From: an uncultured Bacilli bacterium
Lineage (GTDB): Bacteria; Bacillota_I; Bacilli_A; RF39; UBA660
NCBI GenBank assembly: GCA_944371315.1
Contig: CALVXN010000003.1
Span: forward strand, 508-64,507
Reading direction: 5' to 3'
DNA length: 64,000 nucleotides
The position numbers were made by a program, and so were the translations under genes. The notes under the pieces were generated by a model. It worked only from the letters and a program-made list of their open reading frames with translations, did no database searches and was not told where the DNA came from. Shown piece by piece: positions 1-64,000 of this stretch (its first letter is position 1; the number at the start of each line of letters is the position of its first letter).

Positions 1-1
1 T

Positions 2-289
2 TTAATCATCAGATAATAAAGCCTCTTTAAGCTTGTCCATATCTCTATATCCTGGATAATTATTAGGTTTTTTTATAATTTTTTTTGCTTCTTTTAAAGC
101 TTTACGTAATTCTTTGCTAGGTTTTGGATTAACAACTTCAAAAGGGAGACCATCTCTTTTAACAACTTGTTTTAAAAACAAATTAATTGCTGCACTCATA
201 CTCAAGCCCAAATCATTTAAAATAGCAGTAGCCTCTTGTTTAGTAGCACTATCAACTTGAACATTTATTGCACTAGTTAAATTAGACAA
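2..289 (-). CDS. RelB/DinJ-family type II antitoxin; the cognate toxin would lie beyond the left edge
   Basis: Segment SAINVQVDSATKQEATAILNDLGLSMSAAINLFLKQVV fits the ribbon-helix-helix RelB/DinJ pattern. Start refined from the track ATG (328) to in-frame TTG at 287-289, because GGAGGTG (296-302) lies 6 nt upstream. Stop TAA at 2-4. Confidence 0.7.
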   Translation of the reverse strand: MSNLTSAINVQVDSATKQEATAILNDLGLSMSAAINLFLKQVVKRDGLPFEVVNPKPSKELRKALKEAKKIIKKPNNYPGYRDMDKLKEALLSDD

Positions 290-318
290 GACTATCACCT
301 CCGATTTCTTGCAATTAA

Positions 319-347
319 ATAGTATCATATTGAAAAATACATGTCAA
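319..347 (-). promoter_or_regulatory. sigma-A-type promoter of the antitoxin gene
   Basis: On the minus strand: TTGACA (342-347), 17-nt spacer, TACTAT (319-324), about 15 nt upstream of the SD. Confidence 0.5.
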
Positions 348-352
348 TAAAA

Positions 353-384
353 TGCTACAATATTACTACAATGTTACTACATAT
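353..384. repeat. three direct repeats with exact 11-bp phasing, candidate antitoxin operator
   Basis: Plus strand reads tgctacaat / tactacaat / tactacat starting at 353, 364 and 375, one helical turn apart, immediately upstream of the -35 of the antitoxin promoter. Confidence 0.45.
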
Positions 385-405
385 AGTATATGCAAAAAAT
401 ATAAA

Positions 406-1686
406 TTATTCATCATATTTATCATCTTTAAACGTAAACATGTAATCTAAAATTTGAACTTCATCTCCTGGTTTTGCTCCCCATTTTTCCAGTTCATCTT
501 CAATGCCCATTCCCTTAAATTTACGAGCGAATCTCAAAACACCTTCATCTTCATTAAATTTAGTCATTTTAAGTAGCGTTTCTATTTCCTTACCACTAAC
601 TACCCAAACATTACCATCCTTTTTAATGGAATATGGCTTATTATCTTCAAATTTATATAATTTAAAATCACTTTCTTCATATAATTTAACTTCTGGTAAA
701 GTATCAAGAGTATTTGCTAAAATATTTATTAAATTATCTATTCCTGAATTGTTCATACAACTTATCTCAATAATTGTAGCATTTGGGAATTCTTTTTTAA
801 ATGCTTTTAAATTATCACTTGCATTTTTTAAATCCATTTTATTAGCAACAATAATTTCTTTTTTATTTTTTAATAAATCGTTATATTTTTCTATTTCTTT
901 CCTAATTACTTTATAATCATCAATTGGATTTCTACCTTCCATACTACCCATATCAATAACATGAGCAAGTATTTTAGTTCTCATTGCATGACGTAAAAAT
1001 TCAGTTCCTAAACCTACTCCTTCACTAGCTCCTTCAATTAAGCCAGGTAAATCTGCCATAACAAAAGAAGTGCCATTTTTAAGTTTTACAACTCCTAAAT
1101 TTGGAGATAACGTAGTAAAATGATATGCAGCTATTTTAGGTTGAGCAGATGAAATAATTGATAAAAGCGTCGATTTACCAACACTAGGCATACCAATTAA
1201 ACCAACATCTGCTAAAACTTTTAATTCAAGTCTAACTAGTTTTTCTTCTCCCGGTTCGCCATTTTCACTAAACTTTGGAGCTGGCATGTCATGAGTAGCA
1301 AATGATTTATTACCTTTTCCTCCTCTTCCACCTTTTGCAACAATGCATTCTTCATCATCATTAATTAAATCAGCAATTACTTCATTTGTATATGCATCAT
1401 ATATAGTTGTTCCTGCTGGAACTTTTATAATAATATCTTGAGCATTTTTACCATATTTATTTGAACCTTTTCCATTTTCCCCTTTATCAGCTTTTATAAT
1501 TTTTTTATAACTTAAATCGATTAATGTTTTTAAACCTTTATCTACTTTAAAAATAATGCTAGCACCCTTGCCACCATTACCACCATCAGGTCCCCCCATT
1601 GGAACAAATTTTTCTCTTCTAAAAGATGTGCATCCATCCCCACCAGAACCCGCAATTAATTTGATAGTTAATTCATCTACAAACAT
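406..1686 (-). CDS. obg: GTPase Obg/CgtA
   Basis: Gly-rich Obg fold (GGDGCTSFRREKF, GGPDGGNGGKG). G1 GMPSVGKST, G3 DLPGLIEGA, G4 NKMD. Start moved to ATG 1684-1686, with AGGTGA 5 nt upstream; the track start is a GTG inside that SD. Confidence 0.95.
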   Translation of the reverse strand: MFVDELTIKLIAGSGGDGCTSFRREKFVPMGGPDGGNGGKGASIIFKVDKGLKTLIDLSYKKIIKADKGENGKGSNKYGKNAQDIIIKVPAGTTIYDAYTNEVIADLINDDEECIVAKGGRGGKGNKSFATHDMPAPKFSENGEPGEEKLVRLELKVLADVGLIGMPSVGKSTLLSIISSAQPKIAAYHFTTLSPNLGVVKLKNGTSFVMADLPGLIEGASEGVGLGTEFLRHAMRTKILAHVIDMGSMEGRNPIDDYKVIRKEIEKYNDLLKNKKEIIVANKMDLKNASDNLKAFKKEFPNATIIEISCMNNSGIDNLINILANTLDTLPEVKLYEESDFKLYKFEDNKPYSIKKDGNVWVVSGKEIETLLKMTKFNEDEGVLRFARKFKGMGIEDELEKWGAKPGDEVQILDYMFTFKDDKYDE

Positions 1687-1784
1687 GAAAATCACCTAAA
1701 AATATTTTAGCATAAGGATATATAAAAAACAATTGAGATTTACGAATAATTCTTTATATGATAAAATTAGTTTGGAGTGATTTT

Positions 1785-2423
1785 ATGGAATATAATATTA
1801 TAAAAAATGCTGATAAAATATTACGTGATTGTCCATATTTTATAGATAATCCTTATAAATATAAAAATAAATGGCATGACTTATTTAATAATCATAATAA
1901 AATATATTTAGAGCTTGGTACCGGTCGTGGCGATTTCATTATAAATATGGCTAAACAGTATCCTAATATAAATTTTATTGCAATTGAACTAAACAGTTCT
2001 CAATTAGCTACGGCTTCATTAAAATTACAAAAAGAAAAATTAAGTAACTTAAAATTAATAAATGATGATGCCAGAAACATCACAAAAATATTTGGCAAAG
2101 AAATTGATACAATTTATTTAACATTTTCTGAACCATGGCCTAAAAAACGTGATGAAAAAAATCGTTTTACTCATGAATCGTATTTAAAATTATATGATCA
2201 AATATTTAAAAAAGATAAACACATTATTTTAAAAACAGATAATAAAGGTTTATTTGCTTACTCCTTAGAATCATTATCTAATTATTGGTATATATTTGAT
2301 ATTGTAAGTCTAGATTTACACAATGATGAAAGAAATATTTCTAATATAATGACTGATTTTGAAAAACAATATTATAAAGAAAAACGACCAATATATTATT
2401 TAGATGCATCATTTAAAAATTAA
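1785..2423 (+). CDS. trmB: tRNA (guanine-N7)-methyltransferase TrmB
   Basis: SAM-binding LELGTGRGDF and the TrmB signature FSEPWPKKRDEKNRF. Start set at ATG 1785, with GGAG at 1774-1777. The track ATG at 1758 lies inside an extended -10, TGaTAAAAT (1759-1767). Confidence 0.88.
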   Translation: MEYNIIKNADKILRDCPYFIDNPYKYKNKWHDLFNNHNKIYLELGTGRGDFIINMAKQYPNINFIAIELNSSQLATASLKLQKEKLSNLKLINDDARNITKIFGKEIDTIYLTFSEPWPKKRDEKNRFTHESYLKLYDQIFKKDKHIILKTDNKGLFAYSLESLSNYWYIFDIVSLDLHNDERNISNIMTDFEKQYYKEKRPIYYLDASFKN

Positions 2424-2504
2424 ATTAATAAAACAATAGTAATCTAAAAAATTATTATTGTTTTTTTATTTATTAAAAAATTTTAAAAATAAAAAAAGGA
2501 AATC

Positions 2505-2541
2505 ATCTCCTTATAAGAAATAAGAGTAAATAGAAGGAGAT
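2505..2541 (+). promoter_or_regulatory. hairpin able to sequester the SD of the RhuM-Doc gene
   Basis: ATCTCCTT (2505-2512) is the exact complement of AAGGAGAT (2534-2541), which is the SD 8 nt upstream of ATG 2550. The loop is 21 nt. Confidence 0.3.
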
Positions 2542-2549
2542 AATTTAAA

Positions 2550-3491
2550 ATGAAAAATGAAATAATAATTTTTGAAAATCAAAATATTAAATTGGAGGTG
2601 AATTTCAATGATGAGACTGTATGGCTTAATCAAGCTCAAATGGCAAAACTATTTGATAAAGACAGAAAAACAATTACTAGACATATTCAAAATATATTTA
2701 GAGATGAAGAACTAGAAGAAAAAGCAGTATGCTCATTTTTTGAGCATGTTGGAAATGATGGTAAAAAATACAAAGTTCAATTTTATAATTTGGACATGAT
2801 TATCAGTGTAGGATACAGGGTTAAATCTAAAAATGGAATAATATTTAGAAGATGGGCAAATAAAATATTAAAAGATTATTTAATAAAAGGATATTCAATT
2901 AATCAAAAAAGATTAGAAGCATTAGAAAAAACTGTTAAGTTGATAAATTTAGCTGGTAGAATTGATAATAAGCTTGAAGGAACAGAAGCCCAAGACATAA
3001 TAAAAGTTATTAATAATTACTCAAATGCACTGAATTTATTAGATAATTATGATTATAAAGATATTAAAAAACCTGATGGAACTTATAATGACAAAATAAT
3101 TACTTATGATAATTGTATTGATATAATCAAAAAATTAAAATTTGATAGTAAAAGTAATTTATTTGCATTAGAAAGAAACAATGGATTAAAAGAAATAATA
3201 GGAACTATTTATCAATCTTTTGATGGAATTGACTTATACAAATCAATAGAAGAAAAAGCTGCTAACTTTTTATATTTAATAATTAAAAATCATGTATTTA
3301 TTGATGGTAATAAAAGAATTGGAGCTACATTATTTTTATATTTTTTAGATTATTACAATATTTTATATAGAAATGATAAAAAAGCCATTGATGATAATAC
3401 ATTAGTTGCAATTACATTGTTAATCGCCCAATCTAATCCAAAAGAAAAAGAAATATTAATTGATTTAGTTATGAACTTTTTAGTCAATTAA
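2550..3491 (+). CDS. RhuM-family N-terminal domain fused to a Fic/Doc (death-on-curing) domain
   Basis: The N-terminal half (WLNQAQMAKLF...FYNLDMIISVGYRVKSKNGIIFRRWA) matches the RhuM virulence-protein pattern. The C-terminal half carries the Doc motif HVFIDGNKR (nt 3291-3317). Confidence 0.8.
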   Translation: MKNEIIIFENQNIKLEVNFNDETVWLNQAQMAKLFDKDRKTITRHIQNIFRDEELEEKAVCSFFEHVGNDGKKYKVQFYNLDMIISVGYRVKSKNGIIFRRWANKILKDYLIKGYSINQKRLEALEKTVKLINLAGRIDNKLEGTEAQDIIKVINNYSNALNLLDNYDYKDIKKPDGTYNDKIITYDNCIDIIKKLKFDSKSNLFALERNNGLKEIIGTIYQSFDGIDLYKSIEEKAANFLYLIIKNHVFIDGNKRIGATLFLYFLDYYNILYRNDKKAIDDNTLVAITLLIAQSNPKEKEILIDLVMNFLVN

Positions 3492-3498
3492 AAAGTGC

Positions 3499-3783
3499 TT
3501 ACGCTTCGTAAACACTTACCTTTTTTCTATTTTTTCCAGATCTTTCATATTTAACTACACCAGTTATTTTAGCAAACAATGTATGATCTTTTCCCATACC
3601 GACATTATTTCCAGGATAAATTTTTGTTCCTCTTTGACGATATATAATAGATCCAGCATTAATAGTTTGTCCATCACTAGCTTTAGCACCTAAACGACGT
3701 CCTGCAGAGTCACGACCATTTTTAGTTGAACCTTGCGCTTTAACGTGAGCAAACAATTGAATGTTTAACTTCATGAAATTCAT
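3499..3783 (-). CDS. rpmA: 50S ribosomal protein L27 with N-terminal propeptide
   Basis: GSTKNGRDS...[15 protein letters not shown] is the L27 core. N-terminal [11 protein letters not shown]|A resembles the Prp-cleaved propeptide of Bacillota L27. SD AAAGGAGGAAG lies upstream of ATG 3783. Confidence 0.95.
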
Positions 3784-4082
3784 CTGTCTTCCTCCTTTAC
3801 AATCATAATATTTTTATTATAAGTTTCTGCTAGTTCTTCTAGCATATCAATCATATTGTTAATTATTAATTTAATATTGTATTCATTACTTTTAATATCA
3901 ATTATAAGTTTATCTTTTTCTTCTTTATAATTTAAAGAAGAATTATCAAATTTAAGACAAGCATTAACACTAGTAATAATAATACTTGATGCACTAGCAC
4001 ATACAATATCTTTACCAAAATCATCATAATTAGCATGACCACTAACTACAATTTGTTTATTTTTTATTAAAACCTTTATCAT
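3780..4082 (-). CDS. prp: ribosomal-processing cysteine protease Prp (YsxB family)
   Basis: [20 protein letters not shown] carries the His/Cys dyad pattern of Prp. Located between rplU and rpmA as in Bacillus. Confidence 0.88.
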
Positions 4083-4378
4083 TAACCAATCTTCTTAACT
4101 ACTAATTTAGTGTATGGTTGACGATGACCTTGAGTTTTTCTGAATTTTTTCTTAGGTCTATACTTAAACACTTTTATTTTTTTATTTTTTCCGTGTTTTT
4201 CAACAGTGCAAACTACACTAACCTTATCAACATATGGACATCCAGCAACACCATTAGCAAATAAAACTTTATCAAAAGTTACATCGCTACCTACTTCAGC
4301 ATCTAATTTTTCAACATAAATTACATCGCCTTCAGCAACATAGTATTGTTTTCCACCAGTTTCAAATACAGCTTTCAT
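4082..4378 (-). CDS. rplU: 50S ribosomal protein L21
   Basis: [25 protein letters not shown]...GHRQPYTKL is canonical L21. Confidence 0.95.
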
Positions 4379-4488
4379 TTCATACCTCCTTATACTTTGA
4401 AGTCACGCCTTGATGGTAACATATAGTTTTATAACCATTTTAGTGCGGTTTTTTAAGAAATTACTTAAAGAACATTTAAATTTTACCA
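4379..4488 (-). promoter_or_regulatory. rplU-operon promoter plus a leader of about 100 nt (possible L21-leader-type element)
   Basis: Extended -10 TGgTAAAAT at 4480-4488 (minus strand), followed by a long untranslated leader with a hairpin (ATGGT...ACCAT) before SD AAGGAGG. Identity with the known Bacillota L21 leader motif was not verified. Confidence 0.3.
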
Positions 4489-4491
4489 AAA

Positions 4492-5238
4492 TTAGTATTG
4501 TTTGTCAAACCTTTCTTTCAGCTTTGTCATTTCACTAACTATTTTACCATTTTCTTTAAAATATTGATAAGTATCTATTTTTAAAATATCTAAATTACCT
4601 TCCTTAGTATTAATAAATTTATATTCGTATTTATTTATATATCTTTCTAATAAAAATCTATTTAATAAAAATTTATAGTTTTTCCAAGCATAAATTGTTT
4701 TAATTATAAAAAGACTTATGATTAAATAATTATTTAAAGAAAACCAAATATTAGTGAATAAATATAAAAAAATACCAATAACAGATATAAAAAAATAAAT
4801 ATAATATGATTTTTTATATGAAAATATCATATTTAAAAAAGAATTTAAGATTACACTACCATCTAAAGGAATAATGGGTAATAAATTAAAAAATAAAATA
4901 CTAAAATTATATTTTATAAAATTACTTTTAAAATATATACTTAATGGAAGATAATTAATAATTAAAAAAAGTATTAATTGAAATATTACTCCCCCACTAG
5001 CTATTAATAATTCTTTATATATCGGAGTATTTAAATCTTTATTAATTTTAGTAATTCCTCCGAAAGGATATATAGTAATATTAAGAATTTTATAATGAAA
5101 AAACAAAGTAAAAAATACATGTCCTAATTCATGAATAATAACAATTAAAAAAATTATTAATCCTATTTTTAAATAACCACATAAAAATAAAATTAACAAA
5201 AAATATATAGTTACAAAATTAATTTTTATAATTTTCAT
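4492..5238 (-). CDS. spoIVFB: M50 site-2 metalloprotease, SpoIVFB-like
   Basis: HELGH and NLLPIIPLDGS motifs in a polytopic membrane protein. Sits immediately upstream of rplU, as spoIVFB does in Bacillus and Clostridium. Confidence 0.65.
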   Translation of the reverse strand: MKIIKINFVTIYFLLILFLCGYLKIGLIIFLIVIIHELGHVFFTLFFHYKILNITIYPFGGITKINKDLNTPIYKELLIASGGVIFQLILFLIINYLPLSIYFKSNFIKYNFSILFFNLLPIIPLDGSVILNSFLNMIFSYKKSYYIYFFISVIGIFLYLFTNIWFSLNNYLIISLFIIKTIYAWKNYKFLLNRFLLERYINKYEYKFINTKEGNLDILKIDTYQYFKENGKIVSEMTKLKERFDKQY

Positions 5239-5821
5239 ACTTTATAAACTCATTATCTTTTTTAATAACCAAATATAAATTTTCATCCTTAGTTTGTCCA
5301 ATAACTGTCCCAGCTTCTATATAGTCATATAAATTTACTGAAACATTTTCTAAATTGCCATACCAAATATCTACCCCATCAATTCCTTGAATAATAACAG
5401 TATTACCATAGTTATCTTTATCTCCACTATAAACAACTATTCCACTGGTTAAATTATTTACCAATGAATTAGCATTAACTACTAATTTTTCACCACTTTC
5501 ATAATTTTCAATAGATTTATACACTAACTTTCCATTAAATACTGTCGCAGTATTATCTTCTTTGGGTAATACTTCTCCAAATAAATCCTCATACCACCCC
5601 TTTATTTTTGTAAAAGGTAAAGATTCAGTAAAAACATGTTCTTTATAAAACAATAAATTTTTATCACTAATATTCGTAAAAATAACACTAATTAAAAAAA
5701 ATATTATTGCTAATAAAAATTTAGTTAAATATTTAGATAATTTTTTATTATTTCTTAATTTAATTTTATTATCTTTAAATGACTTCTTTTTATTTTTAAA
5801 TTGAGTTAGATATTCATCCAT
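5219..5821 (-). CDS. membrane-anchored degenerate LytM/M23-domain protein, SpoIVFA-like
   Basis: N-terminal TM segment. The C-terminal M23-like fold (GIVVYSGDKDNYGNTVIIQGIDGVDIWYGNL) has the catalytic His positions replaced (QG.DG, YGNL). Overlaps the M50 gene by 20 nt, in the spoIVFA position. Confidence 0.5.
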   Translation of the reverse strand: MDEYLTQFKNKKKSFKDNKIKLRNNKKLSKYLTKFLLAIIFFLISVIFTNISDKNLLFYKEHVFTESLPFTKIKGWYEDLFGEVLPKEDNTATVFNGKLVYKSIENYESGEKLVVNANSLVNNLTSGIVVYSGDKDNYGNTVIIQGIDGVDIWYGNLENVSVNLYDYIEAGTVIGQTKDENLYLVIKKDNEFIKYENYKN

Positions 5822-5825
5822 ATCA

Positions 5826-6212
5826 TCACCTAGAAAATAATATGTTTGAAGTATTTATTTTATAACTAATTAATATAAAAATGCTATTAATAATTAAAAC
5901 ATTAATAATTTGAACTAAACTAATTGAAGAAAAAATTAACATACTAACTAAAAAATAAGTAATAATAATACCAATATTTACTACATAATAATAAAATATA
6001 TTATTATAATTAAATTTAAAAAAATATTTCCTTATTAAATAAAGTAATATAATAAAAATTAAATTATAGCACCACATATTTAGGATAAAATCGAGAAGAA
6101 ACCCTAATGATATTATATAAACCAAAGATTTATTATTAATATTAAGTAAAAATAAATAAGATAAATAAGGAGTAAAATTATAAAAGAATAAATCCATTAC
6201 TAAATACAACAT
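5826..6212 (-). CDS. mreD: small polytopic membrane protein, MreD by position
   Basis: Four hydrophobic segments. Directly follows mreC. Sequence recognition alone is weak. Confidence 0.45.
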   Translation of the reverse strand: MLYLVMDLFFYNFTPYLSYLFLLNINNKSLVYIISLGFLLDFILNMWCYNLIFIILLYLIRKYFFKFNYNNIFYYYVVNIGIIITYFLVSMLIFSSISLVQIINVLIINSIFILISYKINTSNILFSR

Positions 6213-6213
6213 A

Positions 6214-6864
6214 TTAACTCACCACATAAAGATAATTTAATTTATTTATATTACTTGCAAGTTTTACTTCAACAATTTTTTCAATTTCAGTTTCATTTAG
6301 CTTTATATCTATAACCTCTCCTATATAAATATCACCTTTTATATTACCAATTCCAGATGTATATATTTTATCTCCAATATTAATATTATCATAATAACTA
6401 AAATCACTAACAAATACTTTTCCATCTAAACTTTTTAAAATTCCGTAACTATCATTTATTTTAACTGATATATTCGTTGTTTTATTAGTAATTAATTTAA
6501 CTATGCTAGTATTCTTTTTAACACTACTAATAATTCCAATAAGGCCATTATCATCAATTACTGGCATACCTTCTTTAATATCATTATTAGAACCTTTATA
6601 AATAGTAATATAATCACTAAATTCATAAATGTCTCTAAACATAACTTTACTGATTATTAAATTTAAGCTACTATTATTTAAAAATTCATTACTCTTTAAT
6701 AATTCGTTATAATCTTTTTCAATACTACTACAATAATTACTTTCCATTTTTTCATAATTTAATTTATTATCTGTCTTAATTAATAATTTAGATACACTAC
6801 CACTTAATAAAATTATTAAAAAAACTACTATTAATAAAATATAATCTTTATACTTATTTTTCAT
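6214..6864 (-). CDS. mreC: rod-shape-determining protein MreC
   Basis: N-terminal anchor and coiled region, then GMPVIDDNGLIGIISSVKKNTSIVKLI...IGDKIYTSGIGNIKGDIYIGEV, typical of MreC beta-domains. Confidence 0.8.
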   Translation of the reverse strand: MKNKYKDYILLIVVFLIILLSGSVSKLLIKTDNKLNYEKMESNYCSSIEKDYNELLKSNEFLNNSSLNLIISKVMFRDIYEFSDYITIYKGSNNDIKEGMPVIDDNGLIGIISSVKKNTSIVKLITNKTTNISVKINDSYGILKSLDGKVFVSDFSYYDNINIGDKIYTSGIGNIKGDIYIGEVIDIKLNETEIEKIVEVKLASNINKLNYLYVVS

Positions 6865-6883
6865 ATAATTAGTATGCCAAAAT

Positions 6884-7327
6884 TTAAGTTAAATATCCAT
6901 TTAATAAGTCAAGCATATTTTTATTAATAGTTTTTATTACTTCATCATTACTGGTTTTAATCATAACTGTTTCATAATTAGCTATTTTTTCTATAAAATC
7001 TTCATTTACTTTTATCTCTTTAATATAGTATTTTATATTTTTATTATTAAAGTAATTCTCTAACTTTATTTTATTTTCTTCATGATAACTTACACCAATA
7101 ATAACTCGGTAATAATCGGAATTTTCATAAATTATTGAATAATCAAAATTATTTTGGTAATTTTTAGCATTATCAACACTTTTAAAAACCCCTACTTGAA
7201 ACAAATTAATTGAATTTTCATGTGTAGTTAAAGCTACTACATCTTTTTTAATATCCTTATAAAAAAAATATGCACATACTCCACCAATTGCTATTGCTCC
7301 TAAAACTATTTTTATATATGATTTCAT
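6884..7327 (-). CDS. membrane-anchored SPOR-domain protein
   Basis: After a TM anchor, LFQVGVFKSVDNAKNYQNNF...YYRVIIGVSYHEENKIKLENYF fits the SPOR repeat pattern. Start set at ATG 7327 (MKSYIK), preceded by GGTGAT. Confidence 0.55.
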   Translation of the reverse strand: MKSYIKIVLGAIAIGGVCAYFFYKDIKKDVVALTTHENSINLFQVGVFKSVDNAKNYQNNFDYSIIYENSDYYRVIIGVSYHEENKIKLENYFNNKNIKYYIKEIKVNEDFIEKIANYETVMIKTSNDEVIKTINKNMLDLLNGYLT

Positions 7328-7435
7328 ATAATCACCAATACAATTATAAAAAGTGTTTAATAAAAAGCATGTCAAAATAACACTATTTACATAAGTTTTT
7401 TAAAAAAAATAAATCAGAAATTAATCTGACTTATT

Positions 7436-7597
7436 TTAATTCATTTTTTTAGCTATCATATCTTCAGCACTATTCATAGCTTTAATTGTCTTTTTTCCTA
7501 CTTGTCTTTTAACATCTTTATTTTGCATAACATAAATAGAACCACCAACTAAAGCCATTGCAGCAGCAACACCTGCTAATTTCATCATATTTTTCAA
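7436..7597 (-). CDS. unlisted small membrane protein (53 aa)
   Basis: My translation: MKNMMKLAGVAAAMALVGGSIYVMQNKDVKRQVGKKTIKAMNSAEDMIAKKMN. TTG start at 7595-7597 lies 5 nt after GAGGTGG. A stem-loop plus T-run (7413-7430) follows the stop. Below the ORF-track length cutoff. Confidence 0.4.
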   Translation of the reverse strand: MKNMMKLAGVAAAMALVGGSIYVMQNKDVKRQVGKKTIKAMNSAEDMIAKKMN

Positions 7598-7628
7598 TAT
7601 ATCCACCTCACCATTAGTATGAGTAAAA

Positions 7629-9809
7629 TTAATTATTATATACCTCTAATATTTTTTCTTTTAACGAAGTTTTTCTATTACTAGAATAATTATTATTAAT
7701 TGCTTTAACAAAGGCTTGGGCACTACCAACAATTGTTAAACTTTTTTTAGCACGACTGACACCCGTATAAACAAGTTTATTATAAAGCATTTTATAATAA
7801 CTAGTTGAAATCGGCATAATTACATGTTCAAACTCACTACCTTGACTTTTATGAATAGTTATTGCATAAGCATGTTTAATTTGTTTTAAGTCTTTTTTAG
7901 TATAAACAACTTTATTACCCTCAAAATCAATTGCTATATTACCACCATTTATTTCTTTTATATAACCGATATCACCATTAAATACATTTTTTTCTAAATC
8001 ATTTAATAATTGTAATACTTTATCGCCTTCTCTATAAGTTATATCTAAATATACAATTTCTCGTTTATTAATACTTGGTGGATTATAAATTTTTTGAAGT
8101 AATATATTTAAATTATCAATACCATTTTCTCCTTTATACATTGGAGCTAGAATTTGCATTTTTCTTTCATCAATCTTTTTCTTTAATGATATTCTAATAA
8201 TTTTTTCAATAGCATCTTTAATCATTGAATTATCAGTTTGAAAAAATGTATAATCGTCTTTTTTCTTTAAAAATTCTTCACTTAAATCATTGTTTTTTAT
8301 ATCTTTAGCTAAATAAGCAATATATGAATTATCGCTTTGACGATATATTTGATTTAAAGGAACAAAATTAAAATAATCACTACTTATTAAATCATCTAAA
8401 ACTAAACCAGGTCCTACACTTGGAAGTTGAAAAGTGTCTCCTACTAATATCAATTTAACATTAGATGAAATGCCATTTAATAATGCATTAAATAAATCCA
8501 CATCAATCATGCTAACTTCATCGACAATAATCAATTTATGATTAGTTTTATTATACTCATTGTAAAAAAAATCATTACTATCTTTATACCATTTTAAGTA
8601 TCTATGAATTGTATATGCAGGCAAATTAGTTGATGTTGCTAACTTTTTGCTTGCCCTACCTGTTGGTGCTAAAAGAGCTATATTTTCCATTATATCAGCA
8701 GGTCCTAATAATTTATCTTCAATATATAATTTGGTTATAGCATTAATTATTGTAGTTTTTCCAGTTCCTGGTCCACCAGAAATTATACAAATATTATTAT
8801 TCAATGCAGTAATTATTGCTTTTTCTTGATCTATATTATAATCTATACCTAATTTTTTTTCTAAATCTTCTAATTTTTCTTTTAAATTAACTATTTTTTT
8901 AACAGAATTTTCATTAATTTTTTTTAATGTATTAGCAATATTAAGTTCTTTTTTATAATAAGACATTAAATATATTCTTTTACCATCTATATAAATTTTT
9001 TCATCATTTACTAAATTATCAAATAAATAATCTAATACATCTACACTTAAAATAATACTAAATTCTTTTTCTAAAACTTTTAATATTTCCTCTTGATAGT
9101 AATAAGTATCACCATTTGTAAAGCTTAATATTTGCATTGATTCTAATATACAAGCTTTTATTCTAATATCATTATCTTTACTATAATTATTTTTATAAAT
9201 TGCATCAACTTTTTTAAAATCTATTATTTCTTTCAAATCATAAAAATAATCTCCTAAAATTTCATCTATTCTATCTTTAAATTTATTATAAATTCTTGAA
9301 CATTCTTCAATTGTAAATCCTAAATTTTGAAATTTTAATATTGCATCACTACTTTTATTATAATTTAATAATGAATTGTATATTTTAGCAGCCCGAATTG
9401 CTGTGATTCCCTCAATTTTAAGAAGATTATCTTGATTTTCTTTTATAATATCTAAAGTTTTTTCTCCAAAATAATCAACTATTTTTTTAGCAGTTCTTTC
9501 CCCACACCCTTCAATAAATGAACTCGCTAAAAATTCTATTATCCCATCTTTAGTAGTTGGAATATCTATTTCATAAGACTCAACTGCATATTGCATACCA
9601 AATTTATCATTATTAGTATAATAACCATATAAAGTCATACTAATATCAATATTAACATCAGTAAAAATACCTCTAACTGTTATACTTTTATTAACCTTAT
9701 CCATCATTACTTTATCATTGGTTTCTTTAATTCTAAATAAAGCAACTACATAGCCACTATCATTATTATGATAAATAATTTTTTTTAATTTTCCTTTTAT
9801 ATAATTCAT
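7629..9809 (-). CDS. recD2: RecD2-type ATP-dependent DNA helicase (RecD/TraA family)
   Basis: Walker A GGPGTGKTT, Walker B LIIVDEVSMID, C-terminal AITIHKSQGSEF and VYTGVSRAK motifs, and an N-terminal HhH-type region. Confidence 0.9.
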   Translation of the reverse strand: MNYIKGKLKKIIYHNNDSGYVVALFRIKETNDKVMMDKVNKSITVRGIFTDVNIDISMTLYGYYTNNDKFGMQYAVESYEIDIPTTKDGIIEFLASSFIEGCGERTAKKIVDYFGEKTLDIIKENQDNLLKIEGITAIRAAKIYNSLLNYNKSSDAILKFQNLGFTIEECSRIYNKFKDRIDEILGDYFYDLKEIIDFKKVDAIYKNNYSKDNDIRIKACILESMQILSFTNGDTYYYQEEILKVLEKEFSIILSVDVLDYLFDNLVNDEKIYIDGKRIYLMSYYKKELNIANTLKKINENSVKKIVNLKEKLEDLEKKLGIDYNIDQEKAIITALNNNICIISGGPGTGKTTIINAITKLYIEDKLLGPADIMENIALLAPTGRASKKLATSTNLPAYTIHRYLKWYKDSNDFFYNEYNKTNHKLIIVDEVSMIDVDLFNALLNGISSNVKLILVGDTFQLPSVGPGLVLDDLISSDYFNFVPLNQIYRQSDNSYIAYLAKDIKNNDLSEEFLKKKDDYTFFQTDNSMIKDAIEKIIRISLKKKIDERKMQILAPMYKGENGIDNLNILLQKIYNPPSINKREIVYLDITYREGDKVLQLLNDLEKNVFNGDIGYIKEINGGNIAIDFEGNKVVYTKKDLKQIKHAYAITIHKSQGSEFEHVIMPISTSYYKMLYNKLVYTGVSRAKKSLTIVGSAQAFVKAINNNYSSNRKTSLKEKILEVYNN

Positions 9810-11038
9810 AATACCCTACTATATATTTTACCAACATCTAATTTTTCATTTAATGTAACTAATAAATAATTACTTGTTCTACCAATACTTATATTTTCAT
9901 TGCACTCTTCTATTAATACATCAACATTATGACCAACAAAATTATTATAATAATCTTTTTCTAAATTATTAGATAATTCAATTAAAGCTTTTACTCTTTT
10001 TTTCTTATCAATTTCTGAAACTTGATAATCCATTGAAGCAGCTACAGTTCCTTCACGAGCAGAATATGGAAAAACATGAATTTTACTAAATTTAATTTTT
10101 TTTACAAAATCCAAACAATCTTGGAAATCGCTTTCAGTTTCATAAGGGTGCCCTACAATTATATCAGTTGTAATAGAAATATTAGGTCTAATACTTCTAA
10201 TTTTATTAATAGTATTTAAAAAATAATTTAAATCATATTTTCTATTCATTTTTTTAAGTATTTTATCACTACCAGATTGAAGAGGAATATGTAAGTGATC
10301 ACAAACCTTGGAATTTGTTTTTAATAAATCAATAAATTTATCTTGTAGTTCAGTTATTTCAATACTAGATATTCTTATTCTTTTTAAATCATTTATTTTA
10401 CTAAGTTCATTTATTAAGTCACATAAATCTTTACCATTACTCATATATCTTCCGGTATGAATACCTGTTAAAACTATTTCATGGTGATTACTAGCCACTA
10501 AATTTCTAACTTCTTCTAAAACTGTATCAAAATCCTTTGAACGAACACTACCTCTAACATATGGAATAATACAATAAGAGCAAAAATTGTCACATCCATC
10601 TTCAATTTTTACAAATGCCCTTACATGATTAAATGATTGAATTTTCATATCTTCAAATTCTAAACTACGTTCATTATAAAATTTGCAATATTTTTTCTTA
10701 TTAGCAATATAATTCATGATAATATCTGCAATTTTGCTTTTATCTTTATTACCTAAAAGAATATCAACATTTAACGATTTGTATAAATCTTGCTTATTTT
10801 GACTACTACAACCAGTAACAGCAAGTATTGCATTTGGATATTCTCTTTTAATATGTCTTATCATTTTTAAACATTTTTTATCAGCTATATTGGTAACTGT
10901 GCAAGTATTTACAATTATTATATTACATAAATCCAATTTCTCCTCATATGAAAAATTATGATGAAGCATTTTTTCCTTCATCATATTAGATTCGTATTGA
11001 TTAACTTTACAACCAAAAGTAATTATATTAAATTTCAT
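9806..11038 (-). CDS. mtaB: radical-SAM methylthiotransferase, MtaB/YqeV-like
   Basis: N-terminal UPF0004 Cys triad (FGCKVN...NTCTVT...GC), radical-SAM CDNFCSYC, and a C-terminal TRAM-like tail. Confidence 0.82.
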   Translation of the reverse strand: MKFNIITFGCKVNQYESNMMKEKMLHHNFSYEEKLDLCNIIIVNTCTVTNIADKKCLKMIRHIKREYPNAILAVTGCSSQNKQDLYKSLNVDILLGNKDKSKIADIIMNYIANKKKYCKFYNERSLEFEDMKIQSFNHVRAFVKIEDGCDNFCSYCIIPYVRGSVRSKDFDTVLEEVRNLVASNHHEIVLTGIHTGRYMSNGKDLCDLINELSKINDLKRIRISSIEITELQDKFIDLLKTNSKVCDHLHIPLQSGSDKILKKMNRKYDLNYFLNTINKIRSIRPNISITTDIIVGHPYETESDFQDCLDFVKKIKFSKIHVFPYSAREGTVAASMDYQVSEIDKKKRVKALIELSNNLEKDYYNNFVGHNVDVLIEECNENISIGRTSNYLLVTLNEKLDVGKIYSRVL

Positions 11039-11041
11039 AAC

Positions 11042-11521
11042 CTACCCCAATTCTTTTTGCAGTTGTTTAAGTGCTTGTAAAAAAGCTTCTTCTTTTGCAA
11101 AACTAATAACTCGAACATCAACCCTCGGAGTTGACTCAACATTTTTATTAACTAAATCATCTAAATTAACCTTTTTTATAGATAAATCATCGTGTAATTC
11201 TTCATTTTCATAATTAAGTTCATAATTATTATTTTTATGAAGCAATTCATCATAACTTATAATAGCTTTATCTTCTTGATCCTTTTCATATTCAGTAAAA
11301 TTTATAGTTGGCTCATCTTTCCCTATATTTTTTTGTATTTCTTTTACTATTTTCATTTCTGTCGTTTCTTCTTTCTTATCTTTTTCTTCCTCACTATTAA
11401 TCTTAATAAAATAAATCAAGGTTACAATTAAAATCATCAAAATCATCACAGCAAAGAAGAACACTATATCAACAAATGTTAAAGCTTTAATAAACTCCCA
11501 TATATCTGAAAAAATTTTCAT
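11042..11521 (-). CDS. hypothetical single-pass membrane protein with an acidic tail
   Basis: SD GGTGG lies 6 nt upstream. TTGACT-17-TAAAAT promoter upstream. One TM segment, then a Glu/Lys/Asp-rich region. No family recognised. Confidence 0.5.
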   Translation of the reverse strand: MKIFSDIWEFIKALTFVDIVFFFAVMILMILIVTLIYFIKINSEEEKDKKEETTEMKIVKEIQKNIGKDEPTINFTEYEKDQEDKAIISYDELLHKNNNYELNYENEELHDDLSIKKVNLDDLVNKNVESTPRVDVRVISFAKEEAFLQALKQLQKELG

Positions 11522-11699
11522 ACTCTACCACCACGAATTTATTTTATCATAAATGTTTTCAATTATTAATCCAATAAAGTAAACTTTACATATTGTTTTC
11601 ATATATTTTACAATGCATTTATAATATCTTTATAAAATATAAATACTTTATTGAGTTATTTTATAGTAGCCCAATAAGAAAGTCAATAAAAAAGGATAA

Positions 11700-12914
11700 C
11701 TAATTATCCTCAATTATTAACTTATATGGATTATCATAAGTCCCATCGCCTTCTACTTTAGCGGTTTTTATAATATTTATAACTGGTCTAACACCCCTAT
11801 ATAGATTACCAGCAGTATTATTAATTAAAGCTCCATTACTATCAACCATAAATGGATAAAATACACCATTAATATTTCTTGAACCAGTCATAGTCCAATA
11901 AGAAGTATCAATGTCCTCATTATATAAATAATAACTTTTATTTTCAGTGGTTGAAGCTCCAGCCATAGTAACCTCATCAGCAGTTAATAATCCAATTTTA
12001 CTATTATCAGAATCGCCTAAACATACAAAAGTAGGAATTTTATTAATAACAACCCTATTATAAGCATTATAAGTTATACCATCACTATCAATAACATTAT
12101 CATTACAAAACTTATAATAAGCTATATAATCACCATAATTATTTAAATAAGTATCATACCATGTGTTCAAAGTATCATAAACATTTGATTTTGAAAAAGA
12201 AATATCATCATCATAATAATTACTTACTTCATCAATTATTCCATCTAAAACTAATTTTACAGAGCCATCACCATTTATTTTTACTATTTTCCAATACATA
12301 TCTGCAAATAAAACATTATTGTTTAATACGTTACCTCTAAAATAATAAGCTACACCTAAATCATCTTTTTCTTCTAATAATCCTTCATCTAATATAGCAT
12401 TTTCTCCCATTTTACTTAATGAACTTTTACTTATCTCATTATTATTTAAAATAATATCGGCAAATAAGTTTTCCTCTTGGCTTTTTAATCCTATAACTAT
12501 TTTACCAGAATATTCTTCTGAAGATTCAACAATAAATTTCAATTCATAATTGACAGTTTCATTTGCATCTATAGCCACCTGATTTAATATAATGTCTGAT
12601 TTTAAAACATTGGAAATTTTAACATCATCAGATGACATTAATTCATAATTAACATTATTTGCTAATACATCAGAAATTTGAATATAATAATATTTAGTAT
12701 CTGTTCCATTATTAGTAATCGAAAAATTCATCGTAGAATTCCCTTTTAAATTAAAAACATCACCGTTCATATAATTAATTGTTAAGTCACCATCTACAAC
12801 AATATCTGATTTATCAATAACTTTATCATAAAATATATACCCAATGCCAATTGCTGCACATGCAATAAATAACATAAAAATGAAAATTAAAACAGATTTA
12901 AATCTTAATCTCAT
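11700..12914 (-). CDS. hypothetical signal-anchored extracellular protein
   Basis: N-terminal anchor. C-terminal GLLTADEVTMAG...YWTMT...GVRPVINI pattern seen in uncharacterised Bacillota surface proteins. Start at ATG 12914 (AAGGGA 8 nt upstream). Terminator hairpin overlaps the stop codon. Confidence 0.5.
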   Translation of the reverse strand: MRLRFKSVLIFIFMLFIACAAIGIGYIFYDKVIDKSDIVVDGDLTINYMNGDVFNLKGNSTMNFSITNNGTDTKYYYIQISDVLANNVNYELMSSDDVKISNVLKSDIILNQVAIDANETVNYELKFIVESSEEYSGKIVIGLKSQEENLFADIILNNNEISKSSLSKMGENAILDEGLLEEKDDLGVAYYFRGNVLNNNVLFADMYWKIVKINGDGSVKLVLDGIIDEVSNYYDDDISFSKSNVYDTLNTWYDTYLNNYGDYIAYYKFCNDNVIDSDGITYNAYNRVVINKIPTFVCLGDSDNSKIGLLTADEVTMAGASTTENKSYYLYNEDIDTSYWTMTGSRNINGVFYPFMVDSNGALINNTAGNLYRGVRPVINIIKTAKVEGDGTYDNPYKLIIEDN

Positions 12915-12993
12915 AAATATCATCCCTTAATTTTCTTATAACAATTATACTTTAGGATAAATTCAATGTCAATTCGAAGAAAATACAATTAAC

Positions 12994-13022
12994 CAAAAAA
13001 AATTAGCTTCAAAAGCTAATTT
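12994..13022 (-). terminator. rho-independent terminator after dnaJ
   Basis: Minus strand: AATTAGCTT-ttga-AGCTAATT followed by a T-run. Confidence 0.7.
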
Positions 13023-14153
13023 CTAACTTACATATTTTTTAAAATTTTTAAATTCAGAACTATCTTCTAGATTAGTTTTAGCAAGCTCTTGCAATAACGA
13101 TTTTTGATTTCTATCAAGTTTCGTAGGAATAATTATATTAATAACAGCATACATATTTCCTCTACTAAATGAATTTGGAGTTTTAATACCTTTACCCTTT
13201 AATTTAAGTTTAGTATAGTTTTGTGTTCCTGGCTTTATATCCAAATAAACATTACCATTTAATGTAGGAATTTCTTTTTTACAACCTAGAATAGCATCAG
13301 TTATAGTAATTGGAACTTCTAAATATATATCTGCTCCATCTCTTTCAAATAATGGATGTTCTTTTATTTTAAATTCTATAAATACATCACCATTAGCTCC
13401 ACCATTTAATCCTGCATTGCCTTTGCCACTTAACCTAAGTTGAAATCCTTCATCAACACCTTCAGGAATAGTTACAGTTAAAGTCTTTGTCTTTGAAACA
13501 ATACCCTTTCCATGACATTCATCACATATTGTTTCATAACTTTTTCCAACACCACGACAATCTGGACAAGTTTTTTGAGTTTGCATATAACCAAAAATAG
13601 TTTGTTGTTGTTCTAAAACTCTACCTGCACCACCACATGTTTTACAAGTTTTTTCACCAAAGCCGCCTTTTCCATGACAATTCGAACATTCAGCTGTCAA
13701 ATCCAATTTTATATCTTTTTCACAGCCAAAAGCAGCTTCTTCAAAAGTTAAATTTAAAACTACTCTAATATCTTTTCCCTTTGATGATCTATTACTATTG
13801 CTTGATCTTGAAGACCTTCCAAAACCACCAAAGCTTGAAAAAGCACCTCCAAAAAAATCGTTTAAAATATCATCCAAATTTATATCACTAGCATCAAATC
13901 CACCAAACCCACCAGCAGATCCTCCACCATTTTGGAAAGCAGCATGGCCAAATTGATCATATTGTCTTCTTTTATTAGGATCTGAAAGAACGGCATAAGC
14001 TTCCCCAATTTCTTTAAATTTTTCCTCAGCACCAGATTCTTTATTTACATCAGGATGATATTGCTTAGCTAATTTTCGAAATGCTCGTTTAATTTCTTCA
14101 TCAGTAGCATTTTTACTAACACCCAATATTTCATAATAATCTTTTTTATTCAT
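13023..14153 (-). CDS. dnaJ: co-chaperone DnaJ
   Basis: J-domain with HPD, G/F-rich linker, and four CxxCxGxG zinc motifs ([32 protein letters not shown]). Confidence 0.96.
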
Positions 14154-14156
14154 ATA

Positions 14157-15953
14157 TTACACCTTCTTATCAACAAGTTCTTCTAACAATTTTAACTTTT
14201 CCTCAAACATAGTAAATGCTTTTTTTATTGTTTTTTTATCAGTAATGTCAACACCAGTTTTTCTTAAAATATTAAGTGGATAATCGCTTGCTCCAGATTT
14301 CAAAAATTCCATATATTTAGATTTCATATCATTTTCATTATTTATTATATCGCTTGCAATAGATAGTGCAGCAATTAATCCAGTTGCATATTTATATACA
14401 TAAAATGAAGTATAAAAATGAGGAATTCTAGCCCATTCATATTTTATAGCATCATCAACAACTATATTTTTTCCGAAATATAATTTATTTAAATCATAAT
14501 ACGTATCACATAATAAATTAACTGTAATTGGAACATTTTCTTGATATTTTTCATGAATTATCTTTTCAAACTCAGCAAACATTGTTTGACGAAATATAGT
14601 TGTTCTCACCTTATCTAAAAAACTTGACAAATATAATATTTTTTCTTCATCACTTTTAGCATTTTTATAAAAATAATCATCAACTAATACCTCATTAACC
14701 GTAGATGCAATTTCTGCTAAAAATATTGGATAATTTGCATCATTATAACTTTGAGATTCGTTAGAATAAAAGGTATGCATTGCATGTCCCAATTCGTGCG
14801 CTAGTGTAGAAACTGAATCATTATTATTTTCATAATTTAAAGAAACATATGGATGAACCCCGTAACAACCCCATTGATAAGCACCACTTCTTTTATATTT
14901 ATTAGGATAAACATCAATCCAGCCATCAGTAAATGCATGATTTAGGTCTTCAATGTATTTATCACCTAATGGTTTAAGGGCATCTTTTACTATTTTTATA
15001 CCATCATCATATTTTAATTCACTATTATCATTTTTACCCAAATCTACATAAATATCATACATATGACTCTTAATTCCTAGAGCCTTATTTCTTACTTTTA
15101 TATATCTATACATTAAAGGTAAATAGTGATGTATTTCATTTATAAAGTTACCATAAACATCAACATTTATATTATCACTATATAAACTTTTTTCTAATGG
15201 ACTATTAAAACCTTTTGCATTACTAATAAAGAAATTTTCTTTTATTTTTCCTTTATATAATTCAGATATGGTATTAATAAATTTCGCAAAAAAAGCATAC
15301 ATATTTTTAAAAGCTTGTTTACGAACATTTCGATTATCACTACTCATAAATTTTATGTAATTTGAATTAGTCAATTTTACCTTTTTATTAGATTCATCTT
15401 TAATAAAACCTAAATCAATATCAACATTATCTAAACAAGAAAATGCATCATGAGGTGTTCCAAAACTATTAGTTGCTAAGGTAATTATTTTCTCTTCTTT
15501 TTCACTTAATGTATATTTTTGATACCTAAAAATTTTTTCTAGTAAAAAACTATATTTTTTAAGTTCTTTATTTTCCTTAATAAAACCTAATACTTCGTCA
15601 TAAGGAATAGATAATAACTCACTAGATGTAAAGTATGTTTTTGTATTTATGCTTTCAACTAATCTTTCAGCTCTTTCTTTATAATTAATTCCTATTTCAT
15701 TACTCATATCTTCATAATGAAATAAATATGAATATACATATACTTTTTCCAATAATTCATCAAGCCTACTAGATGTTTCCAAATATTTTAATAAATTATC
15801 ACTATTTTTAACAATATTACCTTTCATAGCAACAATTTTATCAGCTAACATATTTATTTCAGTGCATAATCTTTCATATTCTTCACTATCTTTAATCATA
15901 TCTTTTAAATTCCACTTAAAAGCATTAGCAATTTCGCAACGTTTTTTTTCCAT
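14157..15953 (-). CDS. pepF: oligoendopeptidase F (M3B)
   Basis: HELGHAMH zinc motif and overall PepF-like length and pattern. Its stop lies 3 nt from the dnaJ start, whose SD AAGAAGGTG is inside the pepF 3' end. Confidence 0.88.
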   Translation of the reverse strand: MEKKRCEIANAFKWNLKDMIKDSEEYERLCTEINMLADKIVAMKGNIVKNSDNLLKYLETSSRLDELLEKVYVYSYLFHYEDMSNEIGINYKERAERLVESINTKTYFTSSELLSIPYDEVLGFIKENKELKKYSFLLEKIFRYQKYTLSEKEEKIITLATNSFGTPHDAFSCLDNVDIDLGFIKDESNKKVKLTNSNYIKFMSSDNRNVRKQAFKNMYAFFAKFINTISELYKGKIKENFFISNAKGFNSPLEKSLYSDNINVDVYGNFINEIHHYLPLMYRYIKVRNKALGIKSHMYDIYVDLGKNDNSELKYDDGIKIVKDALKPLGDKYIEDLNHAFTDGWIDVYPNKYKRSGAYQWGCYGVHPYVSLNYENNNDSVSTLAHELGHAMHTFYSNESQSYNDANYPIFLAEIASTVNEVLVDDYFYKNAKSDEEKILYLSSFLDKVRTTIFRQTMFAEFEKIIHEKYQENVPITVNLLCDTYYDLNKLYFGKNIVVDDAIKYEWARIPHFYTSFYVYKYATGLIAALSIASDIINNENDMKSKYMEFLKSGASDYPLNILRKTGVDITDKKTIKKAFTMFEEKLKLLEELVDKKV

Positions 15954-15971
15954 ATGTCTCCTATCTTAGTA

Positions 15972-15995
15972 AAGGTTCTAGTTTCCTAGAACCTT
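15972..15995 (-). other. perfect 10-bp stem-loop between dnaK and pepF, with no U-tract
   Basis: AAGGTTCTAG-GAAA-CTAGAACCTT on the minus strand. The following sequence is tactaag, so it is not a canonical terminator. Confidence 0.5.
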
Positions 15996-16007
15996 AAATA
16001 TTATAAA

Positions 16008-17840
<1,833 letters not shown>

Positions 17841-17899
17841 TCATCCTTCCTTTTATTTATCAATTCATAAAATTATTTATTTTTAATTTTTTCCCCAAT

Positions 17900-18445
17900 T
17901 TATTCATTAACTTTTACCATAGCTACACGTATAACTTTATCTTTATATGTATAGCCTTTTTGTAAAACTTCCAAAACAACATTAGCAGGTAAGTTTTCAT
18001 CTTTTTCAGTTAAAACAGCTTCCATTTTATTTGGATCAAACTCCAACCCTTTGCAATCTATTTCTTTTACATCCATATTATTTAATATACTTAATAAATT
18101 AGTATAAATCATTTTAAAGCCACTTAAGAATTTTGAAAGTTCATCAGTTAAATCACGATCATCTAATTTTATAGCTCTTTCAAAATTATCTACAATTCCA
18201 AGTAGTTTAATTACTAGTTCTTCACCATCATATTTGCAAATACTACTTATTTCTTCTTCATATCTTCTACGCATATTTTGCATTTCAGCAGTAATCCTTA
18301 ATACTTTTTCATTAAGTGTTCTATTTTCTTCCTGCAATTTTTCTATTTTTTCATTGCTTTTGTTATCTTTTTTTTTTACACTTTTTGTTTTATCTTTAAC
18401 TTCTTTTATTTTTTCGTCTTTTTTAACTTCTTTACTTTCCATCAT
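17900..18445 (-). CDS. grpE: nucleotide exchange factor GrpE
   Basis: Lys/Glu-rich N-terminus, coiled coil, and C-terminal GrpE domain (FDPNKMEAV...VLQKGYTYKDKVIRVAMVKV). Start set at ATG 18445, overlapping the hrcA stop; the longer track start would overlap hrcA by 53 nt. Confidence 0.9.
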   Translation of the reverse strand: MMESKEVKKDEKIKEVKDKTKSVKKKDNKSNEKIEKLQEENRTLNEKVLRITAEMQNMRRRYEEEISSICKYDGEELVIKLLGIVDNFERAIKLDDRDLTDELSKFLSGFKMIYTNLLSILNNMDVKEIDCKGLEFDPNKMEAVLTEKDENLPANVVLEVLQKGYTYKDKVIRVAMVKVNE

Positions 18446-19457
18446 TTTCCTTTCTATTGTCCAAATTTTCATCCACATATTCAAGTAAACTTACAATTCT
18501 TTGATAATCCATTCTTTTTGGTCCTATTACAGCGATAGTTCCATCTTCACCATTTATATGATACTTTTTACGAATTATGGTAACATTTGGATCAAATTCA
18601 GACTCATCACCAATATAAATTTTTATCTCATTAGTATCGTTTTCATCTTTACTACTTACTTTTTCAATAAAATTAACATCTTCTAATTTATTGGCAAGTC
18701 TTTTAAGCTCTGCTACATCATTATATTCAGGCTGTTCAAATATTTTAGTTCTACCTGATATATGAACATTACTAGTATTATTAGAAACAAAATCATTAAA
18801 TGCATCATAAAATATATTATAAATCGTTTCATACTGCTGAATTTGCTTTTTAATAATTGGTTTTATTTCATTTTCTAATCTTGTTCCAACTTGATTAATC
18901 GGTGTTCCAACTAACAATTTATTTATAATTTCGCTAGTCTTAATAATTTCATTTATACTAATATTATCAGGAATATTAAATATTTTATTTTCTACAACTC
19001 CTTTATCAGTGCATACAACTGCAACAACTTGATTATCAGCAAGAGCAATAATATTTACTTGTAGTAATGCATTATCAGAACTATTCTTACCTAAAACAAC
19101 ACTAGTATAATTGGTTATTTCACTGATTATTTCCATACATTTAGTTATAGCATCACTCAAAACTAATTCTTTATTAGCAAATATTTTTTGAAGTTTTAGC
19201 ATATCACTACCTGTAATCTTTTCAGCTTCCATTAAATTTTCAACATAATAACGATATCCTTTTTCACTTGGAACTCTGCCTGAAGAAATATGATTTTTTT
19301 CAACATATCCTAAATCTTCTAAAATTGCCATTTCATTTCTAATTGTTGCACTTGAACAATCAAATTTTGAACAAAGCGCTTTAGAGCCTACTGGCTTAGC
19401 AGTTTTAATATATGTTTCTACTATCTCTTTTAAAAGACTATTTCTTCTATCGTCCAT
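18432..19457 (-). CDS. hrcA: heat-inducible transcription repressor HrcA
   Basis: N-terminal winged-helix (LLKEIVETYIKTAKPVGSKAL...SSATIRNEMAILEDLGY) and HrcA C-terminal domain. Followed by grpE-dnaK. Confidence 0.92.
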   Translation of the reverse strand: MDDRRNSLLKEIVETYIKTAKPVGSKALCSKFDCSSATIRNEMAILEDLGYVEKNHISSGRVPSEKGYRYYVENLMEAEKITGSDMLKLQKIFANKELVLSDAITKCMEIISEITNYTSVVLGKNSSDNALLQVNIIALADNQVVAVVCTDKGVVENKIFNIPDNISINEIIKTSEIINKLLVGTPINQVGTRLENEIKPIIKKQIQQYETIYNIFYDAFNDFVSNNTSNVHISGRTKIFEQPEYNDVAELKRLANKLEDVNFIEKVSSKDENDTNEIKIYIGDESEFDPNVTIIRKKYHINGEDGTIAVIGPKRMDYQRIVSLLEYVDENLDNRKENDGK

Positions 19458-19476
19458 AATCTTACCTCTTTATCGT

Positions 19477-19503
19477 TTAGCACTCATAATTTTTTAGTGC
19501 TAA
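19477..19503. promoter_or_regulatory. CIRCE operator, near-consensus
   Basis: TTAGCACTC-ataattttt-TAGTGCTAA matches 17 of 18 positions of TTAGCACTC-N9-GAGTGCTAA. Lies between the -10 and the hrcA SD. Confidence 0.9.
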
Positions 19504-19507
19504 ACTC

Positions 19508-19550
19508 ATTATAATATTATGTTTAGCACTTGTCAATATATAACTGCTAA
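19508..19550 (-). promoter_or_regulatory. hrcA operon promoter overlapped by a second, degenerate CIRCE
   Basis: Minus strand: TTGACA (19531-19536), 17 nt, TATAAT (19508-19513). TTAGCACTT-N10-AACTGCTAA at 19523-19550 overlaps the -35. Confidence 0.7.
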
Positions 19551-19561
19551 TTTATAAAAAA

Positions 19562-19590
19562 TTGACAATGAAGATTAAGATTGATATAAT
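19562..19590 (+). promoter_or_regulatory. consensus promoter of the divergent 173-aa gene
   Basis: TTGACA (19562-19567), 17 nt, TATAAT (19585-19590). Confidence 0.6.
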
Positions 19591-19613
19591 TTTTTTATAA
19601 AGAAGGTAGAAAA

Positions 19614-20135
19614 ATGAACCAATTAAATGAACAAAAACTTGATATAAGCGGAACAGAAATTAATGGAAAAACTTACATAGATGCCGATTATCTTGCTGCT
19701 TTATTAGCAGCAGCAGAAAAGATAAAAAAACAAAAAGAAGAAACACAAAATATATTATATAAAGATAATAAAATAATAGATTTCAAAAACGATGTAAGAA
19801 GAATCTGGGGAGATTGTATAGCACATGGTCCAAGGCCTTGGGAAAATAAAGAAAATGTAATTGGCGAAGCATTAAATGTAGATTACTGTTTTAACAAAGA
19901 TAAAATTTTAGAACATGCCGATGAAATAAAACAACTTCTAAGTCAAGTTCACAAAGCAACAACGTATGATGAATTAAAAATATTAGACTCAGGTGAAAAT
20001 TGGACAATATTAAGACAACATGTTAGTATGCTAATGGCTCTAGGAAATGCATTAGAATTAGTTGATTTTAAAGAAAATAGATTAGATTGGGATGCAAAAG
20101 AAACTGAAAACCCACAAATTAGCTTTAAAATTTAA
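19614..20135 (+). CDS. hypothetical cytoplasmic protein (173 aa)
   Basis: SD AGAAGGTAG, consensus promoter, clean ORF. No family recognised. Confidence 0.5.
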   Translation: MNQLNEQKLDISGTEINGKTYIDADYLAALLAAAEKIKKQKEETQNILYKDNKIIDFKNDVRRIWGDCIAHGPRPWENKENVIGEALNVDYCFNKDKILEHADEIKQLLSQVHKATTYDELKILDSGENWTILRQHVSMLMALGNALELVDFKENRLDWDAKETENPQISFKI

Positions 20136-20142
20136 AAAAATA

Positions 20143-21363
20143 TCACTTATCGCTAGTGATATTTTTTAAATTTTCTATTGCTTTTAAAACACCAATTTTA
20201 CCATATTCATAAGTAAGGCCACCTTGTAAATATGCAACATATGGTTCTCTTAATGGGCCATCACAAGAAAGTTCAATTGAAGAACCTTGTGTAAAAGAAC
20301 CGCTTGCCATAATAATTTTATCTAAATAACCAGGCATAGCTGATGGTTCAACATAAGCTTGCGAATCAATTGCACTTCCATTTTGAATCCCTTTAACAAA
20401 GGATATTAATTTATCTTTATCATTAAAATAAATAGTTTGCACTATATCAGCTCTCTCATCATTCCATTTCGGTTCAACTTTGTAACCTAAATTTTCTAAA
20501 ATATATGATGCAAAAACAACTGTTTTTAAACTATTAGCAACAACACTCGGAGCCATATACAATCCTTGAAAAAAACTTTTATTTGCACCTAAACTTGGAC
20601 CAACTTCCTTACCTTCTCCAGCAACATTTAATCGTTCTGCACACAAATTAATTATTTCTTTTGACCCAACTATATAAGCACCATTTGAAGCTATACCACC
20701 GCCTAAATTTTTAATTAATGAACCAACACAAATATCAACCCCAACATCAGTAGGTTCTTTATCACTAACAAATTCACAATAACAATTATCAACCATAATT
20801 ATAATATTTTCATCTATACTTTTTATTAATTTAACAACTCTTTCTATTTTATCAATAGAAACGCTTTTTCTTAATGAATAGCCCTTAGATCTTTGAATTT
20901 CAATTAATTTAATATTACCAAGCTTCAATCTGCTTTCTATTTTAGCATAGTCAAAGTCATTATCTAATAAATCTATTTGTTCATATTTAATATCAAATGC
21001 TTTTAAAGAACTAGGATTATCATTAAATCCAATTACAGAATCCAGTGTATCATAAGGCTTACCTGTTATAGAAAGTAATACATCATTTGGCCTTAATAAG
21101 GCAAAAAAAGCAGTGCTCAAAGCATGCGTTCCAGAAATAAATTGATTTCTAACTAAAGCATCTTCAGTATGAAATATATTAGCAAAAACCTTTTCTACTG
21201 CATCTCTACCTATATCACCATAACCATATCCAGTTGAACTCATAAAATGACTTTCAGATATATTTTCTTTCCAAAAAGATTCAATTACCTTTTGACTATT
21301 AATAAATGATATTTCATCAATTTTTTTAAATATAGATTCTAACTTTTTTTCTAATTCAAACAT
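20143..21363 (-). CDS. YnbB / aluminium-resistance family PLP-dependent C-S lyase-like protein
   Basis: SSTGYGYGDIGRDAVEKVFANIF...ISGTHALSTAFFALLRPNDVLLSITGKPYDTL is characteristic of this family. Start set at ATG 21363 (MFELEKK), 4 nt after the upstream stop. Confidence 0.72.
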   Translation of the reverse strand: MFELEKKLESIFKKIDEISFINSQKVIESFWKENISESHFMSSTGYGYGDIGRDAVEKVFANIFHTEDALVRNQFISGTHALSTAFFALLRPNDVLLSITGKPYDTLDSVIGFNDNPSSLKAFDIKYEQIDLLDNDFDYAKIESRLKLGNIKLIEIQRSKGYSLRKSVSIDKIERVVKLIKSIDENIIIMVDNCYCEFVSDKEPTDVGVDICVGSLIKNLGGGIASNGAYIVGSKEIINLCAERLNVAGEGKEVGPSLGANKSFFQGLYMAPSVVANSLKTVVFASYILENLGYKVEPKWNDERADIVQTIYFNDKDKLISFVKGIQNGSAIDSQAYVEPSAMPGYLDKIIMASGSFTQGSSIELSCDGPLREPYVAYLQGGLTYEYGKIGVLKAIENLKNITSDK

Positions 21364-21367
21364 ATTC

Positions 21368-22096
21368 TTATTCAAAATTACCACCATCCACTCTAATAAC
21401 TGCATCATTTATATATTTAGCTTCATCACTTGCTAAAAAATATACTACATTAGCAATCTCATCACAACTAGCAAATCTCTTGAGACCTATTTTTTTTAAT
21501 TGATTTTTTTTAAAATCTATAAATAAATCATTATTCATATCTGTATTTATCCACCCTGGAGCAACACAATTAACTCTAATTTTAGGAGCTAAATATTTAG
21601 CAAAATCGTGAGTTAGTGCAATAACACCTGCCTTAGATGAGTCATAATTAACACTTTCAATATAACCAGTATCAATTCCATTTGTGCTTGAAATATTTAT
21701 AATAGATCCTATATTCATTAAATTAATAGCATATTTTGTTACCAAAAAAGTTCCCAACAAATTAACAGAAATAACTTTCATAAATTCATCAGCACTTTTT
21801 TCTTCTAATGACGAATCAATTGCTACCCCAGCATTATTTATTAAAATATCAATACTATTAAATTCTTTTTTTATTGCATCGAACATATTTTTTACTTCAT
21901 TTTCTAGTGATATATCAGCCCTCACCAATAAAACTTTTGAATTATATTTATTTTCTAATTCTTTTTTTAATAAATTAGCAGAATCAAAAGATTTATTATA
22001 ATTAATAATAATATTGTCTCCATTTTTGGCAAATATTTTTGCTATGCTTGCACCCAGTCCCTTAGATGCCCCAGTAATTAAAACATTTTTTTTCAT
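21368..22096 (-). CDS. short-chain dehydrogenase/reductase (FabG-like)
   Basis: TGASKGLG cofactor motif, NNAG, catalytic YDSSK. Confidence 0.85.
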   Translation of the reverse strand: MKKNVLITGASKGLGASIAKIFAKNGDNIIINYNKSFDSANLLKKELENKYNSKVLLVRADISLENEVKNMFDAIKKEFNSIDILINNAGVAIDSSLEEKSADEFMKVISVNLLGTFLVTKYAINLMNIGSIINISSTNGIDTGYIESVNYDSSKAGVIALTHDFAKYLAPKIRVNCVAPGWINTDMNNDLFIDFKKNQLKKIGLKRFASCDEIANVVYFLASDEAKYINDAVIRVDGGNFE

Positions 22097-22156
22097 CTAA
22101 ATCACCTAATAATATTTTACTACACACATTATTTTAATACAAAATAAAAAAGAAAA

Positions 22157-22573
22157 TCAATTCTCTTCCTTTTTATTAGCATTTTCTCTATCCTTAAATA
22201 TTTTTAAAATACCAATTAAAGTATTTACTTTATTGGTTAAATATCTTTTTTCAAAATTTGATAACTTACCAACCTCAAATTTTTCACCATTTTTTTCAAC
22301 TTCACCCTGTAAGTTAACTCCTATTACATTAAGTTCGTCTTGAATTAACAATTGTAAAAAACTTATATGTGATCTATACAAAACACCCGGCTTATCTTCA
22401 AGGTTTTCAGTTTTCAAAATACTACTCATACTAGGTTGTTTTTTACTAAACAAGTAACCATCAACAATTAATTGCAAAATAATATTAAATTGTTCCGTAT
22501 TTCCATTTAATACTTCGATACTTTCGATTAATTCATTTAAGATATCGTCAATATTATTATTTCCAGTACCCAC
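22157..22573 (-). CDS. hypothetical cytoplasmic protein at the end of the T7SS cargo operon (candidate immunity protein or chaperone)
   Basis: GTG start 7 nt after AAAGGAGG. 138 aa with no signal peptide or TM segment. The role is inferred from position only. Confidence 0.45.
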   Translation of the reverse strand: MGTGNNNIDDILNELIESIEVLNGNTEQFNIILQLIVDGYLFSKKQPSMSSILKTENLEDKPGVLYRSHISFLQLLIQDELNVIGVNLQGEVEKNGEKFEVGKLSNFEKRYLTNKVNTLIGILKIFKDRENANKKEEN

Positions 22574-22590
22574 AAATAAACCTCCTTTTA

Positions 22591-23175
22591 TTATTTTATA
22601 GAACTTGTGACATAATTAACAACATCATTATCATATTGAAAACCACCCAAAGATTGTGTGCCACTTGCAAAAGAATTACTTGATGCATCAGGACTAAAAG
22701 ACCAATGAGCTCCCAATTTATCTCTTATAGCATCATAAGTACTTAGATAGCCATTATTGCTATTTGAATTGCTAGATGATGTTACATTATCTTTAAATAC
22801 TTGCGAAATATTGTCTTTTCTTTCACCAGTTAAATTTGTATTAACTTCAATACCAGATAAATTTTGCATTTTAACAATAACATCACTTATTTTTTTTACA
22901 GCATCTTGAACAGAAGAATCATAACTTGCTATTTGATAAAACAAAAATTGTTCTAATTCAGGTAATCTAGTAGAAAGATTTTTTGAAATAGTAGTCACAC
23001 CATCACTAATTTGATTAACATACATATTAATCCTTGAAGATTGAACATTAGCTAAAATTTCTTTTAAACCAGAATTTAGTTTAGGTAAATAGTTGTTAAT
23101 TAAAGAATCATCTAACGAGGAAATATCAGTATTTAAAGCACTCAATGCTTCGGGATCTAAATTAATTAATGCCAT
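22591..23175 (-). CDS. putative T7SS substrate: helical N-terminal domain plus Ser/Asn/Gly-rich C-terminal region (194 aa)
   Basis: Strong SD AGGAGGTG. About 105 aa of helical sequence ends in L-S-G (aa 106-108), followed by an SSSNSNSNNG linker and an unrecognised tail of about 60 aa. Sits downstream of the WXG100-like genes. Confidence 0.45.
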   Translation of the reverse strand: MALINLDPEALSALNTDISSLDDSLINNYLPKLNSGLKEILANVQSSRINMYVNQISDGVTTISKNLSTRLPELEQFLFYQIASYDSSVQDAVKKISDVIVKMQNLSGIEVNTNLTGERKDNISQVFKDNVTSSSNSNSNNGYLSTYDAIRDKLGAHWSFSPDASSNSFASGTQSLGGFQYDNDVVNYVTSSIK

Positions 23176-23188
23176 ACTTTAACACCTC

Positions 23189-23506
23189 CTATAAACCTTC
23201 TAATATTTTACCAACTTCATCTAAATATTCAGTTGCTTCTGTATTAGCTTGACCGTAAAGATTAATTTGTGTATTTAAAAATTCTATTAATTTTGTTAAT
23301 AAAGAACTAGTATCACTATATACTTTATTGCAATAATTAATATAGCTAGATAAAGTTCCAACCATTACGTCACTTTTTATATTTCCAGAAATAGAATTAA
23401 ATAAATTTGAATCTTCAATAGCAATTTTTTGAATTTGTTCTAAAATACCTTGCAATTCATTATTTTTATTTTTTAATTCTGTCGATAAGACATTAATTGT
23501 TGCCAT
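23189..23506 (-). CDS. small alpha-helical T7SS-associated protein (about 105 aa, no WXG)
   Basis: Start ATG 23506 lies 5 nt after AGGTGG. Size and helical-hairpin character resemble WXG100 partners or LXG-associated helper proteins. Confidence 0.5.
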   Translation of the reverse strand: MATINVLSTELKNKNNELQGILEQIQKIAIEDSNLFNSISGNIKSDVMVGTLSSYINYCNKVYSDTSSLLTKLIEFLNTQINLYGQANTEATEYLDEVGKILEGL

Positions 23507-23795
23507 TTGTTCCACCTACCGTCTTTTTACTTAAATCATTTACAATATTAATATAATTAATTATAGCTGATGAAAATTCAGAATTACATGAAGAAATTGC
23601 ATTTACTAATTCTTGATTTTTTCTTAAATTGGTATTATAAGAAATAGCATCACTTTGAGTGCCTTCCCAAAGGGGAGCTAATTCGCTTAAAATATATGCA
23701 ATTGACGAACTTATTTCATTCATCTTTTCAGAATTTGAAATCAAGCTATTTGCATCCTCTATAACTTTTTCAGTATTATTTATAATTATCGCCAT
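23493..23795 (-). CDS. WXG100-family protein (EsxA-like)
   Basis: 100 aa with a central W-E-G (LAPLWEGTQSD) between two helical halves, SD AGAGAGGT. Confidence 0.7.
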   Translation of the reverse strand: MAIIINNTEKVIEDANSLISNSEKMNEISSSIAYILSELAPLWEGTQSDAISYNTNLRKNQELVNAISSCNSEFSSAIINYINIVNDLSKKTVGGTNGNN

Positions 23796-23816
23796 TTTTA
23801 ACCTCTCTTATTTAAT

Positions 23817-24134
23817 TTAATCAATACTTTGCGAAGAAGCATTTTTTAATCTTTGAGCATATGTATTTAAAGCTTGATTTAATTGTTTTACAGCCGAAAT
23901 TAAATTTACTAAACTATTAGTATTTTTTTGTGCCTCTCCAATATAAGAATCTTTATCAACAGTATCTGAATTCCAATAACTCTCTATTTTTTTAAATTTA
24001 TTATCTAAATTAGAACAACATTCATTTATTCTATCATTTATTTTAGATATATTATCAATTTGCGCTAACAACATATCTACATTCTTAACATTAATATGTT
24101 CATAATAATCTTTATAGCCATTAAAATTAGCCAT
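23817..24134 (-). CDS. WXG100-like protein with a variant central motif
   Basis: 105 aa, central ESYWNSD (W-N-S instead of W-x-G), helical halves, SD AGGAGATGA. First gene after the internal promoter. Confidence 0.55.
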   Translation of the reverse strand: MANFNGYKDYYEHINVKNVDMLLAQIDNISKINDRINECCSNLDNKFKKIESYWNSDTVDKDSYIGEAQKNTNSLVNLISAVKQLNQALNTYAQRLKNASSQSID

Positions 24135-24160
24135 ATTTAATCATCTCCTACTCTATAAAA

Positions 24161-24189
24161 AGTATACTTTATAATATAATATCTGTCAA
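24161..24189 (-). promoter_or_regulatory. internal promoter of the five-gene cargo cluster
   Basis: Minus strand: TTGACA (24184-24189), 17 nt, TATACT (24161-24166), within the 110-bp gap after the YukD-like gene. Confidence 0.55.
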
Positions 24190-24244
24190 TATAACTCCTG
24201 TCATCACAACAAAACTAAAGAATCCCATTTTTTTTACACTTACA

Positions 24245-24499
24245 TTAAATAATTATAACCGAACTTCCATTTCTAATATTTGTTTCCCTAACCAATTTAT
24301 TTAAAGGATATGGATTAGCATCAACAATGTTATATAAATTTCGATTATTTTTTATTTCATAAATCCCATCAGAAATGTCATATAATATACGATTTATCAA
24401 GTTTAAAACAGTTCCAACTCTCACATTTATAGGAATAAAAATATCATATGTTTCATCCATTTCTAAAACCAATAATTTAATAAGAATTTTATTATTCAT
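24245..24499 (-). CDS. esaB: YukD/EsaB-like ubiquitin-fold T7SS protein
   Basis: About 84 aa, beta-grasp-like pattern (ILIKLLVLEMDETYDIFIPINVRVGTVL...RETNIRNGSSVIII). ATG 24499 lies 5 nt after GGTGA and overlaps the essC stop by 8 nt. Confidence 0.65.
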   Translation of the reverse strand: MNNKILIKLLVLEMDETYDIFIPINVRVGTVLNLINRILYDISDGIYEIKNNRNLYNIVDANPYPLNKLVRETNIRNGSSVIII

Positions 24500-27400
24500 T
24501 TTGATCACCACTATCTAGCATATAACGAATAATTTCATAAGATTCTCCACTTACTTTATAAGCTAAATGTTCAAATTTTATCTTTTTATCATTATAACCA
24601 ATATTTGGAGCGTGAATAGTAATTTGATTATTTATTCCTTCTCCTAACCATAAAGCATTATTTCTATCATAAGAAATATCCATTCTAACCTGATTTATGT
24701 CATCAACATTATCAAAAATTATTACATTTTTACACTTTTTACTAATAAAATCTGTAATCATATTACAATCATTATTATTAAACATTTCTTTTATTGCTCC
24801 AACACCCAATACTATTGTCCAACTATCAAGCCCTGCATAATTATTAATAAAATTTTGAAAATTATTAGTCATAACTTCAACATTATCAAAGCTCTTTTTA
24901 ATCATTGATTTAAAGTCTAAAACATAAACCATATTTTTACTAGCCATCATTTTAATAAAAGCATTTAAAAAACTTAATTTATTATCATCTAAATTAGTAT
25001 ATGAAATAACATAAGGTTTGGTATTTTGTTTAGTTATAAAACTAACTCTTTTAGTTTTCATATTAAATCCAATAGGAACACTATTGAAATCTTTATAATA
25101 GCTATATAACATATCAACATAAACTCGATCAGGAACAGAAGGAATTTTACTTACTTTAGTATTATATTTTTCATTTAAAACAAGTCCTAAATTTCTAAGT
25201 TCACTAGTATAATTTTGAATTTTAGTATATGTTCCAGTTTGAAATTCATACGCACTATTATCAATTAAAACTAATCCTCGTCCAAAATATTCAGCTGGTA
25301 ACACTTGTCTTGGTGCATTCAAAATCATTCTATAATCAGTTTCATCAGAAAGTTGTAAACAAATTTTATTATTAAAGTAAGCCATTGTTTTACTCCTAAT
25401 AACTGAAGTTGAAATTGCAGTTACTACAAATACAATTCCATATTTATAACCGTCTCTAAATAAAGTAGCCATTTCTTGACTTTCATCATCATAAGATTCA
25501 ACAAATGAATCAAAATTATTAACAAATATCAACATTAATGGCAATTTTTTACCACTATATTTTATGTAATCATTATAGTCCCCAGCATAGTCTGTAAATA
25601 AACTTTTTCTTTTTTCTATTTCTTCTGAAATCATTTTTATTAAATCTTGTATCTTTTCGTTATTTTCAATAGTTACAACTTCCCCAACATGTGGAAAATT
25701 TGTAAAAATTTTTAATAATTCAGAGCCACAATCTAAAATATAAATATTAACTTCATTTGGTGAATGATCCATTACAATAGATCTTATCATATTAACTACT
25801 AAATTTTCTTTTCCACTACCAGGAGTTCCAAAAACTATTAAATTTCCATTTTTAGATAAATCAATACTTAGAAGCCCTTGTGTTTGATTTATTGGATCAT
25901 CATATTCTCCAATAACAGGATTTATATAATATTCAACTGGTTTATAATTATATTTTTTCTTAATATCATCAACATAAATAATTTCAGGAATAGAATCAAG
26001 CCATAATTTATTAATTGTAATATGTTCCTTTTTACCTAAATCCGAAATATATCTAACAATATTTGTTAATTGATCTCCATAATCTTTTTTAGGAATACTT
26101 TCTTTGTCTTCTTCTTTAACACTTTTTATAATATATCCAACATTATTAATGAAATTAATAGATTCATCTACTTTTTTTAAAATTTTATCTGACGGAACAT
26201 ATTTTGCCCCAGACCAACCAGATTGCCCAATTTCAAATAATTCATCATAACCTACTTGCAAATAAAATCTACCGGTTTCTTTAATAGATGCCGCTTCTGG
26301 TCTTTTTAACATTTCCATACTATCTGACTTATCTTGAACTTTAAGACAAACTTTAAATCTTGAGTTAGCCCATATTTGATCATTTACAATACCTGATGGC
26401 TTTTGAGTAGCTAAAATTAAATGAACACCCAATGAACGACCTATACGTGAAGTGCTTATCAATTGTTGCATAAAGTCTGGTTGTTGTTGTTTTAATTCAG
26501 CAAATTCATCACAAATTATGAATAAATGTGATAAAGGTTTATTTACTATTCCTTCTCTAAATAATTTTTGATATTTATAAATATCAATTGTTCCTTCTTT
26601 TAATCTTTCACGAGTATCATTAAATATTTTTTGCCTTCTAGTTAACTCACTTTGAATAGAAATTAAACTTCTATTAAGTTCATGATTATCTAAGTTAGTA
26701 ATAGTTCCAGCTAAATGTGGAATTTTAACTCCGCTCTCTTTATTTTCAAACGCACCAGCTAATCCCCCACCCTTATAGTCAATTAAAACAAATTGAACTT
26801 CATAAGGATGATAATTAATTGCCATAGATAATATATAAGTTATAATGAATTCAGACTTACCACTACCGGTTGAACCAGCAATTAAACCGTGAGGTCCGTG
26901 AAACTTTTCATGTAAATCTAATTTAAAATCTTCACCATTAGGATGAACTCCAACAACAGTATCTAAACTTAATACTGGATTATTAATTTTCCACCTATTT
27001 AAGATATTTAATTGCTCAATTTTTGAAACATTAAACATATCCAAAAAATCAAGAGATTTAGGTAAAACTGACGCACCATCCTTAGTCATTACAGGAATAT
27101 TTGCTAAATTAAATGCTATTGCATCCATGTCAAGATCATTTTTTTGTTTTTCAATATAAAATATTGTTTGTTCATTTAACCCTGTTTGGCGTTCTAAAAT
27201 TACCCCATCTTTTTCCCTAACCTCAATAAATGTATTGCTTGATGACGGAACATTTTTTAAATCATCATCTATTACTAGCAAAGAAAAACCTAAACTATTT
27301 AAATCTTTATTAATAAAATCTTCAAAAAATCCAATATTTCTTTTATTTGAATAATCATCTGTAATAACTAAAAAATAAGGCATTGGAACAACATCTTTAT

Positions 27401-29009
27401 TATTACTTTCTTCCTTTTGTTCCTTTCTAAATTTAATTATTTCTTCCAAATAATTTGATACATATTTTGCTTCATTATCATTTGAAGCAAATAACCTTAT
27501 ATCTTTTTCATCAGTAAATATATGTGGAATATATTTGATAAAATCCCACCTTTGAATATTTTCATTTTTTGTAAATAAAGCAATTTTTAAATCAATGCTA
27601 CTATGTGTAATTATTAATTGAGTAATAAGCTCATTAACAAACTTAACTCTATTAATTGTTTTACAAATTAAAGATGTTACATTACTATTTTTTAATGATA
27701 CAGTAATTGGAGCACCATCAACATATTTGTATTTATCTTTAATAGCACAAGAATTATTAAATAACTCGTCTTCTTCTAATGTAAAATGTTTTTCTGGAGC
27801 TTTTACTGCTACATTAAAGTTTTTTCTACCAATACCTACTCTAATAGATAAGAATTCATCATCATTATATTGACACCACCAAAAATTGCGATTTTTCTTT
27901 TGCAAAGCAATTAAACAATTATCAGAATTCAAATAATTTTCATTTAAAACTCGTAATTGATTTTTAACTTTAATTGTTAATTCTCTATCTTTTTCTGTTA
28001 AATATTCACCATATTTTTCTTTCCTTAATTTTTCTCTTTTTTTAAGTTTGTGCTTTTGATAAGCCCGAGTGATCCTAGGAAATACAAGACTTCCTAAAAT
28101 CATACATACACACATTACAATTTGAGGTATCATTTGTATCATGTCTCTACCTTGATTTAAACCGTAAGAAACATTAAATAACATCATAAAAGAAGAAGAC
28201 ATCATAATTAAAGAAGTTCCCATAGTCAAAATAAATGGCATAGAATTGTCTTTTTCTTCATTTGGAGGAGCTTCAACAGTAAATTCTTCATTAACAACTT
28301 TTTCTCGAATTATTGGATAATGGACAAAATAATTTTCTTTTTTATAAAGTTCTACATGTTTATCTTCTTCACTAACTGGGTCAAATACAAGTGGATTATC
28401 ACTAGCATCTGCAACCAAACGCATTCCAGTAATTTTCAATGAATTTTTAGGATTATTTATATAAATATATGATTGCATCCACACAATTTTTATTCCACCT
28501 AAAAATATAATGTCACCAGATTTTAGTTTTTTTATATTTTCCTTAAAATTATTTACAAACACTTTATAATTATCATCACTAACACTAGTAACATACCATT
28601 CTTCATTAATGATTTTAAAAGTTGCTTCAATTTCAGCTACTTCATTAGAATTATAAAAAATACTACAATTTTCTTTTCTACCAACTGAAAAACTATTTAG
28701 TCCTCTAAAATCTAATCTAAATAACTTTTCTTTAATAGGAAGAACAAACACTTCTAATGTTTTTGATTTACCAACAACTTTTAAGGTATATTTGCAATAT
28801 GGTTCAATCAAAACTGAATCAATCTCTTCATTATCCTCTATTATATTTGTATTACCATTACTTTTTAAATACCATCTATTATTAACTCCTACAAACGAAA
28901 CAATAGACTTAAAGGTTGAACTATTATAATTAATTAAAAAAGAGTCATCAACTTTTAATGGTAACATATATTTAATAATCTGATTATTATCTATTAAAAA
29001 TATTTTCAT
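24492..29009 (-). CDS. essC: T7SSb FtsK/SpoIIIE-family ATPase EssC/YukB
   Basis: Two FHA-like N-terminal modules (aa 1-190) and two TM segments (aa about 260-315). D1 has GSTGSGKS (nt 26853-26876) and ICDEFAE. D2 has GTPGSGKE (nt 25806-25829). The D3-like C-terminus has no P-loop. ATG 29009 is preferred over the track TTG at 29018. Extended -10 TGtTATAAT at 29039-29047. Confidence 0.9.
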   Translation of the reverse strand: MKIFLIDNNQIIKYMLPLKVDDSFLINYNSSTFKSIVSFVGVNNRWYLKSNGNTNIIEDNEEIDSVLIEPYCKYTLKVVGKSKTLEVFVLPIKEKLFRLDFRGLNSFSVGRKENCSIFYNSNEVAEIEATFKIINEEWYVTSVSDDNYKVFVNNFKENIKKLKSGDIIFLGGIKIVWMQSYIYINNPKNSLKITGMRLVADASDNPLVFDPVSEEDKHVELYKKENYFVHYPIIREKVVNEEFTVEAPPNEEKDNSMPFILTMGTSLIMMSSSFMMLFNVSYGLNQGRDMIQMIPQIVMCVCMILGSLVFPRITRAYQKHKLKKREKLRKEKYGEYLTEKDRELTIKVKNQLRVLNENYLNSDNCLIALQKKNRNFWWCQYNDDEFLSIRVGIGRKNFNVAVKAPEKHFTLEEDELFNNSCAIKDKYKYVDGAPITVSLKNSNVTSLICKTINRVKFVNELITQLIITHSSIDLKIALFTKNENIQRWDFIKYIPHIFTDEKDIRLFASNDNEAKYVSNYLEEIIKFRKEQKEESNNKDVVPMPYFLVITDDYSNKRNIGFFEDFINKDLNSLGFSLLVIDDDLKNVPSSSNTFIEVREKDGVILERQTGLNEQTIFYIEKQKNDLDMDAIAFNLANIPVMTKDGASVLPKSLDFLDMFNVSKIEQLNILNRWKINNPVLSLDTVVGVHPNGEDFKLDLHEKFHGPHGLIAGSTGSGKSEFIITYILSMAINYHPYEVQFVLIDYKGGGLAGAFENKESGVKIPHLAGTITNLDNHELNRSLISIQSELTRRQKIFNDTRERLKEGTIDIYKYQKLFREGIVNKPLSHLFIICDEFAELKQQQPDFMQQLISTSRIGRSLGVHLILATQKPSGIVNDQIWANSRFKVCLKVQDKSDSMEMLKRPEAASIKETGRFYLQVGYDELFEIGQSGWSGAKYVPSDKILKKVDESINFINNVGYIIKSVKEEDKESIPKKDYGDQLTNIVRYISDLGKKEHITINKLWLDSIPEIIYVDDIKKKYNYKPVEYYINPVIGEYDDPINQTQGLLSIDLSKNGNLIVFGTPGSGKENLVVNMIRSIVMDHSPNEVNIYILDCGSELLKIFTNFPHVGEVVTIENNEKIQDLIKMISEEIEKRKSLFTDYAGDYNDYIKYSGKKLPLMLIFVNNFDSFVESYDDESQEMATLFRDGYKYGIVFVVTAISTSVIRSKTMAYFNNKICLQLSDETDYRMILNAPRQVLPAEYFGRGLVLIDNSAYEFQTGTYTKIQNYTSELRNLGLVLNEKYNTKVSKIPSVPDRVYVDMLYSYYKDFNSVPIGFNMKTKRVSFITKQNTKPYVISYTNLDDNKLSFLNAFIKMMASKNMVYVLDFKSMIKKSFDNVEVMTNNFQNFINNYAGLDSWTIVLGVGAIKEMFNNNDCNMITDFISKKCKNVIIFDNVDDINQVRMDISYDRNNALWLGEGINNQITIHAPNIGYNDKKIKFEHLAYKVSGESYEIIRYMLDSGDQNE

Positions 29010-29071
29010 ACTATTCAACCTACTCTTTATACACTATTATTATAACAAATTAAAAAACTTAAAACAATATC

Positions 29072-30229
29072 TTATAACGCCTTAATTTCTCTTTTAGTCT
29101 TATTTATTTCATTTTCTATTTTTACCCTTTGAACTAAAAATAACATTACAATAATATTTACTGTAAAACTTCCACCGTAGCTTAATAAAGGCAATGGAAC
29201 TCCAGTTAAAGGAATTAGTGCTAAAACCCCCAATAAATTAATTAAAATATGCAAAGTCAAAAACCAAAAAGTTCCATAAGCAATAACAGAACATCTTAAA
29301 TTTTCAGAATTTCTTGCAATCTTTAAAATACGCAATAACATAATAAAATAAGCAACAATAATAAATATTCCAAATATAAGACCTAATTCTTCAACTATAA
29401 TTGGATAAATAAAATCTGTATGACTTTCTGGTAAATATAAATATTTTTGAGTTGAATTTCCTAATCCTACCCCCAAAAGCCCTCCATTATTAATCGCAAT
29501 AAATCCATTGCAAACTTGATACCCAGTAGTTTCTGTATATCTTGAACAAGGGTTTTGAAAAGTTAATCTATCCATTTGCATACTATTCAAAATATCGTTT
29601 CCAGAATATAAAATAACAATAACTCCCAATACAATTGCTACTGCAAATATTTTTATAAATTTTAATAAATTATTTTGAACGATTGGAATACTTATAAATG
29701 TCAAAAATACAATACCACCAATAATTGCAGCGCTTCCTAAATCTGGTTGCATAGCAACTAACCCTGCAATAATTACACCAAAACCTAAAGGAATTAAATA
29801 AGAATATATATTTTTCACCTTACGATAATAAAGTTTATTATAATAAACTGCAGAAAAAACAATTAAAATAGATTTAGCAAATTCACTAGGTTGCAAACTA
29901 AAAAACTTTAAATCATACCAACTAATAGCATTATTTGTAATTTTACCATTAACAAAAAGATATATTAATGAAATAATTATAATAATAACAGCTGGCCAAG
30001 CTAATGCTTGATACGTTCTAGTAGGAACTCGTAATATAAAAATAAAGCAAAATATTAAAGACACTAATACAAATATTGCTTGGCGAATAAAAAAATGATA
30101 TGGCTCATATCCATAACGAACAACACTAGAAACACTAGAAGCACTATAAATCATTACTAAACCAACAACAATAAAAAAAATTGTTAAAAGTAATAATGGT
30201 ATATCCATTTTTGAAAACAACTTTCGCAT
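29072..30229 (-). CDS. SEDS-family peptidoglycan polymerase (FtsW/RodA)
   Basis: About 10 TM segments, with QPSEFAK, PESHTDFI and GVPLPLLSYGGS motifs. Confidence 0.88.
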   Translation of the reverse strand: MRKLFSKMDIPLLLLTIFFIVVGLVMIYSASSVSSVVRYGYEPYHFFIRQAIFVLVSLIFCFIFILRVPTRTYQALAWPAVIIIIISLIYLFVNGKITNNAISWYDLKFFSLQPSEFAKSILIVFSAVYYNKLYYRKVKNIYSYLIPLGFGVIIAGLVAMQPDLGSAAIIGGIVFLTFISIPIVQNNLLKFIKIFAVAIVLGVIVILYSGNDILNSMQMDRLTFQNPCSRYTETTGYQVCNGFIAINNGGLLGVGLGNSTQKYLYLPESHTDFIYPIIVEELGLIFGIFIIVAYFIMLLRILKIARNSENLRCSVIAYGTFWFLTLHILINLLGVLALIPLTGVPLPLLSYGGSFTVNIIVMLFLVQRVKIENEINKTKREIKAL

Positions 30230-30364
30230 ACATTAATCTCCTATCATAATTTTAACACACTAAATATATTTTTTTTATTTTTTTTAAAAATTTAGGTAAT
30301 TTTAATGTCAAAAAATGACACTTTATAATAAATTATAATAGATATGTAAAGGAGGTATAAAATT

Positions 30365-30553
30365 ATGTATTATTATGGAAACAATGGATACTACGGTGGA
30401 GGATACGGTGGATATCAAGCAAATCCTTGCTGTGGAACATATGCCGGATATACTAGTGGTTATGGTATTGGAGCAGCAATTTGGATAGTGCTATTTATAT
30501 TATTAGTTATAATTTTAGGAGCTGGATGGTCTTTTAATAACAATAATAATTAA
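30365..30553 (+). CDS. YjcZ-like small Gly/Tyr-rich membrane protein (sporulation-associated family)
   Basis: MYYYGNNGYYGGGYGGY...AAIWIVLFILLVIILGAG resembles the tiny YjcZ-family proteins of spore formers. SD AAGGAGG, terminator downstream. Confidence 0.5.
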   Translation: MYYYGNNGYYGGGYGGYQANPCCGTYAGYTSGYGIGAAIWIVLFILLVIILGAGWSFNNNNN

Positions 30554-30624
30554 CAAAAAGAAGTATAAAAGCTTCTTTTTGCATTTTTTGTCATTTTTTG
30601 TTAAAATATGTCCAGGTGATGAAA

Positions 30625-31176
30625 ATGGAACTACCAAAAATAACAATTTTGGATGAAAAAAATAAAATTTTACACCAAAAAAGTTTTGAAGTAAAATTTC
30701 CTGTTAGCAAAGAAGATCAAAAACTAGCAGAAGATACAATTAAATATTTAAAAATGAGTCAAGATGAGAAGATTGCATCTAAATACAATTTAAGAGCAGG
30801 AATGGGAATGGCTTTTGTTCAGTTAGGAATATTAAAAAGAATATTTGTAATAGCTAACAAAAATGATAACGGCTCTTTTGAAGAATATGTAATAATTAAT
30901 CCTAAAATAATATCTCAAAGTGAAGAACTAATTTATGTAGGTGAAGGTGAAGGATGTTTAAGTGTTAATCGTAGTGTTGATGGAATTGTTCCAAGACATG
31001 CTAGAATAACAGTGGAATACTACGATTATCAAGGAAACAAAAAAATAACTAGAGTTCGAGAAGATTTAGCCGTTGCGTTTCAACATGAAATAGATCATTT
31101 AAATGGTATATTATTTGTAGATAAAATTGACAAAAAAAATCCATATAAAAATGCAAATAAAATGCGTGAAATATAA
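30625..31176 (+). CDS. def: peptide deformylase
   Basis: GMGMAFVQ, EGCLS and QHEIDH motifs. Start ATG 30625 lies 6 nt after AGGTGA. The track start lies over an extended -10, TGtTAAAAT (30599-30607). Confidence 0.9.
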   Translation: MELPKITILDEKNKILHQKSFEVKFPVSKEDQKLAEDTIKYLKMSQDEKIASKYNLRAGMGMAFVQLGILKRIFVIANKNDNGSFEEYVIINPKIISQSEELIYVGEGEGCLSVNRSVDGIVPRHARITVEYYDYQGNKKITRVREDLAVAFQHEIDHLNGILFVDKIDKKNPYKNANKMREI

Positions 31177-31206
31177 AAACTGCAATTAATTTTGCAGCTT
31201 TTTTTA
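31177..31206. terminator. bidirectional terminator between def and smc
   Basis: CTGCAA-ttaatt-TTGCAG, flanked by an A-run and a T-run. Confidence 0.6.
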
Positions 31207-34134
31207 ATTTTCCAATACAGCACTTACAATTTTACTAACCCCAGATTCTTGCATTGTTATTCCATATAAACAATCAGCATATTCCATCATTCTTTTTTTA
31301 TGGGTTATAACTATAAACTGACTATTTTCTTTTTCTCTCACTAAATATTTACCAAACATATCAACATTTACTTCATCTAATGCAGCCTCTGCTTCATCAA
31401 GAATAACAAATGGAGATGGTTTAACTTTAAGCATAGCAAACAACAAACAAATAGCAGTTAAAGCCTTTTCTCCTCCACTTAATGATATTGGAGAATTAAT
31501 TTTCTTTCCTGGTGGAACAGCAATAATATCAATTCCGGTATTCAACAAATCATCTGGATTGCTAAATTTTAGTTCACCCGTTCCTCCTTTAAACATTAAT
31601 TTAAATATATTAGAAAATTCATCTTTAATTTTATCAAAAGTATTTTTAAACTTATCTATCATTATATCATCCATTTGTTTAATTATGTCTTTTAATTCAT
31701 CACTAGAATTTTCTAAATCACTTCTTTGATTATTTAAAAAGTCATATCTTTTACTAATTCTTTCATATTCATCAATAGAACCTAAATTGACATTTCCTAA
31801 ACTTTCCAATTCCTTTTTTAAAGCTTTAACTTTTTCGCGAGCTAAGTCAACAGACATATCTAAATTATATGAAACGGATGCATATTCATAGGTTAAATTA
31901 TATTCTTCAGTTAACATTTCAAGTAAATTATCTAATTTAACTTCTAATTTAGCACAATTAACCTCTTTATCCTTTAATTCATTATTAACCAAATTGTAAC
32001 TTGTGTTATCTTCTCTTTGTTTCTTTTCTAAAACATTAATTTCATCAACTAAATTATTTTTATCAATTACCAACTTCTTTAACTCTTTTTCAATCAATTC
32101 TTTTTCTTTAGTTTTTATATTAATATCTTCTAATAATTTAACCAAATGTTCATTTAACTTATTATTTTTAAGATCATCAATTCCAGATAATTCACTCGAT
32201 AAATTTTTAAATTCATCAGTTAATCTACTTAATCTAGTTTTTTTATTAAATAATTCATCATTTAATAATATAACATACTTATTTAAAACCTTTTCTTTTT
32301 CTTCTAATTCTGCTATATTGTTATCATATTTATCTAATTCTTCTGTTAGTGATTTAATACTAATAGATAAGCTATTGTATTCATCTTTTAGCTTATTTAA
32401 CTCATTTTTTTCATTTAGCATACTATTTTTTTTAGAAGTTCCACCAGTAATAGAACCTCCAGCATTTTGAATTTCTCCATCCAATGAAACAATTCTATAT
32501 TTATAATCAATTAATTTACCAATAACATTTAATGTATTTGCATTTTCAACTACTATTACTTGACCTAATTGATTTTCAATTATATTTCGATATTTTTCAT
32601 CAAATGACACTAACTCAGAAAAAACACCAATGTAACCCTTTATTTTTTTTATATCATCTAAAATATTTTGTGATATATTTCTAGATTTAATAATATTAAG
32701 TGGAAAAAAGGTTGCCCTACCTAATTTTTTATCCTTTAAAAAATTTATAGCGTTGATAGCAACAGAATCATCATCAACAACAATAAAATTTGATGCATTT
32801 CCAAGTGCAATATCTGCTGCAACAACATATTTATCAGGAATTTCCAATAACTTTCCTATAGTATTATGAATTCCATATAATCTTGGATTATTTAAAATAT
32901 TTCTCACAGAAACAGGTGTATTTTCAGCATTTAAAATATTATTTTCTAATATTTCAATTTTATTTTGTAAAAGATAGCTATTTTTATTACAATCTTGTAA
33001 ATTATTGTTTATTGTGCTTCTTTTAACATTTAATACTAATAATTTGTCTTTTACTTCTTCTATCTTTCTTCTTTCTTCATTAATACTATTTTCTATATCA
33101 TCCACTTCTTTTTTAGATACCTCAATATTTTTTTGATATTGCAATTCTTGTTCTTTTAATTTTAATAAATTAGTATCTAAAATACTAGAATTAGCTTCAT
33201 ATTTTTGTCTTTCAATAGTTATTTGTTTTTCACTAACTAAATCATTTAAAGCATTATTTATCTTTAATAATTCTGCATTTTTACTATTTATTTTATCTTC
33301 TAATTCCAAACTATTTAACTTAATTTTTTCTATTTTAGAATCTACTTCAACATTTTTTAAAGTGATCAATTTTTCTTTCAAACTTTCAATTTCTTTTTTT
33401 AATATTTTATATTCACTATTAATATCTGTAATATCTGTAACAATTAAAGCAATATCAATATTTTCTAAATCCTTTTTTAATTCTAAATATTTTTTAGCTA
33501 CTATACTTTGTTCTTTTAAGGGATTAACACTTTTAGATAATTCATCAATTATTAATTTAATTCTAGTTAAATTTTCTTCAGTTTTTTCTAGTTTTTTTAA
33601 ACTTTCTTCTTTTCTTTTTTTATACTTTAATACTCCAGCTGCACTTTCAAATATAGTTCTTCGATCAAAAGACTTACTATTTACTATATCAGTTACATTT
33701 CCTTGAGAAATTATATTAAAACTACTACCACCTGCTCCAGAATCAATAAATAAGTCCATTATATCCTTTAATCTAACTCTTAAATTGTTAATATAATATT
33801 CGTTTTCTCCAGATGAATAAACTATTCTTTTAATTTCTACTTCATTAAATTCACTATTTAAATATTTATCAGAATTATCAAATGTCAAAGCAACCATTGC
33901 TCTTTTTTGAGCTTCCCTTGTCTCACTTCCGCTAAAAATACAATCAGTCATTGAATTTGTTCCACGTAAAGATTTAACTGATTGTTCACCCAAAACCCAT
34001 CGAACAGCATCAACTATGTTACTTTTTCCACTACCATTAGGGCCAACTATTCCAGTAATTCCAGGATTTATTGCTAAATCTAACTTATCAGCAAATGATT
34101 TAAATCCTTGAGCTCTTATACTTTTTAAATACAT
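31204..34134 (-). CDS. smc: chromosome condensation protein SMC (976 aa)
   Basis: Walker A GPNGSGKSN, hinge (GIHNTIGKLLEIPDKYVVAADIALG), signature LSGGEKALTA, Walker B FVILDEAEAALD, and long coiled coils. Confidence 0.92.
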   Translation of the reverse strand: MYLKSIRAQGFKSFADKLDLAINPGITGIVGPNGSGKSNIVDAVRWVLGEQSVKSLRGTNSMTDCIFSGSETREAQKRAMVALTFDNSDKYLNSEFNEVEIKRIVYSSGENEYYINNLRVRLKDIMDLFIDSGAGGSSFNIISQGNVTDIVNSKSFDRRTIFESAAGVLKYKKRKEESLKKLEKTEENLTRIKLIIDELSKSVNPLKEQSIVAKKYLELKKDLENIDIALIVTDITDINSEYKILKKEIESLKEKLITLKNVEVDSKIEKIKLNSLELEDKINSKNAELLKINNALNDLVSEKQITIERQKYEANSSILDTNLLKLKEQELQYQKNIEVSKKEVDDIENSINEERRKIEEVKDKLLVLNVKRSTINNNLQDCNKNSYLLQNKIEILENNILNAENTPVSVRNILNNPRLYGIHNTIGKLLEIPDKYVVAADIALGNASNFIVVDDDSVAINAINFLKDKKLGRATFFPLNIIKSRNISQNILDDIKKIKGYIGVFSELVSFDEKYRNIIENQLGQVIVVENANTLNVIGKLIDYKYRIVSLDGEIQNAGGSITGGTSKKNSMLNEKNELNKLKDEYNSLSISIKSLTEELDKYDNNIAELEEKEKVLNKYVILLNDELFNKKTRLSRLTDEFKNLSSELSGIDDLKNNKLNEHLVKLLEDINIKTKEKELIEKELKKLVIDKNNLVDEINVLEKKQREDNTSYNLVNNELKDKEVNCAKLEVKLDNLLEMLTEEYNLTYEYASVSYNLDMSVDLAREKVKALKKELESLGNVNLGSIDEYERISKRYDFLNNQRSDLENSSDELKDIIKQMDDIMIDKFKNTFDKIKDEFSNIFKLMFKGGTGELKFSNPDDLLNTGIDIIAVPPGKKINSPISLSGGEKALTAICLLFAMLKVKPSPFVILDEAEAALDEVNVDMFGKYLVREKENSQFIVITHKKRMMEYADCLYGITMQESGVSKIVSAVLEN

Positions 34135-34139
34135 TTATA

Positions 34140-34790
34140 TCACCTAGCACTTTTATTATAAGCATCTAATGCTGCCATTTGTTCTGCTTCTTTTTTACTA
34201 TTTCCAATCCCTTTTCCATAAATTATATTATCAATCTTAACTACAACTTCAAATATTTTTTTATGGGCTTCCCCTTCTTCTTTTACAACTTCATACTCTA
34301 AAGATTTTTTACCAGTTTGAACTAATTCTTGCAATCTAGTTTTATAATCTACATTAAAATCAATTTGTTTATCAATATAAGGAACAATTATATCTTCAAT
34401 ATACTTTTTAGCAGTATCAAATCCTTGATCTAAATATATCGCCCCAATTATTGCTTCAAAAACATCCGCTATTATAGTATCATTTAAATTGTTAATTTGA
34501 CCATGCCCCAATTTTATTTCTTTATCTATTCCAATTTTTTTAGAATAAGTAGCTAATGCCTTTTCACAAACATAACTAGCTCTTAATTTAGTCATTTGTC
34601 CTTCTTTATAATTAGTGTTTAAAAATAAATATTCACTAACAACAACTTCTAAAACAGCATCCCCCAAAAACTCAAGACGTTCATAATTTTCACAATGTCC
34701 ATGCTCATTAGCATAACTGCTATGGGTTAATGCCACAGTTAAAAGCTTATTATTATTAATATTTATATTAAACTTTTTTAAAAAATTCAT
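34140..34790 (-). CDS. rnc: ribonuclease III
   Basis: ERLEFLGDAVL signature and a C-terminal dsRBD (GKGIGNSKKEAEQMAA). Confidence 0.92.
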   Translation of the reverse strand: MNFLKKFNININNNKLLTVALTHSSYANEHGHCENYERLEFLGDAVLEVVVSEYLFLNTNYKEGQMTKLRASYVCEKALATYSKKIGIDKEIKLGHGQINNLNDTIIADVFEAIIGAIYLDQGFDTAKKYIEDIIVPYIDKQIDFNVDYKTRLQELVQTGKKSLEYEVVKEEGEAHKKIFEVVVKIDNIIYGKGIGNSKKEAEQMAALDAYNKSAR

Positions 34791-34891
34791 AATATCAAAT
34801 CCATTCTTTTTTAATTATATCAAAAATTTAGAATTTTGAAAACATTTACAAAGCATAAAAAATATAGTAAAATTTCTCTAGGTGATAAGTT

Positions 34892-35110
34892 TTGAAAAAA
34901 ATATTAATATATATGATTAGAGCTTATCAAGTTACTCCTTTTCATGGGCATACTTTATGTCGCTTTACACCTACATGTAGTCAATATATGATAGATGCAA
35001 TAAATGAATATGGAGCAATTACTGGATTAAAAATGGGAATAAAAAGGGTTTTAAAATGTCATCCAAAAGGCTCATTTGGTTATGATCCAGTAATAAAGAA
35101 AGGAAAATAA
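34892..35110 (+). CDS. yidD: membrane protein insertion efficiency factor YidD
   Basis: [10 protein letters not shown] and [11 protein letters not shown] motifs. TTG start 4 nt after AGGTGAT. Confidence 0.85.
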
Positions 35111-35116
35111 TAAATA

Positions 35117-35980
35117 ATGAGTTTATTAAAAAAAATATTTTTATTAGGTTTAGCAATTTTTTTAACAACAGGATGTAGTTTAACCAAAGATAGCTTAGAA
35201 GACGCTCAAATTTATACTACAGTTTATCCTATTGAATATTTAGCAAATTTTTTATACAGCGATTATTCAAACGTAGAAAGTATTTACCCAAACGGAGCAG
35301 ATATATCAAATTACAAATTAACAGAAAAACAAATAAAAAAATATGCAAAAGGAGATTTATTCATATATAACGGATTAAGCAATGAAAAAACAATTACTAA
35401 AGATTTAATAAATAAAAACGACAACTTACTTATCATCGATGTTTCAAATGGATTAAATTATACTTATGACATTGAAGAATTATGGATGAGCCCAAATAAT
35501 TATTTAATGCTTGCCAAAAATATAAAAGATTATTTAATTGAATACTTATCAAGTAAAAGCATTATTAATTACGTTGAACAAAAGTATGACGAACTATCAG
35601 AAATATTATCCTTAAAAGATGCAGATTTAAGAGCTATTGGCAAAGAAGCAAAAGAGAAAGGAAAAAACACTTTAATTGTAAATGACGATGTATTTAAATT
35701 TTTAGAAAATTATGGTTTTGAAATAATATCTCTAGATGAAAAAACTTTAAATGAGAGCACACTAAACTTAGTAAAAACAAATTTTGAAAAAGAAGAATAT
35801 GACACAATTTTTATATTAGATAATAATTATACAGAAGAAATAAACAATTTAATAGATGAATATGAAATAAAAACAATTTCTATTAATTCAATGACTGTAT
35901 TTAATGAAAATGATGATGATTATTTGATGGAAATGCAACAATTCATTGATGAAATAAGAAATTTATGTCTAACTGATTGA
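35117..35980 (+). CDS. ZnuA/TroA-fold lipoprotein (cluster A-I solute-binding-like) lacking the usual His ligands
   Basis: Lipobox LTTGC. IYTTVYPIEYLANF...DLFIYNGLSNE aligns by eye to the ZnuA/PsaA family, but the ligand positions read DISNY and EELWMSP instead of xPHxx and DPHxW. No permease or ATPase gene is adjacent. Confidence 0.6.
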   Translation: MSLLKKIFLLGLAIFLTTGCSLTKDSLEDAQIYTTVYPIEYLANFLYSDYSNVESIYPNGADISNYKLTEKQIKKYAKGDLFIYNGLSNEKTITKDLINKNDNLLIIDVSNGLNYTYDIEELWMSPNNYLMLAKNIKDYLIEYLSSKSIINYVEQKYDELSEILSLKDADLRAIGKEAKEKGKNTLIVNDDVFKFLENYGFEIISLDEKTLNESTLNLVKTNFEKEEYDTIFILDNNYTEEINNLIDEYEIKTISINSMTVFNENDDDYLMEMQQFIDEIRNLCLTD

Positions 35981-36013
35981 CAATAAAATACTTTTATATT
36001 AGAATATAAAAGT
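35977..36013 (+). promoter_or_regulatory. tRNA-Ser promoter overlapped by a perfect 10-bp inverted repeat
   Basis: TTGACA (35977-35982), 17 nt, TAGAAT (36000-36005). ACTTTTATAT-taga-ATATAAAAGT spans 35990-36013. Confidence 0.5.
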
Positions 36014-36021
36014 AGTCTTAT

Positions 36022-36112
36022 GGAGTAGTACTCAAGAGGCTGAAGAGGCGCCCCTGCTAAGGGTGTAGATCGGGAAACTGGTGCGAGAGTTCAAATCTCT
36101 CCTACTCCGCCA
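36022..36112 (+). tRNA. tRNA-Ser (anticodon GCU), class II with long variable arm, CCA encoded
   Basis: Folded by hand. Acceptor GGAGTAG/CTACTCC; 3-bp D stem; anticodon stem CGCCC/GGGTG with loop CTGCTAA; variable stem ATCGG/CTGGT with GAAA loop; T arm GAGAG-TTCAAAT-CTCTC; discriminator G plus CCA. Confidence 0.92.
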
Positions 36113-36124
36113 TATGAAAAACAA

Positions 36125-36160
36125 AAAGATTGGAATAATTTTTTCCAATCTTTTTTTATC
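36125..36160 (+). terminator. rho-independent terminator after tRNA-Ser
   Basis: AAAGATTGGAA-loop-TTCCAATCTTT followed by a T-run. Confidence 0.65.
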
Positions 36161-36328
36161 TAAATTTTCATAAATAATTACTTTTGTCCATTTTTTGGCT
36201 TTTTCTAAAGATTCAATAGAAATAATTGTATATAAATATAATGGTATATTATATTTTTTTAACTTATTAACAACACGTTCGTTTATATCATTAACATTAT
36301 AAACAATAAAATCAGGTTTAGAACAAAA
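36160..36328 (-). pseudogene. possible gene remnant between the IS right end and tRNA-Ser
   Basis: About 56 stop-free codons in very AT-rich DNA (SKPDFIVYNVNDINERVVNKLKKYNIPLYLYTIISIESLEKAKKWTKVIIYENLD). No credible start or SD. The frame only closes inside the antisense of the tRNA. Faint resemblance to a GDPD-type C-terminus, not verified. Confidence 0.25.
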
Positions 36329-36470
36329 GTCAAACAAGTTTGACTGACCTTGCATCACTACAAGGCATTTCTACTTCACTGAGTCCTTTAGACTCTCCAT
36401 AGACCAATTTCGGATGGTCGCCACCCTACTATTTTTGTTCACTTATTTTAATACTAAACTTTGCATATAC
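36329..36470 (-). ncRNA. candidate omega-RNA (reRNA) scaffold of the TnpB element
   Basis: The about 115 nt after the tnpB stop are locally GC-enriched. They contain consecutive hairpins: GACCA/TGGTC (36400-36417), GAGTC-taaag-GACTC (36381-36395), CCTTG/CAAGG (36348-36365) and the palindrome GTCAAAC-tt-GTTTGAC (36329-36344). The 5' extent into the tnpB 3' end is a guess. Confidence 0.45.
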
Positions 36471-37600
36471 ATCTTTAAACCCTCAAACATTATATTTACA
36501 CTGGCATTGATATCACGATCATGTAACGAACTACACTTTGGACATTCCCATCTTCTTATATTTAAATCCTTTACTTCCTTATTTTGATATCCACATACTG
36601 AACAAGTTTGACTACTTGGATAATATCTATTTATTGTAAGCAATTTCTTATTTTGCCATTTGCATTTATACTCCAAGACTCGTTTTATTTCTGCTAATGG
36701 AATGTTTGTTAAGGATTTTGCTACTCGGTGTGTTTGGTACATGTTCTTTATATCTAAATCTTCCATAACGATAATATCATTTTCTTTGACTAGTCTATTC
36801 GTCACATAATGAATTAAATGCTTACGAATGTTTTTAAGTTTCATATATGCTCTTTGTAGTTTTAATTTTATCTTATATCTATTTTTACTTCCAGACTTAC
36901 ATCTAGCAAGGCCCTTTTGTAATCCTTTGATTCTTTTCTTTACTTCTAATGAAGATAGGCTATTTTCTATTTTATCATTATAACTTGTGATAATTATATC
37001 TTTTATTCCTAAATCAAGCCCTACTATATTTCTTGGTATAAATTCAGGCAATATTAGCGACTCTTCCACTAATAAACTTACATAATATTTATTTGCTTGT
37101 CTTCTTATAACTGCACTTTTGATATTACCTATAAAATTTGTTTTATGACGATATCCTTTAAACTTTACTTCTTTTAATTTTGGTAATATTATTACTTTAT
37201 TTTGAAAATCTACTTTTATACTTTCATAATTTTTATCTTTATATGTATTTTTTATATTATTAGTCTTATAACTATTTCCTGTATCCTTATTTTTAAGTTT
37301 TGGAAATCCATTTTGTTTACTATAAAATCTTTTATAGGCATCGTCTAAACTAAATAGTGCTGTCCTTAAAGAACAACTATCTACTTCACTTAGCCATGGA
37401 TATTCTTTACATAAACTAGGTAATTCTTTTATTTGGTCATAACAAGATTTAGATTTAACTGCTCTTTTATAATCATTTATTCTATCACTCAAAAAATGAT
37501 TATACACAAATCTAGTACATCCAATAGTTTTATTAATTAATTCTTTTTGTTTATCTGTTGGATATAATCTTAAAACATATCCTTTAAATATTGTCTGCAT
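36443..37600 (-). CDS. tnpB: TnpB (IS200/IS605-family OrfB) RNA-guided nuclease
   Basis: N-terminal YVLRLYPTDKQKELINKTIGCTRFVYN. RuvC triad D196 (GLDLGIKD), E280 (IVMEDL), D363 (HDRDINASVNI). Zinc ribbon CSVC...CPKC. SD AGGGGGA. Confidence 0.9.
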   Translation of the reverse strand: MQTIFKGYVLRLYPTDKQKELINKTIGCTRFVYNHFLSDRINDYKRAVKSKSCYDQIKELPSLCKEYPWLSEVDSCSLRTALFSLDDAYKRFYSKQNGFPKLKNKDTGNSYKTNNIKNTYKDKNYESIKVDFQNKVIILPKLKEVKFKGYRHKTNFIGNIKSAVIRRQANKYYVSLLVEESLILPEFIPRNIVGLDLGIKDIIITSYNDKIENSLSSLEVKKRIKGLQKGLARCKSGSKNRYKIKLKLQRAYMKLKNIRKHLIHYVTNRLVKENDIIVMEDLDIKNMYQTHRVAKSLTNIPLAEIKRVLEYKCKWQNKKLLTINRYYPSSQTCSVCGYQNKEVKDLNIRRWECPKCSSLHDRDINASVNIMFEGLKMYMQSLVLK

Positions 37601-37624
37601 AATTTCCCCCTAAATGATAAATTT

Positions 37625-37653
37625 ATTATGCCAAACAAATGTATGCATGTCAA
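37625..37653 (-). promoter_or_regulatory. tnpB promoter
   Basis: Minus strand: TTGACA (37648-37653), 17 nt, CATAAT (37625-37630). Confidence 0.55.
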
Positions 37654-37690
37654 GCAAATTTTTCGAAAAAGTATGACTTTCCTATTATAT

Positions 37691-37718
37691 AAAAAAAAAA
37701 GAATGCATTCACATTCTT
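37691..37718 (-). terminator. rho-independent terminator of the 353-aa gene, with the stop codon in the loop
   Basis: Minus strand: AAGAATG-tgaatg-CATTCTT followed by T8. The TGA stop (37709-37711) lies in the loop. Confidence 0.65.
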
Positions 37719-38770
37719 CCAAAACTTACATATTGTGGAATACTTCTATCATCTTCCATACTACTTAATATTTCATTTAATATATTATATATAAAAAGAT
37801 ATTTTTCATTATCTAAATTATTTTCTAATTTTTTTGAATATTCCATTATCTTTTCTTTTATAATTTGTCTTGATTCTTCATCTTCAATTAAAATTATGGT
37901 TGCTCTAATTAATAATTCTAATAAATAAACTGCATAAATGGAATTTTCATTTAATGTATCGTATTTTAAAAATAATTTAAATTTTTCAAAATGTTCTTCT
38001 AATGTATTAAGTAATATTATTCTTTTTATTTTGCTTTCCATTTCAATAGATATTTGACAAACTATTCTAGCATTATGATGCAACATAATTGGCTTTAAAA
38101 CATTATTACACCCATTAGCCAAAAAATCTTCCAAAGACTTACAACTTATAAATAAATTATCATATTTACTTTTTATTAATTTATTTTTTTCATCACCTAT
38201 TGCAATAAATGTAGTATTTTCTATCAATGTTAAATAAAGATTACTACTATCGACACCCAAAAAACTTGTTAAGTAATTTGTATATTTAGATATTTGTTTG
38301 AGAAATTCGCTTTCCTCAGCCATTTCTTCAGAACCTAATGCATTATTTTCCAATTTGTTCAAAATAAATTTATTTAATAAATGTTCTAATACTAAATCAC
38401 AATCTGATGAATCAATTATATTACACAAAAACCCTATTGGATTGCTATTATAAATCGAATCTTTAAATATACTCATAGATCTTAAATAATTTATAGCATC
38501 AACGCATTTATTTGGATTGGAAACTAATCTTTCAAATATACTTTCTTCTAATGCTAACTCACGTTTAGCACTTTCTAAAATATTTTTAAATTCTTTATTA
38601 TCTTTATTACCATCAATTTCTAACTTACACAATTTATTTATACTACTTAATAAACTAAAGCTAATGTTAACTAACATTTCAATATCTTCGCAATCACTTT
38701 TGTTAATTCCATTAAAAATCCCCCATAACTGAGGGATATTATAATACAATATTAAAATAATTACAAGCAT
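37709..38770 (-). CDS. hypothetical all-helical protein (up to 353 aa)
   Basis: Clean ORF abutting the lysS stop, with its own terminator. No motif recognised. Start uncertain (ATG 38770 or ATG 38677). Confidence 0.5.
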   Translation of the reverse strand: MLVIILILYYNIPQLWGIFNGINKSDCEDIEMLVNISFSLLSSINKLCKLEIDGNKDNKEFKNILESAKRELALEESIFERLVSNPNKCVDAINYLRSMSIFKDSIYNSNPIGFLCNIIDSSDCDLVLEHLLNKFILNKLENNALGSEEMAEESEFLKQISKYTNYLTSFLGVDSSNLYLTLIENTTFIAIGDEKNKLIKSKYDNLFISCKSLEDFLANGCNNVLKPIMLHHNARIVCQISIEMESKIKRIILLNTLEEHFEKFKLFLKYDTLNENSIYAVYLLELLIRATIILIEDEESRQIIKEKIMEYSKKLENNLDNEKYLFIYNILNEILSSMEDDRSIPQYVSFGRM

Positions 38771-40252
38771 TTAATCTCTTGGCTTCATAGTTGGAAATAA
38801 AATAACTTCACGAATGTTTTCAGATCCAGTTAAAAGCATAACAAGTCTATCAATTCCCATTCCCATTCCACCAGCTGGAGGCATACCATATTCTAATGCT
38901 TCAACGTAATCTAAATCCATTTCATTTGCTTCTTCATTACCCAAGTTTTTTTCTTTTAATTGATTTTCAAATCTTTCATATTGATCTATTGGATCATTTA
39001 ATTCAGTAAAAGCATTTGCATATTCAGATCCAGCTATAAATAGTTCAAATCTTTGAGTAAATCTTGGATCGTTAGGATCTTTTTTAGCTAAAGGACTAAT
39101 TTCAATTGGATGTCCAAACACAAAAGTAGGTTCTATTATTGTATCTTCAACATATTTTTCAAAAAAAGCATTAACTATATGTCCATAACTAAAATGTTCT
39201 TCAATTTCAATACCGTGTTCAATAGCTAGTTTTTTAGCATCATCAAAACTCATGTTTTGAAAAAAATCAATTCCAGTTTTTTCTTTTATTAAATCTACAA
39301 TATGAGCCCTTTTAAAGCCTGGTGCTAAATTAATATGATGCCCTAAAAAATCAACTTCATATGTTCCGTTTAACTCCATAGCACAATTACTAACTATTCC
39401 TTCTGTTAAATCCATCATTCCTTCTAAATCAGTAAATGCCTTATACAATTCTATTGTAGTAAATTCAGGATTATGCTTTCTATCCATACCTTCATTTCTA
39501 AAAATTCTACCGATTTCATATACTGCATCCATTCCACCAACTAAAAGTCTTTTTAAAGGGAGCTCTGTTGCAATTCTTAAATACATATCTATATTTTGAG
39601 CATTATGATGAGTAATAAATGGTCTTGCAGCAGCACCACCTAAAATTGTTCCTAATATTGGAGTTTCAACTTCAACATATCCTAAATTATCTAAATAATG
39701 TTGTATAGAACGTATAATTCTAGGTCTTGCAAAAGCAACTTTTCTAGCTTCATCATTCATTATTAAATCAACATATCTTCTTCTAAATCTTTCTTCAACA
39801 TCAACAAGACCATGAAATTTTTCAGGTAATGGTTTTAAAGACTTAACTAAATGCGTATATTTTTTACATTTTACAGTTATTTCTCCAGTTTGTGTAATCA
39901 TTAATATACCATTTATGCCTACAATATCTCCAATATCTGCATTCTTAAATAAAGAATATTCTTCTTCTCCAACATCATTTATAGAAATATAAATTTGAAT
40001 ATTTCCAAGTTTATCTTTTATAGAAAAGAAACTAGCTTTCCCCATTTTTCTAATAAACATAATTCTTCCTGCAACACTAACAGAAACATTTAAATTTTCT
40101 AATTCTTCATGAGTCATATTAGAATACTTGTTTTTTAATTCAGCTGAATAATTATTTACATCAAATTTATGTCCAAATGGATCTACGCCAAATTCTTTTA
40201 ATTTATTTAGTTTTTCTCTTCTTACTAATTCTTGTTCTGTAAACTCACGCAC
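38771..40252 (-). CDS. lysS: lysine--tRNA ligase (class II)
   Basis: LVRREKL...OB-fold...class II motifs (FRNEG, GGMGMGIDRLVML). GTG start 40252 lies 5 nt after AGGTGA. The track ATG sits inside an extended -10, TGgTAAAAT (40270-40278). Confidence 0.93.
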   Translation of the reverse strand: MREFTEQELVRREKLNKLKEFGVDPFGHKFDVNNYSAELKNKYSNMTHEELENLNVSVSVAGRIMFIRKMGKASFFSIKDKLGNIQIYISINDVGEEEYSLFKNADIGDIVGINGILMITQTGEITVKCKKYTHLVKSLKPLPEKFHGLVDVEERFRRRYVDLIMNDEARKVAFARPRIIRSIQHYLDNLGYVEVETPILGTILGGAAARPFITHHNAQNIDMYLRIATELPLKRLLVGGMDAVYEIGRIFRNEGMDRKHNPEFTTIELYKAFTDLEGMMDLTEGIVSNCAMELNGTYEVDFLGHHINLAPGFKRAHIVDLIKEKTGIDFFQNMSFDDAKKLAIEHGIEIEEHFSYGHIVNAFFEKYVEDTIIEPTFVFGHPIEISPLAKKDPNDPRFTQRFELFIAGSEYANAFTELNDPIDQYERFENQLKEKNLGNEEANEMDLDYVEALEYGMPPAGGMGMGIDRLVMLLTGSENIREVILFPTMKPRD

Positions 40253-40279
40253 TTCAATCACCTGCACATATTTTACCAT

Positions 40280-40309
40280 AAAAAAACAATCTTAGAAACC
40301 TAAGATTGT
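40280..40309 (-). terminator. terminator of the sortase-substrate gene
   Basis: Minus strand: ACAATCTTAG-gttt-CTAAGATTGT plus a T-run. Confidence 0.7.
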
Positions 40310-40317
40310 TAAAAAAA

Positions 40318-40869
40318 CTAAATTTTATACATTTTTTTGTTCTTTTTAGATACGAAGTAAATTACTGCAGCAGCACCAACTCCACATGTAAGTATAGCAA
40401 CAGGAAGTGCAGCACCAGTAGAAGGTTCATCTGGTTCTTCAACGGTCATTTCGTATTCAACACCTTCTAGTTTAAATTTACCACTACAATTTACAGCACT
40501 ATCTTCTAATTCTAAAACCAATGTTCCTAATTCAACCTTAGAAGTAGTAATCTCTTTAAGATTAGTAAATTTCATTGAGATTACATTTCCTTCTCTAGAA
40601 GATTCAACATCGAAATCATCATTTGCTGGAGTTAAACTTTTTAATGTTACCTTATCAGCATCACCAGTTAATGTAAGTGTAATGTCAGTTACCTTCAATT
40701 CAGCCAAACTAGTATTTTCTGTAACATAAATTTTACAAGTTTGTTCACATTTACCAGTATCTTCATTTCGACAACTTTTTTCACAATCCCAATCTAATTT
40801 TAATGCACTAGCACTCATTGGTAAAATTGCAAATACTCCAATAGCTAAAAAACTCAATAATTTTTTCAC
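40318..40869 (-). CDS. cell-wall-anchored surface protein with a noncanonical EPSTG sorting signal
   Basis: Signal peptide (M)KKLLSFLAIGVFAILPMSASA. Cys-rich N-terminus and a beta-rich middle. C-terminal EPSTG (nt 40414-40428), hydrophobic stretch and SKKNKK tail. GTG start 40869 lies 4 nt after GGAGAG. Confidence 0.6.
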   Translation of the reverse strand: MKKLLSFLAIGVFAILPMSASALKLDWDCEKSCRNEDTGKCEQTCKIYVTENTSLAELKVTDITLTLTGDADKVTLKSLTPANDDFDVESSREGNVISMKFTNLKEITTSKVELGTLVLELEDSAVNCSGKFKLEGVEYEMTVEEPDEPSTGAALPVAILTCGVGAAAVIYFVSKKNKKMYKI

Positions 40870-40999
40870 ACACATCTCTCCTATCTATATTATGCCTAAA
40901 TTATAACATAAAAATACAAAAAACAACATATTTTTATAAAAATTATACTAAAATGTGTAAATATGTGTTATCATATTAAAGAAAATAAAGGTGGTTTCC

Positions 41000-42580
41000 A
41001 TGAAAAAAATTGTAATAAAAATCAAAGAAAATAGCCTAATTATAAAAGAAAGAATAAAATTAACAAATGAATATAAAAATATAATTAATACAAATGTTAT
41101 AAGTTGCAATGAATTAGTATTTTCAGACGAATACATAATTAACAATAAAAAAATAGTAACAACATTTTTAAATGAAATAATAAATAATTATAATGTTAAT
41201 ACATTAATAATAGACAATAACTATTTTGCTAAAATATTTTTAGAAATAATAAAAAACAATAAAAATATAGTTAATTTATTATTAAATGAAGAAAATACCA
41301 TTACATTTTCAATATGTGAAAAAATAATGCATACTTATATTAAAAATGTAAGTTGTTATGCTATACAACCATTTATGATTGAATATTTAGATAAATACGA
41401 TATTATGGTGGAATCCAGAAATGAAATACTTTTTTTATCAAATTTTATGCTAGATAACAATTTAAATCAATTTTCAAGTTTATTTTATAAAGCCTCATTA
41501 AAAATAAATTTCCCTATGACAGATCAGGATGAACAAGATTTTATGGCATTTTGCAACATAAACAAGTATTTAAAAGTTATAAATGTAACAACAGTTAACA
41601 AAAATGATCTAGAATTTATTATTAAAACATTAAAATCAAATAACAAAAAAAACATAAAAATACTTATACATGAAAACATAACAAATGAGGAAATAATAAA
41701 TTATTTAAAAACATACAATAAAAGATATAGTAAAAAAAATAAAATTTACTTTAAGCTAAAATACAGCAATGAATATTTAAACAATAATCTTTTTAAACAA
41801 ACAAATTACTCAATATTAAAAACTTGTGGTTATCTTATAATATTAATAGTTTTATTTACTTTTGGATATGTATTTTATGATAATTATAATTCTATGCAAA
41901 AAGTATCAAATATACAAGAAGATATTAAAAAAGTAATTGAAATCAACGACTCAGAAGATATAATGAATGAACTTAACTCTAATAAAACAGAAAATGATAA
42001 AATTGTTGTTAATGAAGACATAGCAAGTTTAATCAATATAAATCCTGAGGCTGTTGGATGGTTAAAAGTAAATAATACTAATATAGATTACCCAGTTGTT
42101 CAAACAATAGACAATCAATATTATTTAAATCATAATTTTTATTTAGAAGAAGACAAAAATGGCTGGGTATTTATGGATTATAGGAATGACTCTAAATATT
42201 TGAGTGATAATATAATAATATATGCACATAATCGTTATAATAGTGGTGTTATGTTTGGAACGCTACAAAATACATTTAGATATAATTGGTATACCAACCC
42301 AGACAATCAAATCATAACATTAAAAACTTTATATGAAACATTAGAATATCAAGTTTTTTCAATTTATAAAATAGCAGTAACAACTGATTATTTAAAAACC
42401 ATATTTAAAGACGATAATGACCGTTTGGAATTTTATTCAATGTTAAAGGAAAGAAGTATATATAACTTTAATGTAGAAATAACTGGAAAAGATAAAATCA
42501 TAACGTTATCAACATGTGCGGATGAAAATAATAGATATGTTTTACATGCAGTTTTAAAAGAAGAAACTAACAAAAATTAG
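41000..42580 (+). CDS. srtB: class B sortase with a cytoplasmic N-terminal extension of about 270 aa
   Basis: The C-terminal half matches SrtB: VGWLKVNNTNIDYPVVQTIDNQYYLNHNF, IIIYAHNR (His), TLSTC (Cys codon 42515-42517), RYVLHA (Arg). The single TM segment is at aa about 275-296 of the track ORF. ATG 41000 lies 5 nt after AAAGGTGG. Confidence 0.8.
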   Translation: MKKIVIKIKENSLIIKERIKLTNEYKNIINTNVISCNELVFSDEYIINNKKIVTTFLNEIINNYNVNTLIIDNNYFAKIFLEIIKNNKNIVNLLLNEENTITFSICEKIMHTYIKNVSCYAIQPFMIEYLDKYDIMVESRNEILFLSNFMLDNNLNQFSSLFYKASLKINFPMTDQDEQDFMAFCNINKYLKVINVTTVNKNDLEFIIKTLKSNNKKNIKILIHENITNEEIINYLKTYNKRYSKKNKIYFKLKYSNEYLNNNLFKQTNYSILKTCGYLIILIVLFTFGYVFYDNYNSMQKVSNIQEDIKKVIEINDSEDIMNELNSNKTENDKIVVNEDIASLININPEAVGWLKVNNTNIDYPVVQTIDNQYYLNHNFYLEEDKNGWVFMDYRNDSKYLSDNIIIYAHNRYNSGVMFGTLQNTFRYNWYTNPDNQIITLKTLYETLEYQVFSIYKIAVTTDYLKTIFKDDNDRLEFYSMLKERSIYNFNVEITGKDKIITLSTCADENNRYVLHAVLKEETNKN

Positions 42581-42619
42581 TTTCTCCTTTTTTAATTTTT
42601 AACAAAATTTAGAAAATAA

Positions 42620-43402
42620 TTATATAACTTGTGAACTCTTCCAATGAAAATTACCATCTTCATATATAAATGTATGTTCATAAGTAATTAAAGAGTTTTT
42701 ATATGAATCAATATTTATTGAACTATTATATTTTATTTTATTATTTAATTTACTTAATTTATCGTCATTATAACAATTTAAACTATTAATATCACATTTT
42801 AAATAATAATCATATATTTTAACAGTTTGATTATTATCAGTTACAGCATATCTTAACATTTCTTTAAATACAACCTCATTATTATCTTTACTTTCATTAT
42901 TAGTATAAACATAGTAATACATTTTATTAGCATCTAACTTGAAAAAGGTATTTATATTATAAGTAAAATCAATTAAATTAAGTTTTTCATTTTTACCAAA
43001 AATAATTTTAAATACTTTTTCAAATTCTGTGATTTTTATTTTATATAACGGAGTAATACCATTTTGATTATTAATAATATTATTATTTAACAATTCATCA
43101 ATAGTAGTAATTTCCAATTCAAATTCATCATAAGTTTTTATATATTCATAAACCATAATTAATATTGAATCGTAACTTAAACTATTATAAGAAGCATAAT
43201 TACCATTATACATAGAAGTTACCTTAGAAGCATTTACATCAATTAAATAACTATATAATTTTAAAACTAATTCCTCATTAATTTCACTTGAAGAATCATT
43301 ATTTTTATTAGATTCAAAACCAAAAAATTTCACAAAACCTAGACAAATAACCACAACCAAAATAAATACTAACAAATACATTACAACTTTTCGCTTATTC
43401 AT
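42620..43402 (-). CDS. hypothetical signal-anchored protein (260 aa)
   Basis: N-terminal anchor MNKRKVVMYLLVFILVVVICLGF, extracytoplasmic remainder. No family recognised. Confidence 0.45.
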   Translation of the reverse strand: MNKRKVVMYLLVFILVVVICLGFVKFFGFESNKNNDSSSEINEELVLKLYSYLIDVNASKVTSMYNGNYASYNSLSYDSILIMVYEYIKTYDEFELEITTIDELLNNNIINNQNGITPLYKIKITEFEKVFKIIFGKNEKLNLIDFTYNINTFFKLDANKMYYYVYTNNESKDNNEVVFKEMLRYAVTDNNQTVKIYDYYLKCDINSLNCYNDDKLSKLNNKIKYNSSINIDSYKNSLITYEHTFIYEDGNFHWKSSQVI

Positions 43403-43481
43403 TTTATCATCCTCAAAAAAATTTTACCATTTAATATTAATAAAAACAACACTAAATAAAAAAAGATGCAATTAAACATCT

Positions 43482-44951
43482 TTACTGTGCAGAGGAATTA
43501 CTACAACTATATCCAAGGTCTTTATAATAAGTATTAAAAGAAGAATAAGCAATAGGAAAAGTTCCCCCAAAGTCATTATTTAATGTATCTAAACTTAAAT
43601 CAGTTGAAATTTTTAAAGTTAAATTTTTATCATCATAAAAAGCTAACCCACTTATATTATCAAAACTTATTAAATAATTTTTATCTTTAACAACTTCATT
43701 ATATTCATCTTTATCATTAAAAACATAAGTATATATTCTTCTTGAAAAACCAATATATGAAAGCCCAGCATCTACATAACCTAAAGGCAGCAAATCAGTA
43801 ACAGTTTTTGTAGCATTATAATTATTTAATTCAGTTGCTTTAGATGAACAACTTGTATAATAACGAATTTCATTATTTGAAACATATAATTCACCTTGAA
43901 CATTTACATTATTATTATATTTATCAGATACAATTAAATCGATTTTATAAGGACCACCAGCACTTGTTAAATACCCTTCAACAATATCAGAGTCTTTAAA
44001 AGAAACATTACAATCAGAAATATCTTCACAAGATTCAATAAAATCATTAGCATCTATATTAGAATTTATTTCTTTGTATACAGGTTTTAATAATACCGAA
44101 GGAGCATCTATATCATTAACCGTAATTTTACCAGTAAAAGTTTTATTATCACAAACTATTTTATATTCATAATCCCCAATTTCATTTGAATTTACATTAG
44201 GTAATACCAACTTACAACTATCTTTTTTTCCACCACTTATAGTGGCATAATCATTTATATTATCAGATAAAGTATCACCTAAATTTAATTTAACATCTTT
44301 TAAAGTTACTTTTACTGAGCTAATTTTAAGAAAATAATACACGCCAAAAGCCACTAAACATATTAACAAAATAATAATAATTACAAAAAGTGGTTTACTA
44401 ATCTTTTTCTTTTTATTATTTGAATTATTTGATGGAGGAACCATTCCAATATTTTCTACTTTATTTGGTTCTACAAATCCATTACTATTTACATTTAATG
44501 TTCCTAGCGTTTGAGCACCAACACCAACGGTATCATTAGTTAAACTACTTGCCTGATACTCATTTTCAGTTCCAGGAATAACTTGTAAAACTGGCTCATT
44601 AGAAACAACATTATTTTGTAAGTTTTGATTTAAATCACTATTTAATGACTCAACAGCACCATTTTGAACACTATTTAAATTATTATTTTGAATAGTTTGA
44701 TTTAAACCACTATCTAATGATTCAACAGAACTACTTTGATTTATATCTAAAACAGTATTTTGATTTAAATTATTCAATTCATTATTAATAGCTGTATTTT
44801 GACTTAAACCATTGGTATTTAAGTTATTTTGCAAATTACTATTAATACCATTATCCAATGTAGGAATTTGATTTCCTTCATTTAATGTTGGATTATTTTG
44901 TATTCCATTATTTAAATTATTGTTAATATTATTTGAATTTTGTCCATCCAT
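43482..44951 (-). CDS. bitopic protein: Asn/Gln-rich repetitive N-terminus, TM segment, extracellular Ig-like region
   Basis: About 170 aa of N/Q-rich sequence with a VESL(D/N)S.LNQ..QNN repeat, then KKKKISK plus a TM segment, then DIDAPSV... (Ig-like, weak recognition). Terminator hairpin overlaps the stop. Confidence 0.5.
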   Translation of the reverse strand: MDGQNSNNINNNLNNGIQNNPTLNEGNQIPTLDNGINSNLQNNLNTNGLSQNTAINNELNNLNQNTVLDINQSSSVESLDSGLNQTIQNNNLNSVQNGAVESLNSDLNQNLQNNVVSNEPVLQVIPGTENEYQASSLTNDTVGVGAQTLGTLNVNSNGFVEPNKVENIGMVPPSNNSNNKKKKISKPLFVIIIILLICLVAFGVYYFLKISSVKVTLKDVKLNLGDTLSDNINDYATISGGKKDSCKLVLPNVNSNEIGDYEYKIVCDNKTFTGKITVNDIDAPSVLLKPVYKEINSNIDANDFIESCEDISDCNVSFKDSDIVEGYLTSAGGPYKIDLIVSDKYNNNVNVQGELYVSNNEIRYYTSCSSKATELNNYNATKTVTDLLPLGYVDAGLSYIGFSRRIYTYVFNDKDEYNEVVKDKNYLISFDNISGLAFYDDKNLTLKISTDLSLDTLNNDFGGTFPIAYSSFNTYYKDLGYSCSNSSAQ

Positions 44952-44991
44952 ACTATCAGCCCCTTATTATTAACATAACTAAATTATAAAC

Positions 44992-46317
44992 TTATCCAAC
45001 ATTTTTTTCAACTAATTTTTTAAATTCATCTCCCCTATCTTCAAATTTAACATATTGATCTTGTGATCCAGATCCAGGAGATAATAACACTACATCACCA
45101 CTTAAAGCATTAGAAAAGATTTTATCCATTGCATCTTTTAAATAATAACATTTTTCACAAGGAATATTTATATTTTTAGCATATTCATATATTCTATCTG
45201 TTACAGTTCCAATTGCATATATTTTTTTTACATTTTTCATATATTCATTTAACTCATTAAAATCCTGATTCCGTTCTTGCCCCCCTAAAATTAAATGAAT
45301 AGGATTAGAAAAAGTTTTTAAAGCTGTAATTGTTGCAGTTGGATTAGTTGATTTTGAATCATTATAATACACAATACCATTTTTTTCCAAAACATATTCT
45401 AATCGATGTGTAACACCACTAAAATTTTTCAAAAAATTTTGTATTTTTTCTTTATTAATATCGAAATTTTCTAAAACTAATAAAGCCATTAAAATATTTT
45501 CATAATTATGATTTCCTTTTAACCTAATATCATTTACATTTAGGTATTTTTCATTATGCAAATAAATAAAGCCATCTTTATAATAATTTTCATCATTATT
45601 AAAATATATTTTTTTAGATAAAATATCATCAGTAATTTTTAAACTATCTAAATTACTTTTATTTATGATAGCTAAGTCATTACTAGAATGATGATTAAAA
45701 ATTCTTTTTTTAGTCCACATATAATGTTCATAATTACCATGATAATCTAAATGAGTTGGACAAATATTAGTTAAAACACTAATATTTGTTTTAAAATCAT
45801 GAATATCACATAATTGATGATCACTTATTTCAAGTAATAAAATATCGTTTTCTTTTATATCATTTATTATTGAAGATAAAGGATATCCAATATTACCACC
45901 TAAAACAACTTTTTTTCCATGCAATTTTAATAATTCATAAATTAAAGTAGTTGTAGTAGTTTTACCATTTGAACCAGTAACACCAATAATAGTTACATTT
46001 TTAGGTAAAAAATGATAAGCAATTTCTATTTCATTTTCCATTCTTAAATTCAATTCATTAACTTTTTTTACTATATCACTTGTAACCATAATTGCAGGAT
46101 TTTTAACAATCAAATCATAACTTTTATTAATTAATTCACATTGATTTTTAGTAATAACAATTTTTATGCCAAGATTTTCTAACTCACTTTTTACATTTTC
46201 TTCCAAATCATTTAAATCACTTAAAGTAATATCATTATTTCTATTAGCAAGTAACTTTGCTACTGATACCCCACTTTTAGCAGCTCCTAAAATTAAAATT
46301 TTCATATTTTCATACAT
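44992..46317 (-). CDS. murD: UDP-N-acetylmuramoylalanine--D-glutamate ligase
   Basis: ILILGAAKSG Rossmann start, GVTGSNGKTTTT P-loop, and the Mur ligase middle and C-terminal pattern. ATG 46317 lies 5 nt after GGTGA. Confidence 0.9.
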   Translation of the reverse strand: MYENMKILILGAAKSGVSVAKLLANRNNDITLSDLNDLEENVKSELENLGIKIVITKNQCELINKSYDLIVKNPAIMVTSDIVKKVNELNLRMENEIEIAYHFLPKNVTIIGVTGSNGKTTTTTLIYELLKLHGKKVVLGGNIGYPLSSIINDIKENDILLLEISDHQLCDIHDFKTNISVLTNICPTHLDYHGNYEHYMWTKKRIFNHHSSNDLAIINKSNLDSLKITDDILSKKIYFNNDENYYKDGFIYLHNEKYLNVNDIRLKGNHNYENILMALLVLENFDINKEKIQNFLKNFSGVTHRLEYVLEKNGIVYYNDSKSTNPTATITALKTFSNPIHLILGGQERNQDFNELNEYMKNVKKIYAIGTVTDRIYEYAKNINIPCEKCYYLKDAMDKIFSNALSGDVVLLSPGSGSQDQYVKFEDRGDEFKKLVEKNVG

Positions 46318-46373
46318 AAATATCACCAAAGTTATTATATTATTTAAAAAATAAAAAAGCAACCAAATTGCTT

Positions 46374-47120
46374 TTAAGATCTTTTTCTATTTAAACTTAC
46401 TATATAATCATCCTTATGCAATACACCGGGTATTAAATAAATATCAAAACCATTTTCCAAAAATTCATCTCTTTCTTCATCATTCAAAATCCAAGTATAT
46501 AAAGCAAGTATTTGAGAACTTTTAACATTTTTATTTAAGAATTCTAAATATTGATTTGCATTCATAGATAAGTAATGATAAATATTAGAAATTAAAGCAA
46601 CATCATAAGATTCCTTAGTAAACGATTTAATATTTAGTAAATCACAATTATAAAAGCTCGGTATTGGTTGATTTCGTAATAAACTTTGTAAAACATAATA
46701 AGTTTTAGAATCAAAATAAGGAATATTATTTATTTTAGCATTATCAAAGATAACATTTCTTAGTTTAATTGATGAAAAATCTCTTTTTAAACTAATAAGT
46801 TTATCAAAAAAATATTTAACTTCATCAGGCAAAAAATTTCTTAATTTGCCATATATAGCTAAATTATTTAAATTATCAATAATAAACATTTGTATAAATT
46901 CTTCATAAGATAATGTCCTAATTGCTGTAAATTTTAAAAGGAAATGCAACCAAGCTATATAATTTATATCAAATACATCTACATTTTTTGCTCCATCTAA
47001 TATTGCTTGAAAATATTGATCTCCACTTCCTAAAACAGTTAAAACATTTGCATCATTAAAATCAAAATAATTTGAAAAAACTCTTACATTTTCGTTAGTA
47101 AATCCATATACTTTTTCCAT
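46374..47120 (-). CDS. hypothetical protein, possibly a DUF3419/BtaA-like SAM-dependent methyltransferase fold
   Basis: VLTVLGSGDQYFQAILDGAKNVDVFDIN resembles a SAM-binding motif I/II arrangement. Recognition is weak. Confidence 0.4.
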   Translation of the reverse strand: MEKVYGFTNENVRVFSNYFDFNDANVLTVLGSGDQYFQAILDGAKNVDVFDINYIAWLHFLLKFTAIRTLSYEEFIQMFIIDNLNNLAIYGKLRNFLPDEVKYFFDKLISLKRDFSSIKLRNVIFDNAKINNIPYFDSKTYYVLQSLLRNQPIPSFYNCDLLNIKSFTKESYDVALISNIYHYLSMNANQYLEFLNKNVKSSQILALYTWILNDEERDEFLENGFDIYLIPGVLHKDDYIVSLNRKRS

Positions 47121-47172
47121 AAAACCCCTCTTTTTTTAAAAAATATTTTATCACAAATTAAATTTAAGTCAA

Positions 47173-47199
47173 CAAAAAAGATTGCAAAACTGCAATCTT
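47173..47199 (-). terminator. rpoC terminator
   Basis: Minus strand: AAGATTGCA-gttt-TGCAATCTT plus a T-run. Confidence 0.75.
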
Positions 47200-50100
47200 A
47201 ATTAGTTGTATTCAAATTATCTAATGATATATCAGAATCATCCATTAATCTTTCTTCTAAAACTTCACTAGCATCGTCATTTAAAATTCCTTTTTCTAAT
47301 TCTATGCTTATATCACTATATTGTTTATAACCAGTTCCTGCTGGGATAAGTTTTCCAATAATTACATTTTCTTTTAATCCTTGTAAATTATCAACTTTTC
47401 CATGAATAGCAGCATCAGTTAAAACTCTAGTAGTTTCTTGGAAAGATGCAGCAGATAAGAAAGAATCTGTTTCAAGAGAAGATTTAGTAATACCTAACAT
47501 AATAGGATTTCCTTTAGCAGGAACTTTGCCAACCATAATAACTGGTTTATTTCCATCAGTAAATTCTCTTAATGATACTGTTAAGCCTTCAACAAAATCA
47601 GTATCTCCAGCATCAGTAATTCTAACTTTATTAATCATTCTCTTAACAATAATTTCAATATGTTTATCTGAAATATCAACACCTTGTAATTTATATACTT
47701 TTTGAACTTCTTTTAATATATATTCTTGAGCAGTAAGTGGATCAGTAACTGCAAGCAATTCTTTTGGTGAAATAACACCTTCAGTTAATTTATCACCAGC
47801 TTCAACAACATCTCCAACATTAACACGAACCTTCATATTATAATTAGTAACATGTTCTCTAACACCTGCTTCATTTTCAATAGTAATTAGATGTTTACCA
47901 TTTTGTTCTTCAATACCAATAATCTTACCACCAATTTCAGCAATAGTAGCTTTTCCTTTTGGAATACGTGCTTCAAATAATTCTTCAACTCTTGGTAAAC
48001 CTTGAGTAATATCGGCATCACCACCATGAGCAACCCCACCAGAGTGGAATGTACGCATGGTAAGTTGTGTTCCTGGTTCACCAATTGATTGAGCAGCCAT
48101 AATACCAACAGCTTCACCTTTTTCAACTAAATTACCTGTAGCAAGGTTTCGTCCATAACATTTTTGACAAACACCATTATTAGATTTACAAGTTAAAATA
48201 CTTCTAATTTCAACTTTTTTAATACCAGCCTTAGTAATTTTAGCAACAGCATTTTCAGTAATCATTTCTCCAGCTTCAACAATTACTTCTTTAGTTTCTG
48301 GATTAACAATTTTTTTAGAAGCAAATCTTCCTAAAATTCTTTCAGCCAAAGGTTCAATTATAGTTCCATCTTTATCATTTATTAAATCATAAACAACTAA
48401 TCCTTGAACAGATCCACAATCATAATCTTTTACAATAATATCTTGAGCAACATCAACTAAACGTCTAGTCAAATATCCTGAATCGGCAGTTCTTAATGCT
48501 GTATCTGCAGAACCTTTTCTTGAACCGTGAGTAGATAAGAAGAACTCTGATACCGATAAACCTTCAATAAATGATGAAGTAATAGGTATTTCAACAGTAG
48601 AGCCATCAGGTTTAGCCATTAAACCACGCATCCCAGCAAGTTGTGTAAAGTTTGAAATTGAACCACGAGCTCCACTATTCATCATCATAAATATTGGATT
48701 ATCATAATTATTTTTACTTAATTCAGCAAGTTCATCTTTAATTTCATCTGTTGCTTTATTCCATGAAGCAATGACGTTTTCATATCTTTCTTCTTCAGTA
48801 ATTAAACCTCTTTGATATTGCTTATTAATTTTATCTACTTTAGCTTTAGCTTTTTCAATAATTTCATGTTTATCATCACTTCTTACAACATCAGATATTG
48901 CAACAGTAACACCTGCAACTGTAGAATATTTAAAACCTAAATCTTTTAATTTATCCAACATACATGATGTTTCAGTAGTCTTATATCTTTTAAATACTTG
49001 AGCAATTAATTGTCCAAGTGTTTTCTTAACAAATGGTTGAACTAATTCCATTTTACTAATTTCTTCAGGAATATTAGATCCCATTGATAAAAAGTATTTA
49101 TCTGGTGTAACACCTTCAATATTTGCTTTAGTTCCTTCATTAACATATGGAAAAGTATCAGGTAATATTTCATTAAACTTGATTTTTCCCACAGTAGTTA
49201 CTAAATATTTATCCTTTTGTTCATCAGTAAATAATTTATATTTAAAAGCTTTAACAGGTATAGCTATACGAGTATGTAAAGTAATTTCTCTTCTTTCATA
49301 AGCCATTAAAGCTTCATCAGGGCTTTTATAAACATGTCCTTCATTTGGAAGACCAGCATATTCAATAGTCAAATAACAATTACCTAAAACCATATCTTGA
49401 CTAGGTGTAACTATAGGTTTTCCATCCTTAGGATTCAAAATATTATTTGCACCTAACATTAAAATTCTTGCTTCAGCTTTTGCTTCTTCAGATAAAGGAA
49501 CGTGAACAGCCATTTGGTCCCCATCAAAGTCAGCATTAAATGCAGTACAAACTAATGGGTGCAAACGAATAGCTTTTCCACCAACTAAAACAGGTTCAAA
49601 TGCTTGAATACCAAGTCTATGTAAAGTTGGAGCACGATTAAGTAATACTGGATATTCAGTAATTACATCTTCAACAATATCCCATACTGATTCATCTCTA
49701 GAATCAATTAACTTTTTCGCACCCTTAATGTTATGAGCTAAACCCCTTTCAACAATGCCATTTATTACATGTGGTTTAAATAATTCTATAGCCATTTCCT
49801 TTGGTAAACCACATTGATACATTTTTAAATTAGGTCCAACAACTATAACAGAACGTCCAGAATAATCTACTCTTTTACCTAATAAATTTTGACGGAATCT
49901 ACCTTGTTTTCCTTTAAGCATACTAGATAAACTCTTAAGAGGTCTATTACTTGCAGCAGTAATACTTCTTCCACGACGTCCATTATCAAATAATGAGTCA
50001 ACTGCTTCTTGAAGCATACGTTTTTCATTTTGAACAATTATTGTTGGAGCTCCAAGTTCTAGTAATTTTTTTAAACGATTATTTCTATTAATTATTCTAC

Positions 50101-50875
50101 GATATAAATCATTTAAATCACTAGTTGCAAAACGTCCACCATCAAGTTGAATCATTGGACGAAGTTCTGGAGGTATTACAGGTAAAACATCTAATACCAT
50201 CCATTCAGGTTTATTACCAGATTCTTGAAAAGCAACTAAACAATCTAAACGTTTAACTAAACGTATTCTTTTTTGACCAGTTGTATTTTCAAGTTCAGCA
50301 CGTAAATCTTCTATTTCCTTATCTAAATCAACGCGTTTAAGTAATTCTTTAATTGCTTCAGCACCCATTCCAACTGTAAAAGAATTACCATATTTTTCAT
50401 AATAAGCTCTATATTCTTTATCAGATAATGTTTGCTTTTTTTCTAAAGGCGCAGTTCCTGGATCTATTACAACATAACTTACAAAATATAATACTTCTTC
50501 TAAGTCACGCGGAGACATATCTAGAACAAGCCCCATTTTTGAAGGAACACCTTTAAAGAACCAAATGTGAGAACAAGGAGCAGCAAGTTCAATATGTCCC
50601 ATTCTTTCACGACGAACCTTTGAACGTGTAACTTCTACTCCACATCTATCACATATTATGTTTTTATATCTTAATCTTTTATATTTACCACAACTACATT
50701 CAAAATCTTTAGTAGGTCCAAATATTTTTTCACAAAACAATCCATCTCTTTCTGGTTTTAGGGTTCTATAATTGATAGTTTCTGGTTTTTTAACTTCACC
50801 ATAAGACCAAGAACGAATCTTTTCTGGAGATGCAATACTAACCTTTATACCTTTAAATTTACTAACATCTATCAT
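47198..50875 (-). CDS. rpoC: DNA-directed RNA polymerase subunit beta'
   Basis: Zinc finger CSCGKYK...CDRCG, NADFDGD catalytic motif, full-length beta' pattern. ATG 50875 (MIDVSKF...) aligns with the Bacillus N-terminus and lies 5 nt after AGGTGG. Confidence 0.98.
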
Positions 50876-50884
50876 TTTACCCAC

Positions 50885-53800
50885 CTACTCTCCTTCATCC
50901 TCTTCATCTACTTCATCTATACCAGGAAATTCTAAATTATCAAAATCATCTTCATCTTCTTCTATTTCTTCTTCATAACTTGAATTAGGTTCTAAATTCT
51001 CTTCTACTTCAAAATTTGAATCTTTTGAATTAACATCTATTTCTTCGATTCTAAATGCATCATTATCATCTTCATCTTCTTCAATATCTTTAAATTCTAC
51101 AACTTTATCATCTTGATCAATTACTTGAACATCAAGTCCTAGTGCTTGAAATTCTTTAACTAAAACTCTAAAGCTTTCTGGAACACCAGCCTGATCTATT
51201 ACTTTTCCTTTTACTAAGGATTCATAAACTTTAACACGTCCAACAATATCATCAGCTTTTACAGTTAATATTTCTTGAAGAACATGACTAGCACCATATG
51301 CATATAATGCCCAAACTTCCATTTCTCCAAATCTTTGACCACCGAATTGAGCTTTACCACCTAAAGGTTGTTGAGTAACTAATGAATAAGGTCCAGTAGC
51401 ACGAGCATGTAATTTATCATCAACCATGTGATGTAATTTAACCATATACATAACACCAACATTAATACGATGATCAAATGGTTCACCAGTTCTACCATCA
51501 TATAAAACTACTTTTCCATCTTCATCCATTCCAGCTTCAGCCATTTCTTCTTTTATATCTTCCCATTTAGCACTATCAAAAACTGGAGTAGCATAATGAA
51601 CACCTAATTTTTTACCAGCCATACCTAAGTGAACTTCTAGAATTTGTCCAATATTCATACGAGAAGGAACACCTAATGGGTTAAGCATGATATCAACTGG
51701 TCTTCCATCTGGTAAATAAGGCATATCTTCTTCTGGTAAAATAAGTGAAATAACACCTTTATTACCATGACGACCAGACATTTTGTCACCAACTTGAATT
51801 TTACGTTTTTGAATAATATATACTCTTATTACTTTAGATACACCAGCAGGTAGTTCATCAGAATTTTCTTTAGTATAAACTTTAACATCATGAACAATAC
51901 CACCAGCACCATGTTCAACACGTAAAGATGTATCTCTAACTTCACGAGTTTTTTCACCAAATATTGCATGTAATAATTTTTCTTCACTAGTAAGTTCTTG
52001 AACACCTTTTGGAGTAACTTTACCAACTAAAATATCTCCTTCTTTTACTTCAGTTCCTATACGAACAATACCATCAGCATCAAGGTTCTTACGAGCATCT
52101 TCTCCAACATTTGGTATATCTCTTGTAATTTCTTCTGGCCCTAATTTAGTATCACGACAATCTATATCATAATGTGAAATATGTAAAGAAGTATAAACAT
52201 CATCTTTAACTAATCTTTCATTTAATATGACAGCATCTTCATAGTTATATCCATTAAATGTCATGAATGCAACGGTCATGTTCTTACCTAATGCAAGTTC
52301 CCCTTTATCAGTAGAAGGACCATCAGCAATTACTTGACCTCTATGAACTTTATCACCTTTTTTAACAAGTGGATGATGATTTACACAACTAGATGCATTA
52401 CTTCTTTCAAAATTAGCTAAATAATATGTATCTTTACCATTAGCAACATTAACAACAATTTTTAAACTATCTGCATATTCTACAACACCATCAGCTTTAC
52501 AAACAATTGTAGAACCTGAATCTCTTGCAGCAATATATTCAACGCCAGTTCCAACAATTGGAGCTTCTGTTTCAAGTAAAGGAACAGCTTGACGTTGCAT
52601 GTTAGCACCCATAAGTGTTCTATTAGCATCGTCAAATTCCAAGAAAGGAATACAACTAGTTGTAATAGCAACAACTTGACTTGGAGCAACATCTACATAA
52701 TTTACATGTTTTTTATCAATATAAACAGTATCACCATTTATACGTGATATAACTTCGTCATCAACTATTTCATTATTTTCAGTTAATTTAATTGTTGCTT
52801 GAGAAATATAATAATCTTTTTCTTCATCAGCTGTCATATAAACTACTTCATCAGTTACAACACCGCCAACTACTTTTTTATATGGAGTCATAATAAAACC
52901 ATATTCATTAACTTTAGCATAACCGGCAAGTGATGTAATAAGACCAATGTTTTGTCCTTCTGGTGATTCTATTGGACAAATACGACCATAGTGAGATGCG
53001 TTAACGTCACGAACATCCATTCCAGCACGATCTCTTGATAATCCTCCAGGTCCTAAACTTGATAAACGTCTTTTATCAGTAAGCTCTGCAATTGGATTAA
53101 TTTGATCCATGAATTTTGATAATTGTGAAGAACCAAAAAATTCTTTTAAAGCTGCTGTAACAGGTCTTATATTAATTAAAGTTTTAGGAGTAACGTTTTC
53201 AATTTCTTGAGTAGTCATTCTTTCACGAATAACTCTTTCCATTCTAGCCATACCAGTTCTAAATTGATTTTGAATTAGTTCTCCCACTTGACGAACACGT
53301 CTATTTCCTAAATTATCTATTTCATCATCACTACCAATATTGCTATGTAATCCAATATAATAATTTAATGATGCATAAACATCAGGAATAGTTAAACGAC
53401 GAACATCGACACTTTGATCAACACCAATTAAAGTAATAGTTTTCTTTTCATCTAAAGGATCAACCACTTTAACAGTTTGAACTTTATTATAATCATCTAA
53501 TTCTTCATTGATTTGAATTTCCTTAACATTTAATCCATTAGCAAACAAAGGACGAATTTTTTCAAGAATTTCCTTTGTAACTACAGTATTACTTTCAACA
53601 ATAACTTCTTTTCCATCAATTATAGGTTCAGCAAGCTTCAAACCTAACAATCTATCTAAAACATTTAACTTTTTATTAAATTTATAACGTCCCACTTTTG
53701 CTAAATCATAACGGAATCTATCAAAAAATCTAGTAATCAATTGATTTTTAGAAGAATCCAAAGTTGCAGGTTCTCCTGGTCTTAATTTTTCATAAATTTC

Positions 53801-54502
53801 AATTAATGCTTCATCTGTATTATTAGTGTTATCTTTTTCTAATGTATTTAAAATATATTGATTTTCTCCAAATACGCTAATAATATCTTCATCACTTGAT
53901 AATCCTAATGCTCTAAGTAAAGTTGTAGCAGTAACTTTTCTAGTTCTATCAATTCTAACATATAAAACATCACGAGCATCAGTTTCATATTCTAACCAAG
54001 TCCCTTTATTAGGAATTAATTCACCACCAATTATATGACGTCCATTTTTATCAATTTCTTTTTTAAAATATACGCTTGGACTTCTAACAAGTTGTGAAAC
54101 AATTACTCTTTCTGCCCCATTAATAATAAATGTTCCAGCATCAGTCATTAATGGCATATCCCCTAAGAAAATAGTTTGTTCTTTTACTTCTCCGGTTTCA
54201 TGCACAAAAAGACGAGCTTCAACTTTTAAAGGTGCAGCATAATTAACCATTCTTTCTTTTGCTTCTTTAATTGAATATCTTGGTTCATCAAAATAATAAT
54301 CACCAAATTCAAGTGAAATATTACCAGTAAAACTTTCTACTGGAAATAAATCTTCAAAAATTTCTTTAATACCATCATTTAAAAATTGTTGATAGCTTTT
54401 CTTTTGAATTTCGAGTAAATCATTCAACTCTAAAACGTTTTTCGTTTTCGAAAAACATCTTCTTTCACGATAGTCACCAAATTTTTTAACTTTATAAGCC
54501 AC
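50885..54502 (-). CDS. rpoB: DNA-directed RNA polymerase subunit beta
   Basis: Full-length beta pattern ([23 protein letters not shown]). GTG start 4 nt after GGGGTGA. Acidic C-terminal tail. Confidence 0.98.
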
Positions 54503-54596
54503 GATATCACCCCATACACAATTTTTCTAAGACTATTTTAATTTAAAAAACAAATATGCCGCTAATACAAAATTTTAATGCTTTATAAAAACTTTG

Positions 54597-55193
54597 TCAA
54601 CAAATTTTTGCTCTAAAACAATAAAATCCTTTGCTTTTGCCTACCACATCAACATTATAATATTTTTCCAAATAATTTTTTGTCGATTTTGCACCCTGGT
54701 CTTTATGGATTATAAACCACAATTCACCGTTTTCCTCCAAATAGTTTCTAGCATCCAATAATATTGAATTGACAACCTTTTTCCCGGCTCTTATCGGAGG
54801 ATTAGTAATTATATATTCATATTTATTTTTTACGTTTTCATAACAATCACTTAAATAAGTAATACAATTTACATTATTTAATTTTATATTTCTTTCACAT
54901 AAATGCAGTGCTCTTTTATTAACATCAATCATTTCAACATAAGCTTTAGTAATTTTACTAATAATAATGCCTAAAAATCCATAGCCACAACCGACATCCA
55001 AAACTTTTTTTTCTTCTAAATCATTATGATTATCTAGAAATACATTAACTAAAAAACTAGAAGCATAATCAATTTTATTTTTTGAAAATACTCCATTATC
55101 ACTCAAAAATTTAAAACTATAATTATTTATTGTATATGGGATTTCTCTTATTTCACTTTTTAAATCCGGATTATTTGTAAAATAGTGTTCCAA
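54597..55193 (-). CDS. class I SAM-dependent methyltransferase, YbxB/RsmC-like
   Basis: VLDVGCGYGFLG motif I, ITNPPIRAGK motif IV. Sits directly upstream of rpoB, as ybxB does in Bacillus. Confidence 0.75.
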   Translation of the reverse strand: MEHYFTNNPDLKSEIREIPYTINNYSFKFLSDNGVFSKNKIDYASSFLVNVFLDNHNDLEEKKVLDVGCGYGFLGIIISKITKAYVEMIDVNKRALHLCERNIKLNNVNCITYLSDCYENVKNKYEYIITNPPIRAGKKVVNSILLDARNYLEENGELWFIIHKDQGAKSTKNYLEKYYNVDVVGKSKGFYCFRAKIC

Positions 55194-55276
55194 AGGCCTG
55201 TCCCCTTTTCTCGATATGAAAATATTATATTATATTTTTTAATAAAAAGTCAATCATATTTTAAATAATTTCACAA

Positions 55277-56323
55277 TTAATTATCACACAAATCAACACC
55301 TAAATTATAATCTTTATTAGCAATAATTTTTTTATCATTATTACACACTAAAATGTTAAATTTTTTTAATATATATTTATTAGCTACAATTTCTCCCTCT
55401 TCATTTCTTAATATTTCTTCACTATTTGCATCTTTTAAAATATCATCTAAAGTTATTCTAGAATCAGTAATTAAATAATTTAATTCATAAATAGTGTCAT
55501 TAGAATATTTTAAATAAATAGTATTAATACCATATAAATAATAATTTTGTAAATTAACATAACTTATTAAATCTTTATCATCTGAATTTATAACCTCATA
55601 TTCAAAAGAATCATAAACATTTGAAGCGATTAATTTAGAATCTACTAATTCGAAAATAAAAACTCCATTATCTACCTTCATAGACTCTAATCTACCAATC
55701 ACAGTTATATCATCATAAATACGATATTTACTTAAATTTTCATTAACTTTAACTCTTACTATATAATTACTATTAAAATTAACATAACCATTTAATTTAT
55801 TTTCTCCCAAAGTATATGAATTCAATTCTAAATAATCATTTCCTGATATTTTACTTATTTTTCCTGTAATCTTAACAAATTTATTATTATATTTTTCATA
55901 TACATTTTCAAAATCACTTAAAAATTCATTTATATCAATTTGATCTAAAGCTAAATTATCACAAACATAATTTTTTTTATAACCATAATCTAAAATTAAT
56001 GAATTATTACAATCAAATATTCTATAAAACAAACTATTATATACCTTTACCTTATTATTACTTACTACCTCATAAACAAAGATAGGTATTTTATCAAATT
56101 TATAAAATAAAAATGTATCTATACCATAACTAGCAATTAATAAAAATAAACATACTAATATTGAAGTTATATAATTTTTATAATTTACATATATTCCTAT
56201 GGAACATAAAATAATGCCTACAAGTAAAAATATAAGTTTTATTATATTATAAGAACTAATAATAAAAGCTACAATTAATAGCAAAAATCCAATAATTAAT
56301 AAAACAAGACTTTTTTTATTCAT
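55277..56323 (-). CDS. hypothetical membrane protein with an extracytoplasmic C-terminal domain
   Basis: Three N-terminal TM segments, then about 260 aa of beta-rich sequence. ATG 56323 is preferred (AAGGAAG 7 nt upstream). Confidence 0.45.
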   Translation of the reverse strand: MNKKSLVLLIIGFLLLIVAFIISSYNIIKLIFLLVGIILCSIGIYVNYKNYITSILVCLFLLIASYGIDTFLFYKFDKIPIFVYEVVSNNKVKVYNSLFYRIFDCNNSLILDYGYKKNYVCDNLALDQIDINEFLSDFENVYEKYNNKFVKITGKISKISGNDYLELNSYTLGENKLNGYVNFNSNYIVRVKVNENLSKYRIYDDITVIGRLESMKVDNGVFIFELVDSKLIASNVYDSFEYEVINSDDKDLISYVNLQNYYLYGINTIYLKYSNDTIYELNYLITDSRITLDDILKDANSEEILRNEEGEIVANKYILKKFNILVCNNDKKIIANKDYNLGVDLCDN

Positions 56324-56364
56324 AGACATCTTCCTTTCATAATTATTATACTTTATTTTGAACA

Positions 56365-56391
56365 CAAAAAAAAGTTGATTTGCATCAACTT
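56365..56391 (-). terminator. hup terminator
   Basis: Minus strand: AAGTTGAT-gcaa-ATCAACTT plus T9. Confidence 0.75.
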
Positions 56392-56406
56392 TTCTAAACT
56401 TTACTA

Positions 56407-56679
56407 TTAGTTTAAAGCGTCTTTTAATTTGCTTCCTGCTTTAAATGAAGCAACAGTTTTAGCAGGTATTTTAATTGCTTCTTTAGTTAATGGATTAATT
56501 CCTTCTCTAGCAGCTCTTTTTTTAGCGCTAAAAGTTCCAAAACCAACTAATGAAACCTTACCTTCTTTTTTTAATCCAGCAGTAATTCCTGCAAGTGTAG
56601 CATCTAATGCACGTTGAGCATCAGCTTTAGAAAGTCCTGCTTCTTTTGCAATTAATTCTACTAATTCAACTTTAGACAT
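56407..56679 (-). CDS. hup: DNA-binding protein HU
   Basis: MSKVELVELIAKEAGLSKADAQRALDA...GFGTFSAKKRAAREGINPLTKEAIKIPA is canonical HU. ATG 56679 is preceded by GGGAGGTAAG. Confidence 0.94.
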   Translation of the reverse strand: MSKVELVELIAKEAGLSKADAQRALDATLAGITAGLKKEGKVSLVGFGTFSAKKRAAREGINPLTKEAIKIPAKTVASFKAGSKLKDALN

Positions 56680-56865
56680 GTTCTTACCTCCCATACATTC
56701 TAAATTTTTTTTGTAAAGCCCATCGTCCTTACATATTAAATCTATCAAAAATTTGCCCTTAAATCAAGCAAAAGTAACTTTTTTTATTAAATATTGCATA
56801 TTAAAATGTATATGTATATCGTATTTTACTTAATTTGACATTTTATTTCATATAAAAAGCCATTG

Positions 56866-58344
56866 TTAAATAACAATAGCAATTAATGTATTAGAACCTT
56901 TATTTACAATTTTTGTAATGGTTTCTTTTAATTTATATCTAGTATTATCAGGCATCATACTTAATTTAGCCTGAATACCTTCTTGAACTATGTTTTCTAA
57001 ACTTCGTCCAAAAATTTCACTTTTCCAGATACTTGATGCATCAGTTTCATAATCTTTCATCAAGCGATTTATTAACTCTTTAGATTGTAGTTCACTACCA
57101 ATTATAGGTTCAAAAGTAGATTCAACATCAACTTTAAGCATATGAATACTTGAAGCTACAGCTTTTAGTTTAACACCATAACGATTTCCTTGTTTAACTA
57201 ATTCTGGTGTTTCCAACTTTAATTCTTTAAGTGTTGGATAAACAATCCCATAGCCGGCACTTTTAGCCATTTTCACTGCTTGTTTTAACGAATCCATTTC
57301 TTCCTTAGTTTCTGTATAAGAAGCAAAGATTTTAAGTAATCCTGCTTTTGTGGTAATCATATTTCCCATGAATGATTTTAAAGTTTCTTGATAAAGTTCA
57401 TTAGAGCTTTCTAAATTAATTGTAACTGTCCCTGTTGCAGCATCTAATTCACTTATATAAGCAGAAGATATATATAAAGAATCATTAAAATGCTCAAGTA
57501 TAAAATCAATATCTTTTACTTTTTCTACACTTATTACACTTTCTCTAATTTTTTCTAAATAATGTGCTTTTATTTCATGATTATTAGATAATACATGAAC
57601 CCATTCTGGAATAGATACTTTAATATCTAAAACCGGGAATTCATAAAGCGCAGTTTTTAATATCTCCATTATTTCTTTTTCATTCATTAACTCAGCACTA
57701 ATAGGAACTACTGGAACTTCATAAGTTTCACTAAGATTTCTTGCTAAACTTACTGTTTCAGTATTAGTTGGATGAATACTGTTTAAAATTACGATGAAAG
57801 GTTTACCAATATTTTTAAGTTCACCTATAACCTTTTCTTCTGCTTCCAGATATGAATTTCTATTAATTTCACCAAATGAACCATCCGTCGTTACAACTAT
57901 ACCAATAGTTGCATGATCTTTAATAACTTTTTCAGTTCCTATTTCTGCTGCTTCAACAAAAGGAATAGCATCTTCAAACCATGGACTTTTTACCATCCTT
58001 GGATTTCCATCTTCATCAACAAAGCCATTGGCTTCGGGAATGACATAACCAACACAATCAACTAATTTGATACTTGTTTCAAATTCATTAATTTTAATAG
58101 TTGCACCATTACTAGGAACAAATTTAGGTTCAGTAGTCATGATAGTTTTACCCTGTGCTGATTGGGGAATCTCATCTAAACAACGTTTTTTTTCATATTC
58201 ATCAGTTATATTAGGAACAACTAAATTTTCAATAAAACGTTTTATAAATGTCGATTTCCCGGTCCTAACTGCCCCAACTACCCCTAAATATATTTCTCCG
58301 TTACCACGCTTTGCTATTGAAGATATAATTTTTTCTTTTTCCAT
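56866..58344 (-). CDS. spoIVA: stage IV sporulation protein A (spore-coat basement-layer ATPase)
   Basis: IYLGVVGAVRTGKSTFIKRF...DEIPQSAQGKTIMTTEPKFVP closely follows Bacillus SpoIVA. Adjacent to hup as in B. subtilis. ATG 58344 lies 6 nt after AGGTG. Confidence 0.93.
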   Translation of the reverse strand: MEKEKIISSIAKRGNGEIYLGVVGAVRTGKSTFIKRFIENLVVPNITDEYEKKRCLDEIPQSAQGKTIMTTEPKFVPSNGATIKINEFETSIKLVDCVGYVIPEANGFVDEDGNPRMVKSPWFEDAIPFVEAAEIGTEKVIKDHATIGIVVTTDGSFGEINRNSYLEAEEKVIGELKNIGKPFIVILNSIHPTNTETVSLARNLSETYEVPVVPISAELMNEKEIMEILKTALYEFPVLDIKVSIPEWVHVLSNNHEIKAHYLEKIRESVISVEKVKDIDFILEHFNDSLYISSAYISELDAATGTVTINLESSNELYQETLKSFMGNMITTKAGLLKIFASYTETKEEMDSLKQAVKMAKSAGYGIVYPTLKELKLETPELVKQGNRYGVKLKAVASSIHMLKVDVESTFEPIIGSELQSKELINRLMKDYETDASSIWKSEIFGRSLENIVQEGIQAKLSMMPDNTRYKLKETITKIVNKGSNTLIAIVI

Positions 58345-58374
58345 AACCCACACCTATCTTTCGTTATCTACTTA

Positions 58375-58403
58375 ATGGTATGAATTACGTTTTAAGTTTA
58401 TGA
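58375..58403 (-). promoter_or_regulatory. possible sigma-E-type promoter of spoIVA
   Basis: Minus strand: TCATAAA (58397-58403), 14 nt, CATACCAT (58375-58382). Resembles the Bacillus sigma-E consensus (ATA... / CATACA-T), judged by eye only. Confidence 0.3.
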
Positions 58404-58409
58404 CACTAT

Positions 58410-58514
58410 TTAATCTAAGCTGACTTGATAAGGCACATATATACAAATTGGTATATATTCTACATTATCACCAAATATACACTGTCCTTTTTTAATTTGT
58501 CCCACCCCTTCCAT
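58410..58514 (-). CDS. unlisted candidate micro-ORF (34 aa)
   Basis: My translation: MEGVGQIKKGQCIFGDNVEYIPICIYVPYQVSLD. ATG lies 4 nt after AAGGTAA. The region is locally GC-richer than its flanks. Could instead be noncoding. Confidence 0.2.
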   Translation of the reverse strand: MEGVGQIKKGQCIFGDNVEYIPICIYVPYQVSLD

Positions 58515-58592
58515 ATAATTACCTTAATTGATAAGTGTTTAGAAGTTTATATTATAAGAAAATTTTTTACAAAATATGGAAATTTATTTTTT

Positions 58593-59417
58593 TTAATAAT
58601 AACCAAGCTCTACATAGACGCCTTGCATTCTATCATAATAATTTTGAACTCCCGTTGCAAAATTTAATACACTGCCAAAACCATTATGACTAATATTGTA
58701 ACTATGTGACTGTTCTAATGTAACATTAGTAACTGCATGTTGATATGTTCCATAAACGGTTGCATCATCCCCAGTTGCTCTAATTTCAGCACTAATATCT
58801 GTTTCAAAATATGAAGCATCATTTACTAAATTCATTGATATTCCAAAGCCATTTGATTGTTTTCTAATGTTTGTTCCATTCGGAGAATAAGTTATATAAT
58901 TATATTCTCCATCTGCCCAATATGTTTGAGTTCCATCTTGCGATCCTTCCACTATAGTTGCATCTTCAAAACGCATTGCAGTAACATCAAAAGATTTTGT
59001 TGCTGGAGTCACAAGCCACTGTGTATATACCATAACTGTATGCAAATTATTAGTAACATAATCGTCTATAATTTGAATTCTTTTATAATTAGATTCATAA
59101 TATGTTGTTCCTATTGATGTTGAATAATTAGAAACACTATTTTCAGGATTTATTTCAACATATAAATCGGGGTCAACTTCTGTATAAGTCATAGTTCCAT
59201 TAATGCTTTCTGTCCACTGATATAATTTTTCTTGAACATTTAACTCACCATTTGCAAGCCTTTCTAATTCTTCATCGCTCATTATAGATAATCTATATTC
59301 TGAAAATATTTCTCTTAATCGTGCATAATCTTCATCACTAATGGATGCTTTTACATTAGTAATCAAACACAAAGTTGCAATAACAAATGTTAATGAAAAA
59401 TACTTCAAATATTTCAA
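58593..59417 (-). CDS. hypothetical secreted beta-rich protein
   Basis: In-frame TTG at 59417, downstream of AAAGGAGGTG, gives the signal peptide (M)KYLKYFSLTFVIATLCLITNVKA. The mature part is Thr/Tyr/Asn-rich. No family recognised. Confidence 0.5.
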   Translation of the reverse strand: MKYLKYFSLTFVIATLCLITNVKASISDEDYARLREIFSEYRLSIMSDEELERLANGELNVQEKLYQWTESINGTMTYTEVDPDLYVEINPENSVSNYSTSIGTTYYESNYKRIQIIDDYVTNNLHTVMVYTQWLVTPATKSFDVTAMRFEDATIVEGSQDGTQTYWADGEYNYITYSPNGTNIRKQSNGFGISMNLVNDASYFETDISAEIRATGDDATVYGTYQHAVTNVTLEQSHSYNISHNGFGSVLNFATGVQNYYDRMQGVYVELGYY

Positions 59418-59513
59418 TCGATAATACCGCACCTCCTTTCGTATCCAAACAAAAGCATAACAAACTTTCCATAAACACAGCAATAGAAAATCGTGAGAAT
59501 AATAATTCCACGA

Positions 59514-60776
59514 TTATAGAACTTTTAAAATATTTTCATATTCATCCAAAATATAGTCAATTTCATTTAAATAATCATTACAATTTCCTTTAATACAATT
59601 TAATATCCTTTTCTTTATATAATATTTAAAATCAAGTATTTTGGTATCATACATAAATAAAGAATACTCAATTCTATCTTTTTCAATAAAATATTTATTT
59701 TTAATATATTTAAAATTTAATTCATAACTTATATTTAAATAATTTAATTCATCCGAATATGTTATAGTTCTTCCATTTTCAACTTTAACATATAAACCTT
59801 CTTGTTCATCATATTCATACCCTAAGCTTTCAAGTTTATTTTCAGTTGATTCGCTAGTTGCATATGATGAATCTACATCTTCTTCACTATTTTGATAATC
59901 ATGAGTTAATATATTTTTATAAATTGGTTCATAAGCTAAACTATTATCATCAATTGCATTATTATTTAAAAATAGCTGATAATCATAATTATAAGTGGTA
60001 TTTACCTTGTAAGTAGAATAAGTCAATTTATTGTTTTCAAAGTCTTTTTTTAAATTTATTTTACACTTATATTCTTTTTCATCATTATTTTTATCAATTA
60101 TTATAATATTTAAATATAAGGTTTTCTTCATTGAATTTATAATATCTTTTTTTAATTCTTTAGGATAACTATTTAACTCTTGAATAAATATATCATCTAA
60201 ATTTGAATTTTCATAAATAACATTTTTATCTCCATTAACTAAAACATAAAGTTCTAATTTTAAAGTTTTATCTTTTAAAGAAACATCATTAATATTTATG
60301 TTATTAATAAACAAAGTATTAATACCTTTATTTTCTATAAACATACCATTCTTAAAAGTTATATCTTCACTATCAAAAGTTAATGTATAAATTTTTACAG
60401 TATTATAATTATTTAAAAAATAAATTAATAACAATACAAATGCAATAACAAAAATGATTTTTAAGAAATTTTTTAAAACTATTCTAAAAAAACCTTTTAC
60501 TATACTTAAAAAAGAATAAAAGTAATCAATAAAATTTTTATTTTCTAAAACAATAGAATTTGGAGATATATGAAATTTACGACATATATTTTTAATTACA
60601 TAATAATCAGGGATAGTTCCTTCATTTTCCCATTTAGAAATAGTTCGATTTGATACACCTAATTTATCTGCTAATTTTTGTTGAGTTAACCCATTAGCTT
60701 TTCTTAAGTCTTTTAAAAATTTTGCAAAATTTTCTTTATTTAATTTTGTTTTATTTTCCTTATTTTCTTCAGTCAT
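59514..60776 (-). CDS. XRE-family HTH protein with a TM segment and a large extracytoplasmic domain
   Basis: LRKANGLTQQKLADKLGVSNRTISKWENEGTIPD is an XRE HTH. One TM segment (IIFVIAFVLLLIYFL), then a C-terminal domain of about 290 aa. ATG 60776 lies 5 nt after AAGGTGA. Confidence 0.7.
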   Translation of the reverse strand: MTEENKENKTKLNKENFAKFLKDLRKANGLTQQKLADKLGVSNRTISKWENEGTIPDYYVIKNICRKFHISPNSIVLENKNFIDYFYSFLSIVKGFFRIVLKNFLKIIFVIAFVLLLIYFLNNYNTVKIYTLTFDSEDITFKNGMFIENKGINTLFINNININDVSLKDKTLKLELYVLVNGDKNVIYENSNLDDIFIQELNSYPKELKKDIINSMKKTLYLNIIIIDKNNDEKEYKCKINLKKDFENNKLTYSTYKVNTTYNYDYQLFLNNNAIDDNSLAYEPIYKNILTHDYQNSEEDVDSSYATSESTENKLESLGYEYDEQEGLYVKVENGRTITYSDELNYLNISYELNFKYIKNKYFIEKDRIEYSLFMYDTKILDFKYYIKKRILNCIKGNCNDYLNEIDYILDEYENILKVL

Positions 60777-60922
60777 ATTTTTCACCTTAATCATTCTATC
60801 ATAATTAAATCTAATTTTCATTTAAAAATGGTATTTTTTGGAAATTTTTTTTGTTATTGACACCATTTGTGCTTTTTTTTATAATAAGTCATATATTTTA
60901 AAAGAAAAAGAAGGCGATTAAA

Positions 60923-62374
60923 TTGAATTATATTAAAGCTTATTACATTTATAAAAAATATATTGAAGAATTAATGAGAACTCAAATGTTAAATTCATCT
61001 CCTGTAATACAAGATATTTTTAATAAAAAAGATTATGATGCAATATTAAAAGATGTTTTAGAAGTTATAAGAGAAAATCCTCATGCTAATTTAACAACAT
61101 TAAGACTTATTTTATTTCAAAGAAGTGGCTTAAAAGAAATAATGGATAAGTTTGTAAATGAAACTAAAATTACTCCTGGGGTAGTTCTTGATTTTGGAAC
61201 ATTTAAAACAAGAGATACAGTTATATGTGGTAAATGTCAAGAATATACTATGCAAAATGGAATTTTAGTTCCAGATGAAAAAGAAATGGAACAAGATACA
61301 ATTTTTGATTTAGCATCAACATCTAAATTATTTACTGCAGTATCAATATTAAAACTAGCAGAAGAACAAAGAATTGATGTATTTGATCCCATAACAAAAT
61401 ATGTTCCTGAATTTAAAAATTTACAAAATGTAAGTATTTATGATTTATTAAAATTTAGAGTTGCAGTAGTAACTGATAAAAGAGTTGATAGTGCTAAAAC
61501 AAAAGAAGAAGCAGAACAAATTTTATTCGGTATTCATTTAGCAGAAAACCAATTTATTAAAAATGCCTACACAGACATGGGCGCAATGGTTTTAAGATAT
61601 GTAATTGAAAGAGTTACTAAAATGTCATACAATGATTATGTCAGTCAAACAATATTTAAACCATTAAATATGAAAGATACATACTTAAATGTTCCAGAAG
61701 AAAAAATAGATAGAGTCGCTAATGAAAACTATTCTATTACAATAGATGCTAATGGCAATCCTAATATCAGATATGATAATCCACCAGGAACACAACATGA
61801 TGCTAAAGCAAGAGCAATAGGTGCACTTGAAGGTGTAGCACCAGGACATGCAGGATACTTTTCTACAACAAAAGATATGATAAAGCTAGGAAATGCATTA
61901 ATAAATGGAGATGTAATAAGTAAAGATTCAGTTTTATCAATGAGTGATACAGCATCAGGATTTAAAGAAGATGACACTTATTTTTATGGTTCATTAGTAT
62001 ATTTAAAACAACCTAATCCTAAACATTTAGGAGTTCGCCCTTCATTATCTGGAAAATCTTTTATGTCACCTGGATTTGCAGGAACAACGCTTTGTGTAGA
62101 TCCAATTAATAAATTTTCATTATTTATTGGATCTAATAGATTACATAATAGAATATATCAAATTCACACTAATCAAAAAGATAAAATAAAAGTAGATGAA
62201 CAAAACAAAAAAACATTCACATTACCTAATGGTGAAGAAAAAATAGTATGTGCTGATTATACAAGAGATAAAGAAATAATGGTAAGTTTAGCATTACAAT
62301 TAACATTACAATATCAATTATTAGAAAAAATATTTGGATATGAAAAAGAAATGCATTTAGTAAGAGAACTATAG
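60923..62374 (+). CDS. serine hydrolase of the beta-lactamase/transpeptidase-like family
   Basis: SxxK motif in DLASTSKLFTAVSILKL. Class C / DD-peptidase-like length. TTG start 5 nt after AGAAGGCGA. TTGACA-17-TATAAT promoter upstream. Confidence 0.78.
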   Translation: MNYIKAYYIYKKYIEELMRTQMLNSSPVIQDIFNKKDYDAILKDVLEVIRENPHANLTTLRLILFQRSGLKEIMDKFVNETKITPGVVLDFGTFKTRDTVICGKCQEYTMQNGILVPDEKEMEQDTIFDLASTSKLFTAVSILKLAEEQRIDVFDPITKYVPEFKNLQNVSIYDLLKFRVAVVTDKRVDSAKTKEEAEQILFGIHLAENQFIKNAYTDMGAMVLRYVIERVTKMSYNDYVSQTIFKPLNMKDTYLNVPEEKIDRVANENYSITIDANGNPNIRYDNPPGTQHDAKARAIGALEGVAPGHAGYFSTTKDMIKLGNALINGDVISKDSVLSMSDTASGFKEDDTYFYGSLVYLKQPNPKHLGVRPSLSGKSFMSPGFAGTTLCVDPINKFSLFIGSNRLHNRIYQIHTNQKDKIKVDEQNKKTFTLPNGEEKIVCADYTRDKEIMVSLALQLTLQYQLLEKIFGYEKEMHLVREL

Positions 62375-62384
62375 CATTTCTTTT

Positions 62385-62861
62385 TTATTTTCTACTTCTT
62401 GAAACAGGAAAACTAACAACTAATAAATCAGAGTTAGGGACTTCTGATAATGATAAACCTGTCTTTAAAATATCATTAATACTACTAACATTATTACTTT
62501 TTATATATGCTTTAATTGTTGTAACACCTAATTTAGATAATTCATTAATTAAAATTTCTCTAACTAGCTTTGAATATCCTTTTCCTCTAAATTTATCTAA
62601 TAATCCATAAGATATAACACATTCATAATCACTTATAAAACAAATTGTTGTTACACCTATTAAATTAATATCTTTTATAACATAAGAATAAAAGGTATTA
62701 CTATCATCATTTAAAGATAAATTAGTAATACTTTCCCATTCACTAAAAAACTCGTTTATTAATAAATCATTTTTTAAATATTTTGCTAGTTTTAAATGTT
62801 CTTTGCTTTTATTAGAAAATCTTTCTAACTCTATCCCATTTACATTTATTTTTTCAAACAT
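62385..62861 (-). CDS. GNAT-family N-acetyltransferase
   Basis: Acetyl-CoA motif FRGKGYSKLV within a 158-aa GNAT-sized protein. Its ATG overlaps the thrS stop (TAATG). Confidence 0.7.
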   Translation of the reverse strand: MFEKINVNGIELERFSNKSKEHLKLAKYLKNDLLINEFFSEWESITNLSLNDDSNTFYSYVIKDINLIGVTTICFISDYECVISYGLLDKFRGKGYSKLVREILINELSKLGVTTIKAYIKSNNVSSINDILKTGLSLSEVPNSDLLVVSFPVSRSRK

Positions 62862-64000
62862 TATTTATAACTAGCCTTTAATTCATCAATATATTTACAA
62901 AATTCTTCAAAACTTAAAGTTATAGTTTCTTCACTACCATATTTTCTATAACTAACAACGTTATTATCAACTTCTTTTTGACCAATAATTAAAGTAATAG
63001 GAATTTTATTAATAACACTTTCACGCATTTTATAACCCAATTTTTCTTCTCTATCATCTAAATTAACTCGATAATTTAAGTCTTTTAATTTATTAGTTAT
63101 ATCCTCAGCATATTTTAAATGAAATTCATTATTAACAGGAATAACATTTATTTGTGTAGGTGATAACCATAGTGGTAAAGCACCTTTTGTTTCTTCTAAG
63201 TAATATGCAATAAAACGATCAATGCTTCCAAAAACAGCTCTATGTAAAACTACTGGTGTTTTTTTACTACCATCCTTATCAATATAACTTAAATCAAATT
63301 TCATAGGTAAGCAAAAATCAAGTTGACAAGTAGATAAAGTATAAGCATTACCTACCGCTGGTTTAACTTGAACATCTAATTTAGGTCCATAAAAAGCAGC
63401 TTCCCCTATTTTTTCAGTATAAGGAATACCAATATCATCTAAAACTTTTCTTAATCTATTTTCGGCATTATCCCACATTTCATCATCTTGATAATACTTT
63501 TCAGTATTAGATTTATCTCTTAAAGAAAGTTCAAAACTATAATCTTTTATACCTAAATCTTTATAAACATCTAAAATTAAATTAACAACTGACTTAAATT
63601 CACTTTCTATTTGTTCAGGAGTAACAAAAAGATGAGCATCGTTTTGACAAAAAGATCTAACTCTTTCAATACCTTTTAAAGCTCCACTTGCTTCAAATCT
63701 ACAATCTCTTGCAATTTCTCCAATTCTAATTGGTAAATCACGATAAGAATGAATTTCATTAGCATAAATCATCATATGATGAGGGCAATTCATTGGTCTT
63801 AAAACAAATTCTTCTCCTTCAACTTCCATTTTAGGAAACATATTTTCTTTATAATGATCCCAATGTCCACTTTTTTTATAAAGTTCAACATTACCAAGTG
63901 GTGGAGTTAAAACATGATGATAATTTAATTTTTTTTCTTTATCTTTAATATAATTTTCAAGCAATTCCCAAATAATATATCCATTAGGCAAATACATAGG
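62861..64000 (-). CDS. thrS: threonine--tRNA ligase, 3' portion (N-terminus beyond the right edge)
   Basis: YHHVLTPPLGNVELYKKSGHWDHYKENMFP, class II motifs (FRxE-type RDCRFEASGAL; LHRAVFGSIDRF) and a C-terminal anticodon-binding domain. The frame stays open to position 64000. Confidence 0.93.
   Translation of the reverse strand, partial: PMYLPNGYIIWELLENYIKDKEKKLNYHHVLTPPLGNVELYKKSGHWDHYKENMFPKMEVEGEEFVLRPMNCPHHMMIYANEIHSYRDLPIRIGEIARDCRFEASGALKGIERVRSFCQNDAHLFVTPEQIESEFKSVVNLILDVYKDLGIKDYSFELSLRDKSNTEKYYQDDEMWDNAENRLRKVLDDIGIPYTEKIGEAAFYGPKLDVQVKPAVGNAYTLSTCQLDFCLPMKFDLSYIDKDGSKKTPVVLHRAVFGSIDRFIAYYLEETKGALPLWLSPTQINVIPVNNEFHLKYAEDITNKLKDLNYRVNLDDREEKLGYKMRESVINKIPITLIIGQKEVDNNVVSYRKYGSEETITLSFEEFCKYIDELKASYK

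Follow-up and report, generated by a model that had tools for sequence, protein, structure and literature searches.

A compact gene cluster at positions 22157-29009 (minus strand) of the window, by which we mean the whole 64-kb stretch of DNA that was analysed, probably represents a functional type VII secretion system (T7SS) of an unclassified subtype, kin to T7SSe and T7SSd and not to T7SSb. It consists of an EssC-type ATPase gene, a gene for an 84-aa ubiquitin-like protein (Ubl) and five small genes, four of which appear to code for WXG100-superfamily proteins, the evidence for this membership being moderate, not strong. The components by which a T7SS is broadly recognized, namely an EccC/EssC-family membrane ATPase, WXG100 proteins and a Ubl component, are all found here. 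The conserved cis-encoded machinery is limited to the membrane ATPase and the Ubl. The window ATPase and 65 relatives from gut MAGs form a clade of their own beside TseC/TsdC, and compactness appears to be a trait of this clade.

Gene content of the cluster

The gene content proposed by the initial annotation was confirmed, all elements being located on the minus strand. The features of the cluster and its flanks are as follows.

29072-30229, FtsW/RodA gene flanking the cluster (Pfam scan)
29039-29047, minus strand, extended -10-like element TGTTATAAT upstream of essC (consensus match only)
About 29019-29027, minus strand, Shine-Dalgarno-like stretch AGAGTAGG after TGTTATAAT (read from the sequence)
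24492-29009, minus strand, EssC/TsxC-type T7SS ATPase of 1,505 aa (TIGR03928, FtsK_SpoIIIE, AF2/Foldseek)
24245-24499, minus strand, 84-aa ubiquitin-like protein of the TsxB/TseB/YukD/EsaB class (AF2, Foldseek, TseB similarity)
24161-24189, minus strand, promoter-like TTGACA-17-TATACT (11/12; consensus match only) in a 110-bp gap before the small genes
23817-24134, minus strand, 105-aa WXG100-like protein with YWNSD replacing WxG (weak Pfam/NCBIfam matches, hhalign)
23493-23795, minus strand, 100-aa WXG100-like protein carrying LWEGTQ, a genuine W-E-G motif (translation, hhalign)
23189-23515, minus strand, putative 108-aa WXG100-superfamily helical protein, 105 aa from the ATG (hhalign)
22591-23175, minus strand, 194-aa protein with a WXG100/LXG-like helical N-terminus and a Ser/Asn-rich C-terminal part (profiles)
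22157-22573, minus strand, 138-aa protein of a family without library match (recurs after the 194-aa-type gene in relatives)
Other flank, SDR gene and Met_gamma_lyase/YnbB-family gene (Pfam scan)

The neighbours reported at first, FtsW/RodA, SDR and a YnbB-like gene, were recovered by the Pfam scan, and five tightly packed small genes do follow the YukD-like gene. Gaps within 22157-29009 are too small for hidden small ORFs. The 4.5-kb ATPase ORF is unbroken in DNA of 25% GC. A promoter had also been placed before the small genes; a consensus-like site does exist there, but promoter-like sites in this AT-rich region are not enriched over shuffles (77 versus 71), so that the promoter call is weak. 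The source is an uncultured gut bacterium with a cell wall, FtsW, MreC, an M23 peptidase and a sortase being encoded in the window. Nothing encoded in the cluster would take substrates across peptidoglycan.

The ATPase exceeds the threshold of the NCBIfam model TIGR03928 (941 bits; cut-off 778) and matches Pfam FtsK_SpoIIIE at 8e-47. Its 1,505 aa are counted from the ATG, as in public gene calls, while the ORF listing begins at a TTG at 29018; the Walker A lysine first numbered K721 is correct when counted from this TTG but corresponds to K718 in the 1,505-aa numbering. The protein comprises FHA1 (about aa 1-100), FHA2 (about 100-200), a TM pair, a DUF and three P-loop modules (D1 to D3). An AF2 model of residues 1-260, with a pLDDT of about 90 over residues 1-200, has as its best Foldseek match the tandem FHA of B. 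subtilis YukB (9qks_H, E 1e-8), with the EssC N-terminal structures 5fwh and 1wv3 also among the best matches, and the FHA2 profile matches the GarA/OdhI FHA (E 6e-9). The two FHA-like modules of the initial annotation are thereby borne out, and its two TM segments were located at about residues 259-315. Only D1 carries a canonical Walker A (GSTGSGKS), which is invariant across the clade; D2 is degenerate, with GSGKE where TseC has GSGKT, and a search for a Walker A in D3 found none, as is the case for TseC.

The GR/SxxH/NG phosphothreonine triad of FHA2, intact in TseC, TsdC and TsjC, is degenerate throughout the compact clade. In the window protein GR is kept but AxxE and NY replace SxxH and NG, and in most clade relatives the Arg is gone as well. 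The Pfam FHA model scored below cut-off for the window ATPase, whereas every TseC homologue has a precomputed match. This degeneracy seems to fit a loss of kinase control. Measured against the closest relative (L002, 91% identical), EssC has a dN/dS of 0.07 and the Ubl one of 0.02, values that point to strong purifying selection on both.

The Ubl ATG overlaps the EssC stop (ATGAATAA), in line with the coupling of the two genes noted earlier. Pfam and NCBIfam scans of the window Ubl returned no match, and PF08817 (YukD) was matched weakly by 25 of 67 Ubl family members. Its AF2 model (pLDDT 94) adopts a beta-grasp fold, for which Foldseek ranks the EccD5 and EccD1 ubiquitin-like domains first among PDB matches, and the Ubl shares 32% identity (E 5e-12) with TseB of a genuine T7SSe locus (Neobacillus). 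Both fold and homology to TseB back the YukD/EsaB-like identity assigned to it at the outset.

Roles were assigned to the five small proteins from weak profile similarity and position. The 105-aa protein matches Pfam WXG100 (5.9e-5) and TIGR03930 (6.5e-5), both sub-cut-off, and is linked by hhalign (94.8%) to the family of its 100-aa neighbour, which in turn aligns with WXG100 proteins of T7SSe loci (67%); the two likely form a heterodimer resembling a TsxA1/A2 pair. The 108-aa protein aligns over its full length with the T7SSe WXG100 set (hhalign 83%) and with the N-terminus of the 194-aa family (93.5%), and profile comparison connects it to a superfamily in which one member is a bona fide tandem WXG100 (Pfam pass, 48 bits); it is a candidate Lap-like partner of the 194-aa protein. 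The latter, for which Pfam and NCBIfam scans gave no family and whose family members in relatives range from 129 to 348 aa, is a candidate secreted effector. A role as immunity protein or chaperone is a candidate function for the 138-aa protein, which found nothing in Pfam, NCBIfam or WXG profiles and whose family is present at 8 loci, every time inside the T7SS cluster.

Phylogenetic position and related loci

The best full-length reference for the window ATPase, FHA region included, is TseC (798 bits; about 1,320 aa aligned at 37% identity), as it is for all 65 full-length relatives. TsgC (535 bits) and TsfC (528 bits) score lower, and S. aureus EssC (<528 bits) ranks under TseC, TsiC, TsdC, TsgC and TsfC. 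NJ was the sole method used for the trees, in which bootstraps reach 100/100 for the compact clade, 100/100 for the TseC clade and 82/100 for the group of compact, TseC and TsdC sequences; the TsxC references in them are partial sequences recovered by OCR from a supplementary figure, with one per subtype except for TseC. The compact-TseC distance (1.16) is similar to those separating TseC from TsdC (1.30) and from TsiC (1.17). These results suggest that the ATPase lies outside the TseC clade, though TseC is its nearest relative, at a distance like that between named subtypes, and that its clade falls outside the compared representatives, one per subtype.

Related loci were viewed as EssC ±10 kb on short MAG contigs. 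The initial annotation had suggested comparing locus architecture across relatives, and in this comparison the compact form proved to be kept in the clade: the Ubl directly follows EssC in 58 of 65 loci, WXG-superfamily genes are found in 47 of 65, and the clusters regularly co-occur with WXG100, DUF4176 and LXG-like genes. Two further independently sampled, Pfam-annotated contexts are compact as well, with housekeeping genes flanking. The chromosomal surroundings vary: the window has FtsW/SDR beside the cluster, L079-82 have RT/MutS and L085 has ThrRS. The clade is large, widespread and MAG-only, and its gene content appears unlike that of the subtypes defined in a RefSeq-based survey (PMC11217815).

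T7SSe of Bacillota comprises TseA1, A2, B, C, D, F, H, I, J and K (PMC11217815). Besides its homologous Ubl, the locus shares with it the order C, overlapping B, then a WXG100 pair (TseA1/A2 equivalents), and LXG-like, DUF4176 and Lap-like cargo modules nearby. A very small predicted core of two WXG100 proteins, a Ubl and an ATPase is also a feature of T7SSg (TsgA1, A2, B, C, L), the simplest of the variants, in which TsgC has no FHA, TsgL is a DUF5050 beta-propeller and a Tad pilus locus is adjacent (PMC11217815). Unlike TsgC, the window ATPase carries FHA domains, and TseC is its nearer relative; no TsgL-like gene was noticed, TsgL being compared by description only. T7SSf, which has TsfF, TsfJ and TsfV beside TsfC, differs in the lower score of its ATPase and in PP2C and DUF6382, which the window does not have. 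In common with T7SSa/ESX would be an EccC-type ATPase as central channel component and an association of the ATPase with a ubiquitin-like domain, which in EccD is the N-terminal domain, the closest structural match to the 84-aa Ubl; in contrast to T7SSa/ESX, EccB, EccD, EccE and MycP are absent, the Ubl is a free protein and the host is monoderm.

Accessory genes in the window and at related loci

Pfam found none of YukC (EssB/YukC, PF10140), EssA, EsaA, Pkinase, PP2C and DUF6382 among 30 scanned window ORFs, which included all unannotated and membrane ORFs and omitted about 25 obvious housekeeping ones. The whole window DNA was covered by tblastn, and Listeria EsaA, EssA and EssB returned nothing at E<=1 from the window and 85 loci (tblastn/phmmer). 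The absence of EssA, EssB and EsaA from the 64 kb thus holds by Pfam, tblastn and phmmer. The novelty initially drawn from it is largely pre-empted, because T7SSc-j, variants without these proteins, have already been described bioinformatically (Garrett, Higginson & Palmer 2024, PMC11217815). In the TseC/TsdC lineage EssA, EssB and EsaA would not be expected in any case.

The new point is that, beyond EssA, EssB and EsaA, the clade appears to be devoid of T7SSe accessory genes nearby, i.e. in the window and within ±10 kb of related EssC genes. Unlike T7SSe loci, neither the window nor, in nearly all relatives, the surrounding ±10 kb contains the TseD kinase, the TseF PP2C, TseJ, the single-TM TseH/TseK or TseI; for TseH and TseK, poor conservation makes sequence searches weak tests. 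No tblastn match to TseJ, TseF, TseD, the 246-aa TM protein or TseI was obtained in the window, nor to TseJ (DUF6382+FHA), the 246-aa TM protein and the giant Ig-like TseI at compact-clade loci. With Neobacillus and Clostridia TseD/TseF as queries, matches among clade loci were confined to L027 and L073, which have a PP2C and kinase pair, and L071, with PP2C only. Of the positive controls, L083 yielded TseJ, TseF, TseD, the 246-aa TM protein and the beginning of TseI, all <=10 kb downstream, and L084 yielded TseJ and TseF downstream within 10 kb, its flank ending inside TseF. Among genes up to six positions away from EssC, no TM-protein family turned up at more than 4 of the 65 loci.

Alternative readings and a proposed mechanism

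The initial annotation framed the locus as type VIIb-like, and one could regard it as an Ess/Yuk-type system after loss of EssA, EssB and EsaA. It shares with T7SSb (Ess of S. aureus, Yuk/Yue of B. subtilis) an FtsK-like ATPase whose N-terminal FHA domains come in tandem and are of a non-phosphothreonine-binding kind, a separate YukD/EsaB-like ubiquitin-fold partner, WXG100 and LXG-type cargo and a monoderm Bacillota host, and the ATPase passes the TIGR03928 EssC model. This pass does not discriminate between subtypes because true TseC proteins are also named "EssC" by TIGR03928. It differs from T7SSb in that EssA, EssB and EsaA are missing from the 64-kb window. Against a T7SSb origin, five TsxC references are nearer than S. 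aureus EssC, and the phylogenetically distant ATPase groups with TseC/TsdC in the NJ trees; its FHA region is not alignable to T7SSb EssC, the Listeria protein aligning only from residue 214 on. With C-B-A1-A2 the locus has the gene order of T7SSe, T7SSb genes being arranged as esxA-esaA-essA-esaB-essB-essC. The best match to TseC, the tree position and the Listeria alignment contradict the type VIIb frame, and a stripped-down T7SSb is hardly credible.

It is also very unlikely that the cluster is a decaying or non-secretory remnant, its ATPase having another role or heading for loss. Canonical ATPase motifs are missing in D2 and D3 and accessory genes are lacking, as such a fate would have it, but the D2/D3 site degeneracy occurs in TseC also, the low dN/dS values indicate strong purifying selection, the ORFs are unbroken in 65 species with an invariant D1 Walker A, and co-occurrence with WXG100, DUF4176 and LXG-like genes is steady. 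The initial annotation offered two possibilities for a cluster without EssA, EssB and EsaA in 64 kb, unlinked partners or a reduced, uncharacterised architecture, and we judge these to be the right ones. A split system, in which the window holds an ATPase-Ubl-substrate module and further membrane or envelope parts (TseD/F/H/I/J/K-like or analogues) lie elsewhere, deserves serious attention although we think it rather improbable. Every characterised T7SS needs additional membrane proteins besides the ATPase (PMC11217815, PMC12637312), our view of each locus is limited to ±10 kb of short MAG contigs, and L002 encodes EssC and Ubl without adjacent WXG genes, which shows that in this lineage the genes of a T7SS need not all lie together. 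However, accessory genes would have to be unlinked in nearly all 65 species-level loci and in the two extra contexts, whereas in T7SSe they lie within 10 kb; the degenerate FHA phosphothreonine site makes use of a kinase/phosphatase/FHA trio unlikely, and the cassette changes chromosomal context as a unit.

In ESX-5, the pore is lined by EccC TM helices. By analogy, the ATPase of the compact subtype that we favour would oligomerise, probably as a hexamer, its TM hairpins lining a channel. The Ubl would dock on the FHA/DUF/D1 region and lock an assembly-competent state, as may be proposed from YukD, which touches the FHA, DUF and D1 hairpin of YukB (PMC12637312). The WXG100-like pair (105 and 100 aa) would be exported and activate the ATPase, the 108-aa and 194-aa proteins would act as a Lap-like helper and an LXG-like effector, and the 138-aa protein would be the effector's immunity protein or chaperone. 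Contrary to what is proposed for T7SSe, assembly would not be phospho-regulated, since the FHA phosphothreonine residues are lost and the cluster has no kinase or phosphatase. In its strongest form, which we hold to be doubtful, this model makes the EssC-type ATPase and the free Ubl a complete minimal T7SS translocon with no partner anywhere in the genome. If true, monoderm gut Bacillota would possess a minimal T7SS without pseudokinase, kinase, polytopic or cell-wall-spanning partner, and the clade would constitute an eleventh T7SS subtype, MAG-restricted and common in animal gut microbiomes.

In a few subclades certain genes recur near EssC, encoding a ParA/TadZ-like ATPase (c15), a TraG-like ATPase (c40), a lipoprotein (c26) and a membrane-anchored protein (c6). 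These might be accessory parts, none of them being encoded in the window, and c15 is confined to one Clostridia subclade.

Anatomy and setting of the locus

The window, with a G+C content of ~25%, comes from the core chromosome of a gut Bacillota bacterium that has not been cultured. Around the locus lie hrcA-grpE-dnaK-dnaJ, smc and rpoBC, assigned by position and sequence features without a library scan, as well as mreC and ftsW, assigned by Pfam. The initial annotation had described an EssC gene coupled to an 84-aa gene, five small genes and their flanks, and this anatomy was confirmed by ORFs, Pfam and NCBIfam. The main genes are:

29072-30229, FtsW/RodA gene directly before EssC (Pfam, 3.5e-77)
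24492-29009, minus strand, EssC-type ATPase of 1,505 aa (NCBIfam EssC model TIGR03928, 941 bits, cut-off 778 bits; Pfam FtsK_SpoIIIE)
24245-24499, minus strand, 84-aa ubiquitin-like protein (Ubl)

In public gene calls, EssC starts at the ATG at 29009 and not at the TTG at 29018, and the exact protein is recorded in metagenome assemblies only. The start of the 84-aa gene overlaps the EssC stop (ATGAATAA). The 110-bp gap that follows contains a TTGACA-17-TATACT match, a kind of match that is not enriched here, and beyond it are five tightly packed genes coding for proteins of 105, 100, 108, 194 and 138 aa, then an SDR gene and a YnbB/Met_gamma_lyase-family gene (Pfam). Elsewhere in the window, positions 2550-3491 encode a 313-aa protein whose N-terminus is of the RhuM virulence family and which also has a Fic/DOC domain (Pfam 6e-23 and 1e-10).

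The 84-aa protein has no match in Pfam or NCBIfam, PF08817 (YukD) is weakly matched by 25 of the 67 members of its family, and the family profile retrieved nothing useful from PDB sequences, so that structure prediction was needed for identification. The resulting model is a beta-grasp fold (pLDDT 94), which in the PDB best matches the ubiquitin-like domains of EccD5, from the ESX-5 complex, and EccD1. While a word-indexed homologue search with the single sequence returned 17 close matches only, the family profile retrieved 1,646 clusters at 90% identity from a collection of 5.8 billion proteins, including TseB, the Ubl of genuine T7SSe. These clusters are unannotated and mostly come from metagenome assemblies; none of the 120 matches listed carries a Pfam domain, and the few that are named are called “hypothetical”. 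Using tblastn, TseB matches the 84-aa gene of the window (32% identity, E 5e-12) and ~70 loci.

Among the small proteins, the 100-aa protein has a true W-E-G motif and the 105-aa protein a WXG100 match just under threshold (Pfam, NCBIfam); their two families are mutually related (hhalign 94.8%). For the 108-aa family, hhalign finds a relationship both with the N-terminus of the 194-aa family (93.5%), whose members are 129-348 aa long, and with genuine WXG100 proteins (83%). The 138-aa protein matched nothing that was searched.

Relationship of the ATPase to T7SSe

Garrett, Higginson & Palmer (2024) used a phylogeny of RefSeq ATPases and gene neighbourhoods to define eight further subtypes, T7SSc to T7SSj (PMC11217815). 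Compared with their reference ATPases, which are partial sequences rebuilt from the OCR text of Fig. S2 (PMC11217815), the window ATPase is closest to TseC of T7SSe (798 bits, 37% identity across 1,324 aa that take in the FHA region), followed by TsiC (602 bits), TsdC (561 bits), TsgC (535 bits) and TsfC (528 bits). The same ranking, with TseC first, is common to all 65 full-length relatives. S. aureus EssC ranks below these references and Listeria EssC can be aligned to the window protein from residue 214 onward only, so that the “type VIIb-like” frame in which the locus had initially been placed is wrong. Since EssA, EssB and EsaA occur in none of T7SSc to T7SSj (PMC11217815), their absence is expected of a TseC-like lineage and is not new in itself; the novelty formerly attributed to it is already explained by the 2024 classification (PMC11217815). 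The earlier interpretation thus retains a real absence of EssA, EssB and EsaA and loses its type VIIb frame.

A tree of 1,286 aligned columns was built, by neighbour joining only, from ten references (partial OCR sequences, each non-TseC subtype being represented by one of them), 16 genuine TseC proteins and 66 members of the compact clade, that is, the window EssC and its full-length relatives. In this tree the compact clade and the TseC clade are each monophyletic in 100/100 bootstraps, and compact clade, TseC and TsdC group together in 82/100. The mean distance between the compact clade and TseC, 1.16, is comparable to that between TseC and TsdC (1.30) and between TseC and TsiC (1.17). The compact clade would be a further subtype by the 2024 criteria of a distinct ATPase clade and gene content.

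The architecture of the protein is in keeping with an EssC-type ATPase. AlphaFold2 modelled residues 1-260 with pLDDT ~90 over 1-200, and the best PDB matches of this N-terminal model are the tandem FHA of B. subtilis YukB as it appears in the T7SSb core unit solved by cryo-EM (9qks_H, E 1e-8) and the EssC N-terminal crystal structures 5fwh and 1wv3, and the classical FHA domains GarA and OdhI are matched by a profile made from this part of the protein (E 6e-9). Two hydrophobic segments lie at approximately residues 259-315. A canonical Walker A is present in D1 only (GSTGSGKS), with its lysine at K718 from the ATG start; the K721 of the initial annotation is the same residue numbered from the TTG. 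This D1 motif is invariant across the compact clade. The Walker A of D2 reads GSGKE (residues 1061-1068, window 25806-25829), and none was found in D3. Nearly the whole compact clade has GSGK-E in D2, with GSGK-S in two loci (L053 and L066), whereas TseC has GSGK-T. GSGK-E is thus a clade-specific substitution of the Mg-coordinating residue and a second signature of the clade.

The FHA domains differ as well. Those of TsdC, TseC and TsjC retain the phosphothreonine-binding consensus, and their systems have kinases or phosphatases (PMC11217815). In our alignment, the triad GR / SxxH / NG is intact in these three references and degenerate throughout the compact clade: the window EssC has GR, AxxE and NY, and in most relatives the Arg is also gone.

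Related loci and the search for partner genes

With the window EssC as query, a search of one genome for each GTDB species yielded 77 loci, all from MAGs and each with at most 10 kb of flank on either side, and a plasmid search yielded distant EssC genes only. Close relatives (55-91% identity) bear the labels uncultured Bacilli, “Tenericutes” or Candidatus Onthocola; the remaining ones (36-42% identity) are mostly Clostridia from the guts of human, chicken, rabbit and ruminant. ORFs of these loci were called and clustered, and clusters were joined through profile searches. The Ubl gene lies directly downstream on the same strand in 58 of the 65 loci with a full-length ATPase, and 47 of the 65 contain genes of the WXG100 superfamily, some of them for tandem WXG100 proteins above the Pfam cut-off; DUF4176 is found in 20 loci. 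No family with predicted TM segments located within six genes of the ATPase recurs in more than four of the 65 loci. The settings of the cassette differ, from FtsW/SDR in the window to a reverse-transcriptase cassette and MutS in L079-82 and RF-1/ThrRS in L085, which is consistent with a self-contained module. Two more Pfam-annotated contexts found via Ubl matches are also compact, with housekeeping genes on either side.

Searches for known partners confirmed that EssA, EssB and EsaA are missing from the 64 kb, as noted initially. YukC/EssB, EssA, EsaA, kinase, PP2C and DUF6382 are absent by Pfam from every unannotated or membrane ORF of the window, and EsaA, EssA and EssB taken from an annotated Listeria T7SSb locus (order esxA-esaA-essA-esaB-essB-essC) have no tblastn or phmmer match at E<=1 in the window or any related locus. 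Two EssB-like candidates were rejected as not pseudokinase-like: 40991-42580 (plus strand) is a sortase behind a ~270-aa cytoplasmic extension and a TM segment, and 43482-44951 (489 aa, central TM) starts with a long Asn/Gln-rich region of low complexity. The sortase gene lies between genes for unannotated proteins, secreted or in the membrane, among them this 489-aa protein (40318-44951).

A search with the TseC reference recovered genuine TseC proteins in Neobacillus, Ectobacillus, Sutcliffiella, Lysinibacillus and many Clostridia MAGs, all with a precomputed Pfam FHA match. Two of these loci, L083 (Neobacillus) and L084, served as controls. Both contain, in this order, TseC, an overlapping TseB (83-84 aa), two WXG100 genes, cargo, and TseJ (DUF6382+FHA) and TseF (PP2C) less than 10 kb downstream of TseC; L083 further encodes TseD (Pkinase), a 246-aa TM protein and a giant Ig-like TseI, while the flank of L084 stops within TseF. 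TseJ, TseF, TseD, the 246-aa TM protein and TseI have no tblastn match in the window. The window locus does not carry the T7SSe accessory set either. The only tblastn matches to these five proteins in the loci of the compact clade are a PP2C+kinase pair in L027 and L073 and PP2C alone in L071, which from size and position look like housekeeping PrpC/PrkC. Large proteins near EssC in L016 and L041 were likewise dismissed as TseI equivalents, being A2M-like or pilin/thioester adhesins. Altogether, the locus represents a compact relative of T7SSe that is widespread, known from MAGs only and unclassified.

Some subclades have recurrent extras, none of which occurs in the window: a ParA/TadZ-like ATPase, a TraG-like ATPase, an HExxH lipoprotein and a membrane-anchored 500-aa protein. 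The TraG/VirD4-like coupling ATPase (Pfam T4SS-DNA_transf, ~540 aa) is found in L028, L045, L048, L050 and L086 (L086:1411-4342); in one Clostridia subclade it is conserved, along with small proteins (one with 2 TM), just upstream of a tandem-WXG gene and EssC, and may be a conjugative-element remnant or a subclade-specific accessory module. The lipoprotein-like proteins of 505-592 aa, with HExxH and a weak Peptidase_M78 match, are encoded directly after Ubl in L009, L011, L012, L013, L067 and L072 (L011:14871-16421; in L072 next to Ubl but on the other strand), all within the sister group nearest to the window lineage. A reverse transcriptase gene (Pfam RVT_1, 358 aa) lies directly upstream of EssC in the Bacilli relatives L005, L007, L010 and L079-L082 (L079:3353-5372) and is accompanied by small ORFs of 124, 114 and 82 aa, with three adjoining integrase genes in L079; a DGR- or retron-like cassette with a link to the T7SS locus is a possible reading.

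Possible function and significance

One problem in the field is which minimal protein set moves a folded WXG100 dimer through a Gram-positive membrane; to our knowledge, all structural and genetic work concerns ESX, Ess or Yuk systems, in each of which there are four to six membrane components. The compact clade is a natural reduction of this problem: its conserved parts in cis are the ATPase and a ubiquitin-like partner only, and both the FHA phosphothreonine site and the kinase module found in the sister system are gone. In ESX-5, TM hairpins of EccC line the pore. By analogy with such solved systems, the ATPase would oligomerise and its TM hairpins would line the pore. Binding of YukD to YukB fixes an assembly-competent conformation (PMC12637312), and the Ubl may similarly bind the FHA/DUF/D1 region and hold that conformation. 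Position and modest profile scores suggest that the 105/100-aa pair could be co-secreted activators of the TsxA1/A2 type and that the 108-aa and 194-aa proteins could be a Lap-like helper and an LXG-like effector, respectively; the 138-aa protein, from its position, might be the immunity protein or chaperone for this effector. The parts of the cassette give no route across the peptidoglycan of a walled host.

The conserved machinery probably consists of just the ATPase and Ubl, possibly with lineage-specific extras. A split system, in which further partners are unlinked and encoded elsewhere in the genome, is a less likely arrangement. It finds some grounds in the closest relative (L002:14496-19128), which shares the upstream smc-ftsW synteny with the window and has a 91% identical EssC and a Ubl without an adjacent WXG cluster, indicating that in this lineage T7SS genes can lie apart from one another; the genes that follow there, and in L011 (clusters c97-c101: SpoIVB, esterase, acyltransferase, DUF6320 and NUDIX), are unrelated housekeeping genes and not accessory parts. 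However, loss of the phosphothreonine pocket coincides in the compact clade with loss of the kinase, phosphatase and FHA-protein genes, which argues that at least this part of the T7SSe apparatus is truly unused and not just encoded elsewhere. There is little likelihood that the locus is a T7SSb remnant. A decaying locus has little likelihood as well: the 4.5-kb ATPase ORF is intact in 25% G+C DNA, dN/dS relative to L002 is 0.07 for the ATPase and 0.02 for Ubl, and purifying selection acts on this widespread clade.

Should the cassette suffice for secretion, no template would be simpler for reconstituting a T7SS channel and studying it by cryo-EM, and EssB, EsaA, EccD or TseI-type partners would be lineage-specific add-ons; if partners are unlinked, the finding would be one more genomic arrangement within an already diverse family. 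Because the 1,646 Ubl clusters are unannotated and mostly metagenomic, our results also suggest that the contact-dependent antagonism machinery of gut Firmicutes may be under-counted by tools that rely on the accessory components of T7SSa/T7SSb.

The window ORF 56866-58353 starts like SpoIVA, with the P-loop GAVRTGKSTFIKRF (read from sequence alone), and L002:14853-15830 encodes SpoIVB (Pfam Peptidase_S55, 1e-70); the lineage therefore appears spore-forming, despite the “Tenericutes” label that some relatives bear in NCBI titles.
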